This document shows positions 1 to 64,000 of a DNA stretch of 64,000 bases, one piece after another. The DNA lies in NCBI RefSeq assembly GCF_002854065.1, contig NZ_CP024147.1. One strand, 5' to 3'. This DNA comes from Escherichia coli. GTDB lineage: Bacteria > Pseudomonadota > Gammaproteobacteria > Enterobacterales > Enterobacteriaceae. Under the pieces are notes generated by a model. That model saw only the letters and a list, made by a program, of their open reading frames with translations. It searched no databases and was not told where the DNA came from. The translations under genes were made by a program, and so were the position numbers. Numbering within the stretch: position 1 is the first letter of the stretch; each line of letters starts with the position of its first letter.

Positions 1-2403
<2,403 letters not shown>

Positions 2404-3837
2404 CTATTTCAAGCGATAGTAAAGCTCACGGTACGACTTCGCCGCGACCTGCCAGCTAAAATCCATTGCCATAGCCTGACGTTGCACAAACCGCCACAGT
2501 GAAGGACGGGACCACAGTACAAAAGCACGTCGAATAGCCCGTAACAGCGACCAGGCATTACTATCTTCAAAGACAAACCCACTGGCGACGCCATCTGCAA
2601 GGTTCTCAAGAGAACAGTCAGAAACCGTATCAGCAAGCCCACCGGTGCGCCGCACTAACGGCAGCGTACCGTACTTCAATCCATAAAGTTGCGTTAAGCC
2701 GCACGGTTCAAAACGGCTGGGCACCAGAATGACGTCCGCGCCGCCCATAATGCGATGCGAAAATGCTTCGTGATAGCCAATCTGAACGCCCACTTGGCCG
2801 GGGTATTCCGCTGCCGCCGCAAGGAAACCTTCCTGCAGCACCGGATCGCCCGCGCCGAGTAGCGCCAGCTGCCCGCCCTGCTCCAGAAGGCCCGGTAAGG
2901 CTTCCAGCACCAGGTCGAGACCTTTCTGGCTGGTCAGACGGCTCACCACTGCAAAAAGCGGCACTTTATCGTCAACCTTAAGCCCCATTGCGATTTGTAA
3001 CTGGCGCTTATTTTCCGCTTTATCTTCCAACGTATCGCGGGTGTAACGCGAGGCCAACAGTAAGTCCGTCTCTGGACTCCAGATTTTCTCGTCCACGCCG
3101 TTCAGTACGCCGGAAAGACGCCCTTCACGGTGACGCTGTTGCAACAGACCTTCCATACCGTAGGCAAACTGCGGTTCGGTGATCTCGCGAGCGTAGGTTG
3201 GACTGACCGCCGTAATGTGATCGGCATAGTACAGACCGGCCTTCAGGAAAGAGATTTGTCCGTTGAATTCCAGCCCATGAATATTAAAGAATGACCATGG
3301 CAATTGGATGTCATTCATGTGATGTGCATAAAACATGCCTTGATAGGCCAGGTTGTGCACAGTAAACACCGACTTCGCCGGACGCCCGCGCGCCGCCAGA
3401 TACGCAGGCGCAAGGCCTGCATGCCAGTCGTGCGCATGCACCACATCAGGACGCCAGAATGGGTCAAGCCCGCTGGCCATTTCTGCCCCAACCCACCCCA
3501 GCAGCGCAAAACGCAATACGTTGTCGGTATAGGCAAATAAGTTGGTATCGTGATACGGGCTTCCCGGACGATCATAGAGATGCGGCGCGTCAATCAGGTA
3601 TATGCCAACCCCGTTGTAATGACCGAACAACAGCGTGATATGCCCGGCAAAGGTATCACGACGGGATACTACCTGCGCATCGGTCACGCCACGGCGAATA
3701 TCGGGAAATGCAGGCAACAGTACGCGAGCGTCAACGCCGTCTGCGATTTGTGCTGCGGGTAATGCCCCAATAACATCAGCCAGACCGCCGGTTTTAAGCA
3801 GCGGGAACATCTCTGAACATACATGTAAAACCTGCAT
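2404..3837 (-). CDS. glgA: glycogen synthase
   Basis: 477-aa [25 protein letters not shown]...; start overlaps glgC stop by 1 nt. Confidence 0.96.
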
Positions 3838-5132
3838 TATCGCTCCTGTTTATGCCCTAACTTCCGTAGCATTTCGCGCGTTACCAGCACGATGCCTTCT
3901 TCTGAACGATAGAAACGACGTGCATCTTCCTCTGCGTTTTCACCAATCACCATGCCTTCCGGAATAACACAAGCACGATCGATGACGCAGCGGCGCAGAC
4001 GGCACGAGCGACCTACCCATACTTCCGGTAACAATACGGCGGAATCAATGTTGCAGAATGAATTCACGCGAACGCGCGAGAACAGAACGGACTGCACCAC
4101 CACCGAACCGGAGATCACACAACCGCCGGATACCAGTGAGTTAAGGGTCATCCCGTGGCTACCGGAGCGATCCTGCACGAATTTCGCTGGCGGTAATGAT
4201 TCATTGTAGGTGCGAATTGGCCAATTGCGATCGTACATATCCAGTTCCGGCACCACAGAGGCCAGATCGAGGTTCGCTTTCCAGTAAGCTTCCAGCGTAC
4301 CCACATCGCGCCAGTACGGCTCGGCATCCGGATCGGATTGTACGCAAGAGAGCGGGAACGGGTGCGCATAGGCCAGACCGGCTTCGGTGATCTTGGGAAT
4401 CAAATCTTTGCCAAAGTCGTGGCTGGAGTTCTCATCGCGATCGTCTTCTTCCAGCAGTTCATACAGATAGTCGGCGTCAAAGACGTAGATACCCATACTC
4501 GCCAGAGATTTGCTCGGATCGTTCGGCATTGACGGCGGGTTAGCAGGTTTTTCAACGAATTCGATAATTTTATCGTTCTCATCAACCGCCATAACGCCAA
4601 ATGCGGAGGCTTCTTCAATCGGTACTGGCATACAAGCAACGGTGCAACGTGCGCCTTTTTCGACGTGATCGATAAGCATACGCGAGTAGTCTTGCTTGTA
4701 GATATGGTCGCCCGCCAGGATCACCACGTATTCCGCTTTATAACGGCGGATAATATCGAGGTTTTGGGTGACCGCATCTGCGGTGCCGCGATACCAGTTT
4801 TCCCCTTTCATTCTCTGCTGCGCTGGCAGCAGATCGACAAACTCGTTCATTTCTTCATTAAAGAATGACCAGCCGCGCTGAATGTGCTGCACCAGAGTGT
4901 GGGACTGGTACTGGGTGATCACGCCCATACGACGGATCCCGGAGTTGATGCAGTTAGACAGCGCAAAGTCGATAATGCGGAACTTACCGCCGAAGTGTAC
5001 GGCCGGTTTTGCTCGCTTATTGGTTAAATCCTTCAGGCGGGTACCACGTCCTCCCGCCAGTATCAGGGCAACAGATTTCAATGGCAGCTGGCGCGCCAAC
5101 ATTAAGTGATCGTTCTTCTCTAAACTAACCAT
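3837..5132 (-). CDS. glgC: glucose-1-phosphate adenylyltransferase
   Basis: ORF 3837..5168; internal ATG at 5130-5132 gives [17 protein letters not shown]... with GGRGTRL nucleotide-binding motif; upstream in-frame start is likely spurious. Confidence 0.93.
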
Positions 5133-5149
5133 GACTAACTCCTTTTTTA

Positions 5150-7123
5150 TCATCTCTGGAACACACACAATCCGTGTGCAGGTCCCTGCCAGACAGCCGT
5201 AATCACTGGGTTATCCTCTCCAGCGAATGGGGGAATGGCGTGCCACTCCCCAGCAGGTAAAACAATCTCTGTTACCTCAAGCGTGGCGTTAATTGCGATC
5301 AAAAAGCGATCCGAGAGCAGAATTTGCAGCTGTTTCGGCCCGTTTTGCCACTCATCCGTGCTTAAAGGTTGAGCATATCGATTTAGCCAACGGACATTGC
5401 CGTCGCCTTCTTCCCACCAGCGATTCTCCACCAAAGCGGGAATACGCTTGCGCAGATGGATTAACGCGGCGGTAAATGCGGTTAAACCACTGCTTGCCTG
5501 CGACCAGTCCAACCAGGTTAATTGGTTATCCTGACAGTAGGCATTGTTATTGCCATGCTGGCTGTGACCATGTTCGTCACCGGCCAGTAACATCGGCGTG
5601 CCCTGGGAGAGCAACAACGTTGTTAACAGGGCATGAATGCTGTCGCGCCGCCGTTCAACCAGATCAAGAGTACCGCCTAACCCTTCTTTACCATGATTGT
5701 TACTGTAATTGTTGTTGGTCCCGTCGCGATTTTCTTCTCCGTTTGCTTCATTGTGTTTATGGTTGAAACAAACGCAGTCGCGAAGCGTAAAACCGTCATG
5801 CGCGGTGACGAGATTAATCGCGGCACTCGGCAGACGACCATTACGTTTAAAAACATCGCTGGAGGCAGCAAAACGCCCGGCAAACGCCCCCAGAGGCAAA
5901 TCATAATGTAGCCAGAAACGACGGGCAGCATCGCGGAAATGATCGTTCCACTCGGCAAACAGCGGCGGGAAATTTCCCACCTGATAACCACCAGGAGCGA
6001 TATCCCACGGTTCAGCAATTAACTTCACCTGCGAGAGCACCGGGCAGTTCTGGATAGCGGTAAACAACGGCGCATCCTGACGGAACTCTGGCGTACGGCC
6101 CATGACTGCCGCCAGATCAAAGCGGAAACCATCGACGTGGCAGGTTTCTACCCAATAACGCAGGCAGGCGCTGGCATAATCCACCACCGCCGGGTGACTC
6201 AAATTGAGCGTGTTGCCACAACCGGTCCAGTTGTGATAATCGCCGTCTTCTCTTATCCAATAATAGCTACGGTTGTCGATCCCACGCAGCGAGAATAACG
6301 GGCCGTCGAGGTCCAGTTCCGCACTATGGTTGAGCACGATATCAAGAATGACTTCGATACCCGCTTTATGCAGTGCTTTGATTGCATCGCGAAACTCATG
6401 CAGCGCCGTTTCTGGCGAGCAGGCATACGCCGGATGCAGCGCAAACATCGCCACCGGGTTGTAACCCCAGTAGTTACTTAGCCCCATGCGTTGCAGACGT
6501 GGTTCACTGGCAAACTGCGCCACTGGCAGCAGTTCCAGCGCGGTAATGCCCAATTGTTTCAAATAGTTGATCATCACCGGATGCCCGAGGGCTTTATAAG
6601 TGCCACGGATCTCGACCGGGATCTCCGGGTGCAGGTACGTTAATCCTTTAACATGGGCTTCATAAATGATGGTGCTGCCCCACGGCGTGCGCGGCGGGGC
6701 ATCATCTTCCCAGTCATAGTGATCAACCACCACTACGCATTTCGGCGCAATGGCGGCGTTGTCGCGATAGTCAGGTTCATTATGACCGGCGTGCAGCAGC
6801 GGGTTATCTTTAAACTCCCCGTCAATTTGCCGCGCGCAAGGATCAATCAACAACTTCGCCGGGTTAAAGCGATGCCCCTCGGCGGGTTGCCAGGGGCCAT
6901 GAACGCGATAACCATAACGCAAACCCGGGCGCGCATCCGGCAGATAACCGTGCCAAATGTCGCCACTGTGCCCTGGCAAGTCATAGCGATGTTCCTGGCC
7001 ATTGGCGTCAAAGACACACAGCTCTACCCGCTCGGCATGAGCGGAGAAAAGTGTGAAGTTGACGCCCTGACCGTCGTAATGCGCGCCGAGGGGAGCGGGT
7101 TTGCCAATGGCGAGTTGTGTCAT
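5150..7123 (-). CDS. glgX: glycogen debranching enzyme (GH13)
   Basis: 657-aa [26 protein letters not shown]...; alpha-amylase family catalytic region. Confidence 0.95.
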
Positions 7124-9306
7124 TCTGCCTCCCGAACCAGCCAGATAGTGGCCAGCGGTGGTAGCGTCAGGCTTAGTGAATGCTGACGACCGTGGCTGGC
7201 AATCTCATCGCTGTGTACCGTGCCGCCATTGCCTGCATTACTGCCGTGATAGTGCATGGAATCGGTATTGAGGATCTCACGCCATTTGCCTGGCTGATTA
7301 ATGCCGAAGCGATAATCATGACGCGGCACCGGCGTAAAGTTACTGGCAACAATGATTTCGTTACCCTCTTTATCGCGACGCACAAAGATCAGCACCGAGC
7401 GTTCTTTGTCATCCACCACCAGCCATTCAAAGCCGTACGGGTCAAAATCCAGTTCATGCATCGCTTTATGGTGGCGGTAGGTGAGGTTCAGATCGCGCAC
7501 CAGACGCTGGACACCGTGGTGCCAGTTATCGCCGCCTTCCAACAGATGCCAGTCGAGGCTGGCGTCATGGTTCCACTCGCGGCCCTGGGCAAATTCGTTC
7601 CCCATGAACAGCAGTTTCTTGCCCGGAAATGCCCACATCCAGCCATAGTAAGCGCGCAGGTTAGCGAATTTCTGCCATGCGTCGCCCGGCATGCGGTCGA
7701 GAATCGATTTTTTACCGTGGACCACTTCATCATGCGACAACGGTAGGACGAAGTTTTCAGTGTAGTTGTAGAGCATCCCGAAGGTCAGTTTATCGTGATG
7801 ATACTGACGATAAATCGGGTCGAGCTTCATGTAGTCCAGGGTGTCATGCATCCAGCCGAGGTTCCACTTGTACCAGAAGCCCAGACCGCCCATATCCTGC
7901 GGACGAGAAACGCCAGGGAAATCGGTAGACTCCTCAGCCATTGTCACCGCACCGGAAACCTGCTCACCAAGAATACGGTTGGTATTACGCAAGAATTCAA
8001 TCGCTTCAAGATTCTCGCGCCCGCCAAATTCGTTCGGGATCCACTCCCCCTCTTTACGGCTGTAGTCACGATAAATCATCGACGCCACCGCATCGACGCG
8101 CAGCGCATCAATACCAAAACGTTCAATCCAGTAAAGCGCGTTACCGACGAGGAAGTTACTGACTTCACGGCGACCATAGTTGTAAATCAGCGTGTTCCAG
8201 TCCTGATGATAGCCTTCGCGCGGATCGCTGTGTTCATACAAGTTCGTACCATCAAATTCGGCAAGCGCAAAGTCATCAGTCGGGAAGTGGCCTGGCACCC
8301 AGTCGAGAATCACGTTCAGACCAGCTGCGTGTGCAGCATCAATGAAATAACGGAAGTCGTCGCGAGTACCAAAACGGCGGGTTGGTGCATACAGGCCGGT
8401 TGGCTGATAACCCCAACTGCCATCGAAGGGATGCTCGTTAATGGGCAGTAGTTCGAGGTGGGTAAAGCCCATCCATTTAGCATAAGGCACCAGTTGATCG
8501 GCCAGCTCGCGGTAGCTCAACCAGAAATTGTTGTCGGTGTGGCGACGCCAGGAGCCCAGGTGAACTTCATAAATAGAGATTGGCGCATCAAACTGATTCG
8601 CTTTTTTGCGCTCTTCAGTCTGTACAACCTTTTCCGGCAGCCCGCAAATAAGAGACGCGGTTTCCGGGCGCATTTGCGCTTCGAAGGCATAAGGGTCGGA
8701 CTTCAGACGCAAGTTGCCATTGGCATCAATCATCTCGTATTTATAGAGCTGACCGTTATGCGCCCCAGGGATAAACAGTTCCCAGATGCCGCTCTCTTTA
8801 CGCAGGCGCATCGGGTGACGGCGACCGTCCCAGTAGTTGAATTGCCCAACCACCGAGACCCGACGGGCGTTTGGAGCCCAGACAGAGAAACGCGTACCTG
8901 TGACGCCATCCATAGTATCTGCATGCGCGCCTAAAGTTTCATACGGGCGCAGGTGAGTACCTTCAGATAATAGCCAGGCATCCATTTCCTGGATTAGCGG
9001 ACCAAAACGGTAAGGATCATCAATCAGGTTTTGCTGACCATGCCAGACAACAGCCAACTGATAGCGGAAAAAATTCTTACGTCGCGGAATGATGCCGCTA
9101 AAGAATCCCCGTGAGTCGAGACACTCCAGTTTTGCGAGTTTGCGCCCGGTTTTCGGTTCAATCACCCAGACATCGGTAGCGTCGGGTAAAAGGGCACGGA
9201 CTTCCAGTCCCGCGGTGGTTTTATGCATTCCCAGTACGGAAAAAGGATCCGCAAAATGGCCTGCAATTAGCGCGTTAATCACGTCTCTATCGATACGATC
9301 GGACAT
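7120..9306 (-). CDS. glgB: 1,4-alpha-glucan branching enzyme
   Basis: 728-aa [29 protein letters not shown]...; 4-nt overlap with glgX start. Confidence 0.95.
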
Positions 9307-9578
9307 GCTTGTCTTCCTGTTTTATTGTGTCACCCCATCCAATTGGATTTTTGACTTCTGGTTGTGACATTTTTTTGACCTGAACGGCGCAGCACTCTGT
9401 GCATCCTCTCTGCGTCGTCCTCACTTCAGGTAAGGCTGTGAATACTCATGTATTCAGCCACCCTTAAAGAATAGCCAATGCTCTATTTAACTCCCGGTAA
9501 ATCATGAAACATCTGCGCTTACTCCTGTATTACGCACTAACAGGGGCGGCATCGCGCCCCAGATTTAATGAATAAAGA

Positions 9579-10682
9579 TTACGCCAGTTGACGAAGCATC
9601 CGACGCAGCGGCTCCGCGGCCCCCCACAGCAGCTGGTCGCCCACGGTAAAGGCTGACAGGAACTCTGGTCCCATATTCAGCTTACGCAGGCGGCCTACCG
9701 GCGTGGTCAGCGTGCCGGTAACGGCAGCTGGGGTTAGCTCACGCATAGTGATTTCCCGATCGTTCGGAACGACTTTCGCCCACGGATTGTGTGCAGCCAG
9801 CAGTTCTTCCACGGTCGGAATAGACACATCTTTTTTCAATTTAATAGTGAATGCCTGGCTGTGGCAGCGCAATGCCCCGACACGCACACATAAACCATCT
9901 ACCGGAATTACGGAAGATGTGTTGAGGATCTTGTTGGTTTCCGCCTGCCCTTTCCACTCTTCGCGGCTCTGACCGTTATCGAGCTGTTTGTCGATCCACG
10001 GAATCAGGCTACCCGCCAGCGGCACGCCAAAGTTATCCACCGGCAGCTCACCGCTACGGGTTAAGGTTGTGACTTTGCGTTCGATATCGAGAATAGCAGA
10101 GGACGGGGTCGCGAGTTCATCTGCTACATGGCCATACAGATGGCCCATCTGGGTTAATAACTCACGCATATGTCGCGCACCACCGCCGGAAGCGGCCTGG
10201 TAGGTTGCAACGGACACCCAATCAACAAGATCATTGGCGAATAAACCACCCAACGACATCAACATCAGGCTTACGGTACAGTTACCGCCAACAAAAGTCC
10301 TGATGCCATTATTTAATCCGTCGGTAATGACGTCCTGATTGACGGGGTCAAGAATGATGATGGCGTCATCTTTCATGCGCAGAGACGATGCTGCGTCAAT
10401 CCAGTAACCCTGCCATCCGCTTTCACGAAGCTTTGGATAGATTTCGTTGGTATAATCGCCGCCCTGACAGGTCACAATGATATCGAGGGCCTTTAGCGCC
10501 TCCAGATCAAAGGCATCCTGAAGTGTGCCAGTGGTTCCGCCAAAAGACGGCGCAGCCTGACCAAGCTGAGAAGTAGAAAAAAAGACAGGGCGAATGGCGT
10601 CGAAGTCGCGCTCTTCAACCATGCGTTGCATGAGAACGGAGCCGACCATACCGCGCCAGCCGATAAAACCAACATTTTTCAT
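9579..10682 (-). CDS. asd: aspartate-semialdehyde dehydrogenase
   Basis: ORF 9579..10742; ATG at 10680-10682 gives [17 protein letters not shown] (Rossmann N-terminus); 20-codon upstream extension judged spurious. Confidence 0.94.
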
Positions 10683-10873
10683 AAGCGTTTTTTCCTGCAA
10701 AGATGTGTGCTGTATAAATGTGCCGGTCTCCTCTTGGCACATCTTTCACCATACAAAAAGCAGCCAAAGTCGCAAGTGAAATTAATCAATGATAGCGAAG
10801 CCATCAGTAATGCGACTTATCCTGCTTTGTTAGCACGCAGAAAGTCCGCGGCAATTATCAGGGAATTTGAGTT

Positions 10874-11467
10874 ATGAATGAAATCATTTCTGCAGCAGTT
10901 TTATTGATCCTGATTATGGATCCGCTCGGAAACCTACCTATTTTCATGTCCGTACTGAAACATACTGAACCGAAAAGACGGCGGGCAATCATGGTGCGAG
11001 AGTTGCTTATTGCTCTCCTGGTGATGCTGGTGTTCCTGTTTGCGGGTGAGAAAATTCTGGCATTTCTCAGCCTACGAGCAGAAACCGTCTCCATTTCTGG
11101 CGGCATCATTCTGTTTCTAATTGCCATTAAGATGATTTTCCCCAGCGCTTCAGGAAATAGCAGCGGGCTTCCGGCAGGTGAAGAGCCATTTATCGTGCCG
11201 CTGGCAATTCCGCTGGTCGCCGGGCCAACTATTCTCGCCACGCTGATGTTGTTGTCTCATCAGTACCCGAATCAGATGGGACATCTGGTGATTGCTCTGC
11301 TGCTGGCCTGGGGCGGCACCTTTGTCATCCTGCTACAGTCTTCGCTATTTTTACGTCTGCTGGGCGAGAAAGGGGTGAACGCACTTGAACGCCTGATGGG
11401 ATTGATTCTGGTGATGATGGCAACCCAGATGTTCCTCGACGGCATTCGAATGTGGATGAAGGGGTAA
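10874..11467 (+). CDS. yhgN: MarC-family (UPF0056) inner membrane protein
   Basis: 197-aa hydrophobic ORF MNEIISAAVLLILIMDPLGNLPIF...; divergent from asd. Confidence 0.9.
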   Translation: MNEIISAAVLLILIMDPLGNLPIFMSVLKHTEPKRRRAIMVRELLIALLVMLVFLFAGEKILAFLSLRAETVSISGGIILFLIAIKMIFPSASGNSSGLPAGEEPFIVPLAIPLVAGPTILATLMLLSHQYPNQMGHLVIALLLAWGGTFVILLQSSLFLRLLGEKGVNALERLMGLILVMMATQMFLDGIRMWMKG

Positions 11468-11473
11468 GGTTCA

Positions 11474-11517
11474 AACAGGTGCTGCACACAACCAGACGCG
11501 GCACCTGTTTTATTACC
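11474..11517. terminator. hairpin plus T-run between convergent yhgN and the DprA-like gene (likely bidirectional terminator)
   Basis: Arms aaacaggtgc (11474-11483) and gcacctgttt (11501-11510), followed by ttttatt. Confidence 0.5.
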
Positions 11518-12715
11518 TGAACTGATAATGACCTTCGCCCAATCGGATAACCCTTCCCTCTTCTTCTGCGCGGTTCAGCCACACACTAATTTGTTCGATG
11601 GTTAAACCAGTACAAGACGCCAGCCTTTCAATACTTATCGATTCCTTTGCAAGGATCGCCAGTTCCGCCACAAAGAGTTGATAAAAATCGACAGGCGTAT
11701 ACGCGGGCATTACTGCGTAATTTGCGTCATCTTCATGCAGCGAAAACAGTTCTGGTTGAGCGTTACGGAGTGCTCTGTCATACATCAGCCCAGGAACGTC
11801 TGGCAGTCTGATCGTCACATTCTCAGCCTGTTCAGCACTCCATGACGCCCCATTTTCTACTAATCGTGAATTGGCTGATTGCATATCCTGATTTGGTTTA
11901 ACCTGCACAGGCAGCCACTGATGTTTTAATGCCTCCATCGCCCCGGTTATCGTTCCACCGGTCATTCCCGCACGTACAACCATTGCGCTTTCAGCAAGGC
12001 AATAAATATATTTATTTCGCGCCATCGCATTGCCGACGGTGAAACGTACCTCTGGGTAAAACGGCGAAATCAACACCAGGTTGCCTGCTATAAGCCCTTC
12101 ACGCCATTTCACTAACGTACTCGTTTTTAACAAGCTATCAGCTAATACGCCAACGGCAGTTCCCCCGGCCTCCAGTACCGACGCCATTGCACATTCATCA
12201 ATACCTCGCGCACCACCAGAGATAACGCAAATCCCCTGTTGGGCCAGTTTCGCGGCCAGTTGTTGGGTATAGCGCAAATCGTCAGTCGGAGCATCTCGCG
12301 AGCCAACAATCGCCATACCTTCCGCTTGCAGTAATGCTTTATTCCCGCAGCCAAATAAAACGGGAGGTGCATCCGTTCGCAATCGGTTTTTCAAGCGAAC
12401 GGGATAATCAGCATCTCCGCGGGTTAAGATCCATAAACCGGCGCGTTGCCACTTATCTACCGCCAACGCCAGACTATGACCACGCGCCAGCAAGCCAAGA
12501 ATACGCTCCTGAGAAATACGCGGATCGCTCCAGCCTGTAAGTTTCTCTTGCGGTTGCGGCACCAGAAGCTCGGCGGGACTGATACGTTGGTGCTTCAGCC
12601 ATAATGCAAACTTCCCCCATTCACTATTACTAAGAGGTTTATACTCACTCGCCGCCGCGCGAGAAAAATCGCTGGTTAGCAGGAGAGTTGCTTGTGCATT
12701 GGCTGAAAGATTCAT
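11513..12715 (-). CDS. DprA/Smf-like (DNA-processing protein A family) protein
   Basis: ORF 11513..12808; DprA Rossmann-core signature ...IVGSRDAPTDDLRYTQQLAAKLAQQGICVISGGARGIDECAMASVLEAGGTAVGVLADSL... Start set at ATG 12713-12715, which overlaps the upstream TGA (12715-12717) by 1 nt; alternative start 12808. Confidence 0.75.
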   Translation of the reverse strand: MNLSANAQATLLLTSDFSRAAASEYKPLSNSEWGKFALWLKHQRISPAELLVPQPQEKLTGWSDPRISQERILGLLARGHSLALAVDKWQRAGLWILTRGDADYPVRLKNRLRTDAPPVLFGCGNKALLQAEGMAIVGSRDAPTDDLRYTQQLAAKLAQQGICVISGGARGIDECAMASVLEAGGTAVGVLADSLLKTSTLVKWREGLIAGNLVLISPFYPEVRFTVGNAMARNKYIYCLAESAMVVRAGMTGGTITGAMEALKHQWLPVQVKPNQDMQSANSRLVENGASWSAEQAENVTIRLPDVPGLMYDRALRNAQPELFSLHEDDANYAVMPAYTPVDFYQLFVAELAILAKESISIERLASCTGLTIEQISVWLNRAEEEGRVIRLGEGHYQFR

Positions 12716-14822
12716 CAATTTTTTACCGAGGTAGAAGCAAGGGCAAGAGGATAAACCGTCGGGCAACCTGCCTGGCGTAACAGTGCTGTCAGAACTGTCA
12801 GCGTCCATGCAGAATCCACGATATCGTCAACCAGCAACGCCGGACCAGGCATCAAAGGAGGGGTAATCACAAACGCCCCGTCGAGATTTTGACACTGGTG
12901 GAAACGGTTTTGCTGCATTTTCTGCGGTGGATTGTCCACGACTTTTTCAATGGCATCAATAATAGGTAAGCCAAGTTTCGCCGCCAGTCGCCGGGCAAAA
13001 TCAGGAACCAGGTCGAGGTGCTTTAATGAAGGAACGCAGCATACCCAGGTTGGTTCAGGATGCGGATTCCAGCGTTGGCGAACCATTTCCGCACATGCCT
13101 CCACCAGTTCATCACTGAATCGCCCCGTTTTTTTCTCCTGTGCTACCTGCTTTCCCCACCCGGAATCTCCCCAACGAGAAAGGATTCGCCCCGTAGATCC
13201 TTGTAAAATCGCAGGCAAGTTCCCTTTAAATCCGTATTGCGTAAAAGCCCCAGCTGCCACCTGTTTATTGAGATTTAATGACAGGTCAGCGTGTTTAATA
13301 AATAAGTTTGCCGCATGGAGTAAGCCGCTATCAATGTCGGGCGACAACAACGGATGCTGAAGACAACTGCTACATTTACCACAATGTTCGGCACCTGGCT
13401 CATCGAGTGCGCGGCGCAGAAATTGCATTTTGCACTCCTTGGTCGTGATATAGCTTTCAACGTCTGCCAGCTCACTTTTTCTCTGATTCATCAAATGGTT
13501 AATTCGTTCATGGTCAGGAGAAAAACTGACAATTGTTCTGCGCCATAATTTCTCGGTATACACCACAGGCGATGGATTTTCAGCTACCAATAATTTCAGT
13601 GCTTTTTCTATTTGCCCATAACGGAGATTCGTCCGTTGTTCAATGCCTCGTAAGGTAAGACCGTCATTCACGCTAAGTACGTTGAGTATTTCATGAATTT
13701 GCGCCTCCGCAGGAAAGGCGCTTTCACGGAAGAATTTATGAATAGCACGGTCTTCACTGCCGCAAAGCAGTATGCCAACAGCAGAATCGATACCGCGACC
13801 GGCACGCCCCACCTGTTGGTAGTAACCAACTATCGAACCTGGCATCTGGTAATGAATAACAAACCCCAAATCCGGTTTGTCAAAGCCCATTCCCAGCGCC
13901 GTTGTCGCAACCAGCACTTTAATTTTATTTGCCAGCAACGCCTGCTCCAGATATTCCCTGGCAGTATTAGAATCTTCCGCGCCTTCACAAGTCACGCCGC
14001 TGTAGTAAGCAAATGCACTGATACCATTTTTCCTTAACCACTCGGCGACAAGTTCGGCATCGCGAGTAGTCAGGGTATAAACAATTCCCGATTTGGAAAA
14101 CTGAGGGAAAACTGAGGGATAACCGTTGCTAACCATGCCAGACGGGATGACTGTTCACCTAAGACTAAGGCATCAAGCGCCAAACTTTCGCGAGCCAGCG
14201 TTCCACGCTGAATCACAATGTCACCCAATTGCTGACGGATATCCTCAACGACACGGTTATTCGCTGTCGCGGTTGTACCCAGAACAGGGGTATTCGCAGG
14301 TAGTTGGCGCAAAATATCTAATATACGTCGGTAATCCGGGCGAAAATCGTGGCCCCAATCAGAGATGCAGTGCGCCTCGTCGACCACAAGCAAGCCAATA
14401 TGATCGGCTATAGGATATAAAACCGTTTCGATAAAGTCCTGGTTTGCCAAACGTTCCGGGGAAACCAGCAAGCAATCGACCTCACCTTGCAGCAACTTAT
14501 CGCTAATGCGCTGCCATTCTTCTCTGTTTGTAGAATTCAACGTTTCAGCCGTAATACCTAACCGTTCAGCGGCGGCAACCTGGTTACGCATCAGGGCAAG
14601 CAAAGGAGAGATGATAATTGTCGGGCCAGCGCCGCGATCGCGGAAGATTTTACTGGCGATGAAGTACACAGCACTTTTCCCCCAGCCAGTGCGTTGGACA
14701 ACCAGCAGTTTTCGCCGTTGGTTCACCACCGCGTCTATGGCTTCCCATTGCCCTTCCCTGAAAGTAGCGGTGGTATTTCCTAACATCCGCTGTAAAAGCA
14801 ATTCAGCTGCGTGCTTTTCCAT
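12715..14822 (-). pseudogene. RecQ-like helicase fused to a C-terminal ComF/PRTase-like domain, frameshifted by an 11-bp tandem duplication
   Basis: Two overlapping minus-strand ORFs (14070..14822 and 12715..14136). The N-terminal part carries Walker A QRTGWGKS and DEAH-type VVDEAHCISDWGHDFRPDY; the C-terminal part carries the helicase C-domain (VATTALGMGFDKPDLGFVIHYQMPGSIVGYYQQVGRAGRG), a CxxCxxC cluster and a PRPP-binding-like ALLVDDIVDS segment. Deleting one 11-bp copy in silico joins them into a ~696-codon ORF (...ATVIPQFSKSGIVYTLTTRDAE...). Confidence 0.75.
14097..14118. repeat. perfect 11-bp tandem duplication (aaaactgaggg x2) causing the helicase frameshift
   Basis: Copies at 14097-14107 and 14108-14118 read directly from the sequence. 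Confidence 0.9.
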
Positions 14823-14922
14823 CTTTATCTCCTGCGATCTTTAGGCAGTGATTAGAACGGATTATTTGCAGGTAAATTTGCGAGAGAGATCAAAAAGATG
14901 AAGAGAGGAGAAAAGAGAAATG

Positions 14923-14950
14923 AATTACTGCGAGCAAGCTCGCAGTAATT
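14923..14950. terminator. perfect palindrome (13-bp arms, 2-nt centre) just downstream of gntU; probable gntU terminator, possibly also an operator
   Basis: aattactgcgagc-aa-gctcgcagtaatt; pyrimidine-rich tract follows on the minus strand; partial direct repeat cgcagtaatt at 14954-14963. Confidence 0.55.
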
Positions 14951-14961
14951 TGTCGCAGTAA

Positions 14962-16302
14962 TTAACTCAACAGCTGGAACGCAATCATCCCAACGATGGC
15001 ACCGACAGTGCCGAGGATGGTTTCCATCATGGTCCAGGTTTTCAGCGTTTCGGCTTCGGTCGCGCCGGTAAATTTACCGAACAACCAGAAACCAGCGTCG
15101 TTAACGTGGCTGACAACAATCGAACCACCGGCGATACAAATCGACAGCGCCGCCATTTGCGCACCGGAGTAGTTCAGTTGTTCAATAACCGGCATCACCA
15201 GTCCCACCGCCGTTAAACAGGCAACGGTTGCAGAACCCTGAATGATGCGCACTGCAGCGGCCAGCACGAAGCAGGTGATGGCAATCGGCAGGCCCATGCC
15301 GGTTAACGCTTCGCCCAGTGCCGGACCTACGCCAGAGTCAACCAGCACCTGTTTGAACACGCCGCCCGCACCAATCACCAGCAGAATGATCCCCGCCGGT
15401 TGCAGCGCGTGACCGCAAATATCCATCACTTTGTCTTTTGGCATGCCCTGACGCATTGCCAGGCCATAAATCGCTACCAGACAAGCAACCAGAATCGCGG
15501 TAAACGGATGACCAATAAACTCGAACCATTCGTAAGCGGTAGAGCCTTCCGGCACAAAACGCGCGGCAATGGTTTTCAGCCCCACCAGCACCAGCGGCAG
15601 CAGGATCAGCGACAGGCTGAATCCGAAGGACGGCATTTTGCCTTCGCCGAGATGCGGCTCGCTGATGTCGTCAGGAATATGCAGCTCAACGTAACGGCTG
15701 ATGAAGTTACCCCACAGCGGCCCGGCAATAATCATTCCCGGAATTGCCGCACACAGGCCAATCAGGATCATCCAGCCAAAATCGGCGTTCATCTGCGATG
15801 CCAGCAGCATTGGCGCTGGCCCAGGCACCAGGAACGCCGCCGCGGCCGCCACGCCTGCGAATAATGGGATTACCAGCTTCACCAGGTTCGTACCGGTGTG
15901 GCGCGCCATTGAGAAAGCAACGCTAATCAGCAGAACAATCGCCACTTCAAAGAACAGCGGTAGCGCACAGACCAGCCCCGCAAGGCCGATGGCATAATGC
16001 GCGCGGCTGTGACCGAAGGATTTGAGCATTTTGACGGCAATCTGATCGACTGCGCCGGTTTCATGTAAGATCTTGCCAAACATAGCTCCCAGGGCGACAA
16101 CCACCGCCAGGAAGCCGAGGGTGCCTCCCATCCCTTTTTCCATCGTCGCTGCGATTTTATCGAGCGGCATACCGGAAAAAAGGCCAGCCCCCATGGACAC
16201 CACCATTAAAGCCAGGAAAGCGTGCATACGCGCCTTCATGACTAAAAACAGCAGCAGTAAAACAGACCCTACTGCTGTTAAAACAAGCGTTAATGTAGTC
16301 AC
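14962..16302 (-). CDS. gntU: low-affinity gluconate permease (GntP family)
   Basis: 446-aa polytopic ORF MTTLTLVLTAVGSVLLLLFLVMKARM... Confidence 0.94.
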   Translation of the reverse strand: MTTLTLVLTAVGSVLLLLFLVMKARMHAFLALMVVSMGAGLFSGMPLDKIAATMEKGMGGTLGFLAVVVALGAMFGKILHETGAVDQIAVKMLKSFGHSRAHYAIGLAGLVCALPLFFEVAIVLLISVAFSMARHTGTNLVKLVIPLFAGVAAAAAFLVPGPAPMLLASQMNADFGWMILIGLCAAIPGMIIAGPLWGNFISRYVELHIPDDISEPHLGEGKMPSFGFSLSLILLPLVLVGLKTIAARFVPEGSTAYEWFEFIGHPFTAILVACLVAIYGLAMRQGMPKDKVMDICGHALQPAGIILLVIGAGGVFKQVLVDSGVGPALGEALTGMGLPIAITCFVLAAAVRIIQGSATVACLTAVGLVMPVIEQLNYSGAQMAALSICIAGGSIVVSHVNDAGFWLFGKFTGATEAETLKTWTMMETILGTVGAIVGMIAFQLLS

Positions 16303-16305
16303 TAC

Positions 16306-16833
16306 TTATTTGCCTTTTTTAATAACCTCAATGGTGCTTGCCACAACACCTTCCAGCGGTTGATCGATATCCACCACCAGTACATCGGTTTCGTCCGCAC
16401 CCGGCTCCTGCAGCGTTTCAAACTGCGTCACCAACATTTGGGTTTTAAAGAAATGGCCTTTGCGCGCTTTCAGGCGGCTTTCAATCACATCAAAATCGCC
16501 TTTCAGGTAGATGAAAGAGAGATTCGGATTACCTTCACGCAGCAAGTCGCGATAGTGTTTTTTCAATGCAGAACAGACGATCAGTGACACTTTATTAGTG
16601 CGCTGCATAGCAAACGCGGCGTCGTTCAGCGCCTGCAACCACGGTTTGCGATCGTCGTCATTCAGCGGTTCGCCAGACGCCATTTTTTCGATATTGCGCC
16701 GTGGATGGAGGAAATCGCCATCAAGAAACGCGGCATGAAGTTGATGCGCCACTTCACTGGCGACCGCAGATTTGCCGCTGCCCGATACGCCCATCAAGAC
16801 GTAAATGTGGTGATCATGGTTAGTCGTGCTCAA
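16306..16833 (-). CDS. gntK: gluconokinase (thermoresistant)
   Basis: ORF 16306..16854; P-loop GVSGSGKS; start placed at TTG 16831-16833 giving MSTTNHDHHIYVLMG; exact start uncertain. Confidence 0.88.
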   Translation of the reverse strand: MSTTNHDHHIYVLMGVSGSGKSAVASEVAHQLHAAFLDGDFLHPRRNIEKMASGEPLNDDDRKPWLQALNDAAFAMQRTNKVSLIVCSALKKHYRDLLREGNPNLSFIYLKGDFDVIESRLKARKGHFFKTQMLVTQFETLQEPGADETDVLVVDIDQPLEGVVASTIEVIKKGK

Positions 16834-16864
16834 AGTGGTGCCCCCACAATACAAGAATTAAAAA

Positions 16865-16893
16865 ATGTTACGGGTAACTGTTATCGGTAACAT
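16865..16893. promoter_or_regulatory. GntR operator-like dyad in the gntK promoter region
   Basis: atgttacgggtaactgttatcggtaacat, two ATGTTAC-N-GTAACAT-like half-site pairs upstream of gntK. Confidence 0.5.
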
Positions 16894-16972
16894 TCTCCGG
16901 CCGGACAATATCAGAAGCAATATCCATCCGTGCCTTAAGTGTATAAGTGTGAGCTACTTCAAATTTGTGGGC

Positions 16973-17968
16973 TTAAATAGATCCGCCCGGTGACAAGGTG
17001 AAACCTAAATCTAACATTTTCGGTGTCACAGATTCGCCACGAATACGCGCCAGAAGGCGTTCAGCGCCAATACTGCCCATCCGCTCACGCGGCGTCAGCA
17101 CGCTCGCAAGTCGTGGCTCCATCACCTGACCAATGTCATGACCGTGGAAACCGGCAATCGCCATATCGTCAGGAACTTTTAACCCCAGACGCTGACATTC
17201 AAACGCCGCGCCGACCGCCAGATCATCATTAGTACAGAACACGCCATCCAGCTGCGGATATTCCCGCCGCGCCTGGCGAATCAGTTCAATACCGGAAGAG
17301 TAAGAAGAAGATTGCTCAACCATCACGCTATACGGCACCAGGCCTGCATCCAGCATCGCCTGTTCGTATCCCTTCTGTTTGATGATAGTACGTTCGTCGA
17401 GACGTGCGCCGAGATAGGCAATATGGCGATGCCCGCGAGCAATAATGGCGGTGGTCATCTGGCGTGCCGCTTCAAAGTTATCAAAACCGACGGCGATATC
17501 GAGGCACGGCGACTTGCTGTCCATCAGTTCCACCACGGGAATACCCGCCACTTCAATCATCTTTAAGGTGCGCGGCGTGTGCGTACGTTCAGTGAGGATC
17601 AGGCCGTCGATATTCCAGGAGAGCATGGATTCGAGGCGTTCTTGCTCCATTTCCGGTTTATAACCGTAGTGGGCCAGCATGGTCTGATAACCGTGCGCGT
17701 CGGTGACGCTTTCGATTCCGCGTAATACTTCCGCGAAAACCTGGTTGGTGAGAGAAGGTAACAGGACGCCAATCGCCCGGCTGGTGGCGTTAGAGAGGAT
17801 ATCGGGCGCACGATTGGGAATATAGCCCAGTTCATCAAGAGCCGCGGCAATCTTGCCGCGTAGAGCGACGGAAACCTGCTCCGGGTTGCGTAAAAAACGG
17901 CTGACCGTCATTTTGGTCACGCCTACACGGTCAGCCACATCCTGAAGTACGGGTCTTTTCTTTTTCAT
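16973..17968 (-). CDS. gntR: LacI-family gluconate repressor
   Basis: 331-aa ORF MKKKRPVLQDVADRVGVTKMTVSRFL... (HTH N-terminus, periplasmic-binding-like fold). Confidence 0.94.
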   Translation of the reverse strand: MKKKRPVLQDVADRVGVTKMTVSRFLRNPEQVSVALRGKIAAALDELGYIPNRAPDILSNATSRAIGVLLPSLTNQVFAEVLRGIESVTDAHGYQTMLAHYGYKPEMEQERLESMLSWNIDGLILTERTHTPRTLKMIEVAGIPVVELMDSKSPCLDIAVGFDNFEAARQMTTAIIARGHRHIAYLGARLDERTIIKQKGYEQAMLDAGLVPYSVMVEQSSSYSSGIELIRQARREYPQLDGVFCTNDDLAVGAAFECQRLGLKVPDDMAIAGFHGHDIGQVMEPRLASVLTPRERMGSIGAERLLARIRGESVTPKMLDLGFTLSPGGSI

Positions 17969-18191
17969 CGTCCTGAAGGTACAAAAGAGATAGATTCTCT
18001 TAGTTTAACACGGACGCATCAGAACCTTCCCGGGGAAAACAGTGCTTGTTTACAATTATTAGATATACACTAAATCAATTGCATCGCATTGTGCTAACGA
18101 CGCGGCAAAACCCCGGAAGCGTACATCAGCACGCGACCGGAGCGAGCGAGGAAGCCTGCAAAAAGGCAGGCTTCAAAGATGCCGTTGAGTT

Positions 18192-18887
18192 TTAAACCGG
18201 CGGCAGATCGAACAGTAACACTTCGCTGTCGCTATCCGCATGGATGGAGATTGCCTGCTCATCCCAGATTGCCAGACCATCGCTGGTCGAGGCTTTCACG
18301 CCGTTAATGGTGACATTGCCTTTCACCACCTGGATCCAGACGCGGCGTTCAGCGGCAATCTGATGCACCGACTGCTCATCTTTCAGCAACGCCCAGCGGT
18401 ACAGTTCCATATCCTGATGCACTTTCAATGAGCCATCTCGCGCATCCGGCGAGAGCACCAGCTGTTTGCCCTGTACGGCATCGAAGCGACGCTGTTCATA
18501 ACGCGGCGTAATACCGTTTTCTTCAGGCATGATCCAGATCTGATACAGATGCAGACGCTCGGTGCTGCTTGGGTTGTACTCTGAGTGACGAATACCCGTA
18601 CCAGCACTCATAATCTGGAACTCACCCGCCGGAACCTGCTCTTTATTGCCCATGCTGTCCTGGTGCTCAACAGTACCTTCCAGCACGTAGGTCAAAATTT
18701 CCATATCTTTATGCGGGTGAGTGCCGAAGCCCTGCCCTGCTTCAATCACGTCGTCGTTAATCACGCGCAGCGCGGAGAAGCCCATAAAGTTCGGATCGTA
18801 ATAGTTGGCAAAAGAGAAAGTATGCCAGGAGTCCAGCCAGCCATGATTTGCATGACCACGTTCATTTGCTTTGCGTAAGTAGATCAT
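18192..18887 (-). CDS. yhhW: pirin-like cupin (quercetin 2,3-dioxygenase family)
   Basis: 231-aa ORF with cupin His motif GFGTHPHKDMEILTYVLEG. Confidence 0.9.
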   Translation of the reverse strand: MIYLRKANERGHANHGWLDSWHTFSFANYYDPNFMGFSALRVINDDVIEAGQGFGTHPHKDMEILTYVLEGTVEHQDSMGNKEQVPAGEFQIMSAGTGIRHSEYNPSSTERLHLYQIWIMPEENGITPRYEQRRFDAVQGKQLVLSPDARDGSLKVHQDMELYRWALLKDEQSVHQIAAERRVWIQVVKGNVTINGVKASTSDGLAIWDEQAISIHADSDSEVLLFDLPPV

Positions 18888-19009
18888 TTGTATTCGCCCC
18901 CTGAATGATTTCGATGGGCTTAGTGTGGACCCGATCTGCCTGGGATGATAGAGGGTGAAAATTGCCCCCTCTGTTCAAAAAAATTGAACTATTAGAGGGG
19001 CCATCAAAC

Positions 19010-20047
19010 TTACTTCGCGAGAGTCACTGTGGAGGGAGAGGCTTGCTCGAATCCGCGTTCAAGGATTTCCAGATTGGTAAGAACTTCAGATTCCTTGACG
19101 TAATTTGGCGCACCGTGGGTGATGGTTTGATACAACGCATCATAAACGCGCCCGTAATCGCCCATCTCCGGCTTCATCTCTTCTCTGACCGTCACGCCCT
19201 CGTCATTGACATACTCCAGCACACCGACCGAATCATCCGCTGCGAATCCCGGTTCGCCCGGCATAATATTAGCCTTCAGGCTGGTTTCCTGCTGGTCGAT
19301 ACCGTATTTAATAAACGAACCTTTCTTACCGTGAACGATAAATTTCGGATAATCGATTTTCACCAGATGGCTGGTTTTGACGATGGCTTTTAGATCGCCA
19401 TAAAACAGTTGCGCTTCGAAAGTATCGTCAGGATTGGCTTTAATGCGCAGGCTGCGGATGTCATAAGCGACGTGATCCGGGCGACCGAACAGAGAAATAA
19501 TCTGGTCCATCGTATGCACACCAAGGCCATAGAACGCGCCATCCTGCGGCAGCCCAGGTTTGGTTTCTGCCACCGGGCGGTAATAGTCAAAATGGCTTTC
19601 CACTTCGACAATCTCTCCCAGCTTGCCGCTTTCAATCGCTTTTTTCGCCGTCAGGAAGCAGGAATCAAAGCGACGATTCTGATATGGCGTGACGGTCAGC
19701 CCTTTGCTTTTCGCCAGTGCAAACAGCTCTTTCGCCTGCGCAAGTGTCGGAGTGAACGGTTTTTCGACCAGCACATTTTTCCCGGCTTCCAGCGCGCGCT
19801 TCGCGTACTCGAAGTGGCTGTCCGCATGGGTGCAGACAACAACCAGCTTAACATCGGGATCGTTTAGCACTTCGTTGAGATCGCTGGTGAAATGGATATG
19901 AGAGTAAATGGGAGCTTGTTCTTCCGGCTTTGCATGGCGGCGAAAAATATGCGCGACATGCCAGCTATCCTTGCGGTTAAGTACATACGGCAGATGGTAA
20001 CGGGTGGTGCTTTTGCCGAAGCCAATAAAGGCGCAGTTGATGACCAT
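19010..20047 (-). CDS. yhhX: Gfo/Idh/MocA-family oxidoreductase
   Basis: 345-aa ORF MVINCAFIGFGKSTTRYHLPYV... (N-terminal Rossmann). Confidence 0.9.
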   Translation of the reverse strand: MVINCAFIGFGKSTTRYHLPYVLNRKDSWHVAHIFRRHAKPEEQAPIYSHIHFTSDLNEVLNDPDVKLVVVCTHADSHFEYAKRALEAGKNVLVEKPFTPTLAQAKELFALAKSKGLTVTPYQNRRFDSCFLTAKKAIESGKLGEIVEVESHFDYYRPVAETKPGLPQDGAFYGLGVHTMDQIISLFGRPDHVAYDIRSLRIKANPDDTFEAQLFYGDLKAIVKTSHLVKIDYPKFIVHGKKGSFIKYGIDQQETSLKANIMPGEPGFAADDSVGVLEYVNDEGVTVREEMKPEMGDYGRVYDALYQTITHGAPNYVKESEVLTNLEILERGFEQASPSTVTLAK

Positions 20048-20169
20048 GATTTCGTCCTTTTTAAGGTGGTTATTTACACCTTAGCGCAAAGCGGACGTGG
20101 TTCCTACTGGAGTGCGCATAACGAACACAAGCACTTCCCGAGGATAAATTGAGAACGAAAGATCAAAAA

Positions 20170-20259
20170 AAAAGCCAGCACCCGGCTGGCTAAGTAATAC
20201 TGGAAGCAATGTGAGCAATGTCGTGCTTTCAGGTTCTCCGCGAGGGTCTTCCTGATCGC
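20170..20259 (-). ncRNA. ryhB: RyhB iron-sparing small RNA
   Basis: Reverse complement reads GCGATCAGGAAGACCCTCGCGGAGAACCTGAAAGCACGACATTGCTCACATTGCTTCCAGTATTACTTAGCCAGCCGGGTGCTGGCTTTT, ending in a terminator hairpin and U-run; lies in the yhhX-yhhY intergenic region. Confidence 0.9.
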
Positions 20260-20263
20260 GAGA

Positions 20264-20284
20264 CAATAATAATCATTCTCATTC
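20264..20284 (-). promoter_or_regulatory. Fur box overlapping the ryhB promoter
   Basis: Minus-strand gaatgagaatgattattattg resembles the GATAATGATAATCATTATC consensus, immediately upstream of the RyhB 5' end. Confidence 0.55.
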
Positions 20285-20380
20285 GCACTTGTCCAACACT
20301 TTTTGCAAAAAAATGCATTTGACTCGCATTCGAAAGTCAATGATGTTGAAAGGGACTTTTACCCCAAAGAGGACAAAGGA

Positions 20381-20869
20381 ATGAGTGAGATAGTGATACG
20401 CCATGCTGAAACGCGCGATTACGAGGCCATCAGGCAGATTCACGCCCAGCCGGAGGTGTATTGCAACACACTACAACTACCTCATCCTTCGGAAGGCTGG
20501 TGGCCAGAAAGATTGAAAGATCGCCAGGGTTTTAAACAACTGGTTGCCTGCATTGATGGCATCGTAGTGGGTCATCTTTTCATTGAGGCTTATCAAGGCC
20601 CACGCCGCAGTCATGTTGCAACTTTTGGTATCTGTGTTGACTCCCGCTGGCACAACCGCGGCATCGCCAGCGCCCTGATCCGCGAATTGATTGAAATGTG
20701 CGACAACTGGTTACGGATAGATCGTATTGAGTTGACGGTGTTTGCGGATAACGCCCCGGCAATCACAGTCTATAAAAAATTCGGATTTCACATAGAAGGC
20801 ACCGGCAAAAATTACGCTTTTCGTAATGGTGAATATGTCGATGCGTATTATATGGCGCGGGTGAAATAG
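20381..20869 (+). CDS. yhhY: GNAT-family N-acetyltransferase
   Basis: ORF 20303..20869; ATG at 20381 gives MSEIVIRHAETRDYEAIRQIH; GNAT acetyl-CoA motif region RGIASALI. Confidence 0.88.
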   Translation: MSEIVIRHAETRDYEAIRQIHAQPEVYCNTLQLPHPSEGWWPERLKDRQGFKQLVACIDGIVVGHLFIEAYQGPRRSHVATFGICVDSRWHNRGIASALIRELIEMCDNWLRIDRIELTVFADNAPAITVYKKFGFHIEGTGKNYAFRNGEYVDAYYMARVK

Positions 20870-20894
20870 AGAATTTGCAATCTAAGTTTGTCAT

Positions 20895-20925
20895 TTAAGC
20901 CCTCACCTACCGGGAGAGGGCTTAA
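20895..20925. terminator. hairpin between convergent yhhY and ggt
   Basis: Arms ttaagccctc (20895-20904) and gagggcttaa (20916-20925); no strong T-run. Confidence 0.4.
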
Positions 20926-20929
20926 GATA

Positions 20930-22675
20930 TTAATACCCCGCCGTTAAATCATCCACCGAGCGCGGGTCGGATGCGCCGTACAACTCACCGTCCGGCCCAA
21001 CCATAATGCTTTGTGTACTGCCCATCGCCTCTTTCAGCGCCACTTTCTGACCTTTTGCTTCCAGCAGCTTGAGCGTATCCGGGCTAAACCCTTTTTCGAC
21101 ACGCAGCTCGTCCGGCAACCACTGATGGTGGAAACGCGGCGCATTGGTCGCTTCGGCGACATTCATACCATAATCGATGCTATTCACCACCATTTGAAGC
21201 ACGGTGGTAATGATCCGGCTCCCGCCAGGGCTACCGGTGACCAGCCAGGTTTTACCGTCTTTCACCACAATGGTGGGTGACATCGATGACAGCGGGCGTT
21301 TGTTCGGCCCGACGGCGTTGGCATCACCGCCCACCAGCCCATAAATGTTCGGTACGCCCGGTTTGGCGGAGAAATCATCCATCTGGTTATTAAGCAGAAT
21401 ACCGCTCTCGCCCGCGACAATGCCCGTACCGAAGGTGGTGTTCAGCGTATAGGTCACCGCCACCGCGTTACCATCTTTATCCACCACTGAGTAATGGGTA
21501 GTTTGATTACTCTCATAAGGCGCAAGCTTACCAGGGCGAATCTCGCTGGACGGTTTCGCTTTATTGATATCGATTTGCTCGGCAATAGATTTGGCATAGG
21601 CTTTATTGGTCAGCGCCTGCCACGGGACTTTGACAAAATCCGGGTCGCCAAGATATTCCGAGCGGTCAGCGTAGGCATATTTCTCCGCTTCTGCCATGAT
21701 CTGCATCGCGTCGGCGCTGCCAAAACCGTATTTCTTCATATCGAAGTTTTCCAGAATATTGAGGATTTGTACGATATGGATCCCGCCGGAGGATGGCGGT
21801 GGCATGGAGTAAACCTGATACCCGCGATAATCGCCGCTTATCGGTGTGCGTTCGACTGCTTTATACGCCGCTAAATCTTCTTTAGTGATCAGGCCACCGT
21901 TTTTCTGCATCTCCTGGGCAATCTGTTCCGCTATCGTGCCTTTGTAGAATTCGTCCGGGCCGTTTTCGGCAATCATCTCCAGGTTCTTTGCCAGGTTCGC
22001 CTGCACCAGCTTGTCGCCCTTTTTCAGCGGCTCGCCCTCTTTCCAGAAGATAGCCTTGCTGTTTTCGTGATTCGGCAGCACTTCGCTCCCGTAGGTTTTG
22101 AGATCGTCAGCCAGCGCGTCGTTAACGATAAAACCATCGCGTGCCAGTTTAAACGCTGGCTGCACCACTTTGTTCAACGGCATTGTGCCGTATTTATCCA
22201 ACGCCAGCGAGAAACCAGCGACCGTACCGGGCGTGCCGGAAGCCAGATGCGAAGTGAGTGATTTTTTGCTGTCCGGGTTGCCCTGGTCATCGAGAAACAT
22301 ATCGCGGGTCGCTTTGGCGGGTGCCATTTCGCGGAAATCGATAGCGGTGGTATTGCCATTTTTCGAGCGGATCAGCATAAAACCACCACCGCCCAGATTC
22401 CCTGCCTGCGGATGCGTTACCGCCAGCGCGTAGCCCACAGCCACGGCGGCATCAACGGCATTCCCGCCCTCCTTGAGGATATCCACCCCCACCTGAGTGG
22501 CAGTAGCATCTACAGATGCCACCATCCCCTGTTTCGCGCGTACCGGATGAAAGACATCTTCCTCCACGCCGTAAGAAACAGGAGACGGCGCAGGTGGCGC
22601 GGCTACCGTACTAAAACAACTTCCTGAGAGCAGAGCAGCAATGGCCACCCGGCGTAAAAACGTCGGTTTTATCAT
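20930..22675 (-). CDS. ggt: gamma-glutamyltranspeptidase (periplasmic)
   Basis: ORF 20930..22702; ATG at 22673-22675 gives MIKPTFLRRVAIAALLSGSCFS (signal peptide). Confidence 0.94.
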   Translation of the reverse strand: MIKPTFLRRVAIAALLSGSCFSTVAAPPAPSPVSYGVEEDVFHPVRAKQGMVASVDATATQVGVDILKEGGNAVDAAVAVGYALAVTHPQAGNLGGGGFMLIRSKNGNTTAIDFREMAPAKATRDMFLDDQGNPDSKKSLTSHLASGTPGTVAGFSLALDKYGTMPLNKVVQPAFKLARDGFIVNDALADDLKTYGSEVLPNHENSKAIFWKEGEPLKKGDKLVQANLAKNLEMIAENGPDEFYKGTIAEQIAQEMQKNGGLITKEDLAAYKAVERTPISGDYRGYQVYSMPPPSSGGIHIVQILNILENFDMKKYGFGSADAMQIMAEAEKYAYADRSEYLGDPDFVKVPWQALTNKAYAKSIAEQIDINKAKPSSEIRPGKLAPYESNQTTHYSVVDKDGNAVAVTYTLNTTFGTGIVAGESGILLNNQMDDFSAKPGVPNIYGLVGGDANAVGPNKRPLSSMSPTIVVKDGKTWLVTGSPGGSRIITTVLQMVVNSIDYGMNVAEATNAPRFHHQWLPDELRVEKGFSPDTLKLLEAKGQKVALKEAMGSTQSIMVGPDGELYGASDPRSVDDLTAGY

Positions 22676-22794
22676 CGTTATTCTCCAGAGATTAAGGGGC
22701 AACCCCAGCTAAGCCTGGTATATAACTCTGAATTAATCCTGATGATTGCAGGAAAGGAGTAAACTTAAAGAATATCTTCAGAGGAGGATACGCG

Positions 22795-23235
22795 ATGAAA
22801 CGACTTCTGATTCTTACGGCACTCCTGCCGTTTTTCGGCTTTGCACAGCCCATTAATACTCTGAACAACCCTAACCAGCCGGGGTATCAGATCCCCAGTC
22901 AGCAGCGGATGCAAACCCAGATGCAGACTCAGCAAATCCAGCAAAAAGGGATGCTGAATCAGCAACTGAAAACGCAAACTCAGTTGCAACAACAGCATTT
23001 AGAAAACCAGATAAACAATAATTCTCAGCGGGTGTTGCAGTCACAGCCGGGGGAGCGAAATCCCGCCCGGCAGCAAATGCTGCCCAACACCAATGGCGGG
23101 ATGTTAAACAGCAACCGTAATCCGGATAGTTCGTTGAATCAGCAGCATATGTTGCCGGAGAGGAGAAACGGCGACATGCTGAATCAGCCCGGCACGCCGC
23201 AGCCTGATATACCGTTGAAAACTATTGGGCCGTAA
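22795..23235 (+). CDS. yhhA: secreted Q/N-rich low-complexity protein
   Basis: 146-aa [22 protein letters not shown]..., signal peptide then Gln-rich repeats; 3' end overlaps convergent ugpQ by 14 nt. Confidence 0.85.
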
Positions 23236-23965
23236 AGTTCGGACCAATCACATCAATCGCATCGGTACAGATGCAATCCACGCCCCAGCGCAGCAACTCT
23301 GCCGCGCGCTGGGGTTTATTGACGGTATAAACCAGAATCCGTAATCCGGCGTCTTTCAACTGCATCACTCGCGCTTTATCGAGTAACTTATGATTGAGAT
23401 GAATAGAGACGCAGCCCAGCCGCGCGGTCAGTTCTCGCCAGTCGTCGCGCCACTCATCCAGCAACAAACCGCGCGGCAGTTCTGGTACTGCCTGTTGTGC
23501 GGCTTCTAAAGCATCAATCTCAAACGATGACAGTAGCGGCGGCGTCATACCGGCCCACAGCTCGCGTGCCGCCAGCGCCACCATTTTGCCCGTTAATGGC
23601 CCGGTGCCAGTGGTGGGTTTGATTTCGATATTCGCCATCATCCCATGTTCGCGACAGCGTTCCGCCACCTGCGAAAGCAACGGCAGCGGCTCACCTTTAA
23701 ACGCTTTGCCGTACCAACTGCCTGCATCCACACGTAGTAAATCCTGCCAGTTCAGTTCACCCGCGACGCCCCAGCCGTTGCTGGTACGTTCAAGATTGTC
23801 GTCATGGAGCAGAAAGATCTCGCCATCTTTCGATAACTTCGCGTCAAATTCGATCATCTTATGACCGTATTTTGCCCCGACGTCGGTTGCCGCCAGGGTG
23901 TTTTCCGGGGCCAGCTTACCGCCGCCACGATGTGCGACGATGCGGGGATAAGGCCAGTTACTCAT
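23222..23965 (-). CDS. ugpQ: cytoplasmic glycerophosphodiester phosphodiesterase
   Basis: 247-aa [29 protein letters not shown] (GDPD motif). Confidence 0.94.
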
Positions 23966-25032
23966 ACTCGTTGTCCTGTTTCACCATCAAAAAGATGCAG
24001 CTGATTTTCCGCCAGATGCAGCCACAGCGTGCTGCCTGCCGTCGGGCGCTCCTGATGCGCCAGTCGCACCACCAGCTTCTGTTCGCCCCAGCGTCCGTGC
24101 GCCAGGTTATCTGCGCCGAGGATCTCCAGCGTGTCCATCACCAGCGGTACGCCGCCTTCTGCCTGCGAGCTTAGCGCAATATGTTCCGGGCGAATGCCGA
24201 GAGTCATTTTACGCCCGGCATACTGACGGTAGCCACCGTTTAGCGGTAGCACGATACCGCCGTCCAGTTCAAAATGCGTGCCTTCATTATTCACGCGGCC
24301 TGTCAGCAGATTCATCGCCGGACTGCCAATAAAACTCGCCACAAACAGGCTGGCGGGCTTTTCGTAGACTTCAACTGGCGTGCCAATCTGTTCGGCAACG
24401 CCGCCGTTCATCACCATTACTCGCTGGGCGAGCGTCATCGCCTCAACCTGATCGTGAGTAACGTAGAGTGATGTCGTTTTCAGGCGACGGTGCAGCTGTT
24501 GCAGTTCAAGACGCATCTGTACGCGCAGCTTGGCATCGAGGTTAGAGAGTGGCTCATCAAACAGGAACACCGCCGGATCGCGCACAATCGCGCGGCCCAT
24601 CGCCACACGCTGACGCTGACCGCCGGAAAGCTCGCGCGGGCGGCGCTTAAGCAGACCGTCCAGTTCCAGAATGCGCGCCGCCTCTTTAACGCGCTCGGCA
24701 ATTTGCTGCTTGCCCATGCCGCGAATTTTCAGCCCCCACGCCATGTTTTCTTCAACACTCATATGCGGATAAAGCGCGTAGTTCTGGAACACCATCGCAA
24801 TCCCGCGATCTTTCGGCTCCATTTCGGTCACCCGCTGGTCGTTGATCCAGATATCGCCTTCCGTCACCCGCTCCAGCCCGGCAACCATGCGCAGCAGCGT
24901 CGATTTCCCGCAGCCTGACGGCCCGACCATCACGATAAATTCGCCATCCGCCACATCAAGGGTCAGCGGTTTAATCACCTGGGTTTTGCCATCCCAGCTT
25001 TTGGTTACTGCCTGTAATTTCAGTCCTGCCAT
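23962..25032 (-). CDS. ugpC: sn-glycerol-3-phosphate ABC transporter ATPase
   Basis: ORF 23962..25071; ATG at 25030-25032 gives [13 protein letters not shown]; Walker [10 protein letters not shown], signature LSGGQRQR. Confidence 0.94.
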
Positions 25033-25033
25033 C

Positions 25034-25879
25034 TTATTTCTCACTATCGACCAGGCCGCGCACGAAGGCACGCTGCATCACTAAAACAATCACTACTGGT
25101 GGGATCAGGGTTAACAACATCGCCGCCATCACTGAGTTCCATTCTGTGGTGCCTTCGCCAGTGGCGATCATCCCTTTGATCCCTGCCACGGTGGTGCCGA
25201 GATCCACGTCGGTAATAATCAACAACGGCCACAAATACTGGTTCCAGCCGTAAATAAAGGTGATCACAAACAACGCCGCCAGATTAGTTTTGGACAACGG
25301 AAAAACGATGTCGCAAAAGAAGCGCATTGGCGATGCGCCGTCGATCCGCGCGGCTTCCACCAGTTCATCCGGTAGGGTCATAAAGAACTGGCGGAAAAGA
25401 AACGTCGCGGTCGCCGAGGCCATCAGCGGCAGCGTTAAACCTGCGTAGCTGTCGAGCATCTTCAGGTTGGCGATGACTTCCACCGTCGGGAAGATACGTA
25501 CTTCAACCGGCAACATCAGGGTGATAAAAATCATCCAGAAAAAGAGGTTACGCAGCGGAAAACGAAACCAGACAATGGCGAATGCCGAGAGCATCGAGAC
25601 GGTAATTTTGCCGAGCGTAATGCTGAACGCCATCACGAAGCTGTTAAGCAACATCCGCCAGAACGGCGCACTATTTGTGCCTACCCCGTTTACCCAGATG
25701 TTGTGGATGTTTTCCAGCAGATGCGTGCCGGGGATGAGCGTCATCGGCGCGGCGTAGATGGCCTGTTTATCCAGCGTCGCCGCGACAAACGCCACGTACA
25801 GCGGGAATAGGATCACCGCGATCCCGAGGATCAGCATGGTATGGCTGAATATCGTCAGCCACGGACGGTTCTCAATCAT
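25034..25879 (-). CDS. ugpE: sn-glycerol-3-phosphate ABC transporter permease
   Basis: 281-aa polytopic [22 protein letters not shown]... Confidence 0.94.
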
Positions 25880-26763
25880 TGGTAACGCACCTTGCTTTCA
25901 ACATAGCGGAACTGCACCACCGTCAGCACGATGACGAGGAACATCAACACCACCGACTGTGCGGCAGACGAAGCCAGATCCAGTCCGGTAAAGCCTTCAC
26001 GGTAGATCTTATAAATCAGCGTCGTGGTGGCCTGCACCGGCCCACCGGACGTGGCGGCGTCGATCACCGGGAAGGTGTCGAAGAAGGCATACACCAGGTT
26101 CACTACCAGCAGGAAGAAACTCACCGGAGCGATAAGCGGTAGCGCAATCTTAAAGAAGCGGCGAATCGGGCCTGCGCCATCAATGGCTGCGGCTTCAATC
26201 AACGAACGGGGAATGGATTGCAGCGCGGCATAGAAGAACAGAAAGTTGTAGCTGATTTGCTTCCACACCGAGGCAAACACCACCAGAAACATCGCCTGAC
26301 CGCTGTTTTGCGCGTGGTTCCAGTCGTAGCCGAACTCGGCGAGAAAATGAGTGATCAGCCCGCGACCGGGGTTAAACAAAAATATCCACAATACGGCGGC
26401 AACGGCGGGAGCCACGGCATACGGCAGCAGCATCAAGGTTTGATAGAAACGACTGCCGCGCACGATGTACTCCACCAGCGCCGCAAAGAACAGCGATACC
26501 AGCAAACCGCTGACGGTGACAAAGGTGCTGAATTTTATCGTCGTCCAGAAGGAGTCGATATAGTAGCTGTCATGAAACAGCGCGACGAAGTTATCCAGGC
26601 CGACAAACTGGCTAGAGAAACCAAACGGATCGACGCTTTGTAGCGAGTACCACAACGCTTCGCCCGCAGGCCAGATAAAAAAGATAACGGTGATGATGAG
26701 CTGCGGCGCGACCAGCAAATAAGGCAACCAGCGCGAGCGGAACACCGGACGGGATGATGACAT
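25876..26763 (-). CDS. ugpA: sn-glycerol-3-phosphate ABC transporter permease
   Basis: 295-aa polytopic [25 protein letters not shown]... Confidence 0.94.
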
Positions 26764-26783
26764 TACGGTTAATTCCTGAACTG

Positions 26784-26851
26784 TGCCGGATGCGCTTCGC
26801 TTATCCGGCCTACACGCGATGCCAGGTCAGATAAGCGAAACGCATCCGACA
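26784..26851. repeat. REP/BIME-type palindromic repeats in the ugpB-ugpA intercistronic spacer
   Basis: tgccggatgcgcttcgcttatccggcctacac followed by gtcagataagcgaaacgcatccgaca. Confidence 0.6.
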
Positions 26852-26860
26852 TTACACTGA

Positions 26861-28177
26861 TTAAGACTTCGTCGATTTCTCAAAGCGGCGCAGTAACTGG
26901 TTCCCACGCTCAACGGCGGTATCCAGTGCCTGCTGCGGTGTCTTCTTACCGGTCCACACGCTCTCCAGCTCTTCATCCACAATCACGCGGATCTGCGGCA
27001 TGTTGCCCAGACGCAGCCCTTTGGTGAACGGCAATGGCGGCTTGTTCAGCATCTGACGCGTCGCGGTATCCGCCCCTGGGTTTTTCTCATAAAAGCCCTG
27101 CTCACGAGTCAAGTCATACGCCGCTTTGGTGATTGGCAGATAACCAGTTTTCTGATGCCACTCGGCAGCATTTTCTGGCTTAGCGAGGAAGTCGAGGAAC
27201 TTCGCCACGCCGGTATAAGTTTCTTTATCTTTGCCCTGCATCACCCACAGGCTGGCCCCGCCGATAATGGCGTTTTGCGGTGCATCTTTCGCATCGGCGT
27301 CGTAAGGCATCATGCCTACGCCATAGTTGAATTTGGCGTACTCGCGAATATTAGCGAGAGAACCGGAAGAGGCGGTGGTCATCGCGCAATCACCGTTATA
27401 GAACTTCTCGGTGGATTCATCCTTACGCCCGACGTAGCTGAAATCGCCCTTCTTGTTCATCTCTTCGAGCATGGCGATGTGTTTCACCTGCTCCGGCTTG
27501 TTGAACTCCAGCACCGCATCCGTGCCGTCAAAGCCGTTGTTTTTGCTGGCAAACGGCAGACCGTTCCAGGCGCTAAAGTTTTCCAGTTGGATCCAGCCCT
27601 GCCAGCCGCTGGCGTAGCCGCACTTCATTCCGGAGGCTTTCAGTTTTGCAGAATAGTCCGCCAGATCCTGCCAGGTTTTCGGCGGCTGTTCCGGGTCTAA
27701 TCCTGCTTTCTTGAAGGCGTCTTTGTTGTAATAGAGAACGGGGGTCGAGCTGTTGAATGGCTGGGAGAGTAAGTGGCCGGTTTTGCTGTCGGAGTAGTAA
27801 CCGGAAACCGTCGGCACAAACTGCGACTCATCGAATTGAATCCCCGCCTCTTTAAACACGTCATATACCGGTTTAATGGCTTTCGACGCCATCATGGTGG
27901 CGGTGCCAACTTCATAAACCTGCAAAATAGCCGGAGCGTTGCCGGTACGAAATGCGGCAATCCCCGCGCTTAAATTCTGTTCGTAGTTGCCTTTATAGGT
28001 CGGTACAATTTTGTAATCCGGGTTTTCGGCGTTAAAACGTTGGGCCAGAGAATCCACCTCTTTACCCAGTTCCCCTTCCATAGAATGCCAGAACGGAATG
28101 GTCGTCACTGCCTGTGCATTCCCCATTAACGCCAGTCCGAGCGCCAGTGCTGAAGCTGTATAATGTAACGGTTTCAT
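26861..28177 (-). CDS. ugpB: sn-glycerol-3-phosphate periplasmic binding protein
   Basis: 438-aa [26 protein letters not shown] (signal peptide). Confidence 0.95.
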
Positions 28178-28294
28178 CGTTTATCTCTCTTGTTGTACCG
28201 AATGCGCGAATTCACGCGTTTTATGCTCGCGGGGTAACATGACATGCTCGAATTACAGAAAAATAACTTTTTTGTTACATTTGTAAGATAGTAA

Positions 28295-28314
28295 GGTGTC
28301 AGAAAGATGACAAG
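28295..28314 (-). promoter_or_regulatory. Pho box (PhoB site) in the ugpB promoter
   Basis: Minus-strand cttgtcatctttctgacacc (CTGTCAT-N4-CTGTCAC-like direct repeats) about 120 nt upstream of ugpB. Confidence 0.5.
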
Positions 28315-28435
28315 GCGGTGACGGTACGGGTGAGGGAAAATGGGAGATGGGGCACGGATATCCCGAGAATGCACTGAAAAGAGGCGATTAACGGCCAGCT
28401 AATCGCCAGAACTCCTTACCATGAAGAGCAAAAAT

Positions 28436-28466
28436 GGCAGCAAATTCTGCGTCCAGTTTTGCTGCC
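28436..28466 (-). terminator. hairpin plus T-run downstream of ORF 28537..29283 / liv operon
   Basis: Arms ggcagcaaa (28436-28444) and tttgctgcc (28458-28466); minus strand continues atttttgctctt. Confidence 0.45.
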
Positions 28467-28536
28467 CGATGAGAGCTACATTTTTCAATTTTAACAAAAG
28501 ATTGCCGCGACACTGGTCTAACGGCAAAGAAGATTT

Positions 28537-29283
28537 TCATTGCACCACACTCTGCTTCAACCGTTCATTGGCGGTCTTAATCCATTCCCGGTGGTGTTTT
28601 CTATAATGAGGTCTTGAGCGTTTAGCCGTATCAACTACAGCAACATACTGCTCGTTGGCTTCACGTAACCGACTCATTTTCGCCAACATTTCCGCATAGT
28701 AAATACGCGCCTGCGGGCCGGGGTAATAAGAAATCAATACTTCAAACTCGCTTTCCGCATCAGCGTATTTTTCTTGTGCGGCTAACGTTCTGGCAAATAA
28801 CAAATGCCCGTCTGCCGACTGAAAATCAGGGTTATAACGCATCACATCTTCCAGCGTCTGCTGACAGGCGGCGAACTCCTGAATAGCAAACTGTGCCTGC
28901 GCCAGGCTTAGCATCATTGCCGCTTCATGGGCGAATATCCCGCTTAACGCCTGCTGATAATGGGGAACGGCTTCGTGGTAACGCTCCAGACGCGCCAGCT
29001 CGTTGGCAAGTTGATAGTGGTTTTGATTGGTCTCGGCAATCGCCAGCTCTTCGGTTAATTTGCGCAGGTGACGTTCCGGATTGATTTTGTCCTGCAGGCG
29101 CATCAGAAAGGTACGCCCGTGACGGTCAGCGCCCGTTTCTGGCAGCATCACCATGACAAAATACGCCACGCAACCAATCACCGGAAAACAGAAGATGATA
29201 AAAAACCAATATCGCTCTTGTCCGGTACGGTAAGCGTGGATACAGCAAAGCATTTCAAGCATGGCGACAACGGCATAATGCAT
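28537..29283 (-). CDS. hypothetical membrane-anchored protein (PLDc_N-like hydrophobic N-terminus plus TPR-like helical repeats)
   Basis: 248-aa ORF; N-terminus HAYRTGQERYWFFIIFCFPVIGCVAYFVMVML resembles the N-terminal anchor of phospholipase-D-like proteins; C-terminal helical repeats (YHEAVPHYQQAL...); no K-12 gene recalled. Confidence 0.6.
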   Translation of the reverse strand: MHYAVVAMLEMLCCIHAYRTGQERYWFFIIFCFPVIGCVAYFVMVMLPETGADRHGRTFLMRLQDKINPERHLRKLTEELAIAETNQNHYQLANELARLERYHEAVPHYQQALSGIFAHEAAMMLSLAQAQFAIQEFAACQQTLEDVMRYNPDFQSADGHLLFARTLAAQEKYADAESEFEVLISYYPGPQARIYYAEMLAKMSRLREANEQYVAVVDTAKRSRPHYRKHHREWIKTANERLKQSVVQ

Positions 29284-29401
29284 GGGAGGGAACCTTTCCG
29301 TGGCAAATAAGTGGTCTGGTTTTAATCCTCCCGGTCAGTTGAAACAAGTCTGTATACGGACGAATAACCCGGCAGAACTTAGCTGCCGGGTTATTGATAA
29401 T

Positions 29402-30115
29402 TTACCCGCCTAAATACGCACTTCTCACCGCTTCATTCGCTAGTAGCGCATCACCAGTATCGGAGAGCACTACATGGCCGTTTTCCAGCACGTAGCCGCG
29501 ATCAGCGAGCTTTAGCGCCTGGTTGGCGTTCTGCTCGACGAGGAAGATAGTCATCCCCTGCTCGCGCAGCTGCTCGATGGTGTCGAAAATTTGCTGGATG
29601 ATAATCGGCGCAAGACCGAGCGATGGCTCATCAAGCAACAACAAACGCGGGTTGCTCATCAGCGCGCGACCAATCGCCAGCATCTGCTGTTCACCGCCGG
29701 ACATGGTGCCTGCCCGCTGAACACGGCGCTCATGCAGACGCGGGAACAGTTCATACACCCACTTTATGCGCTCCTGGAACTGGTCGCGTTCGGCAAAGAA
29801 GCCGCCCATCGCCAGGTTCTCTTCCACCGTCATCCGCGAGAAGACGCGACGCCCTTCCGGGACAATCGCTACCGCTTCGCGCATGATTTTCGCCGTCTGC
29901 CAGTCGGTAATGTCTTTATCATCAAACACAATTCGCCCGCTGGTGGCGCGTGGATCGCCGCATAATGTGCCAAGCAAGGTGGTTTTCCCCGCCCCGTTTG
30001 CGCCAATGAGGGTGACAATCTCGCCCTGATTGATATGCAGGCTCACCTCATGCAGCGCCTGGATTTTGCCGTAGTGGGCGCTGACTTTGTCAAAGGACAA
30101 CATGACTTTTTCCAT
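29402..30115 (-). CDS. livF: branched-chain amino acid ABC transporter ATPase
   Basis: ORF 29402..30127; ATG at 30113-30115 gives MEKVMLSFDKVSAHYG; Walker A GANGAGKTT. Confidence 0.94.
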   Translation of the reverse strand: MEKVMLSFDKVSAHYGKIQALHEVSLHINQGEIVTLIGANGAGKTTLLGTLCGDPRATSGRIVFDDKDITDWQTAKIMREAVAIVPEGRRVFSRMTVEENLAMGGFFAERDQFQERIKWVYELFPRLHERRVQRAGTMSGGEQQMLAIGRALMSNPRLLLLDEPSLGLAPIIIQQIFDTIEQLREQGMTIFLVEQNANQALKLADRGYVLENGHVVLSDTGDALLANEAVRSAYLGG

Positions 30116-30116
30116 C

Positions 30117-30884
30117 TTATGCCTCACCTAAATAGGCACGGATCACGTCCGGGTTATTACGGATTTGCTCCGGCGTACCGTTTGCCAGCGGCGTCCCCTG
30201 ATTGACCACGTAAATTCGGTCCGAAATTCCCATCACCAGCTTCATATCGTGTTCAATCAACAAGATAGTGGTGTTGTGATGGTTACGCAGTTCGGCAATC
30301 AGCTCATCCAGCTCTTTGGTTTCTTTTGGGTTAAGACCTGCTGCCGGTTCGTCGAGCATTAAAATCTCCGGCTGCGTCACCATGCAGCGGGCAATCTCCA
30401 GACGGCGCTGGTCACCATAGGCCAGGTTACTCGCCTGACGGTTGGCGTGTTCCAGCAAACCAATACGCTCAAGCCAGGTGGCGGCGCGGTCGAGCGCTTC
30501 GCTCTGGGTGCGACGGAAAGACGGCGTTTTCAACAGGCCTGAGAACAGCCCGGTTTTCAGTTGCTGATGCTGCGCCACCAGCAGGTTTTCAATTACCGTC
30601 ATTTCACGGAACAGACGCACATGCTGGAAGGTACGCACCACGCCCATGCGGGCAATTTGCTGCCCCGGTAAACCTTCCAGATGCTGATCGCGCAGTAAAA
30701 TGGTGCCTCCTGTGGGTTTGTAGAATCCGGTCAGGCAGTTAAAGACCGTGGTTTTTCCGGCACCGTTAGGACCGATTAACGAGACGATCTCCTGCGGGTA
30801 CAATTCAAGATTGACGTTATTCACAGCCAGCAGGCCGCCGAAGCGCATCATCAGGCCGTTAACAGATAATAATGGCTGACTCAT
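30117..30884 (-). CDS. livG: branched-chain amino acid ABC transporter ATPase
   Basis: 255-aa [20 protein letters not shown]...; Walker [10 protein letters not shown]. Confidence 0.95.
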
Positions 30885-32158
30885 GCCTGCTCTCCTTTCG
30901 CTGCGCCGTTTTTCAGCTTCAGTTGCGGGCGCGTCATGGGCAGCAAGCCCTGCGGACGCCAGATCATCATCAGCACCATCAAACCACCGAGCATTAACAT
31001 GCTGTATTCGTTGAAATCACGCATCAACTCGCGCGACACCACCAGCAAAATTGCCGCCAGAATTACCGCAAATTGCGAGCCCATACCGCCGAGCACCACT
31101 ATCGCCAGCACAAACGCCGATTCGGCAAAGGTGAAGGATTCCGGGCTGACAAAGCCCTGACGCGCAGCAAACAGCGTTCCGGCAAAACCGGCAAACGCGG
31201 CGCTGATGGTAAAGGCAGTCAGCTTGATACGACGCGGGCTTAAGCCCAGCGAACGGCAGGCGATTTCATCTTCACGCAACGCTTCCCACGCACGCCCCAG
31301 CGGCATCCGCAGCAGGCGGTTAATGACAAACAGGCTTAGCACCACCAGCAGCAACGCCACCAGGTAGAGGAAGATGACACGATCGGAGGGATCGTATTTC
31401 AGGCCAAAGAAATTACTGAACGTGTCCCAGCCGCCTTCACGAGCGGTACGGCTGAACTCGAGTCCGAAGAGTGTCGGTTTCGGGATCTGACTGATACCGT
31501 TCGGGCCGCCGGTAATTCCGGTGTTATTGAGCAGCAATATGCGCACAATTTCGCCGAAACCGAGGGTAACGATCGCCAGATAGTCGCCGCGCAGGCGCAG
31601 CACCGGAAAACCGAGCAGGAAGCCCGCCGCCGCTGCCATTAACCCGGCAATCGGCAGACAGGTCCAGAAGCCCAGGCCGTAATAGTGATTGAGCAGCGCA
31701 AAGGTGTAAGCGCCGATGGCGTAAAAGCCGCCGTAACCCAGCACCAGCAGGCCAGAAAGCCCTACCACCACGTTCAGCCCGAGACCAAGGATAATGTAGA
31801 TCATGGTCAAGGTGGCGATATCCACCGTCCCGCGTGAAACCATAAACGGCCACGCCACCGCAAGCACCAGCAGCGCCACGAGAAACAGCTTTTGCCTCAC
31901 CGTGGAGCCATCAATGGCGGGCAGAATAAACTTCGGTCCGGAAACGCTTTTCAACCCTTTCTGGAAAGCCGGTCGCAAAAGCTGGAAGAAAAAGACCACC
32001 GCCGTGCCGATAAACACCCACTGCCAACGGATGTCTGAAGCCGTGTCGACCACCAGTTTGGTGCCATCCAGCTCCAGTTGTACGCCCATAAAGACGCCCG
32101 CCAGGACAAAAAACATCGCGGCAGAGAACAACGCCATTGCAATATGCATCGGTTTCAT
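30881..32158 (-). CDS. livM: branched-chain amino acid ABC transporter permease
   Basis: 425-aa polytopic ORF. Confidence 0.94.
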
Positions 32159-33081
32159 ACTTTCTCTACCTCCGGGCGACCCAGAATACCGGTAGGCATC
32201 ACCAGCAGCACCAGAATCAGCAGGGCGAATGAGACCACATCTTTATATTCCGTACTCAGATAGGCAGAAGAGAGCGCCTCCGCAATCCCCAGAATCAGCC
32301 CGCCAATCATCGCTCCCGGAATGCTGCCAATCCCACCGAGCACCGCCGCGGTAAAGGCTTTCATCCCGGCCATAAAGCCGATGTAGGGGTTAATTACGCC
32401 GTAGAACTGGCCGAGCAGTACGCCCGCCACCGCCGCCATCGCCGCACCAATCACAAAGGTCAGCGCAATCACCCGGTCGGTGTTAATGCCAAGCAGACTC
32501 GCCATTTTCAGATCTTCCGCACAGGCACGACACGCGCGCCCCATACGGGAATAACGAATGAAAATCGTCAGCGCCAGCATGGCGAGGAAAGTAACAATCC
32601 AGATCACCGCCTGCATGGTAGTAATAGAGGCAGAGAAGTTTTCGCTATGGCCCACCACCCACTGACCGTTAAACAGGCTCGGCAGCGCCACGTCGCGCGA
32701 ACCTTCGGTCAGGCTGACGTAGTTTTGCAGGAAGATGGACATACCGATTGCCGAGATGAGTGCAATCAGGCGCTTGGAGTTACGCACCGGGCGATAGGCC
32801 ACCCGTTCGATACTCCAGCCGTAGGCGCTGGCAATGACGATTGCGCCGACGAATCCCGCCGCCACCAGCAGCCAGCCGGTATCAATGCCCAGCATCATCA
32901 GCGCGGCGATGATCATAAAAGAGACGTAGCTGCCAATCATGTAAACCTCGCCGTGGGCGAAGTTGATCATGCCGATAATGCCGTAAACCATGGTGTAGCC
33001 GATGGCTATCAGCGCGTAGGTACTGCCCAGCGTGACGCCGTTAAACATCTGCTGCAAGAAATATAAAAACTGCTCAGACAT
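32155..33081 (-). CDS. livH: branched-chain amino acid ABC transporter permease
   Basis: 308-aa polytopic [22 protein letters not shown]... Confidence 0.95.
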
Positions 33082-33128
33082 AAGGTAACCTTTCTAAACC
33101 CGCCCGCATTTCACGGGCGGTGGGATTT

Positions 33129-34238
33129 TCACTTGGCTGCCGTGGATGAACCGTCGGCGTGCCACTGGAAGACACCAAAATCAAATCCCTTAAGATCGCC
33201 TTTTTCATCCCAGTTCAGCGGCCCAATCACGGTGTTTGCACCGTTAGCTTTTAAATCTTTCACCAGCGCCAGCGGCTCATCGCTGCCGGTACGTTCAAGG
33301 GCAGTTGCCAGAGATTGCACCGCCGCGTAGGTGATCCAGACATAAGGCCCGGACGGATCTTTCTTGTCTGCTTTCAGCGCATCAACGATGCCCTGGTTTG
33401 CCGGATCCTGGTCATAGCGTTTTGGCATAGTGACCAACATGCCTTCGGCGGCATCACCGGCAATGTTCGACAACGACGCATTACCCACACCTTCCGGCCC
33501 CATAAACTGGGTTTTCAGGCCAACGGAACGGGCCTGGCGCAGCATCTGCCCCATTTCCGGGTAGTAACCGCCGTAGTAAACGAAGTCGATGTTTTCTTTT
33601 TTCAGGCGGGCGATCAGCGCGGAGAAATCTTTCTCCCCGGCGGTAATACCGTCGAAGAAGACGACGTTGGCGTTAGCCGCTTTCAGCCCGTTCTGCACCG
33701 AACGCGCCAGCCCTTCGCCATACTGTTGTTTGTCGTGAATGATGGCGATGCGCTGGGGCTTCACCGTCTCAAGAATGTATTTTGCCGCCGTTGGTCCCTG
33801 GGAAGAGTCCAGCCCGGCAGTACGCATAATGTGTTGATAACCGCGTTGGGTCAGCTCCGGGTTGGTCGCTCCCGGCGAGATCATCAGAATACCTTCGTCT
33901 TCATAGATATCTGACGCAGGCTGGGTAGAAGAAGAACACAGATGACCAATAACGTATTTAATGCCGTCATTAACGATTTTGTTGGCGACCGCAACGGCTT
34001 GTTTCGGGTCGCAGGCGTCGTCATATTCCACGCCAACCAGCTTATCGCCTTTAATTCCCCCTTTGGCATTAATGTCTTTAATCGCCTGACGCGCGCCGTT
34101 AAATTCCATATCGCCCCACTGGGCAATCGGGCCGGACATCGCGCCGACAACGGCAACTTTAATATCGTCGGCTAAAGCGGTGTGTGAAATTGCCAGTGCA
34201 ATCATCCCTGCGATGATAGTTTTCGCATTCCGTTTCAT
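33129..34238 (-). CDS. livK: leucine-specific periplasmic binding protein
   Basis: ORF 33129..34292; ATG at 34236-34238 gives [23 protein letters not shown] (signal peptide). Confidence 0.94.
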
Positions 34239-34661
34239 AGTCAAAAATCCCCATTCGTGATGTTGTGTTGCTTTGTTTTTATGTGTTAACAAATCAGACT
34301 GTTCTTTTTTTATACTGCACTGTTTTTGCCTGTCTGATTAAGGGTTTAGCGCAGTATTTTGTGATAATAGCGATTAAAGTCCCTATTTTTCAGTCGATTA
34401 AGAACAGATAATATTCTGAATTTATTGATAGATAAACAGAAAAAAGCGCCTTTGTCAGCATAAAATAACGGCACAAAGGGCGGAATAATTCACTACCATT
34501 CAGGGGATTATGCTGGGTATTTTTCATTCTCTAATGTTTTAACTTTGTAATTATTGCTGTTAAAAAATTAATCACCTGCCAAAAGAAATAAAAAAGAGAA
34601 AGCCTCCGATTAAATTATTTCGCTACACTGGTTCCACTTTTGTGATTTACACGGGTTCCCC

Positions 34662-35045
34662 ATGAAGCTGACCATCATTCGATTAGAAAACTTTAGCGAC
34701 CAGGACCGGATTGACCTGCAAAAGATCTGGCCGGAGTATTCCCCTTCCTCTTTACAGGTTGACGATAACCACCGTATCTACGCCGCGCGTTTTAACGAGC
34801 GCCTGCTCGCGGCCGTGCGGGTAACCTTAAGCTGCACGGAGGGCGCACTGGATTCCCTGCGCGTGCGGGAAGTCACCCGCCGTCGCGGTGTGGGGCAATA
34901 TCTGCTGGAAGAGGTTTTGCGTGATAATGCCAGCGTTTCATCCTGGTGGATGGCGGATGCAGGCGTGGAAGATCGCGGCGTGATGGCGGCGTTTATGCAG
35001 GCACTGGGATTTACGGCACAACAGGGCGGCTGGGAAAAGCGTTAA
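34662..35045 (+). CDS. panM: PanD maturation/regulatory factor (GNAT-like)
   Basis: 127-aa ORF MKLTIIRLENFSDQDRIDLQKIWPEY... Confidence 0.88.
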   Translation: MKLTIIRLENFSDQDRIDLQKIWPEYSPSSLQVDDNHRIYAARFNERLLAAVRVTLSCTEGALDSLRVREVTRRRGVGQYLLEEVLRDNASVSSWWMADAGVEDRGVMAAFMQALGFTAQQGGWEKR

Positions 35046-35085
35046 TCGTCAAGTTTGATTTCAAAAGTGATGACCAACGAGAAAT

Positions 35086-35188
<103 letters not shown>

Positions 35189-35244
35189 AAGCAACGTACT
35201 CGATATTAGCAATTTGGCGGCAACCCAAAGTTGCCGATTAATGA

Positions 35245-36348
35245 TTACTTCGCATCGGTCGCCGTGCCGTTGGCGTGCCAGTCAAACACACCGAACTCAA
35301 AGCCTTTCAGATCACCTTTCTCATCCCACGTCAGCGGACCCATCACGGTATCAACCGAGTTCGCTTTCAGGTATTTGGCGATCTCAGCCGGATCGTCAGA
35401 CTGATTCAGGCCCGCCTGCAAAGATTGCAGCGCGGCGTAGGTGGTCCAGACGAATGCGCCGCTTGGGTCCTGTTTTTTCGCTTTGATCGCATCAACAATG
35501 GGTTTGTTCGCCGGAACCTGATCGTAGTTCTTCGGCTTGGTCACCAGCAGCCCTTCCGCTGATTCGCCCGCAATGTTAGACAGCGAAACGTTAGCCACGC
35601 CTTCCGGCCCCATAAACTGAGTTTTCAGCCCTGCCGCGCGTGCCTGACGCAGGATTTGCCCCATTTCCGGGTGATAACCGCCGTAGTAAACGAAGTCGAT
35701 ATTCTCTTTTTTCAGACGCGCCACCAGCGTTGAGAAATCTTTTTCCCCGGCGGTGATACCATCAAAGAACACCACGTTAGCATTGCCTTTCTTCAGGCCG
35801 TCCTGCACCGCTCGCGCCAGACCTTCGCCGTATTGCTGTTTGTCGTGAACGATAGCAATACGCTGCGGTTTCACTTTCTCAAGAATATATTTCGCCGCCG
35901 TCGGCCCCTGGTCGGAGTCCAGGCCGGTAGTGCGCAGGATCAGCTGATAGCCACGGGCGGTCAGCTCCGGCGCGGTTGCCGCTGGGGTGATCATTAAAAT
36001 GCCTTCGTCTTCGTAGATGTCAGACGCAGGCTGCGTTGATGAAGAACAGAGGTGACCAATCACATATTTAATGCCGTCGTTAACGACTTTGTTCGCCACC
36101 GCAACCGCCTGTTTCGGGTCACAGGCATCGTCATATTTTACGATTTGCAGTTTGTTGCCTTTAATGCCGCCTTTAGCGTTGATATCCGCAACCGCCTGCT
36201 CTGCGCCGGTAAACTCCTGGTCACCGTACTGCGCAACCGGACCGGACATTGCGCCCACGACCGCGACTTTAATATCTTCTGCCAGAGCCATATTACTGAA
36301 TGCCAGCGCGATACATCCTGCCAGTAACGCTTTACCCTTTATGTTCAT
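35245..36348 (-). CDS. livJ: Leu/Ile/Val periplasmic binding protein
   Basis: ORF 35245..36405; ATG at 36346-36348 gives [23 protein letters not shown] (signal peptide). Confidence 0.94.
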
Positions 36349-36563
36349 CCTGAGAATCCCCATTCTTCTGGTTATTACGTGTGTTGTGATGTTGTTGTTC
36401 AGCACTTTATTTCGTTTTATGCATGACTACCCGTGCTTTAGCAGCATACTCTGCTAAAACATACCCGATTTTTATGATATTGGAATAGCTATTTTGACAG
36501 TTTATTAACAATCTGCGTGGGGATTGGCGTTTTGCCGGAGGGGAAATTGATTATTGTAGAGGC

Positions 36564-36598
36564 CCAAAAAACAAAAACCCCGGACTCGCATCCAGGGT
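36564..36598 (-). terminator. rpoH rho-independent terminator
   Basis: Minus-strand RNA CCCUGGA-UGCGAG-UCCGGGG (7-bp stem with one G-U pair) followed by UUUUUGUUUUUU. Confidence 0.6.
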
Positions 36599-36618
36599 TC
36601 TCTGCTTAATAGCGGAAA

Positions 36619-37473
36619 TTACGCTTCTATAGCAGCGCGCAGTTTTTTCATCGCGTTCTTTTCCAGCTGGCGTACACGTTCAGCGGAAACACCGTAACGG
36701 TCAGCCAGTTCCTGCAACGTGGACTTGTTGTCTTCGTCCAGCCAGCGCGCGCGGATGATGTCCTGGCTGCGTTCGTCCAGACCCTGCATCGCGTCGGTCA
36801 GACGGTTTGCTGCCTGCTCTTCCCAGTTATCATCTTCAATGCCGTCGGCAAAGTTAGATGATTTATCCTGCAGATAGAGCACCGGTGCCATCGGTTGGCT
36901 GTCGGAATCGTCGTCGGAAGACAGGTCAAAGGTCATGTCCTGTGCCGCCATACGTGATTCCATCTCACGTACGTCTTTGCTGGTTACGCCCAGTTCACGG
37001 GCCACCATTTCGACTTCATCCTGGTTAAACCAGCCCAAACGCTGCTTGGTTTTACGCAGGTTGAAGAACAGTTTGCGCTGCGCTTTGGTGGTCGCAACTT
37101 TGACGATACGCCAGTTACGCAGAACGTATTCGTGGATCTCTGCTTTGATCCAGTGAACGGCGAAGGAGACCAGGCGCACACCCACTTCCGGGTTAAAACG
37201 GCGCACTGCTTTCATCAGGCCGATGTTACCTTCCTGAATCAAATCCGCCTGTGGCAGGCCATAGCCCGCATAATTACGAGCAATATGAACAACAAACCGC
37301 AGGTGAGACAGGATCAGCGTTTTAGCTGCTTCCAGATCGCCATGGTAATGCAGCTTTTCAGCCAGCGCCCGCTCCTCGTCAGCCGACAACATCGGCCACG
37401 CGTTAGCTGCCCGGATGTAGGAATCCAGGTTGCCAACTGGGGCTAAAGCTAAACTTTGCATTTTGTCAGTCAT
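36619..37473 (-). CDS. rpoH: RNA polymerase sigma-32 (heat-shock sigma factor)
   Basis: 284-aa [54 protein letters not shown]... Confidence 0.97.
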
Positions 37474-37579
37474 TCAAATCCTCTCAATCGATATCTTCTG
37501 GCGCTTCAGTGGTAGCAACAACTGTGCCAGAGCTTAAGAGCAACGAGGTTATCATTCACTGTTTTATCAGACCGTGATT

Positions 37580-37588
37580 TTATCCACA
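37580..37588. promoter_or_regulatory. DnaA box in the rpoH promoter region
   Basis: ttatccaca (consensus TTATNCACA), about 110 nt upstream of the rpoH start. Confidence 0.45.
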
Positions 37589-37717
37589 AGTTCAATGCAA
37601 GCTTGTGAATAAATTACGCACAAAATGTGACATAGAGATGAAATACCGGGAAGAGACAACGGGGTCTCTTTCCCTACTACGGAACCCATTGCAGGGAAAG
37701 AGTATAACACGCTTTTA

Positions 37718-38776
37718 TTATTCAGGCGTAAAGTGGCGTAAATGTTGTACCGTGGCAAGCCACGCTGCCACCCAGCCAATCATCGAGCATACCAGCAGCA
37801 ATAGCAGGCATTCATCGAACGATAAGCCATTGATATCAAACTTCGTTCCGAAAACCTGTGCCACTTCCGCAACCGCCGATGACAATCGCAGTACCAGAAT
37901 TTCTGACAAAATTAGTGACAACAATGCGCCAGAAAACCCCAGCAATGCGCCACCGTACAGGAACGGGCGCAGGATGAAACCATCCGTTGCACCAATCAGT
38001 TTCTGCACGTTAATGGAGTCACGACGAGCAAAGATACTCAGGCGTACACTGTTACCGATGACGAGGAACACTGCCGCCACCATCAACACGCCGATCATCG
38101 CCGAAACGCGCCCGACCAGCCCGGTCAACGCCGCCAGACGAGCAAACCAGCTGTCATCCATCCGCACTTCGTCAATGCCGTTAATCTGCGTGATACGATC
38201 GCGCAGCGTATTCAGTGATTCCGTCCCCTGAAAATCGAGTTTCGGGATCACCACCGCCACTGCCGGAAGCGGGTTTTCTTCCAGCATATCCAGCGCACCA
38301 CCAAAACCAGACCAGTTACGGAACTCACCCAGTGCGTCTTCACGAGAAAGATAATTCACTTTCTCCACGCCTTGCTCGGCCTGCAACTGTGCCACCACGC
38401 CCGCAGCAGCGTCATCGTCCAGCGTTTTTTGCAGATAAACAGTGATTTGCGGTGACGGATAATATTGCGTCGCCGCCTGGTTAACGTTTTTGTACACCAT
38501 ATAACAGACGCTGGGCAGCGTCAGGGAGATGGCGATAACCATCACCGTTAAAAACGTGGCGAACGGTTTGCTTTTCAGATCCTGCAATGCGCCGTGGAAG
38601 GCATAGCGCACCTGTTCGTTGAAAACGTTGGTTTTGCGATTTACCGGTTTTGGCGAGGATTTCGCGCGTTTCGGTGCGTTACGACCGCCGTCGCCTGAGC
38701 CGCCGACCGATTTACGGAAGCGATCAAGACGCCCGCCAAACTGCCGAATATGATTGATTGCATCGCGCTTATTCAT
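37718..38776 (-). CDS. ftsX: cell division ABC transporter permease-like protein
   Basis: ORF 37718..38803; ATG at 38774-38776 gives [20 protein letters not shown]. Confidence 0.94.
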
Positions 38777-39437
38777 GGCCCACGCCTCCATGCAAGTGAC
38801 CATCGCTCAGGGTGAGCATGCGATAGGAACGCCGCGAAATCAGGTTGATGTCGTGCGTTGCCATCAATACGGTTACCCCAACGCGGTTAAACTCTTCAAA
38901 CAGACGTAGAATCCCTTCCGACAACGCGTCGTCCAGGTTACCAGTCGGTTCGTCCGCCAGCAGTACCGCGGGCTTATTCACCACCGCGCGGGCAATGCCA
39001 ACACGCTGTTGTTCACCGCCGGAAAGCTGAATAGGAAAGTTCTTCGCTTTGTCCAGTAGCCCGACTTTATCCAGCGCCGCCGACACCCGGCGACGAATAT
39101 CGTCACCGCTGGCACCGGCGATAATCAGCGGGATCGCCACGTTATCGTAGACAGTACGGTCCATCAGTAGATGGTGATCCTGGAAAATCATGCCAATCTG
39201 GCGGCGCAGAAACGGAACTTCACGGTTTTTCAGACGCGTGATGTCATGGCCGCTAAACCAGATTTTCCCGGCGCTGGGCCGCTCAATCCCACAGATCAGC
39301 TTCAGGAGGGTACTTTTCCCTGCGCCGGAATGACCGGTCAGAAACGCCATCTCACCCGGCTGCATATGGAACGTAACGCCCTGCAGCGCCTGTCTCCCAC
39401 CGAGATAAGCCTTGCTGACATGTTCAAAGCGAATCAT
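38769..39437 (-). CDS. ftsE: cell division ABC transporter ATPase
   Basis: 222-aa [24 protein letters not shown]...; Walker [10 protein letters not shown]. Confidence 0.95.
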
Positions 39438-39439
39438 TG

Positions 39440-40936
39440 TTAATCCTCTCGGGCAAAAAGTGCCTCTATAAAGTCGTCCGCCTTAAACGGACGCAAATCC
39501 TCAATACGTTCGCCGACACCAATGTAGCGGATAGGGATACCAAACTGGTCAGCCACCGAGAAAATTACCCCGCCTTTCGCCGTGCCGTCCAGTTTCGTTA
39601 GCGTGATGCCGGTTAAGCCAACAGCTTCGTGGAACAGTTTGGCCTGGCTTACCGCGTTCTGCCCGGTGCTGGCATCAATAGTCAGCATAACTTCATGCGG
39701 CGCTTCAACGTCGAGTTTCTTCATCACGCGGACGATTTTCTTCAACTCTTCCATCAGATGCGATTTGTTCTGCAGACGTCCGGCGGTATCGGCAATCAGG
39801 ACGTCGATATTACGCGCTTTAGCTGCCTGAATGGCGTCGAAGATAACAGAGGCGGAATCCGCACCGGTATGCTGGGCAATCACCGGAATATTGTTGCGCT
39901 GACCCCAGACCTGAAGCTGTTCAACCGCTGCTGCACGGAAAGTATCGCCCGCCGCCAGCATCACCGATTTACCCTGCTGCTCAAACTGACGCGCCAGCTT
40001 ACCAATCGTCGTGGTTTTACCCACACCGTTGACGCCCACCATCAGGATCACGAACGGCGTTTTACCTTCAACATTCAGCGGCTCATCGACTTTCGCCAGA
40101 ATCTCGCCCATCTCTTCTTTCAGCAGGCCATAGAGCGCCTCGGCATCACGAAGCTGCTTGCGGGATGCGCCTTCCGTCAGATTGGTGATAATTTTACGTG
40201 TGGTTTCCACGCCCACATCGGCGATCAACAGCTGTTCTTCCAGCTCTTCAAAAAGATCATCGTCGATTTTTTTACCGCGGAACAGGCTGATAAATCCGGA
40301 ACCGAGGTTTTCTTTGGTTTTTAACAGGCTGCGTTTCAGGCGCGCGAAGAAACCTTCTTTGGTCGGCTTTTCCTGCTCCTGAGCAATTTCTCCCACCGGC
40401 TGCTCTTCTTCTGCCGGAGGAACCACCATCACCGCCTCTTCTGCCGCTTCGGCAGCCAGCGCCTGTGTTTCCAGCTCTTCGTCGGTGATTTCTTCTTTAG
40501 CCGCTTCTTCTTCCGCCGCTTCGACAATCTCTACGGTTTCCGCTTCAGCCTGCCACTCTTTTGGCGAAACCTCTTCGGCGTTGACGTCTTCCGGCAACGG
40601 CAGTTCTTCACGTTCGATAGCCACTGGCTCCGGCGTTTCTTCTACGACCGGTTCCGGCTGTGCAACGACTTCCGCTTCAGGCTGCGCTTTTTCACTTTCA
40701 GCTACCTGTTCAGTGACTTCCACAACTTCGGCAGCAAAAGTTTCCGCCTCGGCTTCAGTATGCGCCTGCGGCTGCTCTTCAACGGCTTGTTCAGAAGCCT
40801 TCACAGGCTCTTGCGCCTGAACGATTTCTTCTACAACCGGTTGTTCATTCTGAACTTCTGTCTCTTTTTCCGGGGTCTGCTCTTTTTGACCAAAGCCCAG
40901 CCAGGAAAAAAAGCCACGTTTTTTTTCTTTCGCCAT
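39440..40936 (-). CDS. ftsY: signal recognition particle receptor
   Basis: 498-aa ORF; acidic repetitive N-domain (E/A/Q-rich), C-terminal SRP GTPase (GVNGVGKTTTIGKLA). Confidence 0.95.
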   Translation of the reverse strand: MAKEKKRGFFSWLGFGQKEQTPEKETEVQNEQPVVEEIVQAQEPVKASEQAVEEQPQAHTEAEAETFAAEVVEVTEQVAESEKAQPEAEVVAQPEPVVEETPEPVAIEREELPLPEDVNAEEVSPKEWQAEAETVEIVEAAEEEAAKEEITDEELETQALAAEAAEEAVMVVPPAEEEQPVGEIAQEQEKPTKEGFFARLKRSLLKTKENLGSGFISLFRGKKIDDDLFEELEEQLLIADVGVETTRKIITNLTEGASRKQLRDAEALYGLLKEEMGEILAKVDEPLNVEGKTPFVILMVGVNGVGKTTTIGKLARQFEQQGKSVMLAAGDTFRAAAVEQLQVWGQRNNIPVIAQHTGADSASVIFDAIQAAKARNIDVLIADTAGRLQNKSHLMEELKKIVRVMKKLDVEAPHEVMLTIDASTGQNAVSQAKLFHEAVGLTGITLTKLDGTAKGGVIFSVADQFGIPIRYIGVGERIEDLRPFKADDFIEALFARED

Positions 40937-41085
40937 TTGCGACTACACTCCTCGCTGTTGCTTCATGGCACAGCGTTAACGCTATGTACATAGCAGCTAA
41001 AAAAATGATGAAATAGTCTATCACTTAACTTAATTCACATCACCGCCTGCAAGTATGTGTTATCTGGCGGATTGAGCAATTTATC

Positions 41086-41682
41086 ATGAAAAAACCGAAT
41101 CATTCCGGCAGCGGCCAAATCCGCATTATTGGCGGGCAGTGGCGAGGCCGTAAACTCCCGGTTCCTGATAGCCCAGGTCTGCGCCCCACCACCGACCGCG
41201 TACGCGAAACGTTATTTAACTGGCTGGCTCCGGTCATTGTTGACGCCCAATGTCTGGATTGCTTCGCCGGAAGCGGCGCACTGGGGCTGGAAGCGTTATC
41301 ACGCTACGCTGCGGGGGCCACGTTGATTGAGATGGATCGTGCAGTTTCTCAGCAGTTAATTAAGAACCTGGCGACACTAAAAGCAGGCAATGCACGCGTG
41401 GTGAACAGCAACGCAATGTCATTCCTGGCGCAAAAAGGCACACCGCATAATATCGTGTTTGTCGATCCACCGTTCCGCCGTGGCTTGTTAGAAGAGACGA
41501 TAAATTTACTGGAAGATAACGGCTGGCTGGCTGATGAAGCCCTGATTTATGTCGAAAGCGAAGTCGAAAACGGTCTGCCCACTGTTCCGGCAAACTGGTC
41601 ATTACATCGGGAAAAAGTGGCGGGTCAGGTGGCTTATCGGCTGTATCAACGCGAAGCACAAGGAGAAAGTGATGCTGATTAA
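41086..41682 (+). CDS. rsmD: 16S rRNA m2G966 methyltransferase
   Basis: 198-aa ORF MKKPNHSGSGQIRIIGGQWRGRKL...; SAM-MTase motifs DCFAGSGALGLEA and FVDPPF. Confidence 0.92.
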   Translation: MKKPNHSGSGQIRIIGGQWRGRKLPVPDSPGLRPTTDRVRETLFNWLAPVIVDAQCLDCFAGSGALGLEALSRYAAGATLIEMDRAVSQQLIKNLATLKAGNARVVNSNAMSFLAQKGTPHNIVFVDPPFRRGLLEETINLLEDNGWLADEALIYVESEVENGLPTVPANWSLHREKVAGQVAYRLYQREAQGESDAD

Positions 41683-41941
41683 TATTGGACGTTTGTTAAT
41701 GCTCTGCGTTTGGGGATTTTTAATCCTCAACCTGGTGCATCCCTTCCCGCGTCCGCTGAATATTTTCGTTAACGTGGCGCTGATTTTTACCGTGCTGATG
41801 CATGGTATGCAGCTGGCGCTGTTGAAATCGACCTTGCCGAAAGATGGCCCGCAGATGACCACCGCCGAAAAGGTGCGGATTTTCCTTTTCGGCGTGTTTG
41901 AACTGCTGGTCTGGCAGAAGAAATTTAAAGTTAAAAAATAA
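41672..41941 (+). CDS. yhhL: small inner membrane protein (DUF1145)
   Basis: ORF 41549..41941; ATG at 41672 preceded by aggag RBS gives MLINIGRLLMLCVWGFLIL; overlaps rsmD 3' end by 11 nt. Confidence 0.85.
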   Translation: MLINIGRLLMLCVWGFLILNLVHPFPRPLNIFVNVALIFTVLMHGMQLALLKSTLPKDGPQMTTAEKVRIFLFGVFELLVWQKKFKVKK

Positions 41942-41943
41942 CC

Positions 41944-42303
41944 TTATTGTTTGCCTACAAAGCTGACAAAGCGCGTTCCTTTATAGCTCAGCGTACCTTT
42001 ATCGCCCACTGTCAGGGCGTGGTACTGCTGGGCGTCGAGGCGAAACGTTTGCTCCATTCCTCCGCTTTGCGGTTTGAAGCTTGCCTCATAGCGTATACTG
42101 GTGCCTGCCGGAGTCACTTCTTGCTGGCGCGAACGGCGATCGTTAATCGGTTTTTCCCGCTTGTTGCTCACCACCACCAGCTTTTGCTGGAGCGGAGCCA
42201 TATCATTATCAGCTTTTTCCCGTCGCTGTTGCATAAAACGAAACGATGCGGCGACGACAATTAAGCCAATGATAACAATAAAGAAAAGAGGTGGTTTGCT
42301 CAT
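41944..42303 (-). CDS. yhhM: DUF2500 membrane-anchored protein
   Basis: 119-aa ORF MSKPPLFFIVIIGLIVVAASFRF... Confidence 0.85.
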   Translation of the reverse strand: MSKPPLFFIVIIGLIVVAASFRFMQQRREKADNDMAPLQQKLVVVSNKREKPINDRRSRQQEVTPAGTSIRYEASFKPQSGGMEQTFRLDAQQYHALTVGDKGTLSYKGTRFVSFVGKQ

Positions 42304-42443
42304 CTTTATCCCTCATCGGAAAATGCGGAATTAAGCATACCCTGCCAGTTATGGTGTTGTCATCCGTCCACCCTCGCCACTAAACTGGAAGCAAGACCGT
42401 AGGCATTCCGCCTACGAAAAAATAACGAATTCAAGGAACTAAG

Positions 42444-43070
42444 ATGCTTTGGTCGTTTATCGCTGTCTGTCTTTCCGCATGGCTATCTGTGGATGCATCG
42501 TATCGTGGGCCAACCTGGCAACGCTGGGTGTTTAAACCGTTAACCCTTCTTCTCCTGCTGTTACTGGCCTGGCAAGCGCCGATGTTCGACGCCATTAGCT
42601 ATCTGGTGCTGGCAGGGCTGTGCGCCTCACTGCTGGGCGATGCGCTAACCCTGTTGCCACGTCAACGTCTGATGTACGCCATCGGCGCGTTTTTCCTCTC
42701 GCACCTGCTGTACACCATCTATTTCGCCAGTCAGATGACGCTCTCTTTCTTCTGGCCTCTGCCACTGGTGTTGCTGGTTCTGGGCGCGCTGTTACTGGCG
42801 ATTATCTGGACGCGGCTGGAAGAGTATCGTTGGCCCATCTGCACGTTTATCGGCATGACGCTGGTGATGGTGTGGCTGGCAGGTGAACTGTGGTTCTTCC
42901 GTCCGACCGCTCCGGCACTCTCTGCGTTTGTCGGCGCTTCGTTGCTGTTTATCAGTAACTTTGTCTGGCTGGGTAGCCACTATCGCCGACGCTTCCGTGC
43001 GGATAACGCGATTGCTGCGGCCTGCTACTTTGCCGGTCACTTCCTCATCGTCCGCTCGCTGTATCTCTGA
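42444..43070 (+). CDS. yhhN: YhhN-family polytopic membrane protein
   Basis: 208-aa hydrophobic ORF. Confidence 0.9.
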
Positions 43071-43076
43071 TAAAAC

Positions 43077-43108
43077 TTGACTCTGGAGTCGACTCCAGAG
43101 TGTATCCT
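43077..43108 (+). promoter_or_regulatory. zntA promoter with ZntR (MerR-type) operator
   Basis: -35 ttgact (43077-43082), perfect 22-bp palindrome actctggagtcgactccagagt (43080-43101) within a 20-bp spacer, -10 tatcct (43103-43108). Confidence 0.7.
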
Positions 43109-43143
43109 TCGGTTAATGAGAAAAAACTTAACCGGAGGATGCC

Positions 43144-45342
43144 ATGTCGACTCCTGACAATCACGGCAAGAAAGCCCCTCAATTTGCTGCGTTCAAACCG
43201 CTAACCACGGTACAGAACGCCAACGACTGTTGCTGCGACGGCGCATGTTCCAGCACGCCAACGCTCTCTGAAAACGTCTCCGGCACCCGCTATAGCTGGA
43301 AAGTCAGCGGCATGGACTGCGCCGCCTGTGCGCGCAAGGTAGAAAATGCCGTGCGCCAGCTTGCAGGCGTGAATCAGGTGCAGGTACTGTTCGCCACCGA
43401 AAAACTGGTGGTCGATGCCGACAATGACATCCGTGCACAAGTTGAATCTGCGGTGCAAAAAGCGGGCTATTCCCTGCGCGATGAACAGTCCGCCGAAGAA
43501 CCGCAAGCATCACGCCTGAAAGAGAATTTGTCGCTGATTACGCTAATCGTGATGATGGTAATCAGCTGGGGTCTGGAGCAGTTCAATCATCCGTTTGGGC
43601 AACTGGCGTTTATCGCGACCACGCTGGTTGGGCTGTACCCGATTGCTCGTCAGGCATTACGGCTGATCAAATCAGGCAGTTACTTCGCCATTGAAACGTT
43701 AATGAGCGTAGCTGCTATTGGTGCGCTGTTTATTGGCGCAACGGCTGAAGCTGCGATGGTGTTGCTGCTGTTTTTGATTGGTGAACGACTGGAAGGCTGG
43801 GCCGCCAGCCGCGCGCGTCAGGGCGTTAGCGCGTTAATGGCGCTGAAACCAGAAACCGCCACGCGCCTGCGTAACGGTGAGCGGGAAGAGGTGGCGATTA
43901 ACAGCCTGCGCCCTGGCGATGTGATTGAAGTCGCCGCAGGTGGACGTTTGCCTGCCGACGGTAAACTGCTCTCACCGTTTGCCAGTTTTGATGAAAGCGC
44001 CCTGACCGGCGAATCCATTCCGGTGGAGCGCGCAACGGGCGATAAAGTCCCTGCTGGTGCCACCAGCGTAGACCGTCTGGTGACGTTGGAAGTATTGTCA
44101 GAACCGGGAGCCAGCGCCATTGACCGGATTCTGAAACTGATCGAAGAAGCCGAAGAGCGTCGCGCTCCCATTGAGCGGTTTATCGACCGTTTCAGCCGTA
44201 TTTACACGCCAGCGATTATGGCCGTCGCCCTGCTGGTAACGCTGGTGCCGCCGCTGCTGTTTGCCGCCAGCTGGCAAGAGTGGATTTATAAAGGCCTGAC
44301 GCTGCTGCTGATTGGCTGCCCATGTGCGTTAGTTATCTCCACGCCCGCGGCGATTACCTCCGGGCTGGCAGCAGCGGCACGTCGTGGGGCGTTAATTAAA
44401 GGCGGTGCGGCGCTGGAGCAGCTAGGTCGTGTTACCCAGGTGGCGTTTGATAAAACCGGTACGCTGACCGTCGGTAAACCGCGCGTTACCGCGATTCATC
44501 CGGCAACGGGTATTAGTGAATCTGAACTGCTGACACTGGCGGCGGCGGTCGAGCAAGGCGCGACGCATCCACTGGCGCAGGCCATCGTGCGCGAAGCACA
44601 GGTTGCTGCACTCGCCATTCCCGCCGCCGAATCACAGCGGGCGCTGGTCGGGTCTGGCATTGAAGCGCAGGTTAACGGTGAGCGCGTATTGATTTGCGCT
44701 GCCGGGAAACATCCCGCTGATGCATTTGCTGGTTTAATTAACGAACTGGAAAGCGCCGGGCAAACGGTAGTGCTGGTAGTACGTAACGATGACGTGCTTG
44801 GTGTCATTGCGTTACAGGATACCCTGCGCGCCGATGCTGCAACTGCCATCAGTGAACTGAACGCGCTGGGCGTCAAAGGGGTGATCCTCACCGGCGATAA
44901 TCCACGCGCAGCGGCGGCAATTGCCGGGGAGCTGGGGCTGGAGTTTAAAGCGGGCCTGTTGCCGGAAGATAAAGTCAAAGCGGTGACCGAGCTGAATCAA
45001 CATGCGCCGCTGGCGATGGTCGGTGACGGTATTAACGACGCGCCAGCGATGAAAGCTGCCGCCATCGGGATTGCTATGGGTAGCGGCACAGACGTGGCGC
45101 TGGAAACCGCCGACGCAGCATTAACCCATAACCACCTGCGCGGTCTGGTGCAAATGATTGAACTGGCACGTGCAACTCACGCCAATATCCGCCAGAACAT
45201 CACTATTGCGCTGGGGCTGAAAGGGATCTTCCTCGTCACCACGCTGTTAGGAATGACCGGACTATGGCTGGCGGTGCTGGCAGATACGGGTGCGACGGTG
45301 CTGGTGACAGCGAATGCGTTAAGATTGTTGCGCAGGAGATAA
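43144..45342 (+). CDS. zntA: Zn/Cd/Pb-exporting P1B-type ATPase
   Basis: 732-aa ORF; N-terminal metal-binding GMDCAAC, CPC motif (IGCPCALV), phosphorylation site DKTGTLT. Confidence 0.95.
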   Translation: MSTPDNHGKKAPQFAAFKPLTTVQNANDCCCDGACSSTPTLSENVSGTRYSWKVSGMDCAACARKVENAVRQLAGVNQVQVLFATEKLVVDADNDIRAQVESAVQKAGYSLRDEQSAEEPQASRLKENLSLITLIVMMVISWGLEQFNHPFGQLAFIATTLVGLYPIARQALRLIKSGSYFAIETLMSVAAIGALFIGATAEAAMVLLLFLIGERLEGWAASRARQGVSALMALKPETATRLRNGEREEVAINSLRPGDVIEVAAGGRLPADGKLLSPFASFDESALTGESIPVERATGDKVPAGATSVDRLVTLEVLSEPGASAIDRILKLIEEAEERRAPIERFIDRFSRIYTPAIMAVALLVTLVPPLLFAASWQEWIYKGLTLLLIGCPCALVISTPAAITSGLAAAARRGALIKGGAALEQLGRVTQVAFDKTGTLTVGKPRVTAIHPATGISESELLTLAAAVEQGATHPLAQAIVREAQVAALAIPAAESQRALVGSGIEAQVNGERVLICAAGKHPADAFAGLINELESAGQTVVLVVRNDDVLGVIALQDTLRADAATAISELNALGVKGVILTGDNPRAAAAIAGELGLEFKAGLLPEDKVKAVTELNQHAPLAMVGDGINDAPAMKAAAIGIAMGSGTDVALETADAALTHNHLRGLVQMIELARATHANIRQNITIALGLKGIFLVTTLLGMTGLWLAVLADTGATVLVTANALRLLRRR

Positions 45343-45348
45343 GGCAAA

Positions 45349-45412
45349 CCGATCGCAACATTGAGCGCGATCGGTCCCCTCGCTCCTCTGGGGAGAGGGT
45401 TAGGGTGAGGGG
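45349..45412. repeat. intergenic hairpin plus G-rich palindromic repeat between zntA and tusA
   Basis: Arms ccgatcgc/gcgatcgg, then cccctcgctcctctggggagagggttagggtgagggg; a spurious ORF across it translates to LTLTLSPEERG. Confidence 0.4.
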
Positions 45413-45443
45413 AAAAGGCGGCATCGAAGCCAATCTGCCCCCA

Positions 45444-45689
45444 TCAACCACCTTTACGAATCAAATAACGATAAGGCAGTCCATCCGTCTCTTTGGCAAC
45501 CAGTTCGTGTTCCATAAAGGTACAAAACCCAGGGATATCGCGGGTCGTCGCCGGATCGTCAGCAATAATCAGCAACGTTTCACCTGGCTGCATATTGCGC
45601 ACTGTTTTGCGCACCATCATTACTGGTTCCGGGCAGCGCAGGCCAAGTGCGTCGAGTGTGTGGTCAGGGCTGGAAAAGAGATCGGTCAT
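45444..45689 (-). CDS. tusA: sulfur carrier protein (tRNA 2-thiouridine synthesis)
   Basis: 81-aa [28 protein letters not shown] (conserved CPxP cysteine). Confidence 0.95.
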
Positions 45690-45909
45690 TTTCTTCTCAT
45701 CACATAAAAAAACGGCGCTAGTTTACGCCCTGTGAGTCCGTAAGCAAACCAGGTTAACGATTGCGTAAAAATTAACCATTGCATTGTCAACGTAAAGCAG
45801 TATCATGCGGCGGCTCGAAAAAAGGGTAAGCACGTTATTATGTTAAGGTAACAGACGTGTCGTACGTATTGGGTTCCCTCACCCCAATGGTTAATCAAAA
45901 AGGTACAAT

Positions 45910-46575
45910 ATGAACGTTTTCTCGCAAACTCAACGCTATAAAGCGTTGTTCTGGTTATCGTTATTTCATCTGCTGGTGATCACCTCCAGTAACTATCTGG
46001 TTCAGCTTCCCGTCTCCATTTTTGGTTTCCATACCACCTGGGGCGCGTTTAGCTTTCCGTTTATCTTTCTCGCTACCGACCTGACCGTACGTATTTTTGG
46101 CGCACCGCTGGCCCGTCGTATCATCTTTGCGGTGATGATCCCGGCATTGCTGATCTCCTACGTCATCTCGTCGCTATTCTATATGGGTTCATGGCAGGGA
46201 TTCGGCGCACTCGCCCACTTCAACCTGTTTGTCGCCCGTATCGCCACCGCCAGTTTCATGGCCTACGCGCTGGGACAGATCCTCGACGTGCACGTTTTTA
46301 ACCGCCTGCGTCAGAGTCGCCGCTGGTGGCTGGCACCGACAGCGTCCACACTGTTCGGTAACGTCAGCGACACGCTGGCCTTTTTCTTCATTGCCTTCTG
46401 GCGTAGCCCGGATGCCTTTATGGCTGAACACTGGATGGAAATCGCGCTGGTCGATTACTGTTTCAAAGTGTTAATCAGTATCGTTTTCTTCCTGCCAATG
46501 TATGGCGTATTACTCAATATGCTGTTGAAAAGACTGGCAGATAAATCCGAAATCAACGCTTTGCAGGCGAGTTAA
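45910..46575 (+). CDS. yhhQ: queuosine-precursor transporter family membrane protein
   Basis: 221-aa polytopic ORF MNVFSQTQRYKALFWLSLFHLLV... Confidence 0.9.
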   Translation: MNVFSQTQRYKALFWLSLFHLLVITSSNYLVQLPVSIFGFHTTWGAFSFPFIFLATDLTVRIFGAPLARRIIFAVMIPALLISYVISSLFYMGSWQGFGALAHFNLFVARIATASFMAYALGQILDVHVFNRLRQSRRWWLAPTASTLFGNVSDTLAFFFIAFWRSPDAFMAEHWMEIALVDYCFKVLISIVFFLPMYGVLLNMLLKRLADKSEINALQAS

Positions 46576-46647
46576 AGGTTCGTTATCAGAGTTGTGATAA
46601 GATGGATGAATGAGCCGTTATGGCCGTTTATCGAAAGGAAGAAGTCA

Positions 46648-47205
46648 ATGCGCAATCTGGTTAAATATGTCGGAATTGGCCTGCTGGTTATGGGGCTTGC
46701 GGCCTGTGATGATAAAGACACTAACGCTACGGCGCAGGGTTCGGTCGCGGAAAGTAACGCTACCGGGAATCCCGTCAACCTGCTTGATGGCAAGTTAAGT
46801 TTCTCGCTGCCAGCGGATATGACCGACCAGAGCGGTAAGCTGGGAACGCAGGCCAATAACATGCATGTCTGGTCCGACGCCACCGGTCAGAAAGCAGTCA
46901 TCGTCATCATGGGCGATGATCCGAAAGAAGATCTGGCGGTGCTGGCGAAGCGTCTGGAAGATCAGCAACGTAGCCGCGATCCGCAGCTGCAAGTGGTAAC
47001 CAATAAAGCCATTGAGCTGAAAGGTCACAAAATGCAGCAGTTAGACAGTATTATCTCCGCGAAAGGCCAGACGGCGTACTCTTCCGTTATTCTGGGTAAC
47101 GTGGGTAATCAACTGCTAACCATGCAAATTACGCTGCCAGCTGACGATCAGCAAAAAGCGCAGACAACCGCAGAAAACATCATTAATACGCTGGTTATTC
47201 AGTAA
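46648..47205 (+). CDS. dcrB: periplasmic lipoprotein DcrB
   Basis: ORF 46594..47205; ATG at 46648 gives [20 protein letters not shown] (lipobox). Confidence 0.9.
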
Positions 47206-47208
47206 GTT

Positions 47209-48426
47209 TTAAGATGATGAGGCGGCCTCAGGGACGTGTTCCGGAGGCCGTTTTTTTAATCGCCACGTCAGTAATAACGCGATTGCGACCAGTCCCGCCG
47301 CCGCCAGATAAATCACCGGTACGCCCGCCCAGCTCATCACCAGCCCAGCCAGTGGTCCGGTCACGCCAAGCGATAAATCCATAAATACGGTGTAAGTTGC
47401 CAGCGCCGCCCCCTGATTTTGCTGCGGAACCGCTTTTACCGCCACTACACCCAATGCCGGGAACACCAGCGAAAACCCGGCCCCCGCCAGTAAGACGCCG
47501 ATTTTCGCCATCCACGGCATAGTCGCCACGCCAACCAGTAGCAGGCCGATTATCTCAACGCTAAAGCAAATCATCGCTACGTTTAAGCCGCCGATACGGT
47601 TAATGCCGTTAGGGAATAACAAACGCGTACCGACAAACGCACAGCTAAACAGCGTCAGCGCGAAAGCCGCACCGTCCCAACCTTTAGCGTCATAAAACAG
47701 CGTGATAAAGGTGGCGATGACGCCAAATCCGGCGGAAGCCAACGCCAGCGCCATACCGTATAGCCAGACGCGCCCAAGCACCGCGCGAAACGGCAGCGGT
47801 TTGCCTTTACTGGCTTTTACCGTCGGACGCGGGATCGCCAACAAAATGGCCACCAGCGCCACGGCCATAATGATTAACGCTAACGCCTGCAAGCCGCCCC
47901 AGTGATAAAACACGACACCTAACGGCGCACCCATCGCCATCGCCCCATAAGTGACAATACCGTTCCACGAAATCACCCGTCCGATATGCAGCGAGCCAAC
48001 CACGCCAACGCCCCACAGGGTCGATCCCGTTCCGGCAAAACTTTGCCCAATCCCAAGGATGACGCGTCCCAGGCAAAGTAATAACAGGCTGATGACGGGC
48101 AGACTGGCGGTTAATCCTGCCGTCAGATATCCCAGACCGCTCAAAAAGCAGCCGCATAAACCGAAGACGACAATCTTTTTGGGGCCCAGCAAATCGGCGT
48201 AACGTCCGGCATGAGGACGGCTCAGCAAGGTGGCAAAATATTGCAGGCTGATAACCAATCCTGCCCAGAAAGCGCTAAAGCCCATCACATCATGGACATA
48301 GCCCGGTAATACAGCGAGCGGCAACCCGATGGTGAGGTAGCTGGCGAAGTTAAACATGACAATGGAGACAATGCGCAAATTCAGGCGCAATCCGTTTAGC
48401 GCGGGTTCGGCTACGGGTTCGGGCAT
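47209..48426 (-). CDS. yhhS: MFS transporter
   Basis: ORF 47209..48468; ATG at 48424-48426 gives MPEPVAEPALNGLRLNLRIVSIVMFNF; 12 predicted TM segments. Confidence 0.9.
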   Translation of the reverse strand: MPEPVAEPALNGLRLNLRIVSIVMFNFASYLTIGLPLAVLPGYVHDVMGFSAFWAGLVISLQYFATLLSRPHAGRYADLLGPKKIVVFGLCGCFLSGLGYLTAGLTASLPVISLLLLCLGRVILGIGQSFAGTGSTLWGVGVVGSLHIGRVISWNGIVTYGAMAMGAPLGVVFYHWGGLQALALIIMAVALVAILLAIPRPTVKASKGKPLPFRAVLGRVWLYGMALALASAGFGVIATFITLFYDAKGWDGAAFALTLFSCAFVGTRLLFPNGINRIGGLNVAMICFSVEIIGLLLVGVATMPWMAKIGVLLAGAGFSLVFPALGVVAVKAVPQQNQGAALATYTVFMDLSLGVTGPLAGLVMSWAGVPVIYLAAAGLVAIALLLTWRLKKRPPEHVPEAASSS

Positions 48427-48557
48427 GAGGATCACCACATTTTTACAACAGTGTTTCATTTTTACCACGTGCTGACGTGAAAATCAGCAGTAAGAATCAG
48501 AATATTGCTGGCGTGACTCCCGCTACACTTAATACAAAAAGTCACAAGGAAGCCCCA

Positions 48558-49607
48558 ATGGAAACCCCTCAACCCGATAAAACGGGCATGCACATTCTGC
48601 TCAAGCTGGCCTCGCTGGTAGTGATCCTGGCGGGCATTCACGCAGCGGCAGATATCATTGTGCAGCTGTTACTGGCGCTGTTTTTTGCCATCGTCCTCAA
48701 CCCGCTCGTCACCTGGTTTATTCGTCGGGGAGTACAACGCCCCGTTGCCATTACGATTGTAGTGGTGGTGATGCTGATCGCACTAACCGCGCTGGTCGGC
48801 GTACTGGCGGCATCGTTTAACGAATTTATCTCTATGCTGCCGAAGTTTAATAAGGAGCTGACGCGCAAACTTTTTAAATTGCAGGAGATGTTGCCTTTTC
48901 TTAATTTGCATATGTCGCCGGAGCGAATGCTGCAGCGGATGGACTCGGAAAAAGTGGTTACCTTCACCACGGCGCTAATGACCGGGCTTTCCGGGGCAAT
49001 GGCGAGCGTGCTTTTGCTGGTGATGACCGTAGTTTTTATGCTGTTTGAAGTGCGCCACGTCCCTTACAAAATGCGTTTTGCGCTGAATAACCCACAGATT
49101 CACATCGCAGGATTACACCGCGCACTTAAAGGCGTTTCGCATTATCTGGCGTTAAAGACGCTACTCAGTTTATGGACAGGTGTCATCGTCTGGCTGGGGC
49201 TGGAGCTGATGGGGGTGCAGTTTGCGCTGATGTGGGCAGTACTGGCGTTTTTGCTTAACTACGTGCCCAATATCGGCGCGGTAATTTCCGCCGTACCGCC
49301 AATGATTCAGGTGCTGCTGTTTAATGGTATTTACGAATGTATTCTGGTCGGCGCATTGTTTTTAGTTGTCCATATGGTCATCGGCAATATTTTAGAGCCA
49401 CGGATGATGGGCCATCGCCTGGGGATGTCCACCATGGTGGTATTTCTTTCATTGTTAATTTGGGGATGGCTGCTCGGCCCGGTAGGGATGCTACTTTCGG
49501 TGCCATTAACCAGCGTGTGTAAAATCTGGATGGAAACGACGAAAGGCGGTAGCAAACTGGCGATTTTACTGGGGCCGGGCAGACCGAAAAGTCGGTTACC
49601 GGGTTAA
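48558..49607 (+). CDS. yhhT: AI-2E/PerM-family transporter
   Basis: ORF 48477..49607; ATG at 48558 (RBS aagga) gives METPQPDKTGMHILLKLASLVV. Confidence 0.9.
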   Translation: METPQPDKTGMHILLKLASLVVILAGIHAAADIIVQLLLALFFAIVLNPLVTWFIRRGVQRPVAITIVVVVMLIALTALVGVLAASFNEFISMLPKFNKELTRKLFKLQEMLPFLNLHMSPERMLQRMDSEKVVTFTTALMTGLSGAMASVLLLVMTVVFMLFEVRHVPYKMRFALNNPQIHIAGLHRALKGVSHYLALKTLLSLWTGVIVWLGLELMGVQFALMWAVLAFLLNYVPNIGAVISAVPPMIQVLLFNGIYECILVGALFLVVHMVIGNILEPRMMGHRLGMSTMVVFLSLLIWGWLLGPVGMLLSVPLTSVCKIWMETTKGGSKLAILLGPGRPKSRLPG

Positions 49608-49626
49608 TAGCACCTCCTGAGCAGGC

Positions 49627-49657
49627 AATGGCCACCGTTTATCTAACAGTGGCCATT
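49627..49657 (+). terminator. yhhT terminator hairpin
   Basis: Arms aatggccac (49627-49635) and gtggccatt (49649-49657), followed by tgatttg. Confidence 0.45.
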
Positions 49658-49659
49658 TG

Positions 49660-49986
49660 ATTTGAGGAAATGATGAAACATTATTCAGAAAATTAATTTA
49701 AAAAAACCATTCCTTAAGTCAAATATATATAAACGCCGAATAGCGATTAAATCCTTCTCAAAGAATGCACTGATAACATTGTGTTATTTTTATTGCCTCA
49801 TTTTTCTCACTCACTTATAGTTGGTCCCTGCTGGCAGTAATTTAGTCATTTCAGAGATTTTTACTCTGATGTGCACTTACTGACTTATCTCACAAGTAAT
49901 TTTTTCTCTAAATAAAGAATAGTGATGCCAGCAATTACAGTTAAATCTTGCTTTACTCGTAAAAACAATACTTTAATGGGGTTCTA
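49660..49986. other. AT-rich junction between core (yhhT) and accessory cluster; probable island boundary and cluster promoter
   Basis: Visibly AT-rich (long A/T runs), no ORFs in any frame, immediately precedes the first cluster gene. Confidence 0.6.
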
Positions 49987-50376
49987 ATGAGACATTACAT
50001 GAAGTGGTTTGCGGCTATTGCTGTTGTGGGTGCTTTAGCAGGTTGCGCGCGTACTGCGCCAATTGATCAGGTTCACTCAACCGTCAGCGCTGGTCATACC
50101 CAGGAACAAGTGAAAAAAGCGATTCTGAAAGCTGGCGTTGAACGCAAATGGATTATGTCCGAAGCCGGACAAGGCATAATTAAAGCACGTCAACAGTCAC
50201 GCGATCATTCAGCGGAAATACGCATTAACTACACGGCATCCAGCTACGATATCAATTATGAAAATAGCCAGAACCTACAAGCGTCAGGCGGACAAATTCA
50301 TAAAAACTACAATCGCTGGGTCCGCAATCTCGACAAAGATATTCAACTGAATTTGTCAGCGGGCGCAGATTTATAA
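49987..50376 (+). CDS. small lipoprotein, first gene of the APE-type cluster
   Basis: 129-aa ORF MRHYMKWFAAIAVVGALAGC (signal peptide plus lipobox); alternative start 49999; lower GC than downstream genes. Confidence 0.7.
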   Translation: MRHYMKWFAAIAVVGALAGCARTAPIDQVHSTVSAGHTQEQVKKAILKAGVERKWIMSEAGQGIIKARQQSRDHSAEIRINYTASSYDINYENSQNLQASGGQIHKNYNRWVRNLDKDIQLNLSAGADL

Positions 50377-50435
50377 TTCTTCCTAAAGTCGGGCCGTTGC
50401 GGTCCGATAATAATTTAATTCCCTCTTAACAGGTT

Positions 50436-51503
50436 GTGCCCAACATGTACGAACAGGATTCTCTTAGCGCACTGGATGCGATTACCGAAGCTCAACGCAT
50501 TGCCTTTGCCCCTATGCTTTTTCAAACAGCACTCTGCCTACGTAATGCGGGTGTACTTTCATATCTGGATCGGCAAGGCAAACATGGCGCAACGCTGGCT
50601 GATATCACCGAACATAGCCATATCAACGAATATGCTGCCAGCGTTCTGTTAGATATGGGCTTAAGCGGGCGAATTATTACCTGTAAAGAGGGAATTTATT
50701 ACCTGGCGAAAATCGGTCATTACCTCCTGCATGACACTATGACTCGCGTGAATATGGATTTCACCCAGGATGTCTGTTACCAGGGGCTCTTCTTCCTCGC
50801 CGATTCACTCAATGAAGGAAAACCTTCCGGGTTAAAAGTATTTGGCGACTGGTCGACGATATATCCGGCACTTTCGCAATTACCAGACGCCGCTCGTGAA
50901 AGCTGGTTTGCGTTTGATCATTACTATTCAGATGGCGCATTTAACGCCGTACTGCCTTATGTATTCGCCAACAACCCCACAACATTGTACGATGTAGGCG
51001 GCAATACGGGTAAGTGGGCTTTGCGTTGCTGCAAATACAATGAAAACATCGCCGTGACGTTATTAGATCTGCCACAACAAATCGTACTAGCGAAAGAAAA
51101 TATCGCGAATGCAGGTTTTTCTGATCGCATAGATTTCCATGCGGTGGATATGCTAAGCGATGCCCCATTACCGGGCGAGGCTGATATCTGGTGGATGAGC
51201 CAATTTTTAGACTGTTTTTCACCCGAACAAATAATTAGCATACTCAGCAAAATTGCCAGCGTAATGAAGCCTGGCGCAAAAGTTTGCATCATGGAGTTGT
51301 TCTGGGATGCGCAGCGGTTTGAAGCAGCATCGTTTAGCCTGAACGCGTCCTCACTTTATTTTACCTGCATGGCAAACGGTAACAGCCGTTTCTATAGTGC
51401 AGAGAAATTTTACGACTATCTGAATAAAGCAGGATTCCAGGTAGCAGAGCGCCACGATAATTTAGGCGTTGGGCATACACTTTTGATATGCCAAAAGAAA
51501 TAA
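50436..51503 (+). CDS. apeB: SAM-dependent (O-)methyltransferase
   Basis: 355-aa ORF; Rossmann SAM motif LYDVGGNTGKWAL. Symbol inferred from conserved ape cluster order; verify. Confidence 0.7.
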   Translation: MPNMYEQDSLSALDAITEAQRIAFAPMLFQTALCLRNAGVLSYLDRQGKHGATLADITEHSHINEYAASVLLDMGLSGRIITCKEGIYYLAKIGHYLLHDTMTRVNMDFTQDVCYQGLFFLADSLNEGKPSGLKVFGDWSTIYPALSQLPDAARESWFAFDHYYSDGAFNAVLPYVFANNPTTLYDVGGNTGKWALRCCKYNENIAVTLLDLPQQIVLAKENIANAGFSDRIDFHAVDMLSDAPLPGEADIWWMSQFLDCFSPEQIISILSKIASVMKPGAKVCIMELFWDAQRFEAASFSLNASSLYFTCMANGNSRFYSAEKFYDYLNKAGFQVAERHDNLGVGHTLLICQKK

Positions 51504-51543
51504 TCGTCACTTAATAATTTTGGTTTACCGCGGGCGCGCGTTG

Positions 51544-52266
51544 ATGAAATTTACATTAAATATTACCGACTGGCAGGCACTGGCGCCTGGACTTAGCGAA
51601 GCGCAGCAATGGCAAGCATGGTCGCGCCAGCCGTGGGCGATTGACCCTGCCGCGCCGTTGGCAAAATTAAGTGAACTGCCAATGATGACCGCCCGCCGCC
51701 TCAGTTCAGGCAGCAAACTGGCTGTTGAATGCGGTCTGGCAATGCTACGCCGCCATCAGCCAGACGCCGTTTTGTATACCAGTCGTCATGGCGAACTGGA
51801 GCGCAATTACCGCATTGTTCATGCACTGGCAACCGAACAGGCGCTTTCTCCGACGGACTTCGCGCTCTCCGTACACAACTCTTCCGTGGGTAACCTGACC
51901 ATTGCGGCCAAACAGCCGATCGTTTCGTCATCGCTTTCGGCTGGTCGCGACACTTTCCAGCAAGGTTTGTGTGAAGTGCTTAGTCTGTTACAGGCGGGCT
52001 ACCAGCGCGTGTTGATGGTCGATTTTGATGGCTTTCTGCCTGAGTTCTATCATCCACAACTGCCCGCAGAAATGCCGACCTGGCCGTACGCCGTCGCGCT
52101 GGTGATTGAAGCTGGCGATGAGTGGCAATGTGGAACGCAGTCAGCCATTGCGGGTAATGAAACAACACTGCCGCAAAGCATGTTGTTTTTACAGCACTAT
52201 TTACAAAATGCGGACACATTTTCACTGCCTGGCGAGCGCGTACAGTGGCGCTGGAGCCGTGGATGA
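51544..52266 (+). CDS. apeC: short KS-like partner protein (chain-length-factor-like)
   Basis: ORF 51520..52266 (TTG); ATG at 51544 gives MKFTLNITDWQALAPG; about 240 aa, far shorter than a full KAS; ATGA overlap with the next gene. Confidence 0.6.
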   Translation: MKFTLNITDWQALAPGLSEAQQWQAWSRQPWAIDPAAPLAKLSELPMMTARRLSSGSKLAVECGLAMLRRHQPDAVLYTSRHGELERNYRIVHALATEQALSPTDFALSVHNSSVGNLTIAAKQPIVSSSLSAGRDTFQQGLCEVLSLLQAGYQRVLMVDFDGFLPEFYHPQLPAEMPTWPYAVALVIEAGDEWQCGTQSAIAGNETTLPQSMLFLQHYLQNADTFSLPGERVQWRWSRG

Positions 52267-53084
52267 GTAAGCTGCTGTCACGTCTGGAGTGGACCTGGCG
52301 ACTGGTCATGACCGGGTTATGTTTTGCCCTGTTTGGTCTCGGCGGCCTGCTGCTTTCTGTCGTGTGGTTTAACATATTGTTAGTTTTGGTGTGGGATACT
52401 TCCCGCCGCCGTCGTTTGGCGCGTCGCAGCATTGCCGCCAGTTTTCGCCTGTTTTTAACTGTCGCGAAAGGGCTTGGCGTGCTGGATTATCGTATTGATG
52501 GCGCTGAAATTTTACGTCAGGAACGCGGTTGCCTCGTCGTAGCCAATCATCCCACGCTGATCGATTACGTGCTGCTGGCGTCAGTCATGCCAGAAACTGA
52601 CTGCCTGGTGAAAAGCGCGCTGTTAAAAAATCCTTTTCTTGGCGGCGTCGTGCGGGCGGCAGATTATTTAATCAACAGCGAAGCTGAAACCCTGTTACCC
52701 CGCTGCCAACAGCGACTGGCACAGGGTGACACTATCCTGATTTTCCCCGAAGGCACGCGAACGAAGCCCGGTGAAAAAATGACGCTGCAGCGCGGGGCGG
52801 CGAATATTGCCGTGCGCTGTGCCAGCGATTTACGCATCGTGACGATCGGCTGTAGCGAGCATCTGCTGGATAAACAAAGTAAATGGTATGACGTTCCACC
52901 TGACCGGCCGTTTTTTACGGTTGCAGTCCATGGTCGGGTTGAAATCAATAAATTTTACGATGCAACTTCACAAGAACCGGCGCTGGCAGCAAGGCAGTTA
53001 AACCGGCATCTTTTGCTTCAATTACAACAAGGTTGTTTACCTCTCTCAGGAATAAATAATGCAAGCGCTTTATCTGGAAATTAA
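52263..53084 (+). CDS. lysophospholipid/glycerol-3-phosphate acyltransferase family protein
   Basis: ORF 52245..53084; HX4D motif NHPTLIDY and FPEGTRT motif; start chosen at the ATGA overlap (52263). Confidence 0.75.
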   Translation: MSKLLSRLEWTWRLVMTGLCFALFGLGGLLLSVVWFNILLVLVWDTSRRRRLARRSIAASFRLFLTVAKGLGVLDYRIDGAEILRQERGCLVVANHPTLIDYVLLASVMPETDCLVKSALLKNPFLGGVVRAADYLINSEAETLLPRCQQRLAQGDTILIFPEGTRTKPGEKMTLQRGAANIAVRCASDLRIVTIGCSEHLLDKQSKWYDVPPDRPFFTVAVHGRVEINKFYDATSQEPALAARQLNRHLLLQLQQGCLPLSGINNASALSGN

Positions 53085-53316
53085 AAACCTCATCATCAGC
53101 ACCCTCAATCTGGACGAGTTGACGCCTGATGATATCGATACCGACGCGCCGCTGTTTGGCGACGGTTTAGGGCTGGACTCTATCGATGCCCTGGAACTGG
53201 GACTGGCAGTAAAAAATGAGTACGGCATCGTGCTCTCTGCGGAAAGCGAAGAGATGCGTCAGCACTTTTTCTCCGTCGCCACTCTGGCCTCTTTCATTGC
53301 TGCGCAACGTGCCTGA
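53059..53316 (+). CDS. apeE: acyl carrier protein
   Basis: 85-aa acidic ORF with phosphopantetheine-site motif LGLDSIDALEL. Confidence 0.8.
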   Translation: MQALYLEIKNLIISTLNLDELTPDDIDTDAPLFGDGLGLDSIDALELGLAVKNEYGIVLSAESEEMRQHFFSVATLASFIAAQRA

Positions 53317-53327
53317 GGAAAGCCATC

Positions 53328-53579
53328 ATGACAGAACAACAAACCGTCTATCAGGAAGTCTCAGCCCTGCTGGTTAAGCTGTTTGAAATCGATCCGCAGG
53401 ACATCAAACCTGAAGCGCGCCTGTACGAAGATCTGGAACTGGACAGCATCGACGCCGTTGACATGATTGTGCACCTGCAAAAGAAAACCGGTAAGAAAAT
53501 CAAGCCGGAAGAGTTTAAAGCAGTGCGTACAGTCCAGGATGTCGTCGAGGCTGTAGAACGCCTGCTACAAGAAGCCTGA
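53328..53579 (+). CDS. apeF: acyl carrier protein
   Basis: 83-aa ORF with LELDSIDAVDM motif. Confidence 0.8.
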   Translation: MTEQQTVYQEVSALLVKLFEIDPQDIKPEARLYEDLELDSIDAVDMIVHLQKKTGKKIKPEEFKAVRTVQDVVEAVERLLQEA

Positions 53580-53583
53580 TCTG

Positions 53584-54165
53584 ATGTCGGGCATTCGCTC
53601 GCTACCGATGATTAAGCTGCTGACTGGATTATTGCTGCTCGCCTGGCCGTTTGTGATTTGGTTTGGCTTAGCGCATAACGGCCTGCACTGGCTGTTGCCG
53701 CTAATAGCGTTGCTGCTTTTGTTGCGCCTGCGCCAGACCCGTCGCCAGGCGGGGCCGCTCCAGGTCGTCACACAAATCGTCGCTGTCGTGGGCATCGCAT
53801 TATGTGTCGCCAGCGTTCTGTTGAAAACACACCAGCTACTGCTGTTTTACCCGGTAGTGGTTAACGCGGTCATGCTGGCGGTTTTTGGCGGTTCGCTGTG
53901 GTCGGCAATGCCGATAGTTGAGCGGCTGGCGCGTTTGCAGGAGCCAGATCTGCCGGAAAAGGGCATGCGCTATACCCGCCGCGTCACGCAAATCTGGTGC
54001 GGCTTTTTCATCATCAACGGTGGAATTGCCCTCTTTACCGCGCTTTATGCCGATATGTCGTTATGGACCGCCTGGAACGGCATGATTGCTTATTTGTTGA
54101 TGGGAACATTAATGGCTGGTGAATGGCTGGTGCGCCGTCAGGTGATGAAAAGAGATCGCGCATGA
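53584..54165 (+). CDS. integral membrane protein of unknown function
   Basis: 193-aa ORF with several hydrophobic segments (LLLAWPFVIWFGL, VVGIALCVASVLL, ...). Confidence 0.65.
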   Translation: MSGIRSLPMIKLLTGLLLLAWPFVIWFGLAHNGLHWLLPLIALLLLLRLRQTRRQAGPLQVVTQIVAVVGIALCVASVLLKTHQLLLFYPVVVNAVMLAVFGGSLWSAMPIVERLARLQEPDLPEKGMRYTRRVTQIWCGFFIINGGIALFTALYADMSLWTAWNGMIAYLLMGTLMAGEWLVRRQVMKRDRA

Positions 54166-55523
54166 AGCAGACCTTACCGCTTGCACGCTGGCTGACTGCG
54201 CCACGCTCTGATGACACACCCATTGCGTGGCTGGACGAAAGCTTCTGGACGCTGGGCGATTTGCGTCACGATGTCGCGCAACTTATCTGCCGCTTGCAGC
54301 AACAGCCGGGTGAACGCTGGGCGCTGTGCTTTGAGAACAGCTATCTGTTTATCGTTGCCCTGCTCGCCACGCTACACGCCGGAAAAACGCCGGTGCTTCC
54401 GGGGCATAACCGTGTTATCCAGCTTAACGAGCAACGTGAACTTTTTGATGGTGTGCTTAGCGACAGCGAACTTAACTGGCAAGGTTCATTGCTGTTGGTA
54501 GCAAGTTCCCCACAAATCGCGACACAATCCTTCACCTTTGCCGCTATAGCGCCAGAGGCTTTTATCGAGCTGTTTACCTCCGGTTCCACGGGACAGCCGA
54601 AACGGGTGATTAAACCTGTTCATTTGCTGGATCGTGAAGCAGAACTGCTGGCTGAACGATTAGGCGCACGTCTGGCGGGTTGTCGTGTCGTCGGTTCCGT
54701 ATTGCCGCAGCATTTGTACGGCCTGACTTTTCGCGTTTTCCTGCCCATGGCGTTGGGATTACCGCTGCACGCCGCCATGCTCTGGTATGTCGAACAGTTT
54801 GCCGCGTTGAGTCATCAGCATCGCTATATCTTCATCAGCAGCCCGGCATTTTTGAAGCGCCTGGATACCCAGCTTTCTCCGCCACCCGTTCAGGTGCTTC
54901 TCTCTGCTGGCGGTGAGCTGCCGTGGCAGGATGTACAACACACCGCAAGCTGGCTGCGCGTCTGGCCTGATGAAATCTACGGCAGCACGGAAACCGGTGT
55001 CATCGCCTGGCGTTACCGCGAACAAGAGCAACGCCGCTGGCTACCCTTCCCTGGTATGCAGTTCCAGGCCGAAGGTGATTCTTTTCGTCTCTTTTCACCG
55101 CTGATGGCGGAAGATAACGGCCTGTTACTCGACGATCTCTTGCAGTTTAGCCAGGACGGTCAGTTCCATCTGATGGGGCGTCGTGGGCGCATCGTTAAGA
55201 TTGAAGAAAAACGTATTTCACTCCAGGAAGTAGAACAACGTCTGCTGGCGCTGGACGGTATTCGCGAGGCGGCGGCAGTTCCCGTTACGCGCGGCGGGCG
55301 TCAGAGCATAGGCGTTTTGCTGGTGCTGGATGACGAAGCTCATCTGCAATGGCAGAACGGCGGCGGGCATAGCCAGGAAATGACCTGGCGGCGTTTACTG
55401 CGCCCGACGCTGGAGCCAGTTGCTATTCCGCGTTACTGGCGCGTTATTGATGAAATGCCAGTAAACAGTATGAACAAGCGTGTCTATGCGCAATTACAGG
55501 AGTTATTTCATGAAGCCCCATGA
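54162..55523 (+). CDS. apeH: AMP-dependent synthetase/ligase (acyl/aryl-activating enzyme)
   Basis: ORF 54123..55523; start at the ATGA overlap 54162 (MKQTLPLARW); AMP-binding motif TSGSTGQPKRV. Confidence 0.78.
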   Translation: MKQTLPLARWLTAPRSDDTPIAWLDESFWTLGDLRHDVAQLICRLQQQPGERWALCFENSYLFIVALLATLHAGKTPVLPGHNRVIQLNEQRELFDGVLSDSELNWQGSLLLVASSPQIATQSFTFAAIAPEAFIELFTSGSTGQPKRVIKPVHLLDREAELLAERLGARLAGCRVVGSVLPQHLYGLTFRVFLPMALGLPLHAAMLWYVEQFAALSHQHRYIFISSPAFLKRLDTQLSPPPVQVLLSAGGELPWQDVQHTASWLRVWPDEIYGSTETGVIAWRYREQEQRRWLPFPGMQFQAEGDSFRLFSPLMAEDNGLLLDDLLQFSQDGQFHLMGRRGRIVKIEEKRISLQEVEQRLLALDGIREAAAVPVTRGGRQSIGVLLVLDDEAHLQWQNGGGHSQEMTWRRLLRPTLEPVAIPRYWRVIDEMPVNSMNKRVYAQLQELFHEAP

Positions 55524-55863
55524 AATCGAGCGCCATCAGGCACAAACGAATCACCTTGAAATTGTTCTGCATCTCAGGGCGGATCTGTTCTGGTTTCGCG
55601 GTCATTTTGCCGTGCAACCATTACTCCCAGGAGTTGCGCAAATCGACTGGGCGATGAGCTACGCGCTCAATCTGCTCGCGCCTGGCTGGCGTTTTCACTC
55701 CATTCAGAACATAAAATTCCAGTCTCCGTTGCTGCCGGAAAACCGCGTCACGCTCGCGCTTAACTGGCAGGAAGAACGCCAGATTCTGAGCTTTAGCTAT
55801 CAGCGTCACGACGGTGACGCCCGCCACACCGCCAGTAGCGGGAAGATCCGCCTATGTCGGTAA
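55510..55863 (+). CDS. apeI: hotdog-fold (3R)-hydroxyacyl-ACP dehydratase-like protein
   Basis: ORF 55480..55863; FabA/FabZ-like motif GHFAVQPLLPGV; start 55510 overlaps the upstream gene. Confidence 0.7.
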   Translation: MKPHEIERHQAQTNHLEIVLHLRADLFWFRGHFAVQPLLPGVAQIDWAMSYALNLLAPGWRFHSIQNIKFQSPLLPENRVTLALNWQEERQILSFSYQRHDGDARHTASSGKIRLCR

Positions 55864-57530
55864 ACTTTTCTCCCTGCGTGTTGATTCCCTGCTATAACCA
55901 CGGCGCGATGATGCCGGGCGTGCTGGCGCGTCTTAAGCCATTTAATCTCCCCTGTATTGTGGTGGACGACGGCAGCGATGCCGCCACGCAACAGCAACTG
56001 GATAATCTGGTTAGCGAACAGCCTGGCGTGACCTTAATTCGCTTAGCAGAAAACGCAGGTAAAGGCGCGGCAGTGATGCGTGGCTTACAGGCAGCGGCAG
56101 ACGCAGGGTTCAGCCATGCGGTGCAGGTGGATGCTGACGGTCAACATGCGATTGAAGATATCCCCAAACTGCTGGCACTCGCTGAACGACACCCTGCGGC
56201 GCTGATCTCCGGCCAGCCAATTTACGATGACTCCATCCCCCGCTCACGGCTTTACGGGCGCTGGGTCACCCACGTCTGGGTATGGATCGAAACGCTCTCC
56301 CTGCAACTGAAAGACAGCATGTGCGGCTTTCGCGTTTATCCGGTTGCGCCAACGCTGCAACTGGCAAAACACGCCACCATCGGCAAGCGGATGGATTTCG
56401 ACACTGAAGTGATGGTGCGCCTCTACTGGCAGGGAAACACCAGCTATTTCGTGCCGACCCGCGTCACCTATCCACTGGACGGGCTTTCGCATTTTGATGC
56501 CCTGAAAGATAACGTCCGCATCTCGCTCATGCACACGCGTCTGTTTTTCGGCATGTTACCGCGTATTCCTTCACTGCTGATGCGCCGCTCTTCCAGCCAC
56601 TGGGCGCGGCAGAGTGAAGTGAAAGGATTATGGGGAATGCGCCTGATGCTGCTGGTCTGGCGTCTGCTGGGAAGAACGGCGTTTAGCGCGCTGCTTTACC
56701 CGGTGGTGGGCGTCTACTGGCTCACTGCTTCTCGTGCGCGCAAAGCGTCGCAAGACTGGCTCGCCCGTGTACGACAGCATCAACCACAGGCGGCAAAACT
56801 CAACAGCTATCAGCACTTTCTACGTTTCGGTAATGCCATGCTCGACAAAATCGCCAGTTGGCGCGGCGAGCTGCAACTGGGGCGCGATGTGCTGTTTGCG
56901 CCAGGCGCAGAAGCGGCACTTAACGTCAGCGATCCGCGCGGCAAATTGCTGCTGGCCTCGCATCTTGGCGATGTGGAAGTGTGCCGGGCGCTGGCAAAAA
57001 TTCAGGGCTACAAAACCATTAACGCGCTGGTGTTTAGCGAAAACGCCCAACGCTTTAAACAGATAATGCAGGAGATGGCCCCGCAGGCCGGCATCAACCT
57101 GATGCCGGTAACGGATATCGGCCCGGAAACCGCCATCCTGCTCAAAGAGAAGCTGGATAACGGCGAATGGGTGGCGATTGTCGGTGACCGCATCGCCGTC
57201 AACCCGCAACGCGGCGGCGACTGGCGCGTCTGCTGGAGTCCGTTTATGGGCCAGCCTGCGCCCTTCCCACAGGGGCCGTTTATTCTCGCGTCTATTTTGC
57301 GCTGCCCGGTGAATCTGATTTTCGCCCTGCGCCAGCACGGCAAGCTGCATATTCACTGCGAAACCTTTGCCGACCCGCTGCTGTTGCCGCGTGGCGAACG
57401 CCAACAGGCGCTGCAAAACGCTATCGACCACTACGCCGCGCGTCTGGAACATTACGCGCTCCAGTCGCCCCTCGACTGGTTTAATTTTTTCGATTTCTGG
57501 CAACTGCCGGAAATTCAGGACAAGGAGTAA
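55854..57530 (+). CDS. bifunctional GT2 glycosyltransferase / lipid-A-type acyltransferase-like protein
   Basis: 558 aa; N-terminus CVLIPCYNHG...VVDDGSDA...DADGQH (GT-A DxD); C-terminal half resembles HtrB/LpxL-type acyltransferases. Confidence 0.7.
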   Translation: MSVNFSPCVLIPCYNHGAMMPGVLARLKPFNLPCIVVDDGSDAATQQQLDNLVSEQPGVTLIRLAENAGKGAAVMRGLQAAADAGFSHAVQVDADGQHAIEDIPKLLALAERHPAALISGQPIYDDSIPRSRLYGRWVTHVWVWIETLSLQLKDSMCGFRVYPVAPTLQLAKHATIGKRMDFDTEVMVRLYWQGNTSYFVPTRVTYPLDGLSHFDALKDNVRISLMHTRLFFGMLPRIPSLLMRRSSSHWARQSEVKGLWGMRLMLLVWRLLGRTAFSALLYPVVGVYWLTASRARKASQDWLARVRQHQPQAAKLNSYQHFLRFGNAMLDKIASWRGELQLGRDVLFAPGAEAALNVSDPRGKLLLASHLGDVEVCRALAKIQGYKTINALVFSENAQRFKQIMQEMAPQAGINLMPVTDIGPETAILLKEKLDNGEWVAIVGDRIAVNPQRGGDWRVCWSPFMGQPAPFPQGPFILASILRCPVNLIFALRQHGKLHIHCETFADPLLLPRGERQQALQNAIDHYAARLEHYALQSPLDWFNFFDFWQLPEIQDKE

Positions 57531-57533
57531 AGG

Positions 57534-57956
57534 GTGCTTAACGATCCCCGATTTACCGCTGAAGTCGAGCTGACCATTCCCTTTCACGACGTCGATATGA
57601 TGGGCGTGGCCTGGCACGGTAACTATTTTCGCTACTTTGAAGTGGCCCGCGAGGCGCTGCTCAACCAGTTCAATTACGGCTATCGGCAGATGAAAGAGTC
57701 CGGTTATTTGTGGCCAGTGGTCGATGCGCGGGTGAAATATCGCCACGCCCTCACCTTTGAGCAACGCATCCGCGTGCGTGCGCATATCGAAGAGTTCGAA
57801 AACCGTCTGCGGATTGGCTATCAGATTTTCGATGCCGAAACGGGCAAACGCGCCACCACCGGATACACCATTCAGGTCGCGGTCGACGAGCAAAGTCGCG
57901 AACTGTGCTTTGTCAGCCCCGATATTCTGTTTGAACGCATGGGAGTCAAACCATGA
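57534..57956 (+). CDS. apeK: 4HBT/YbgC-type acyl thioesterase
   Basis: 140-aa ORF (GTG start); hotdog thioesterase pattern HDVDMMGVAWHGNYFRYFEVAR. Confidence 0.75.
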   Translation: MLNDPRFTAEVELTIPFHDVDMMGVAWHGNYFRYFEVAREALLNQFNYGYRQMKESGYLWPVVDARVKYRHALTFEQRIRVRAHIEEFENRLRIGYQIFDAETGKRATTGYTIQVAVDEQSRELCFVSPDILFERMGVKP

Positions 57957-58558
57957 AATTTTTACCGCTACTGGCGCTGCTGATTAGCCCGTTTGTGAGC
58001 GCCCTGACCCTGGACGATCTTCAGCAACGCTTTACCGAACAATCGGTGATCCGCGCCCATTTCGATCAAACCCGGACGATTAAAGATCTGCCGCAGCCGC
58101 TGCGATCTCAGGGCCAGATGTTGATCGCCCGCGACCAGGGGCTGTTGTGGGATCAAACCTCACCGTTCCCCATGCAACTATTACTGGACGATAAACGCAT
58201 GGTGCAGGTGATCAACGGTCAGCCGCCGCAAATCATCACGGCAGAAAACAACCCGCAGATGTTTCAGTTTAACCACCTGCTGCGCGCGCTGTTCCAGGCC
58301 GATCGCAAAGTGCTGGAACAAAACTTCCGCGTCGAATTTACCGACAAAGGCGAAGGCCGCTGGACGCTGCGCCTGACCCCAACCACCACGCCGCTGGATA
58401 AAATTTTCAACACCATCGATCTCGCCGGGCAAACCTATCTGGAGAGCATTCAACTTAATGATAAACAGGGCGATCGCACCGATATTGCTCTTACCCAACA
58501 TCAACTGACGCCAGCGCAACTGACCGATGACGAACGCCAACGTTTTGCCGCCCAGTAA
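57953..58558 (+). CDS. LolA-like outer-membrane lipoprotein carrier
   Basis: 201 aa, signal peptide MKFLPLLALLISPFVSA; LolA-family length and layout. Confidence 0.65.
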   Translation: MKFLPLLALLISPFVSALTLDDLQQRFTEQSVIRAHFDQTRTIKDLPQPLRSQGQMLIARDQGLLWDQTSPFPMQLLLDDKRMVQVINGQPPQIITAENNPQMFQFNHLLRALFQADRKVLEQNFRVEFTDKGEGRWTLRLTPTTTPLDKIFNTIDLAGQTYLESIQLNDKQGDRTDIALTQHQLTPAQLTDDERQRFAAQ

Positions 58559-60845
58559 ACGCCCCGCGCTGTTATGGGGGCTAGTCTGCCTGGTCATGGC
58601 GGCGGCGTTGCTGATCCTGCTGCCGCAATCACGGCTGAACAGTAGCGTGCTGGCTATGTTACCCAAACAGGCGATGGGCGATATTCCCCCAGCGCTGAAT
58701 GACGGCTTTATGCAGCGTCTGGACCGCCAACTGGTGTGGCTGGTCAGCCCCGGTAAAGAGGCTAATCCCAGGGTGGCTCAGGAGTGGCTGACGCTGCTGC
58801 AAAAATCCGCTGCGCTCGGCGACGTTAAAGGGCCAATGGATGCCGCCAGCCAGCAAGCGTGGGGCGCGTTTTTCTGGCAGCACCGCAACGGCCTGATTGA
58901 CCCCGACACCCGCGCCCGCCTGCAAAACGGCGGCGAAGCGCAGGCGCAGTGGATCCTCTCCCAGCTTTATTCTGCATTCTCCGGGGTAAGCGGCAAGGAG
59001 CTGCAAAACGATCCGCTGATGTTAATGCGCGGCTCGCAGCTGGCGATGGCAAAAAATGGCCAGCGTTTGCGGCTGATGGACGGCTGGCTGGTGACGCAGG
59101 ATCCCCAGGGCAACTACTGGTATCTGCTGCACGGCGAACTGGCGGGATCGTCGTTTGATATGCAGCAAACCCACCAGCTCATCACGACCCTGAATACGCT
59201 GGAAAAGGATCTGAAAACGCGTTACCCACAGGCGCAGTTGCTCTCGCGCGGCACGGTATTTTACAGCGATTACGCCAGTCAACAGGCGAAGCAGGATATC
59301 TCAACCCTGGGCGTGGCAACGCTGCTGGGGGTGATATTACTGATTGTGGCGGTGTTCCGCTCTTTGCGCCCATTGTTGCTTTGCGTGATTTCCATCGGCA
59401 TCGGCGCGCTGGCGGGAACGGTCGCCACTTTATTGATTTTCGGTGAATTACACCTGATGACGCTGGTGATGAGCATGAGCGTTATCGGCATTTCCGCTGA
59501 CTACACGCTCTATTATCTCACCGAGCGGATGGTGCACGGCAACGACGTTTCGCCGTGGCAAAGCCTGGCGAAAGTACGCAATGCCCTGCTGCTGGCGCTG
59601 CTCACCACCGTGGCGGCATATCTGATTATGATGCTCGCCCCCTTCCCCGGCATTCGCCAGATGGCGATTTTTGCCGCCGTCGGGTTGAGCGCCTCCTGTC
59701 TGACCGTCCTGTTCTGGCATCCGTGGCTGTGCCGTGGCCTGCCGGTGCGTCCGGTTCCGGCGATGGCGCTGATGCTGCGCTGGCTGGCAGCGTGGCGGCG
59801 CAATAAAAAACTGTCGCTGGGTCTGCCCGTCGCGCTGGCGCTGTTTTCGCTGGCGGGGATGTCAATGCTGCGCGTCGATGACGATATCTCGCAGTTACAG
59901 GCGCTGCCGCAGCATATTCTGGCGCAGGAGAAAGCCATTACCGCCCTGACCGGACAAAGCGTCGATCAAAAATGGTTTGTGGTTTACGGCGATTCGCCAC
60001 AGCAAACATTGCGGCGACTGGAGAAATATACCGCCTCACTTGAGTATGCGAAAAAAGAGGGGCTTATCAGCAACTACCGCACCATTCCGCTGAACTCCCT
60101 TGCGCGGCAGGAGGAAGATTTACAACTGCTGAAAACGGCGGCCCCGACAGTAACAAAAGCGCTGCAAAATGCCGGGCTGACGGCAGTGAACCCGGATCTC
60201 AACGCCATGCCAGTGAACGTTGATGAATGGCTGGCAAGCCCTGCCAGTGAAGGCTGGCGTCTGCTGTGGCTGACGCTGGAAAACGGCGAAAGCGGCGTAC
60301 TGGTGCCGGTTGAAGGGGTTAAAAGTAGCGCGTTGATGCAGGAAATCGCCACATATTACCCTTGCGGCATTGCCTGGGTTGATCGCAAAAGCACCTTTGA
60401 TGAGTTGTTCGCGCTTTACCGTTATGTCTTAACCGGCTTGTTGCTGGTGGCGCTGGCGGTGATTGCCTGCGGCGCAGTGGCCCGTCTCGGCTGGCGCAAA
60501 GGGCTTATCAGCCTTGTACCTTCGGTGCTTTCGCTGGGTTGTGGTCTGGCGGTGCTGGCGATGAGCGGGCAGGCGGTGAATCTCTTTTCGCTGCTGGCGC
60601 TGGTGCTGGTGCTTGGCATCGGCATCAACTACACGCTGTTTTTCAGTAATCCGCGCGGCACACCATTAACTTCGCTACTGGCGATCACGCTGGCAATGCT
60701 CACCACCTTGCTGACGCTGGGAATGCTGATATTCAGCGCCACCCAGGCCATCAGCAGTTTTGGCATTGTGCTGGTGAGCGGTATTTTCACCGCCTTCCTG
60801 CTTTCGCCGCTGGCGATGCCCGATAAAAAGAGAACAAAAAAATGA
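58527..60845 (+). CDS. MMPL/RND-superfamily exporter
   Basis: 772-aa ORF with two blocks of TM helices separated by large soluble domains. Confidence 0.75.
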   Translation: MTNANVLPPSKRPALLWGLVCLVMAAALLILLPQSRLNSSVLAMLPKQAMGDIPPALNDGFMQRLDRQLVWLVSPGKEANPRVAQEWLTLLQKSAALGDVKGPMDAASQQAWGAFFWQHRNGLIDPDTRARLQNGGEAQAQWILSQLYSAFSGVSGKELQNDPLMLMRGSQLAMAKNGQRLRLMDGWLVTQDPQGNYWYLLHGELAGSSFDMQQTHQLITTLNTLEKDLKTRYPQAQLLSRGTVFYSDYASQQAKQDISTLGVATLLGVILLIVAVFRSLRPLLLCVISIGIGALAGTVATLLIFGELHLMTLVMSMSVIGISADYTLYYLTERMVHGNDVSPWQSLAKVRNALLLALLTTVAAYLIMMLAPFPGIRQMAIFAAVGLSASCLTVLFWHPWLCRGLPVRPVPAMALMLRWLAAWRRNKKLSLGLPVALALFSLAGMSMLRVDDDISQLQALPQHILAQEKAITALTGQSVDQKWFVVYGDSPQQTLRRLEKYTASLEYAKKEGLISNYRTIPLNSLARQEEDLQLLKTAAPTVTKALQNAGLTAVNPDLNAMPVNVDEWLASPASEGWRLLWLTLENGESGVLVPVEGVKSSALMQEIATYYPCGIAWVDRKSTFDELFALYRYVLTGLLLVALAVIACGAVARLGWRKGLISLVPSVLSLGCGLAVLAMSGQAVNLFSLLALVLVLGIGINYTLFFSNPRGTPLTSLLAITLAMLTTLLTLGMLIFSATQAISSFGIVLVSGIFTAFLLSPLAMPDKKRTKK

Positions 60846-61426
60846 TCAAATCCACATTCTGGCGAGCGTTCGCCCTGACCGCTACGCTTATCCTCACCGG
60901 CTGTAGCCACTCGCAACCAGAACAGGAAGGCCGCCCGCAGGCGTGGCTGCAACCTGGCACGCGCATCACGCTGCCGGCACCAGGGATTTCACCCGCAGTC
61001 AATTCGCAGCAACTGTTGACCGGCAGCTTCAACGGCAAAACCCAGTCGCTGTTAGTGATGCTTAACGCCGACGATCAGAAAATCACCCTTGCCGGGCTGT
61101 CGTCGGTCGGCATTCGCCTGTTTCTGGTGACCTACGATGCGCAAGGGCTACGCGCCGAGCAATCCATCGTCGTCCCACAGTTACCGCCCGCAAGTCAGGT
61201 ACTGGCTGACGTGATGCTCAGCCACTGGCCGATTAGCGCCTGGCAACCGCAACTTCCCGCAGGATGGACACTTCGCGACAACGGTGACAAACGCGAGCTG
61301 CGTAACGCCAGCGGCAAACTGGTCACGGAAATCACCTATCTGAATCGCAAGGGCAAACGCGTGCCAATCAGCATTGAGCAGCATGTCTTTAAATACCACA
61401 TCACCATTCAATACTTAGGTGACTGA
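60842..61426 (+). CDS. lipoprotein (DUF3261-like)
   Basis: 194 aa, MIKSTFWRAFALTATLILTGC lipobox. Confidence 0.65.
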   Translation: MIKSTFWRAFALTATLILTGCSHSQPEQEGRPQAWLQPGTRITLPAPGISPAVNSQQLLTGSFNGKTQSLLVMLNADDQKITLAGLSSVGIRLFLVTYDAQGLRAEQSIVVPQLPPASQVLADVMLSHWPISAWQPQLPAGWTLRDNGDKRELRNASGKLVTEITYLNRKGKRVPISIEQHVFKYHITIQYLGD

Positions 61427-62597
61427 TATGATTTATATTTCCGCCGTCGGCATGATCAACGCCCTGGGAAATAACCTTGACGAAATCGCAACCAACCTGA
61501 CTCGCGGTGTTGCTCCCGGCATGCGCCCGCGCGCAGGCTGGTTGCAGGGGCATCCGCAGGCGGTCCTGGCTGGCGTGGATGGCGAGCTTCCGCTTATCCC
61601 GGAAAAATTCGCTGCGCACCGCTCGCGCAACAATCAGATCCTGCTGGCGGCGCTGGCGCAGATCCAGCCGCAGGTTGATGACGCTATCGCGAAATATGGT
61701 CGCGAGCGCATCGCGATTGTACTTGGCACCAGCACCTCCGGCCTGCATGAAGGCGACACGCACGTTAACCTGCGCACCCACGGGCAGCCGAGCACCACAT
61801 GGCACTACGCGCAACAGGAACTCGGCGATCCGTCGCGTTTTCTCAGCCACTGGCTGGCGCTCGACGGCCCGGCCTATACCCTTTCAACCGCCTGCTCTTC
61901 CAGCGCCAGAGCGATAATCAGCGGGCGCAGGCTTATCGAAGCGGGGCTGGTCGATGCCGCCATTGTGGGTGGCGCAGACACCCTGAGCCGGATGCCGATT
62001 AACGGTTTTCACAGCCTCGAATCGCTGTCGCCAACCTTATGTCAGCCGTTTGGTCGTGACCGCGCAGGTATCACCATTGGTGAAGGGGCGGGGCTAATGC
62101 TGCTGACCCGGGAACCGCAGCCCATCGCGTTGCTGGGCGTTGGTGAATCGAGCGACGCTTACCATATTTCGGCCCCGCATCCGCAGGGCGAAGGGGCGAT
62201 CCGCGCCATTAATCAGGCACTGACCGATGCGCAGCTTACGCCAGATGACGTCGGCTATATCAACCTGCACGGCACCGCCACGCAACTCAACGACCAGATT
62301 GAATCGATGGTGCTTAACGCCCTGTTTGGCGAACGCGTACCGTGCAGCTCCACCAAACATTTGACCGGCCACACGCTGGGCGCGGCGGGCATTACCGAAG
62401 CAGCAATCAGTATGTTGATCTTACAGCGTGATTTACCGCTGCCCGCCCAAGATTTCAGCCTGTCGCCACGCGATCCCACGCTGCCACCCTGCGGCATTAT
62501 CGAAAAACCGCAGCCGCTGGCTCGTCCGGTGATCCTGTCCAATTCCTTCGCCTTTGGCGGCAATAACGCCAGCATTCTGCTCGGGAGGGTTTCGTGA
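61419..62597 (+). CDS. apeO: beta-ketoacyl-ACP synthase (KAS I/II-like)
   Basis: 392 aa; active-site Cys TACSSS, His motifs HGTATQLND and GHTLGAAG. Confidence 0.85.
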   Translation: MTDMIYISAVGMINALGNNLDEIATNLTRGVAPGMRPRAGWLQGHPQAVLAGVDGELPLIPEKFAAHRSRNNQILLAALAQIQPQVDDAIAKYGRERIAIVLGTSTSGLHEGDTHVNLRTHGQPSTTWHYAQQELGDPSRFLSHWLALDGPAYTLSTACSSSARAIISGRRLIEAGLVDAAIVGGADTLSRMPINGFHSLESLSPTLCQPFGRDRAGITIGEGAGLMLLTREPQPIALLGVGESSDAYHISAPHPQGEGAIRAINQALTDAQLTPDDVGYINLHGTATQLNDQIESMVLNALFGERVPCSSTKHLTGHTLGAAGITEAAISMLILQRDLPLPAQDFSLSPRDPTLPPCGIIEKPQPLARPVILSNSFAFGGNNASILLGRVS

Positions 62598-63058
62598 GCC
62601 ACTATTTATCCCCCGGCGCTTATCTGCCCCACGACGCGCCCATGTTACTGCTGGAAGACGTGGTGAGCGTCAGCGATGACAGCGCGGTGTGCCGCGTGAC
62701 GGTTTCGCCCAGTGGCGTACTGGCACCGTTTCTCGACCCGGACGGCAATCTCCCCGGCTGGTTTGCCCTTGAACTGATGGCGCAAACCGTCGGCGTCTGG
62801 TCTGGCTGGCATCGCCACCAGCAGGGCAAAAACAGTATTGAGTTAGGGATGATACTGGGCGCGCGTGAATTGCTTTGCGCCGCTGGCATTCTGCCCGCAG
62901 GCCAGACGCTGACCATTACCGTCAAACTGCTGATGCAGGACGATCGCTTCGGCAGTTTTGAGTGCAGCATCAACGACGGCGAGGCGACGGGCCGCATTAA
63001 CACCTTCCAGCCGACCGCGGAAGAACTTACCACCCTGTTTCAACAAGGAGCGTCCTGA
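62594..63058 (+). CDS. apeP: hotdog-fold dehydratase
   Basis: 154-aa ORF; 4-nt overlap with KS, 1-nt overlap with KR. Confidence 0.7.
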   Translation: MSHYLSPGAYLPHDAPMLLLEDVVSVSDDSAVCRVTVSPSGVLAPFLDPDGNLPGWFALELMAQTVGVWSGWHRHQQGKNSIELGMILGARELLCAAGILPAGQTLTITVKLLMQDDRFGSFECSINDGEATGRINTFQPTAEELTTLFQQGAS

Positions 63059-63789
63059 TGAGTCGTTCAGTTCTGGTTACTGGTGCCAGCAAAGGCATTG
63101 GTCGCGCCATCGCCTGCCAACTGGCGGCAGACGGCTTTAACATTGGCGTTCACTATCACCGTGACGCCACAGGCGCTCAGGAAACGCTGAATGCCATTGT
63201 CGCCAACGGGGGTAACGGGCGTTTGCTCAGTTTCGACGTCGCAAACCGCGAACAGTGTCGGGAAGTGCTGGAGCATGAGATCGCGCAACACGGTGCCTGG
63301 TACGGCGTGGTCAGTAACGCCGGGATCGCCCGCGATGCCGCTTTTCCGGCTTTAAGCGATGACGACTGGGATGCGGTGATCCACACCAACCTCGACAGTT
63401 TCTACAACGTCATTCAGCCGTGCATTATGCCAATGATCGGCGCGCGCCAGGGTGGGCGCATCATCACGCTGTCCTCGGTTTCCGGCGTAATGGGCAATCG
63501 CGGCCAGGTGAATTACAGCGCAGCCAAAGCCGGAATTATCGGCGCAACTAAAGCGCTGGCTATCGAACTCGCGAAGCGCAAAATCACCGTCAACTGCATC
63601 GCGCCGGGGCTTATTGATACCGGGATGATCGAAATGGAAGAGAGCGCTCTGAAAGAGGCAATGTCGATGATCCCCATGAAACGTATGGGCCAGGCGGAAG
63701 AAGTTGCCGGGCTTGCCAGTTATTTAATGTCTGATATTGCGGGTTACGTCACCCGCCAGGTTATTTCCATCAACGGAGGGATGTTATGA
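63058..63789 (+). CDS. apeQ: 3-oxoacyl-ACP reductase (SDR, FabG-like)
   Basis: 243 aa; TGASKGIGRAIA NAD(P)-binding and YSAAKAG catalytic motifs. Confidence 0.88.
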   Translation: MSRSVLVTGASKGIGRAIACQLAADGFNIGVHYHRDATGAQETLNAIVANGGNGRLLSFDVANREQCREVLEHEIAQHGAWYGVVSNAGIARDAAFPALSDDDWDAVIHTNLDSFYNVIQPCIMPMIGARQGGRIITLSSVSGVMGNRGQVNYSAAKAGIIGATKALAIELAKRKITVNCIAPGLIDTGMIEMEESALKEAMSMIPMKRMGQAEEVAGLASYLMSDIAGYVTRQVISINGGML

Positions 63790-64000
63790 CACGTCGCGTA
63801 GTGATTACAGGAATGGGCGGCGTGACTGCCTTTGGTGAAAACTGGCAGGACGTTTCTGCACGCTTACTGGCGTATGAAAATGCGGTGCGCAAAATGCCGG
63901 AGTGGCAGGTCTACGATGGCCTGCACACCCTGCTTGGCGCGCCTGTTGATGATTTCACGCTACCGGAGCACTATACCCGCAAGCGTATCCGTGCGATGGG
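63786..64000 (+). CDS. apeR: beta-ketoacyl-ACP synthase (partial, N-terminal 71 codons; continues beyond window)
   Basis: ATG at 63786 (ATGA overlap with KR); MTRRVVITGMGGVTAFGENWQD (KAS N-terminus). Confidence 0.75.
   Translation, partial: MTRRVVITGMGGVTAFGENWQDVSARLLAYENAVRKMPEWQVYDGLHTLLGAPVDDFTLPEHYTRKRIRAM

Follow-up and report, generated by a model that had tools for sequence, protein, structure and literature searches.

Background

Aryl-polyene (APE) clusters are described as ranking with the most widespread biosynthetic clusters in Gram-negative bacteria. In uropathogenic E. coli they protect against oxidative stress, and they promote biofilm formation (literature including PMC8253772). 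One protein of the E. coli cluster, ApeJ, is annotated as 'glycosyltransferase/acyltransferase', and deletion of apeJ leaves the cells still partly pigmented, with a build-up of late intermediates (PMC8253772). In Xenorhabdus, the APE lipid is a 1-acyl-2-(conjugated acyl)-glycerol-3-phosphate-GalNAc in which an ester bond joins the aryl polyene to O-6 of the GalNAc, and deletion of apeJ leads to accumulation of acyl-cFA-glycerol-3-phosphate, which is of the phosphatidic acid type (bioRxiv 10.1101/2020.12.19.423268). The ApeJ of Xenorhabdus doucetiae, likewise the glycosyltransferase/acyltransferase of an APE cluster, and the ApeJ of E. coli CFT073 are together the closest known systems to the protein described here. 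The literature searched contained no report of ApeJ reconstituted in vitro.

Enzymes of known function also resemble each half of ApeJ. The nearest relatives of the glycosyltransferase half by sequence and fold are DPMS (5MLZ), GtrB (5EKP), ArnC (9BHC) and PpgS, all of which load a sugar onto a lipid phosphate, the sugar being GalNAc in the case of PpgS. For the acyltransferase half, the comparison is with LpxL and LpxM (PF03279; AbLpxM, 5KN7), which use acyl-ACP donors, and with PatA (PDB 5F2T, 5OCE), a mycobacterial phosphatidylinositol-mannoside acyltransferase. PatA acylates mannose O-6 via His126, with Glu200 as the charge-relay partner of this histidine, and has two N-terminal amphipathic helices (PMC8519569).

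The APE cluster and apeJ

The window analysed is a stretch of 64,000 nucleotides of E. coli DNA (assembly GCF_002854065.1, contig NZ_CP024147.1). It holds a complete APE cluster, in which apeJ is flanked by apeI and apeK; of 5426 complete E. coli genomes, 823 have the cluster. The gene order from apeB through apeQ is identical to that of CFT073; the flanks of the cluster are unlike those of CFT073. The neighbourhood was defined by a Pfam scan of 20 ORFs near apeJ, and the genes of concern here are:

52263..53084, + strand, apeD, PlsC-type acyltransferase (PF01553, E 1.3e-19)
53059..53316, + strand, apeE, acyl carrier protein (PF00550)
53328..53579, + strand, apeF, second acyl carrier protein (PF00550)
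55854..57530, + strand, apeJ, bifunctional glycosyltransferase/acyltransferase, 558-aa ORF with ATG start, stop codon included
57534..57956, + strand, apeK, 4HBT thioesterase immediately 3' of apeJ (PF13279)

The ORF at 55854..57530 is the apeJ of the E. coli APE cluster, a gene already described. Its product is identical to that of CFT073 C_RS05605 (c1194) at 547 of 558 positions (98%, no gaps); the two proteins are of equal length, are encoded between apeI and apeK in both strains, and have 11 amino-acid differences. The qPCR primers published for apeJ have perfect matches at 57017-57037 and 57145-57164. The start of apeJ has a 10-nt overlap with the stop of the upstream gene, which encodes the ApeI dehydratase, and the thioesterase gene begins 3 nt after the apeJ stop codon.

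The original prediction had also noted a separate glycerol-type acyltransferase at 52263-53084, and this is indeed a PlsC-type protein, the product of apeD. The start codon of apeD, at 52263, and the stop of apeC overlap in the sequence ATGA. The apeD CDS is 822 nt long, as in CFT073, and the published apeD primers match exactly here. Following the literature, the apeD product would make the lipid acceptor, and delivery of the aryl-polyene chain to ApeJ by the apeE carrier has been proposed in the same preprint (bioRxiv 10.1101/2020.12.19.423268).

The N-terminal glycosyltransferase domain

The 558-aa ORF was originally read as one protein with two domains, an N-terminal GT-A/GT2 domain and a C-terminal domain resembling lipid A late acyltransferases. 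Both halves, as well as the ORF itself, are supported. The features of the N-terminal half are:

55854..56588, + strand, GT2 (GT-A fold) domain of the lipid-phosphate glycosyltransferase type, residues 1-245 (PF00535)
55965..55976, + strand, DDGS nucleotide-binding motif, residues 38-41, aligning with VVDDDS of DPMS and IDDGS of ArnC
56130..56147, + strand, DADGQH, DxD metal-binding motif plus QH, residues 93-98, aligning with DADLQH of DPMS and DADLQN of ArnC

Residues 8-131 score 74.3 bits with PF00535 (E 1.5e-20), for which the cutoff is 23.3. The best NCBIfam match is PpgS (E 4.6e-14), at 52.4 bits against a cutoff of 370, and ArnC is likewise below its equivalog cutoff, at 24 against 529 bits. 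A sequence search of the PDB returned DPMS 5MLZ (E 2e-7), ArnC and GtrB, and the AlphaFold2 model of the domain matches the GT-A folds of GtrB, ArnC and DPMS in Foldseek at E about 1e-9. The motifs DDxS, NxGKG and DAD-x-QH are common to ApeJ and the four relatives; ApeJ carries both the NxGKG (N67-x-G69-K70-G71, conserved in the ApeJ family) and the DAD-x-Q(H/N) signatures. Across 47 fused homologues, D39 and G40 of the first motif and D93, D95, Q97 and H98 of the last are invariant. DDGSDA (residues 38-43) and DADGQH had both been called DxD motifs. That name fits D93-A-D95, which is a true DxD, and is loose for the former because DDGS is a distinct GT2 nucleotide-binding motif.

The ApeJ module differs from DPMS, GtrB, ArnC and PpgS in other respects as well. 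Where it occurs as a separate protein it lacks transmembrane helices of its own, unlike these enzymes, and a diacylglycerol phosphate has been proposed as the acceptor for ApeJ, in place of a polyprenyl phosphate.

The C-terminal acyltransferase domain

Standard annotation, with the product name 'glycosyltransferase family 2 protein' and a single Pfam domain, conceals the second half of ApeJ. Its features are:

56619..57527, + strand, divergent Lip_A_acyltrans (LpxL/LpxM/PatA, LPLAT) domain, residues 256-558, recognised from homologues, profile and fold
56619..56726, + strand, two hydrophobic/amphipathic helices, residues 256-291, from hydropathy and AlphaFold2
56961..56978, + strand, HLGDVE, HX4E catalytic motif, H370 to E375, aligning with PHFGTWE of LpxM
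57186..57191, + strand, D445-R446, aligning with D-H of LpxM

The Pfam domain search that had been suggested as a check gave the expected PF00535 match and no Lip_A_acyltrans match on ApeJ itself; no acyltransferase family was found at E<=1 for the full protein or at E<=0.1 for the C-terminal half. Pfam is blind to this domain in the E. coli sequence, so a naive test would return 'single domain' and wrongly refute a correct idea. A single-sequence search of the PDB with residues 340-558 found nothing meaningful. The sole curated match of the C-terminal half is the PatA NCBIfam model (E 0.0068), at 15.5 against 209 bits, and the domain falls under every curated family threshold.

Homologues, profiles and structure identify the family. 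PF03279 is matched by 68 of 76 homologues that are 32-48% identical (best E 2.9e-19), and with a profile of the family LpxM 5KN7 is reached at E 5.4e-8 and PatA at E 0.03. The LpxL/LpxM family is the best sequence-profile match, with SHLGNxE aligned to PHFGTWE and GDR to PDH. The AlphaFold2 model of ApeJ has a mean pLDDT of 89.7, and in a Foldseek search of the PDB its C-terminal half is closest in fold to PatA (E 5.5e-10, TM 0.68-0.69), with LpxM at E 5.8e-9. Matches of profile A2 to DARPin and ankyrin sequences (E about 4e-5, in the SHLGNxE region) were rejected as compositional resemblance to the ankyrin consensus; with the trimmed profile A3 they were lost and the PatA alignment was exposed.

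The catalytic residues are strongly conserved: H370 and D445-R446 are present in all 76 sequences, E or D is found at position 375 in 75 of them, and G372 is invariant. ApeJ and PatA, which are about 17% identical, have the catalytic histidine in common, and a weak profile match (E 0.3) pairs D445-R446 with E200-R201 of PatA, placing the acidic D445 opposite Glu200. Hydropathy peaks at residues 263-293, where AlphaFold2 predicts helices at 256-272 and 274-291, and the segment 256-291 is also borne by stand-alone acyltransferase homologues. These helices are likely to be a membrane anchor of the acyltransferase module, for which the paired helices of PatA are a precedent (PMC8519569); both enzymes would then have N-terminal helices for membrane association. 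PatA is a stand-alone enzyme, whereas ApeJ is fused and retains the LpxM-type HX4E glutamate. The donor is palmitoyl-CoA for PatA, and an ACP-bound aryl polyene is proposed for ApeJ.

A proposed role for the two domains

The gene identity, both domains, the conserved catalytic residues and the fusion junction described below are established in this analysis. It is likely that ApeJ is a membrane-associated protein whose two catalytic modules complete the APE lipid on the cytoplasmic side of the inner membrane. The GT2 module (residues 1-245) would first use a UDP-sugar as HexNAc donor and glycosylate the phosphatidic-acid-type product of ApeD at its phosphate, giving a phosphatidyl-HexNAc; in Xenorhabdus the sugar is GalNAc. 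This step is suggested by the domain type and the Xenorhabdus knockout, and its chemistry would be akin to that of DPMS, GtrB, ArnC and PpgS. The LpxL/LpxM/PatA-type module (residues 256-558) would then shift the aryl-polyene chain from ApeE to the 6-OH of the sugar, with His370 as the putative general base, backed by Glu375 and/or Asp445. The parallel to this second step is acylation of a hexose 6-OH on a phospholipid head group, known for PatA and proposed for ApeJ. The finished lipid would be exported by ApeL, ApeM and ApeN. We infer which domain performs which step, the order of the steps, the donor substrates and the sharing of the Xenorhabdus head group by E. coli.

The original suggestion that the polyketide chain is attached to a glycosylated or lipid head group agrees with both the Xenorhabdus structure and the published annotation of ApeJ. 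The head group in E. coli may differ, with the same two types of step applied to GlcNAc in place of GalNAc or to a different acceptor lipid. The E. coli APE lipid has no solved structure in the literature (PMC8253772), which leaves room for such a variant. It is nonetheless unlikely, as the clusters of the two genera are described as highly similar (bioRxiv 10.1101/2020.12.19.423268) and the catalytic motifs are all conserved across the ApeJ family.

Another route would have the GT2 module charge a polyprenyl phosphate, for example undecaprenyl phosphate, with HexNAc, and another enzyme move the sugar to the lipid; ApeJ would therefore have no part in direct phospholipid glycosylation. That DPMS, GtrB, ArnC and PpgS, its closest characterised relatives, all act on polyprenyl phosphate and not on a glycerophospholipid speaks for this route, and against the direct mechanism. 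However, the Pfam scan of neighbouring ORFs shows the APE cluster to be without a GT-C type partner or a flippase, and ApeJ falls far short of the equivalog cutoffs, with 52 of the 370 bits required for PpgS and 24 of the 529 for ArnC. In the Xenorhabdus product the sugar sits on the glycerolipid's own phosphate, and it is exactly that phosphatidic-acid-type lipid that accumulates on deletion of apeJ (bioRxiv 10.1101/2020.12.19.423268). The polyprenyl-phosphate route is thus improbable, and direct glycosylation of the glycerolipid is the preferred reading.

The second module could also be a genuine lipid A late acyltransferase, placing the aryl polyene or another acyl chain onto lipid A. For E. 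coli this idea came first, before the lipid structure was known (PMC8253772), and it is in keeping with membership of the Lip_A_acyltrans superfamily and with LpxM as the best sequence-profile match. In contrast, the Xenorhabdus lipid has no lipid A part (bioRxiv 10.1101/2020.12.19.423268), the closest fold is that of PatA, which acylates the 6-OH of a hexose on a phospholipid, and the module always accompanies the GT2 gene within APE clusters. The acceptor of ApeJ is almost certainly not lipid A, and the lipid A reading is very improbable. ApeJ also differs from LpxL and LpxM in that the E. coli sequence itself falls short of the Pfam model. Against the preferred reading it counts that the C-terminal domain is below curated thresholds and that the alignment of D445 with Glu200 is the weak one given above.

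The linkage of the sugar raises a conflict. GT2 enzymes are inverting (CAZy). An inverting GT2 acting on a UDP-alpha-sugar would not be expected to give an alpha-linked GalNAc, yet the GalNAc-1-phosphate of the Xenorhabdus APE lipid is reported to be alpha, with a J1,2 of 2.8 Hz (bioRxiv 10.1101/2020.12.19.423268). It is possible, as a tentative proposal, that the ApeJ GT2 is a DPMS-type enzyme whose acceptor has switched from polyprenyl phosphate to a glycerophospholipid phosphate, and that it forms alpha-linked phosphatidyl-HexNAc with net retention. AglK, a Dpm1-like GT2, reportedly makes alpha-linked Dol-P-GlcNAc; papers citing the AglK work confirm only that it is a GT2 enzyme producing Dol-P-GlcNAc. 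If the proposal for ApeJ is true, it would mean retention within a family regarded as inverting, and the interconversion of fused, split and ApeH-I-J forms would mark a tightly channelled assembly line.

By the proposed steps, a soluble pigment acid would become a membrane lipid through the action of ApeJ. No new biology is claimed, because the gene, its two-domain annotation, the knockout phenotype and the structure of the product in a sister genus are already published. Added here are the junction at residues 246-255, the split and further-fused forms, and the conflict between an alpha-GalNAc and an inverting GT2.

The fusion junction and separable modules

The two modules meet at a short linker:

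56589..56618, + strand, fusion junction/linker, residues 246-255, with low pLDDT and the ends of split genes

The lowest pLDDT of the ApeJ model is found here, with residues 250-256 below 50. In split clusters, the glycosyltransferase gene ends and the acyltransferase gene begins at this junction, and the stand-alone glycosyltransferase aligns to residues 1-245. In two syntenic APE clusters (L001 and L005) the halves are adjacent, overlapping, separate genes. These pairs, of a GT2 and a 'predicted LPLAT superfamily acyltransferase', are orthologous modules in the same position, 54-56% and 31-47% identical to those of ApeJ. In another cluster (L003) the ApeJ halves are further fused with ApeH and ApeI. 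The modules of ApeJ are therefore separable, being split in the former two clusters and fused further in the latter.

That the fusion is an artefact, from a sequencing frameshift joining two genes or with a degenerate, inactive C-terminal half, might be suggested by the single domain detected by Pfam and the separate genes of many relatives, but can be dismissed: at least 80% of the query is covered in each of 822 E. coli records, with one CDS beneath this among the matches listed, a 558-aa CDS is likewise annotated in CFT073, 46 of the best 150 cluster representatives are fused, the catalytic residues are conserved, and the AlphaFold2 model is confident over both halves.

By size, 84 of those 150 representatives correspond to a stand-alone protein and 46 to a fusion. 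Whether fusion occurred once or many times was addressed with a neighbour-joining tree and Fitch parsimony, together with a nearest-neighbour test. The fusion and fission events are not countable, because a tree of representatives that are 35-50% identical is too weakly resolved. Architectures interleave on this tree, with 32 changes by Fitch parsimony against 37.7 with shuffled labels, and the nearest neighbour has the same architecture in 78 of 122 cases, against 53% by chance. Nearly all of the split and fused forms come from metagenomes, and one fused form is found in Opitutaceae bacterium TAV5.

Identity and context of apeJ

The predicted 558-aa ORF is present in the window, and a Pfam scan of 20 ORFs around it assigned the following neighbourhood (ranges, or positions where the scan placed a gene):

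49987-50376: 129-aa ORF, apeA position, without Pfam match
50436: O-methyltransferase
51520: chain-length-factor-type ketosynthase
52263: PlsC-type acyltransferase
53059 and 53328: two acyl carrier proteins
53584-54165: small membrane protein, apeG position, 193 aa; only sub-threshold Pfam match IspA (E 0.006)
54123: AMP-binding enzyme
55480: ApeI dehydratase
55854-57530 (+): apeJ, ATG start, 558 codons
57534: 4HBT thioesterase
57953: LolA-like protein
58527: MMPL transporter
60842: DUF3261 protein
61419: ketosynthase
62594: ApeP dehydratase
63058: ketoreductase

This gene set is an aryl polyene (APE) cluster, corresponding to 1143727-1158748 in E. coli CFT073, and its PlsC-type gene is the separate acyltransferase that had been proposed. 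The 558-aa ORF is apeJ, based on this cluster context, the 547 of 558 residues identical to the equally long CFT073 protein C_RS05605, and exact matches in the window to qPCR primers published for apeJ (c1194) and apeD (c1201). With a 10-nt overlap between its start and the 3' end of the preceding gene, and 3 nt between its stop and the next start, apeJ lies in a tightly packed operon. Several E. coli chromosomes carry the apeJ DNA at 100% identity, and it occurs in 823 of 5426 complete E. coli genomes; the RefSeq name for the ORF there is 'glycosyltransferase family 2 protein'. A 357-aa antisense ORF (56820-57893, -) within apeJ and apeK is probably a shadow ORF of GC-rich coding sequence.

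The apeA-position ORF has the length and position of the CFT073 'hypothetical protein' C_RS05650, which is listed as a lipoprotein in the literature. The apeG-position protein has been named a COG4648 'pyrophosphatase' membrane protein, a function for which the Pfam scan gave no support, IspA being its sole hit. The flanks of the cluster (43144-50376) are unlike those in CFT073 (L006/L007). Before apeA are an AI-2E transporter, an MFS transporter, a Vut_1 protein, and a heavy-metal P-type ATPase; the CFT073 cluster adjoins hemagglutinin/ShlB pseudogenes and an integrase- and IS-element-rich island. The last gene, the apeR ketosynthase (63786-64000), is cut by the window edge, so the cluster is incomplete here.

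The two modules of ApeJ

Residues 8-131 score 74.3 bits (E 1.5e-20) with Pfam Glycos_transf_2, above its cutoff of 23.3 bits, bearing out the N-terminal GT2 domain. Both of the DxD motifs originally proposed exist as sequences, DDGSDA (residues 38-43) and DADGQH (93-98), but only D93-A-D95 is a strict DxD; DDGS is a distinct nucleotide-binding motif of GT2 enzymes. The top curated family is PpgS, a polyprenyl-phospho-GalNAc synthase (E 4.6e-14, far under the equivalog cutoff), and sequence searches recovered no solved structures other than dolichol-phosphate mannose synthase (DPMS; E 2e-7), ArnC, and GtrB. In these alignments VVDDGS of ApeJ corresponds to VVDDDS, and VDADGQH to MDADLQH or LDADLQN. 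D39, G40, G69-K70-G71, D93, D95, Q97, and H98 are invariant across 47 fused homologues. Together, these matches and residues assign the N-terminal half to the GT2 branch that puts sugar on lipid phosphate.

Pfam, proposed as a check for both domains, matched no family in the C-terminal half itself, nor did a single-sequence PDB search with this domain find a match. The sole hint in the ApeJ sequence is a sub-threshold NCBIfam match (E 0.0068) to the family of PatA, the mycobacterial phosphatidylinositol-mannoside acyltransferase. The likeness to lipid A acyltransferases is seen via relatives. Scanning all 1.84 billion cluster representatives with residues 251-558 gave 2963 relatives (E<=1e-3). 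Lip_A_acyltrans is matched (best E 2.9e-19) by 68 of 76 aligned sequences, which comprise the query half and stand-alone relatives sharing 32-48% identity with it. The profile of this alignment matches Acinetobacter LpxM (5KN7; E 5.4e-8) and PatA (E 0.03), aligning SHLGNxE with the catalytic PHFGTWE of LpxM.

An AlphaFold2 model of whole ApeJ (47 sequences, mean pLDDT 89.7, pTM 0.72) was compared with the PDB using Foldseek. PatA was top (E 5.5e-10, TM 0.68-0.69 on target) and LpxM next (E 5.8e-9); GtrB, ArnC, and DPMS matched the other half. H370, D445, and R446 are kept in all 76 sequences and E/D375 in 75. D445-R446 corresponds to E200-R201 of PatA in a trimmed profile alignment, and PatA Glu200 is the charge-relay partner of catalytic His126 (PMC8519569). 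By its conserved residues, the second domain of ApeJ, real and divergent, appears catalytically intact.

Function of ApeJ

The observation of a fused gene is confirmed and its reading supported, and both are already in the literature. Johnston et al. labelled ApeJ (c1194) 'glycosyltransferase / acyltransferase' and found that apeJ deletion partly keeps pigmentation while late intermediates pile up (PMC8253772). The predicted polyketide chain on a glycosylated lipid head group is found in the Xenorhabdus APE lipid solved by Grammbitter et al.: its glycerol-phosphate-GalNAc backbone bears a saturated acyl chain, a conjugated C26:5 acyl chain at sn-2 and, ester-linked at GalNAc C-6, the aryl polyene. 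Deletion of apeJ builds up acyl-cFA-glycerol-3-phosphate, and ApeJ was proposed to add GalNAc, then acylate it with ApeE-bound aryl polyene (bioRxiv 10.1101/2020.12.19.423268). A 2026 preprint leaves the annotation unchanged; the literature searched yielded no in vitro work on ApeJ.

The domain identities and catalytic residues come from the present analysis, and the phenotypes and product from the literature; we infer which domain does which step, the donors, and that the Xenorhabdus head group carries over to E. coli. The GT2 module would glycosylate the phosphate of the phosphatidic-acid-type lipid made by ApeD with HexNAc taken from a UDP-sugar, a reaction of the DPMS/PpgS type. The PatA/LpxM-type module would then ester-link the aryl polyene chain on ApeE to the sugar 6-OH, a regiochemistry shared with PatA, which acylates mannose O-6; His370 would be the general base, supported by Glu375 and/or Asp445.

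GT2 enzymes are inverting (CAZy), and a UDP-alpha-sugar should yield a beta product. The anomeric coupling of the Xenorhabdus lipid (J1,2 = 2.8 Hz; bioRxiv 10.1101/2020.12.19.423268), that of alpha-GalNAc-1-phosphate, is therefore at odds with an inverting GT2 enzyme. This is the sole point where something new might hide. AglK, a Dpm1-like GT2 enzyme, reportedly makes alpha-linked Dol-P-GlcNAc; papers citing that work bear out no more than its enzyme family and the name of its product.

Split and fused forms

In the syntenic APE clusters L001 and L005, stand-alone GT2 genes cover ApeJ residues 1-245 and neighbouring acyltransferase genes cover residues 246/249-558, the two genes of a pair being in different frames with a 4- or 11-nt overlap. 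Only at this junction, at residues 250-256, is the model of low confidence, and the hydrophobic helices at 256-291 are part of the acyltransferase module. By size, the best 150 cluster representatives include 84 stand-alone, 46 fused, and 6 larger proteins. Fused and split forms are intermixed on the domain tree, at a resolution too weak for counting events. In the cluster L003 (8001-11558), a larger form, one 1185-aa ORF, combines the AMP-binding enzyme (ApeH), ApeI dehydratase, GT2, and Lip_A_acyltrans, three adjacent ape genes being one protein. An APE-like cluster, L004 (1-14934), has long intergenic gaps and unusually long proteins: a 1208-aa ApeH/I, a 977-aa ApeJ-like protein, and an 1118-aa transporter without Pfam match.

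Follow-up and report, generated by a model that had tools for sequence, protein, structure and literature searches.

Organization and identity of the apeL-apeM-apeN locus

The window is a 64,000-nucleotide stretch of Escherichia coli chromosomal DNA. Three tightly packed and overlapping genes on the plus strand fill positions 57953–61426, and their open reading frame coordinates match exactly those given in a preliminary description of this DNA. The three genes and the context genes referred to below are:

apeL, 57953..58558, + strand: 201-aa periplasmic LolA-fold carrier (predicted)
apeM, 58527..60845, + strand: 772-aa inner-membrane RND/MMPL transporter (predicted)
apeN, 60842..61426, + strand: 194-aa DUF3261 lipoprotein with a LolB-like fold (predicted)
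apeK, 57534..57956, + strand: thioesterase directly 5' of apeL (Pfam 4HBT_2), context gene
apeO, 61428..62597, + strand: ketosynthase directly 3' of apeN (Pfam ketoacyl-synt; RefSeq start coordinate)
apeG, 53584..54165, + strand: 193-aa polytopic membrane protein
apeA, 49987..50376, + strand: 129-aa lipoprotein, first gene of the cluster
aryl polyene (APE) cluster apeA-apeQ, 49987..64000, + strand: delimited by Pfam scans and the RefSeq annotation of a 99.99%-identical genome

The APE cluster is inserted in the E. coli chromosome between yhhT and acpT, and its apeR gene extends past the end of the window. Pfam scans of the genes flanking apeL-apeM-apeN identified a methyltransferase, a chain-length factor, an acyltransferase, two ACPs, an AMP-ligase, ApeI- and ApeP-type dehydratases, a GT2, a thioesterase, ketosynthases and a ketoreductase, on the basis of which the surroundings are called biosynthetic. 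The preliminary description had placed three consecutive genes inside a biosynthetic operon, and the Pfam scans and RefSeq annotation locate them within the APE biosynthetic gene cluster (BGC), flanked by the thioesterase gene apeK and the ketosynthase gene apeO. The genes are physically interlocked, with an ATGA overlap at the apeK/apeL junction (read from the junction sequence), a 32-nt overlap between apeL and apeM, an ATGA at the apeM/apeN junction and a spacer of 1 nt between the apeN stop codon and apeO.

The encoded proteins have the same lengths as their counterparts in E. coli CFT073 and are 98% (ApeL/c1192), 96.8% (ApeM/c1191) and 96.9% (ApeN/c1190) identical to them. The CFT073 proteins have been published as ApeL (LolA-like), ApeM (RND) and ApeN (DUF3261, LolB-like) (Johnston 2021, PMC8253772). 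Judged by sequence identity, the three genes are apeL, apeM and apeN of the E. coli aryl-polyene pigment cluster. The same genes, likewise placed between apeK and apeO and given the same proposed role, occur in CFT073 (c1192-c1190) and in Xenorhabdus doucetiae. The insertion site differs, as the CFT073 cluster lies in an integrase-flanked island near dgcT whereas the present one lies between yhhT and acpT, and the apeA products of the two strains share only about 64% identity.

Neither the genes and their names nor the hypothesis of transport is new, the same outer-membrane export role having been proposed earlier (Johnston 2021, PMC8253772; Grammbitter 2020, bioRxiv 10.1101/2020.12.19.423268). 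Because both the genes and the hypothesis are in the literature, the gene identity, folds, sorting signals, conserved catalytic-type residues (the TM4 Asp of ApeM among them) and synteny described here constitute corroboration and not discovery. The prior publication of the idea for these very genes had been missed by the preliminary description.

Conservation of the module

In RefSeq, 825 of the 5426 complete E. coli genomes carry an annotation of these three genes. The gene order K-L-M-N-O was kept in all 81 loci examined, which are almost all from Enterobacterales and 80 of which came from a genome scan seeded by a two-sequence ApeM alignment. Together, the annotation in 825 genomes and the constant order in 81 loci show that these are real conserved genes and rule out chance open reading frames. 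The overlap of stop and start codons is also present in orthologous loci, and the order M-N(-O) recurs around DUF3261 homologs at only 25–39% identity. The Francisella cluster retains an unbroken K-L-M-N block, though O-P-Q-R lie on the opposite strand. A homologue search with E. coli ApeL yielded, among the matches listed, near-identical E. coli proteins only, and a search with a distant ApeL returned the query itself and nothing else. No domain fusions were found among the longer DUF3261 proteins.

Predicted folds and sorting signals of ApeL, ApeM and ApeN

ApeL matches the Pfam families LolA and LolA_3 (PF03548 and PF19574) with E-values of about 2e-11 and scores of 44.4 and 43.8 bits, above the respective gathering cutoffs of 23.6 and 23. 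Structure prediction was carried out on monomers, with the folding alignment of ApeL built from the orthologous loci collected, and ApeL is predicted to adopt the unclosed beta-barrel of LolA. The LolA-like assignment in the preliminary description thus stands, as does the LolA fold on which it had made its reading depend. The first 17 residues (nt 57953–58003) are predicted from the sequence to form a type I signal peptide with the cleavage motif VSA↓LTLD and no lipobox (MKFLPLLALLISPFVSA↓LTLD), and the motif is conserved in orthologs; ApeL is predicted to be secreted to the periplasm. We rejected the identification of ApeL as the housekeeping LolA since its score of 61.4 bits does not reach the cutoff of 112 for the LolA equivalog (NCBIfam TIGR00547). 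By this scoring, ApeL is a member of a paralogous LolA subfamily that is distinct from the lipoprotein chaperone proper. It also scores below the cutoff of the flexirubin LolA2 model (NCBIfam NF053544, LolA2_flexi; 56.6 bits, cutoff 125), which indicates a subfamily different from that of flexirubin LolA2. Structures of the Francisella ApeL ortholog have been deposited (PDB 8T5J, 9COZ and 9CWL), for which our literature search found no describing paper.

ApeM matches Pfam MMPL with an E-value of 3.6e-8 (33.2 bits, cutoff 20.5). A crude hydropathy scan, the only basis for its topology, gives 12 transmembrane (TM) segments arranged as 1+5/1+5, together with two large periplasmic domains, in the predicted order TM1, periplasmic domain 1 (about aa 33–257), TM2-6, TM7, periplasmic domain 2 (about aa 448–633) and TM8-12. 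In searches of the PDB, the single sequence hit the HpnN structures 5khn and 6wu0, a profile reached 6wu0 at 1.9e-12, and the only other solved match was a marginal one to the efflux pump CmeB (single sequence, E 0.008). The MMPL/RND exporter proposed in the preliminary description is therefore borne out by the Pfam match, the hydropathy pattern and HpnN as the closest solved relative. The NCBIfam matches to HAE3, HpnN and BstA were all sub-threshold, with scores under the curated cutoffs for HpnN (TIGR03480, 47.2 against 751.9 bits) and HAE3 (TIGR00921, 50.2 against 351.9 bits). Two residue pairs are invariant in 82 sequences, namely D325-Y326 in TM4 (nt 59499–59504) and N701-Y702 in TM10 (nt 60627–60632), and the counterpart of D325 in the alignment with the HpnN chain of 5khn is the Asp at position 344. 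An invariant TM4 Asp is typical of proton-driven RND pumps. Pumps of the MmpL3 type carry Asp-Tyr pairs, and the Asn, not Asp, at position 701 of ApeM suggests a proton relay unlike theirs. In the literature, ApeM has been assigned to a family of its own, APPE (Grammbitter 2020, bioRxiv 10.1101/2020.12.19.423268).

The only Pfam match of ApeN is to DUF3261 (E 2.5e-39), above the gathering score. The protein had been described as a small lipoprotein, and it does carry a lipobox, L-T-G-C at aa 18–21 (nt 60893–60904), followed by Ser at position +2 (LTGC-S), from which sorting to the outer membrane is predicted. The lipobox is conserved, and in the 77 orthologs in which it is recognisable, position +2 is occupied by Ser (55), Ala (15), Gly (4), Leu (2) or Arg (1) and by Asp in none. 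ApeN is predicted to have a LolB-type fold, a likeness that the preliminary description had missed. Membership of the LolB family was not apparent from its sequence, with no match in NCBIfam and no LolB sequence match in the PDB. The motif GLSxxGxRLF (aa 85–94) is conserved in a hairpin between two strands, and position 89 within it is usually hydrophobic, which makes it a candidate for the exposed, protruding-loop residue that serves membrane insertion in LolB-like acceptors.

Proposed route of the APE lipid to the outer membrane

The apeL-apeM-apeN genes probably form the envelope-trafficking arm of the E. coli APE pigment-lipid pathway, operating as a Lol-like relay driven by an RND pump. 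We infer an export function for the three proteins and, with it, the cargo, the direction of transport, the energy source and the physical contacts among ApeL, ApeM and ApeN. In the proposed sequence of events, the finished APE lipid would be assembled at the inner membrane and pulled out of it by ApeM, acting as an HpnN-like transporter powered by the proton-motive force via Asp325. ApeM would hand the lipid to soluble ApeL, which would shield the hydrophobic chains across the periplasm, and ApeN, as an outer-membrane-anchored lipoprotein of LolB fold, would take the lipid from ApeL and insert it. The relay would thus use an RND pump in place of the LolCDE ABC transporter and would carry a lipid instead of a lipoprotein. 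The suggestion in the preliminary description that the product is a lipid-like molecule shuttled to the outer membrane is supported as a reading, the same role having been published already. Regarding the hand-off from pump to carrier, we agree with it in that no account was found in the literature searched.

The APE lipid of Xenorhabdus is a glycerol-phosphate-GalNAc glycolipid with three acyl or polyene chains (Grammbitter 2020, bioRxiv 10.1101/2020.12.19.423268), and LolA accommodates exactly three acyl chains in its cavity, touching the lipid of its cargo but making no contact with the protein portion (PMC9457489). The correspondence between a three-chain lipid and a three-chain cavity makes an APE cargo plausible. 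In E. coli, non-polar deletions of apeL and apeN were not obtained and the published mutants are polar or product-less, while deletion of apeM leads to loss of APE metabolites with no inner-membrane accumulation (PMC8253772). Such a loss is as compatible with a role in biosynthesis or feedback as it is with export. On balance, we lean slightly towards ApeL-ApeN being a true LolA/LolB-type relay for a non-protein triacyl glycolipid that is loaded by a proton-driven RND pump.

Other arrangements of the same components were considered. ApeM alone might move the lipid, spanning the periplasm as proposed for HpnN, while ApeL and ApeN serve as a scaffold, stabilise the biosynthetic or attachment machinery, or exert feedback control on synthesis. 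To our knowledge, neither a dedicated carrier nor dedicated LolA/LolB-like partners assist HpnN, the relative closest to ApeM among solved structures, and the fact that apeM deletion abolishes the metabolites rather than trapping them suggests a coupling to synthesis. However, ApeM falls about 100 aa short of the length of HpnN, and in predicted fold and sorting signal ApeL and ApeN correspond exactly to a carrier in the periplasm and an acceptor in the outer membrane. Moreover, apeL and apeN strictly adjoin apeM, with stop/start overlaps, across distant taxa, which points to a joint function, and we regard transport by ApeM alone as unlikely. The identity of the cargo can also be questioned. 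LolA and LolB canonically carry lipoproteins, and the ApeL-ApeN pair could carry one encoded in the cluster, either ApeA or ApeA with an APE lipid anchor, extracted by ApeM. The apeA product, an alternative candidate cargo, is a lipoprotein with a good lipobox (LAGC-A), and this possibility has been raised by both Johnston et al. and De Smet et al. Yet an apeA deletion retains wild-type pigmentation (PMC8253772), and the product isolated from Xenorhabdus is a free glycolipid. In 15 orthologous loci for which enough upstream sequence is available, L-M-N is kept throughout and neither a detectable ApeA homolog nor an upstream lipobox open reading frame is present, and the Francisella cluster likewise has L-M-N and lacks apeA. 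A lipoprotein cargo is, in our estimation, quite improbable. ApeA as the obligate cargo was rejected, as it is missing from many clusters; the protein gives a weak Lpp/OprI-like match in NCBIfam.

A further question concerns the energy source. ApeG (COG4648) is proposed as the energy supplier in both published models (PMC8253772; bioRxiv 10.1101/2020.12.19.423268), one of which groups it with ApeL, ApeM and ApeN as transport machinery (PMC8253772), and the module could accordingly be energised through ApeG by hydrolysis of ATP or pyrophosphate and not by the proton-motive force. This protein of 193 aa consists almost entirely of hydrophobic helices, with five to six segments filling its length, and has no Walker motif; scans against Pfam and NCBIfam gave no match and no recognisable enzymatic domain. 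ApeM, on the other hand, keeps the invariant TM4 Asp expected of a proton-driven RND pump, and hydrolysis through ApeG therefore appears highly improbable.

APE clusters have been reported as the BGC family with the widest distribution in Gram-negative bacteria, and the pigment lipids they specify confer protection from oxidative stress and influence biofilm formation (PMC8253772). Envelope biology faces the general problem of how bulky lipids traverse the periplasm, for which the Ape module would offer a compact and genetically tractable case of an RND pump feeding a LolA/LolB-like relay. If the proposed relay were demonstrated, a LolA-LolB pair would for the first time have a proven lipid cargo, and a hand-off from an RND pump to LolA would likewise be the first of its kind; as the idea has already been published as a hypothesis, experimental proof alone would be new.

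Comparison with known transport systems

The proposed relay resembles LolCDE-LolA-LolB in combining a periplasmic LolA-fold carrier with an outer-membrane LolB-fold lipoprotein as acceptor, and in that its likely cargo presents three hydrophobic chains. It differs in that the inner-membrane extractor is an RND/MMPL protein and not an ABC transporter, the cargo is presumably a glycolipid, ApeL scores far under the LolA equivalog cutoff and ApeN has no LolB sequence match. The flexirubin LolA2/LolB2 proteins of Flavobacterium johnsoniae (Fjoh_1085/1084) are likewise a pathway-specific pair in an aryl-polyene-type pigment cluster, with the putative function of moving the pigment to the outer membrane (PMC11885536). 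HpnN (PDB 5KHN, 6WU0) is also a 12-TM RND protein that directs a biosynthetic lipid toward the outer membrane, with a TM4 Asp that aligns with that of ApeM, although the similarity is weak (47 bits for ApeM against a model cutoff of 752). Like the flexirubin pair, the sterol transport system BstABC of Methylococcus capsulatus offers a precedent, with the same three-part logic within a biosynthetic operon: the inner membrane holds an MmpL/HpnN-like protein, the periplasm a binder and the outer membrane a lipoprotein (PMC10942540, PMC11713862). ApeM weakly matches BstA, whereas BstB is a substrate-binding protein of the PhnD type and BstC is TatT-like, neither having a LolA or LolB fold. Mycobacterial MmpL7 and LppX, which act in PDIM export, are only distantly related and belong to another envelope architecture, in which LppX is itself a lipoprotein.

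The apeLMN genes lie within an aryl polyene operon

The preliminary description placed genes for a LolA-like protein, a 772-aa MMPL protein and a lipoprotein at 57953-61426, inside a biosynthetic operon. The open reading frames lie exactly there with the corresponding Pfam matches, and domain scans and RefSeq annotation confirm that the flanking genes belong to aryl polyene (APE) biosynthesis.

Features of the APE operon
49987 to window end, plus strand: APE operon (Pfam scans and RefSeq annotation)
57953-58558, plus strand: apeL, 201 aa; Pfam LolA/LolA_3 above gathering score
58527-60845, plus strand: apeM, 772 aa; Pfam MMPL above gathering score
60842-61426, plus strand: apeN, 194 aa; Pfam DUF3261 above gathering score

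The operon begins with genes for a lipoprotein, an O-methyltransferase, a chain-length factor, a lysophospholipid acyltransferase and two ACPs, continues with a small membrane protein, an AMP-ligase, an ApeI-type dehydratase, a GT2/acyltransferase and a thioesterase ahead of apeL-apeM-apeN, and proceeds after apeN with a ketosynthase, an ApeP-type dehydratase and a ketoreductase. This gene content is that of the APE biosynthetic cluster, which is inserted here between yhhT and acpT. The window comes from the E. coli chromosome: over 49.7 kb it is 99.99% identical to strain CUWW06, and it runs from glgP to yhhT. The apeLMN stretch is present in 825 of 5426 complete E. coli genomes; the yhhT-apeA junction occurs in 569.

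Junction sequences show that the three genes are tightly packed with each other and with their neighbours: ATGA overlaps join apeK to apeL and apeM to apeN, apeL and apeM overlap by 32 nt, and the apeN stop lies 1 nt from the apeO start. The apeL/apeM overlap (58527-58558) is out of frame and lays the 3' end of apeL over the start of apeM. The conserved C-terminal helix of ApeL (LTDDERQRF) falls within it; this helix may have a docking role, inseparable here from dual-coding constraint.

Conservation of gene order

The K-L-M-N-O order is kept in 81 of 81 loci, comprising 80 from a genome scan (almost all Enterobacterales, ApeM 61-98% identical) and one distant metagenomic contig (35%). The apeL/apeM genes overlap by 26-32 nt in 78 of the 81, including the 35%-identical ortholog, and the apeM/apeN ATGA overlap occurs in 61 of 79 loci. 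DUF3261 homologs at only 25-39% identity again have an ApeM homolog upstream and an ApeO homolog downstream. In Francisella, where the apeL/apeM overlap is absent, K-L-M-N stay together despite O-P-Q-R lying on the opposite strand. One exception comes from a distant metagenomic contig, L006 (3079-5775), where an N-O-P(-Q) operon starts with the DUF3261 gene and an opposite-strand methionine synthase gene, with no apeL or apeM, lies directly upstream; the export genes can thus be separated from each other.

Predicted properties of ApeL, ApeM and ApeN

ApeL begins with a typical Sec signal peptide, MKFLPLLALLISPFVSA followed by LTLD, that is conserved in orthologs (81 loci); this argues for a periplasmic location, against the "cytoplasmic" assignment in the preprint of Grammbitter et al. 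2020 (bioRxiv 10.1101/2020.12.19.423268). PDB 8T5J, the entry that matches ApeL best, is clearly related in sequence too (E 7e-23). Across 154 compared residues, 8T5J shares 99% identity with a Francisella philomiragia protein (locus L090, 10001-10585) whose gene lies inside an APE cluster ordered C-D-E-F-G-H-I-J-J'-K-L-M-N. By this identity, the PDB already contains an ApeL ortholog as a crystal structure, deposited as "LolA". The entries 8T5J, 9COZ and 9CWL carry the deposition title 'LolA family protein' for what is in fact this ortholog; a literature search found no paper describing them. Assignment of ApeL as housekeeping LolA (61 bits, cutoff 112) or flexirubin LolA2 (57 bits, cutoff 125) was ruled out.

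In its hydropathy profile, ApeM shows two rounds of the RND arrangement, each consisting of one TM, a periplasmic domain and five further TMs. A single-sequence PDB search returned two HpnN hopanoid transporters as the only significant relatives and the multidrug pump CmeB as a marginal match; with a 23-sequence profile, HpnN was the sole relative left (E 1.9e-12). ApeM falls well short of the cutoffs of the curated models for HpnN, HAE3 and BstA and is therefore classed by sequence as a subfamily of its own. All 82 sequences compared share the TM4 motif G-I-S-A-D325-Y-T-L-Y-Y and the equivalent TM10 motif G-I-G-I-N701-Y-T-L-F-F. In alignment, D325 matches the Asp at position 344 in HpnN chain 5khn, and this favours coupling to the proton-motive force.

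ApeN has the lipobox LTGC followed by S. A recognisable lipobox is present in 77 orthologs; at +2 these have S, A, G, L or R, and none has Asp. By the +2 sorting rule, ApeN is thus predicted to reach the outer membrane through the housekeeping Lol system.

A candidate relay and its alternatives

The direct evidence for ApeL, ApeM and ApeN consists of folds, sorting signals, conserved residues and gene linkage, and the best-supported reading is a four-step relay whose functional steps we infer. The lipid would be completed at the inner membrane, pulled out by ApeM driven by the proton gradient, taken over by ApeL and ferried across the periplasm, and received by ApeN, presumably mouth-to-mouth as in LolA-LolB, for insertion into the outer membrane. 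A LolA-fold carrier plausibly fits such cargo, since the Xenorhabdus APE lipid has three hydrophobic chains (Grammbitter et al. 2020) and the LolA cavity has room for three acyl chains, contacting the lipid only (PMC9457489).

The cargo might instead be the cluster lipoprotein ApeA, but this is weakened by pigment retention in an apeA deletion (Johnston et al., PMC8253772), by the lack of ApeA in 15 loci with adequate upstream sequence and by a Francisella APE cluster without apeA. ApeM could also act alone, like HpnN, with another role for ApeL and ApeN; in line with this, apeM deletion leads to loss of the product rather than its trapping (Johnston et al.). ATP hydrolysis by ApeG (53584-54165), described as a COG4648 'pyrophosphatase' and possible supplier of transport energy (PMC8253772), was suggested as the energy source by both Johnston et al. 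and Grammbitter et al. 2020. However, ApeG is a 193-aa polytopic membrane protein consisting almost entirely of hydrophobic helices, and sequence and profile scans gave neither a nucleotide-binding motif nor a Pfam or NCBIfam match; the proposal thus appears unsupported, and ATP-energised transport unlikely.

Relation to published work and known systems

The window ApeL, ApeM and ApeN are 98%, 96.8% and 96.9% identical to the CFT073 proteins. Johnston et al. proposed "a dedicated transport system" to the outer membrane for the ape transport genes; Grammbitter et al. 2020 determined the product in Xenorhabdus to be an APE-bearing glycerol-phosphate-GalNAc lipid, adopted the same transport model and assigned ApeM to the APPE family of RND transporters. 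The earlier suggestion of a lipid-like product shuttled to the outer membrane is therefore correct but known, as is apeLMN as a proposed APE export module. A literature search found no later paper resolving the mechanism, and the present finding makes hand-off from RND pump to LolA-like carrier no more testable than published work does.

The Lol pathway shares the carrier and acceptor folds with ApeL/M/N, whereas motor and cargo differ. Flexirubin LolA2/LolB2, likewise of putative role, embody the same concept as ApeL/ApeN in a different subfamily. HpnN is the pump closest to ApeM; BstABC shares the three-part logic, but its periplasmic and outer-membrane folds are unrelated. In mycobacterial MmpL7/LppX, an MMPL pump is paired with a lipid carrier of LolA fold.

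Additional observations

The APE cluster occupies two chromosomal sites in E. coli: yhhT/acpT (window 49200-64000) and, in CFT073, an integrase-flanked island near dgcT (NC_004431.1 1143727-1158748). The two clusters are mosaic, with 96.3% nucleotide identity over apeH-apeR and 90.4% over apeB-apeG, and their ApeA proteins are only about 64% identical. E. coli ApeJ (55854-57530) fuses an N-terminal GT2 glycosyltransferase to an acyltransferase-like C-terminal half; in Francisella (L090, 7902-9571) each half has a gene of its own (249 and 307 aa). On the minus strand at 11513-14822, between yhgN and gntU, lie a DprA-like gene and a RecQ-family helicase gene that a frameshift splits into two ORFs (12715-14136 and 14070-14822); they resemble a small accessory insertion in which one gene has decayed.
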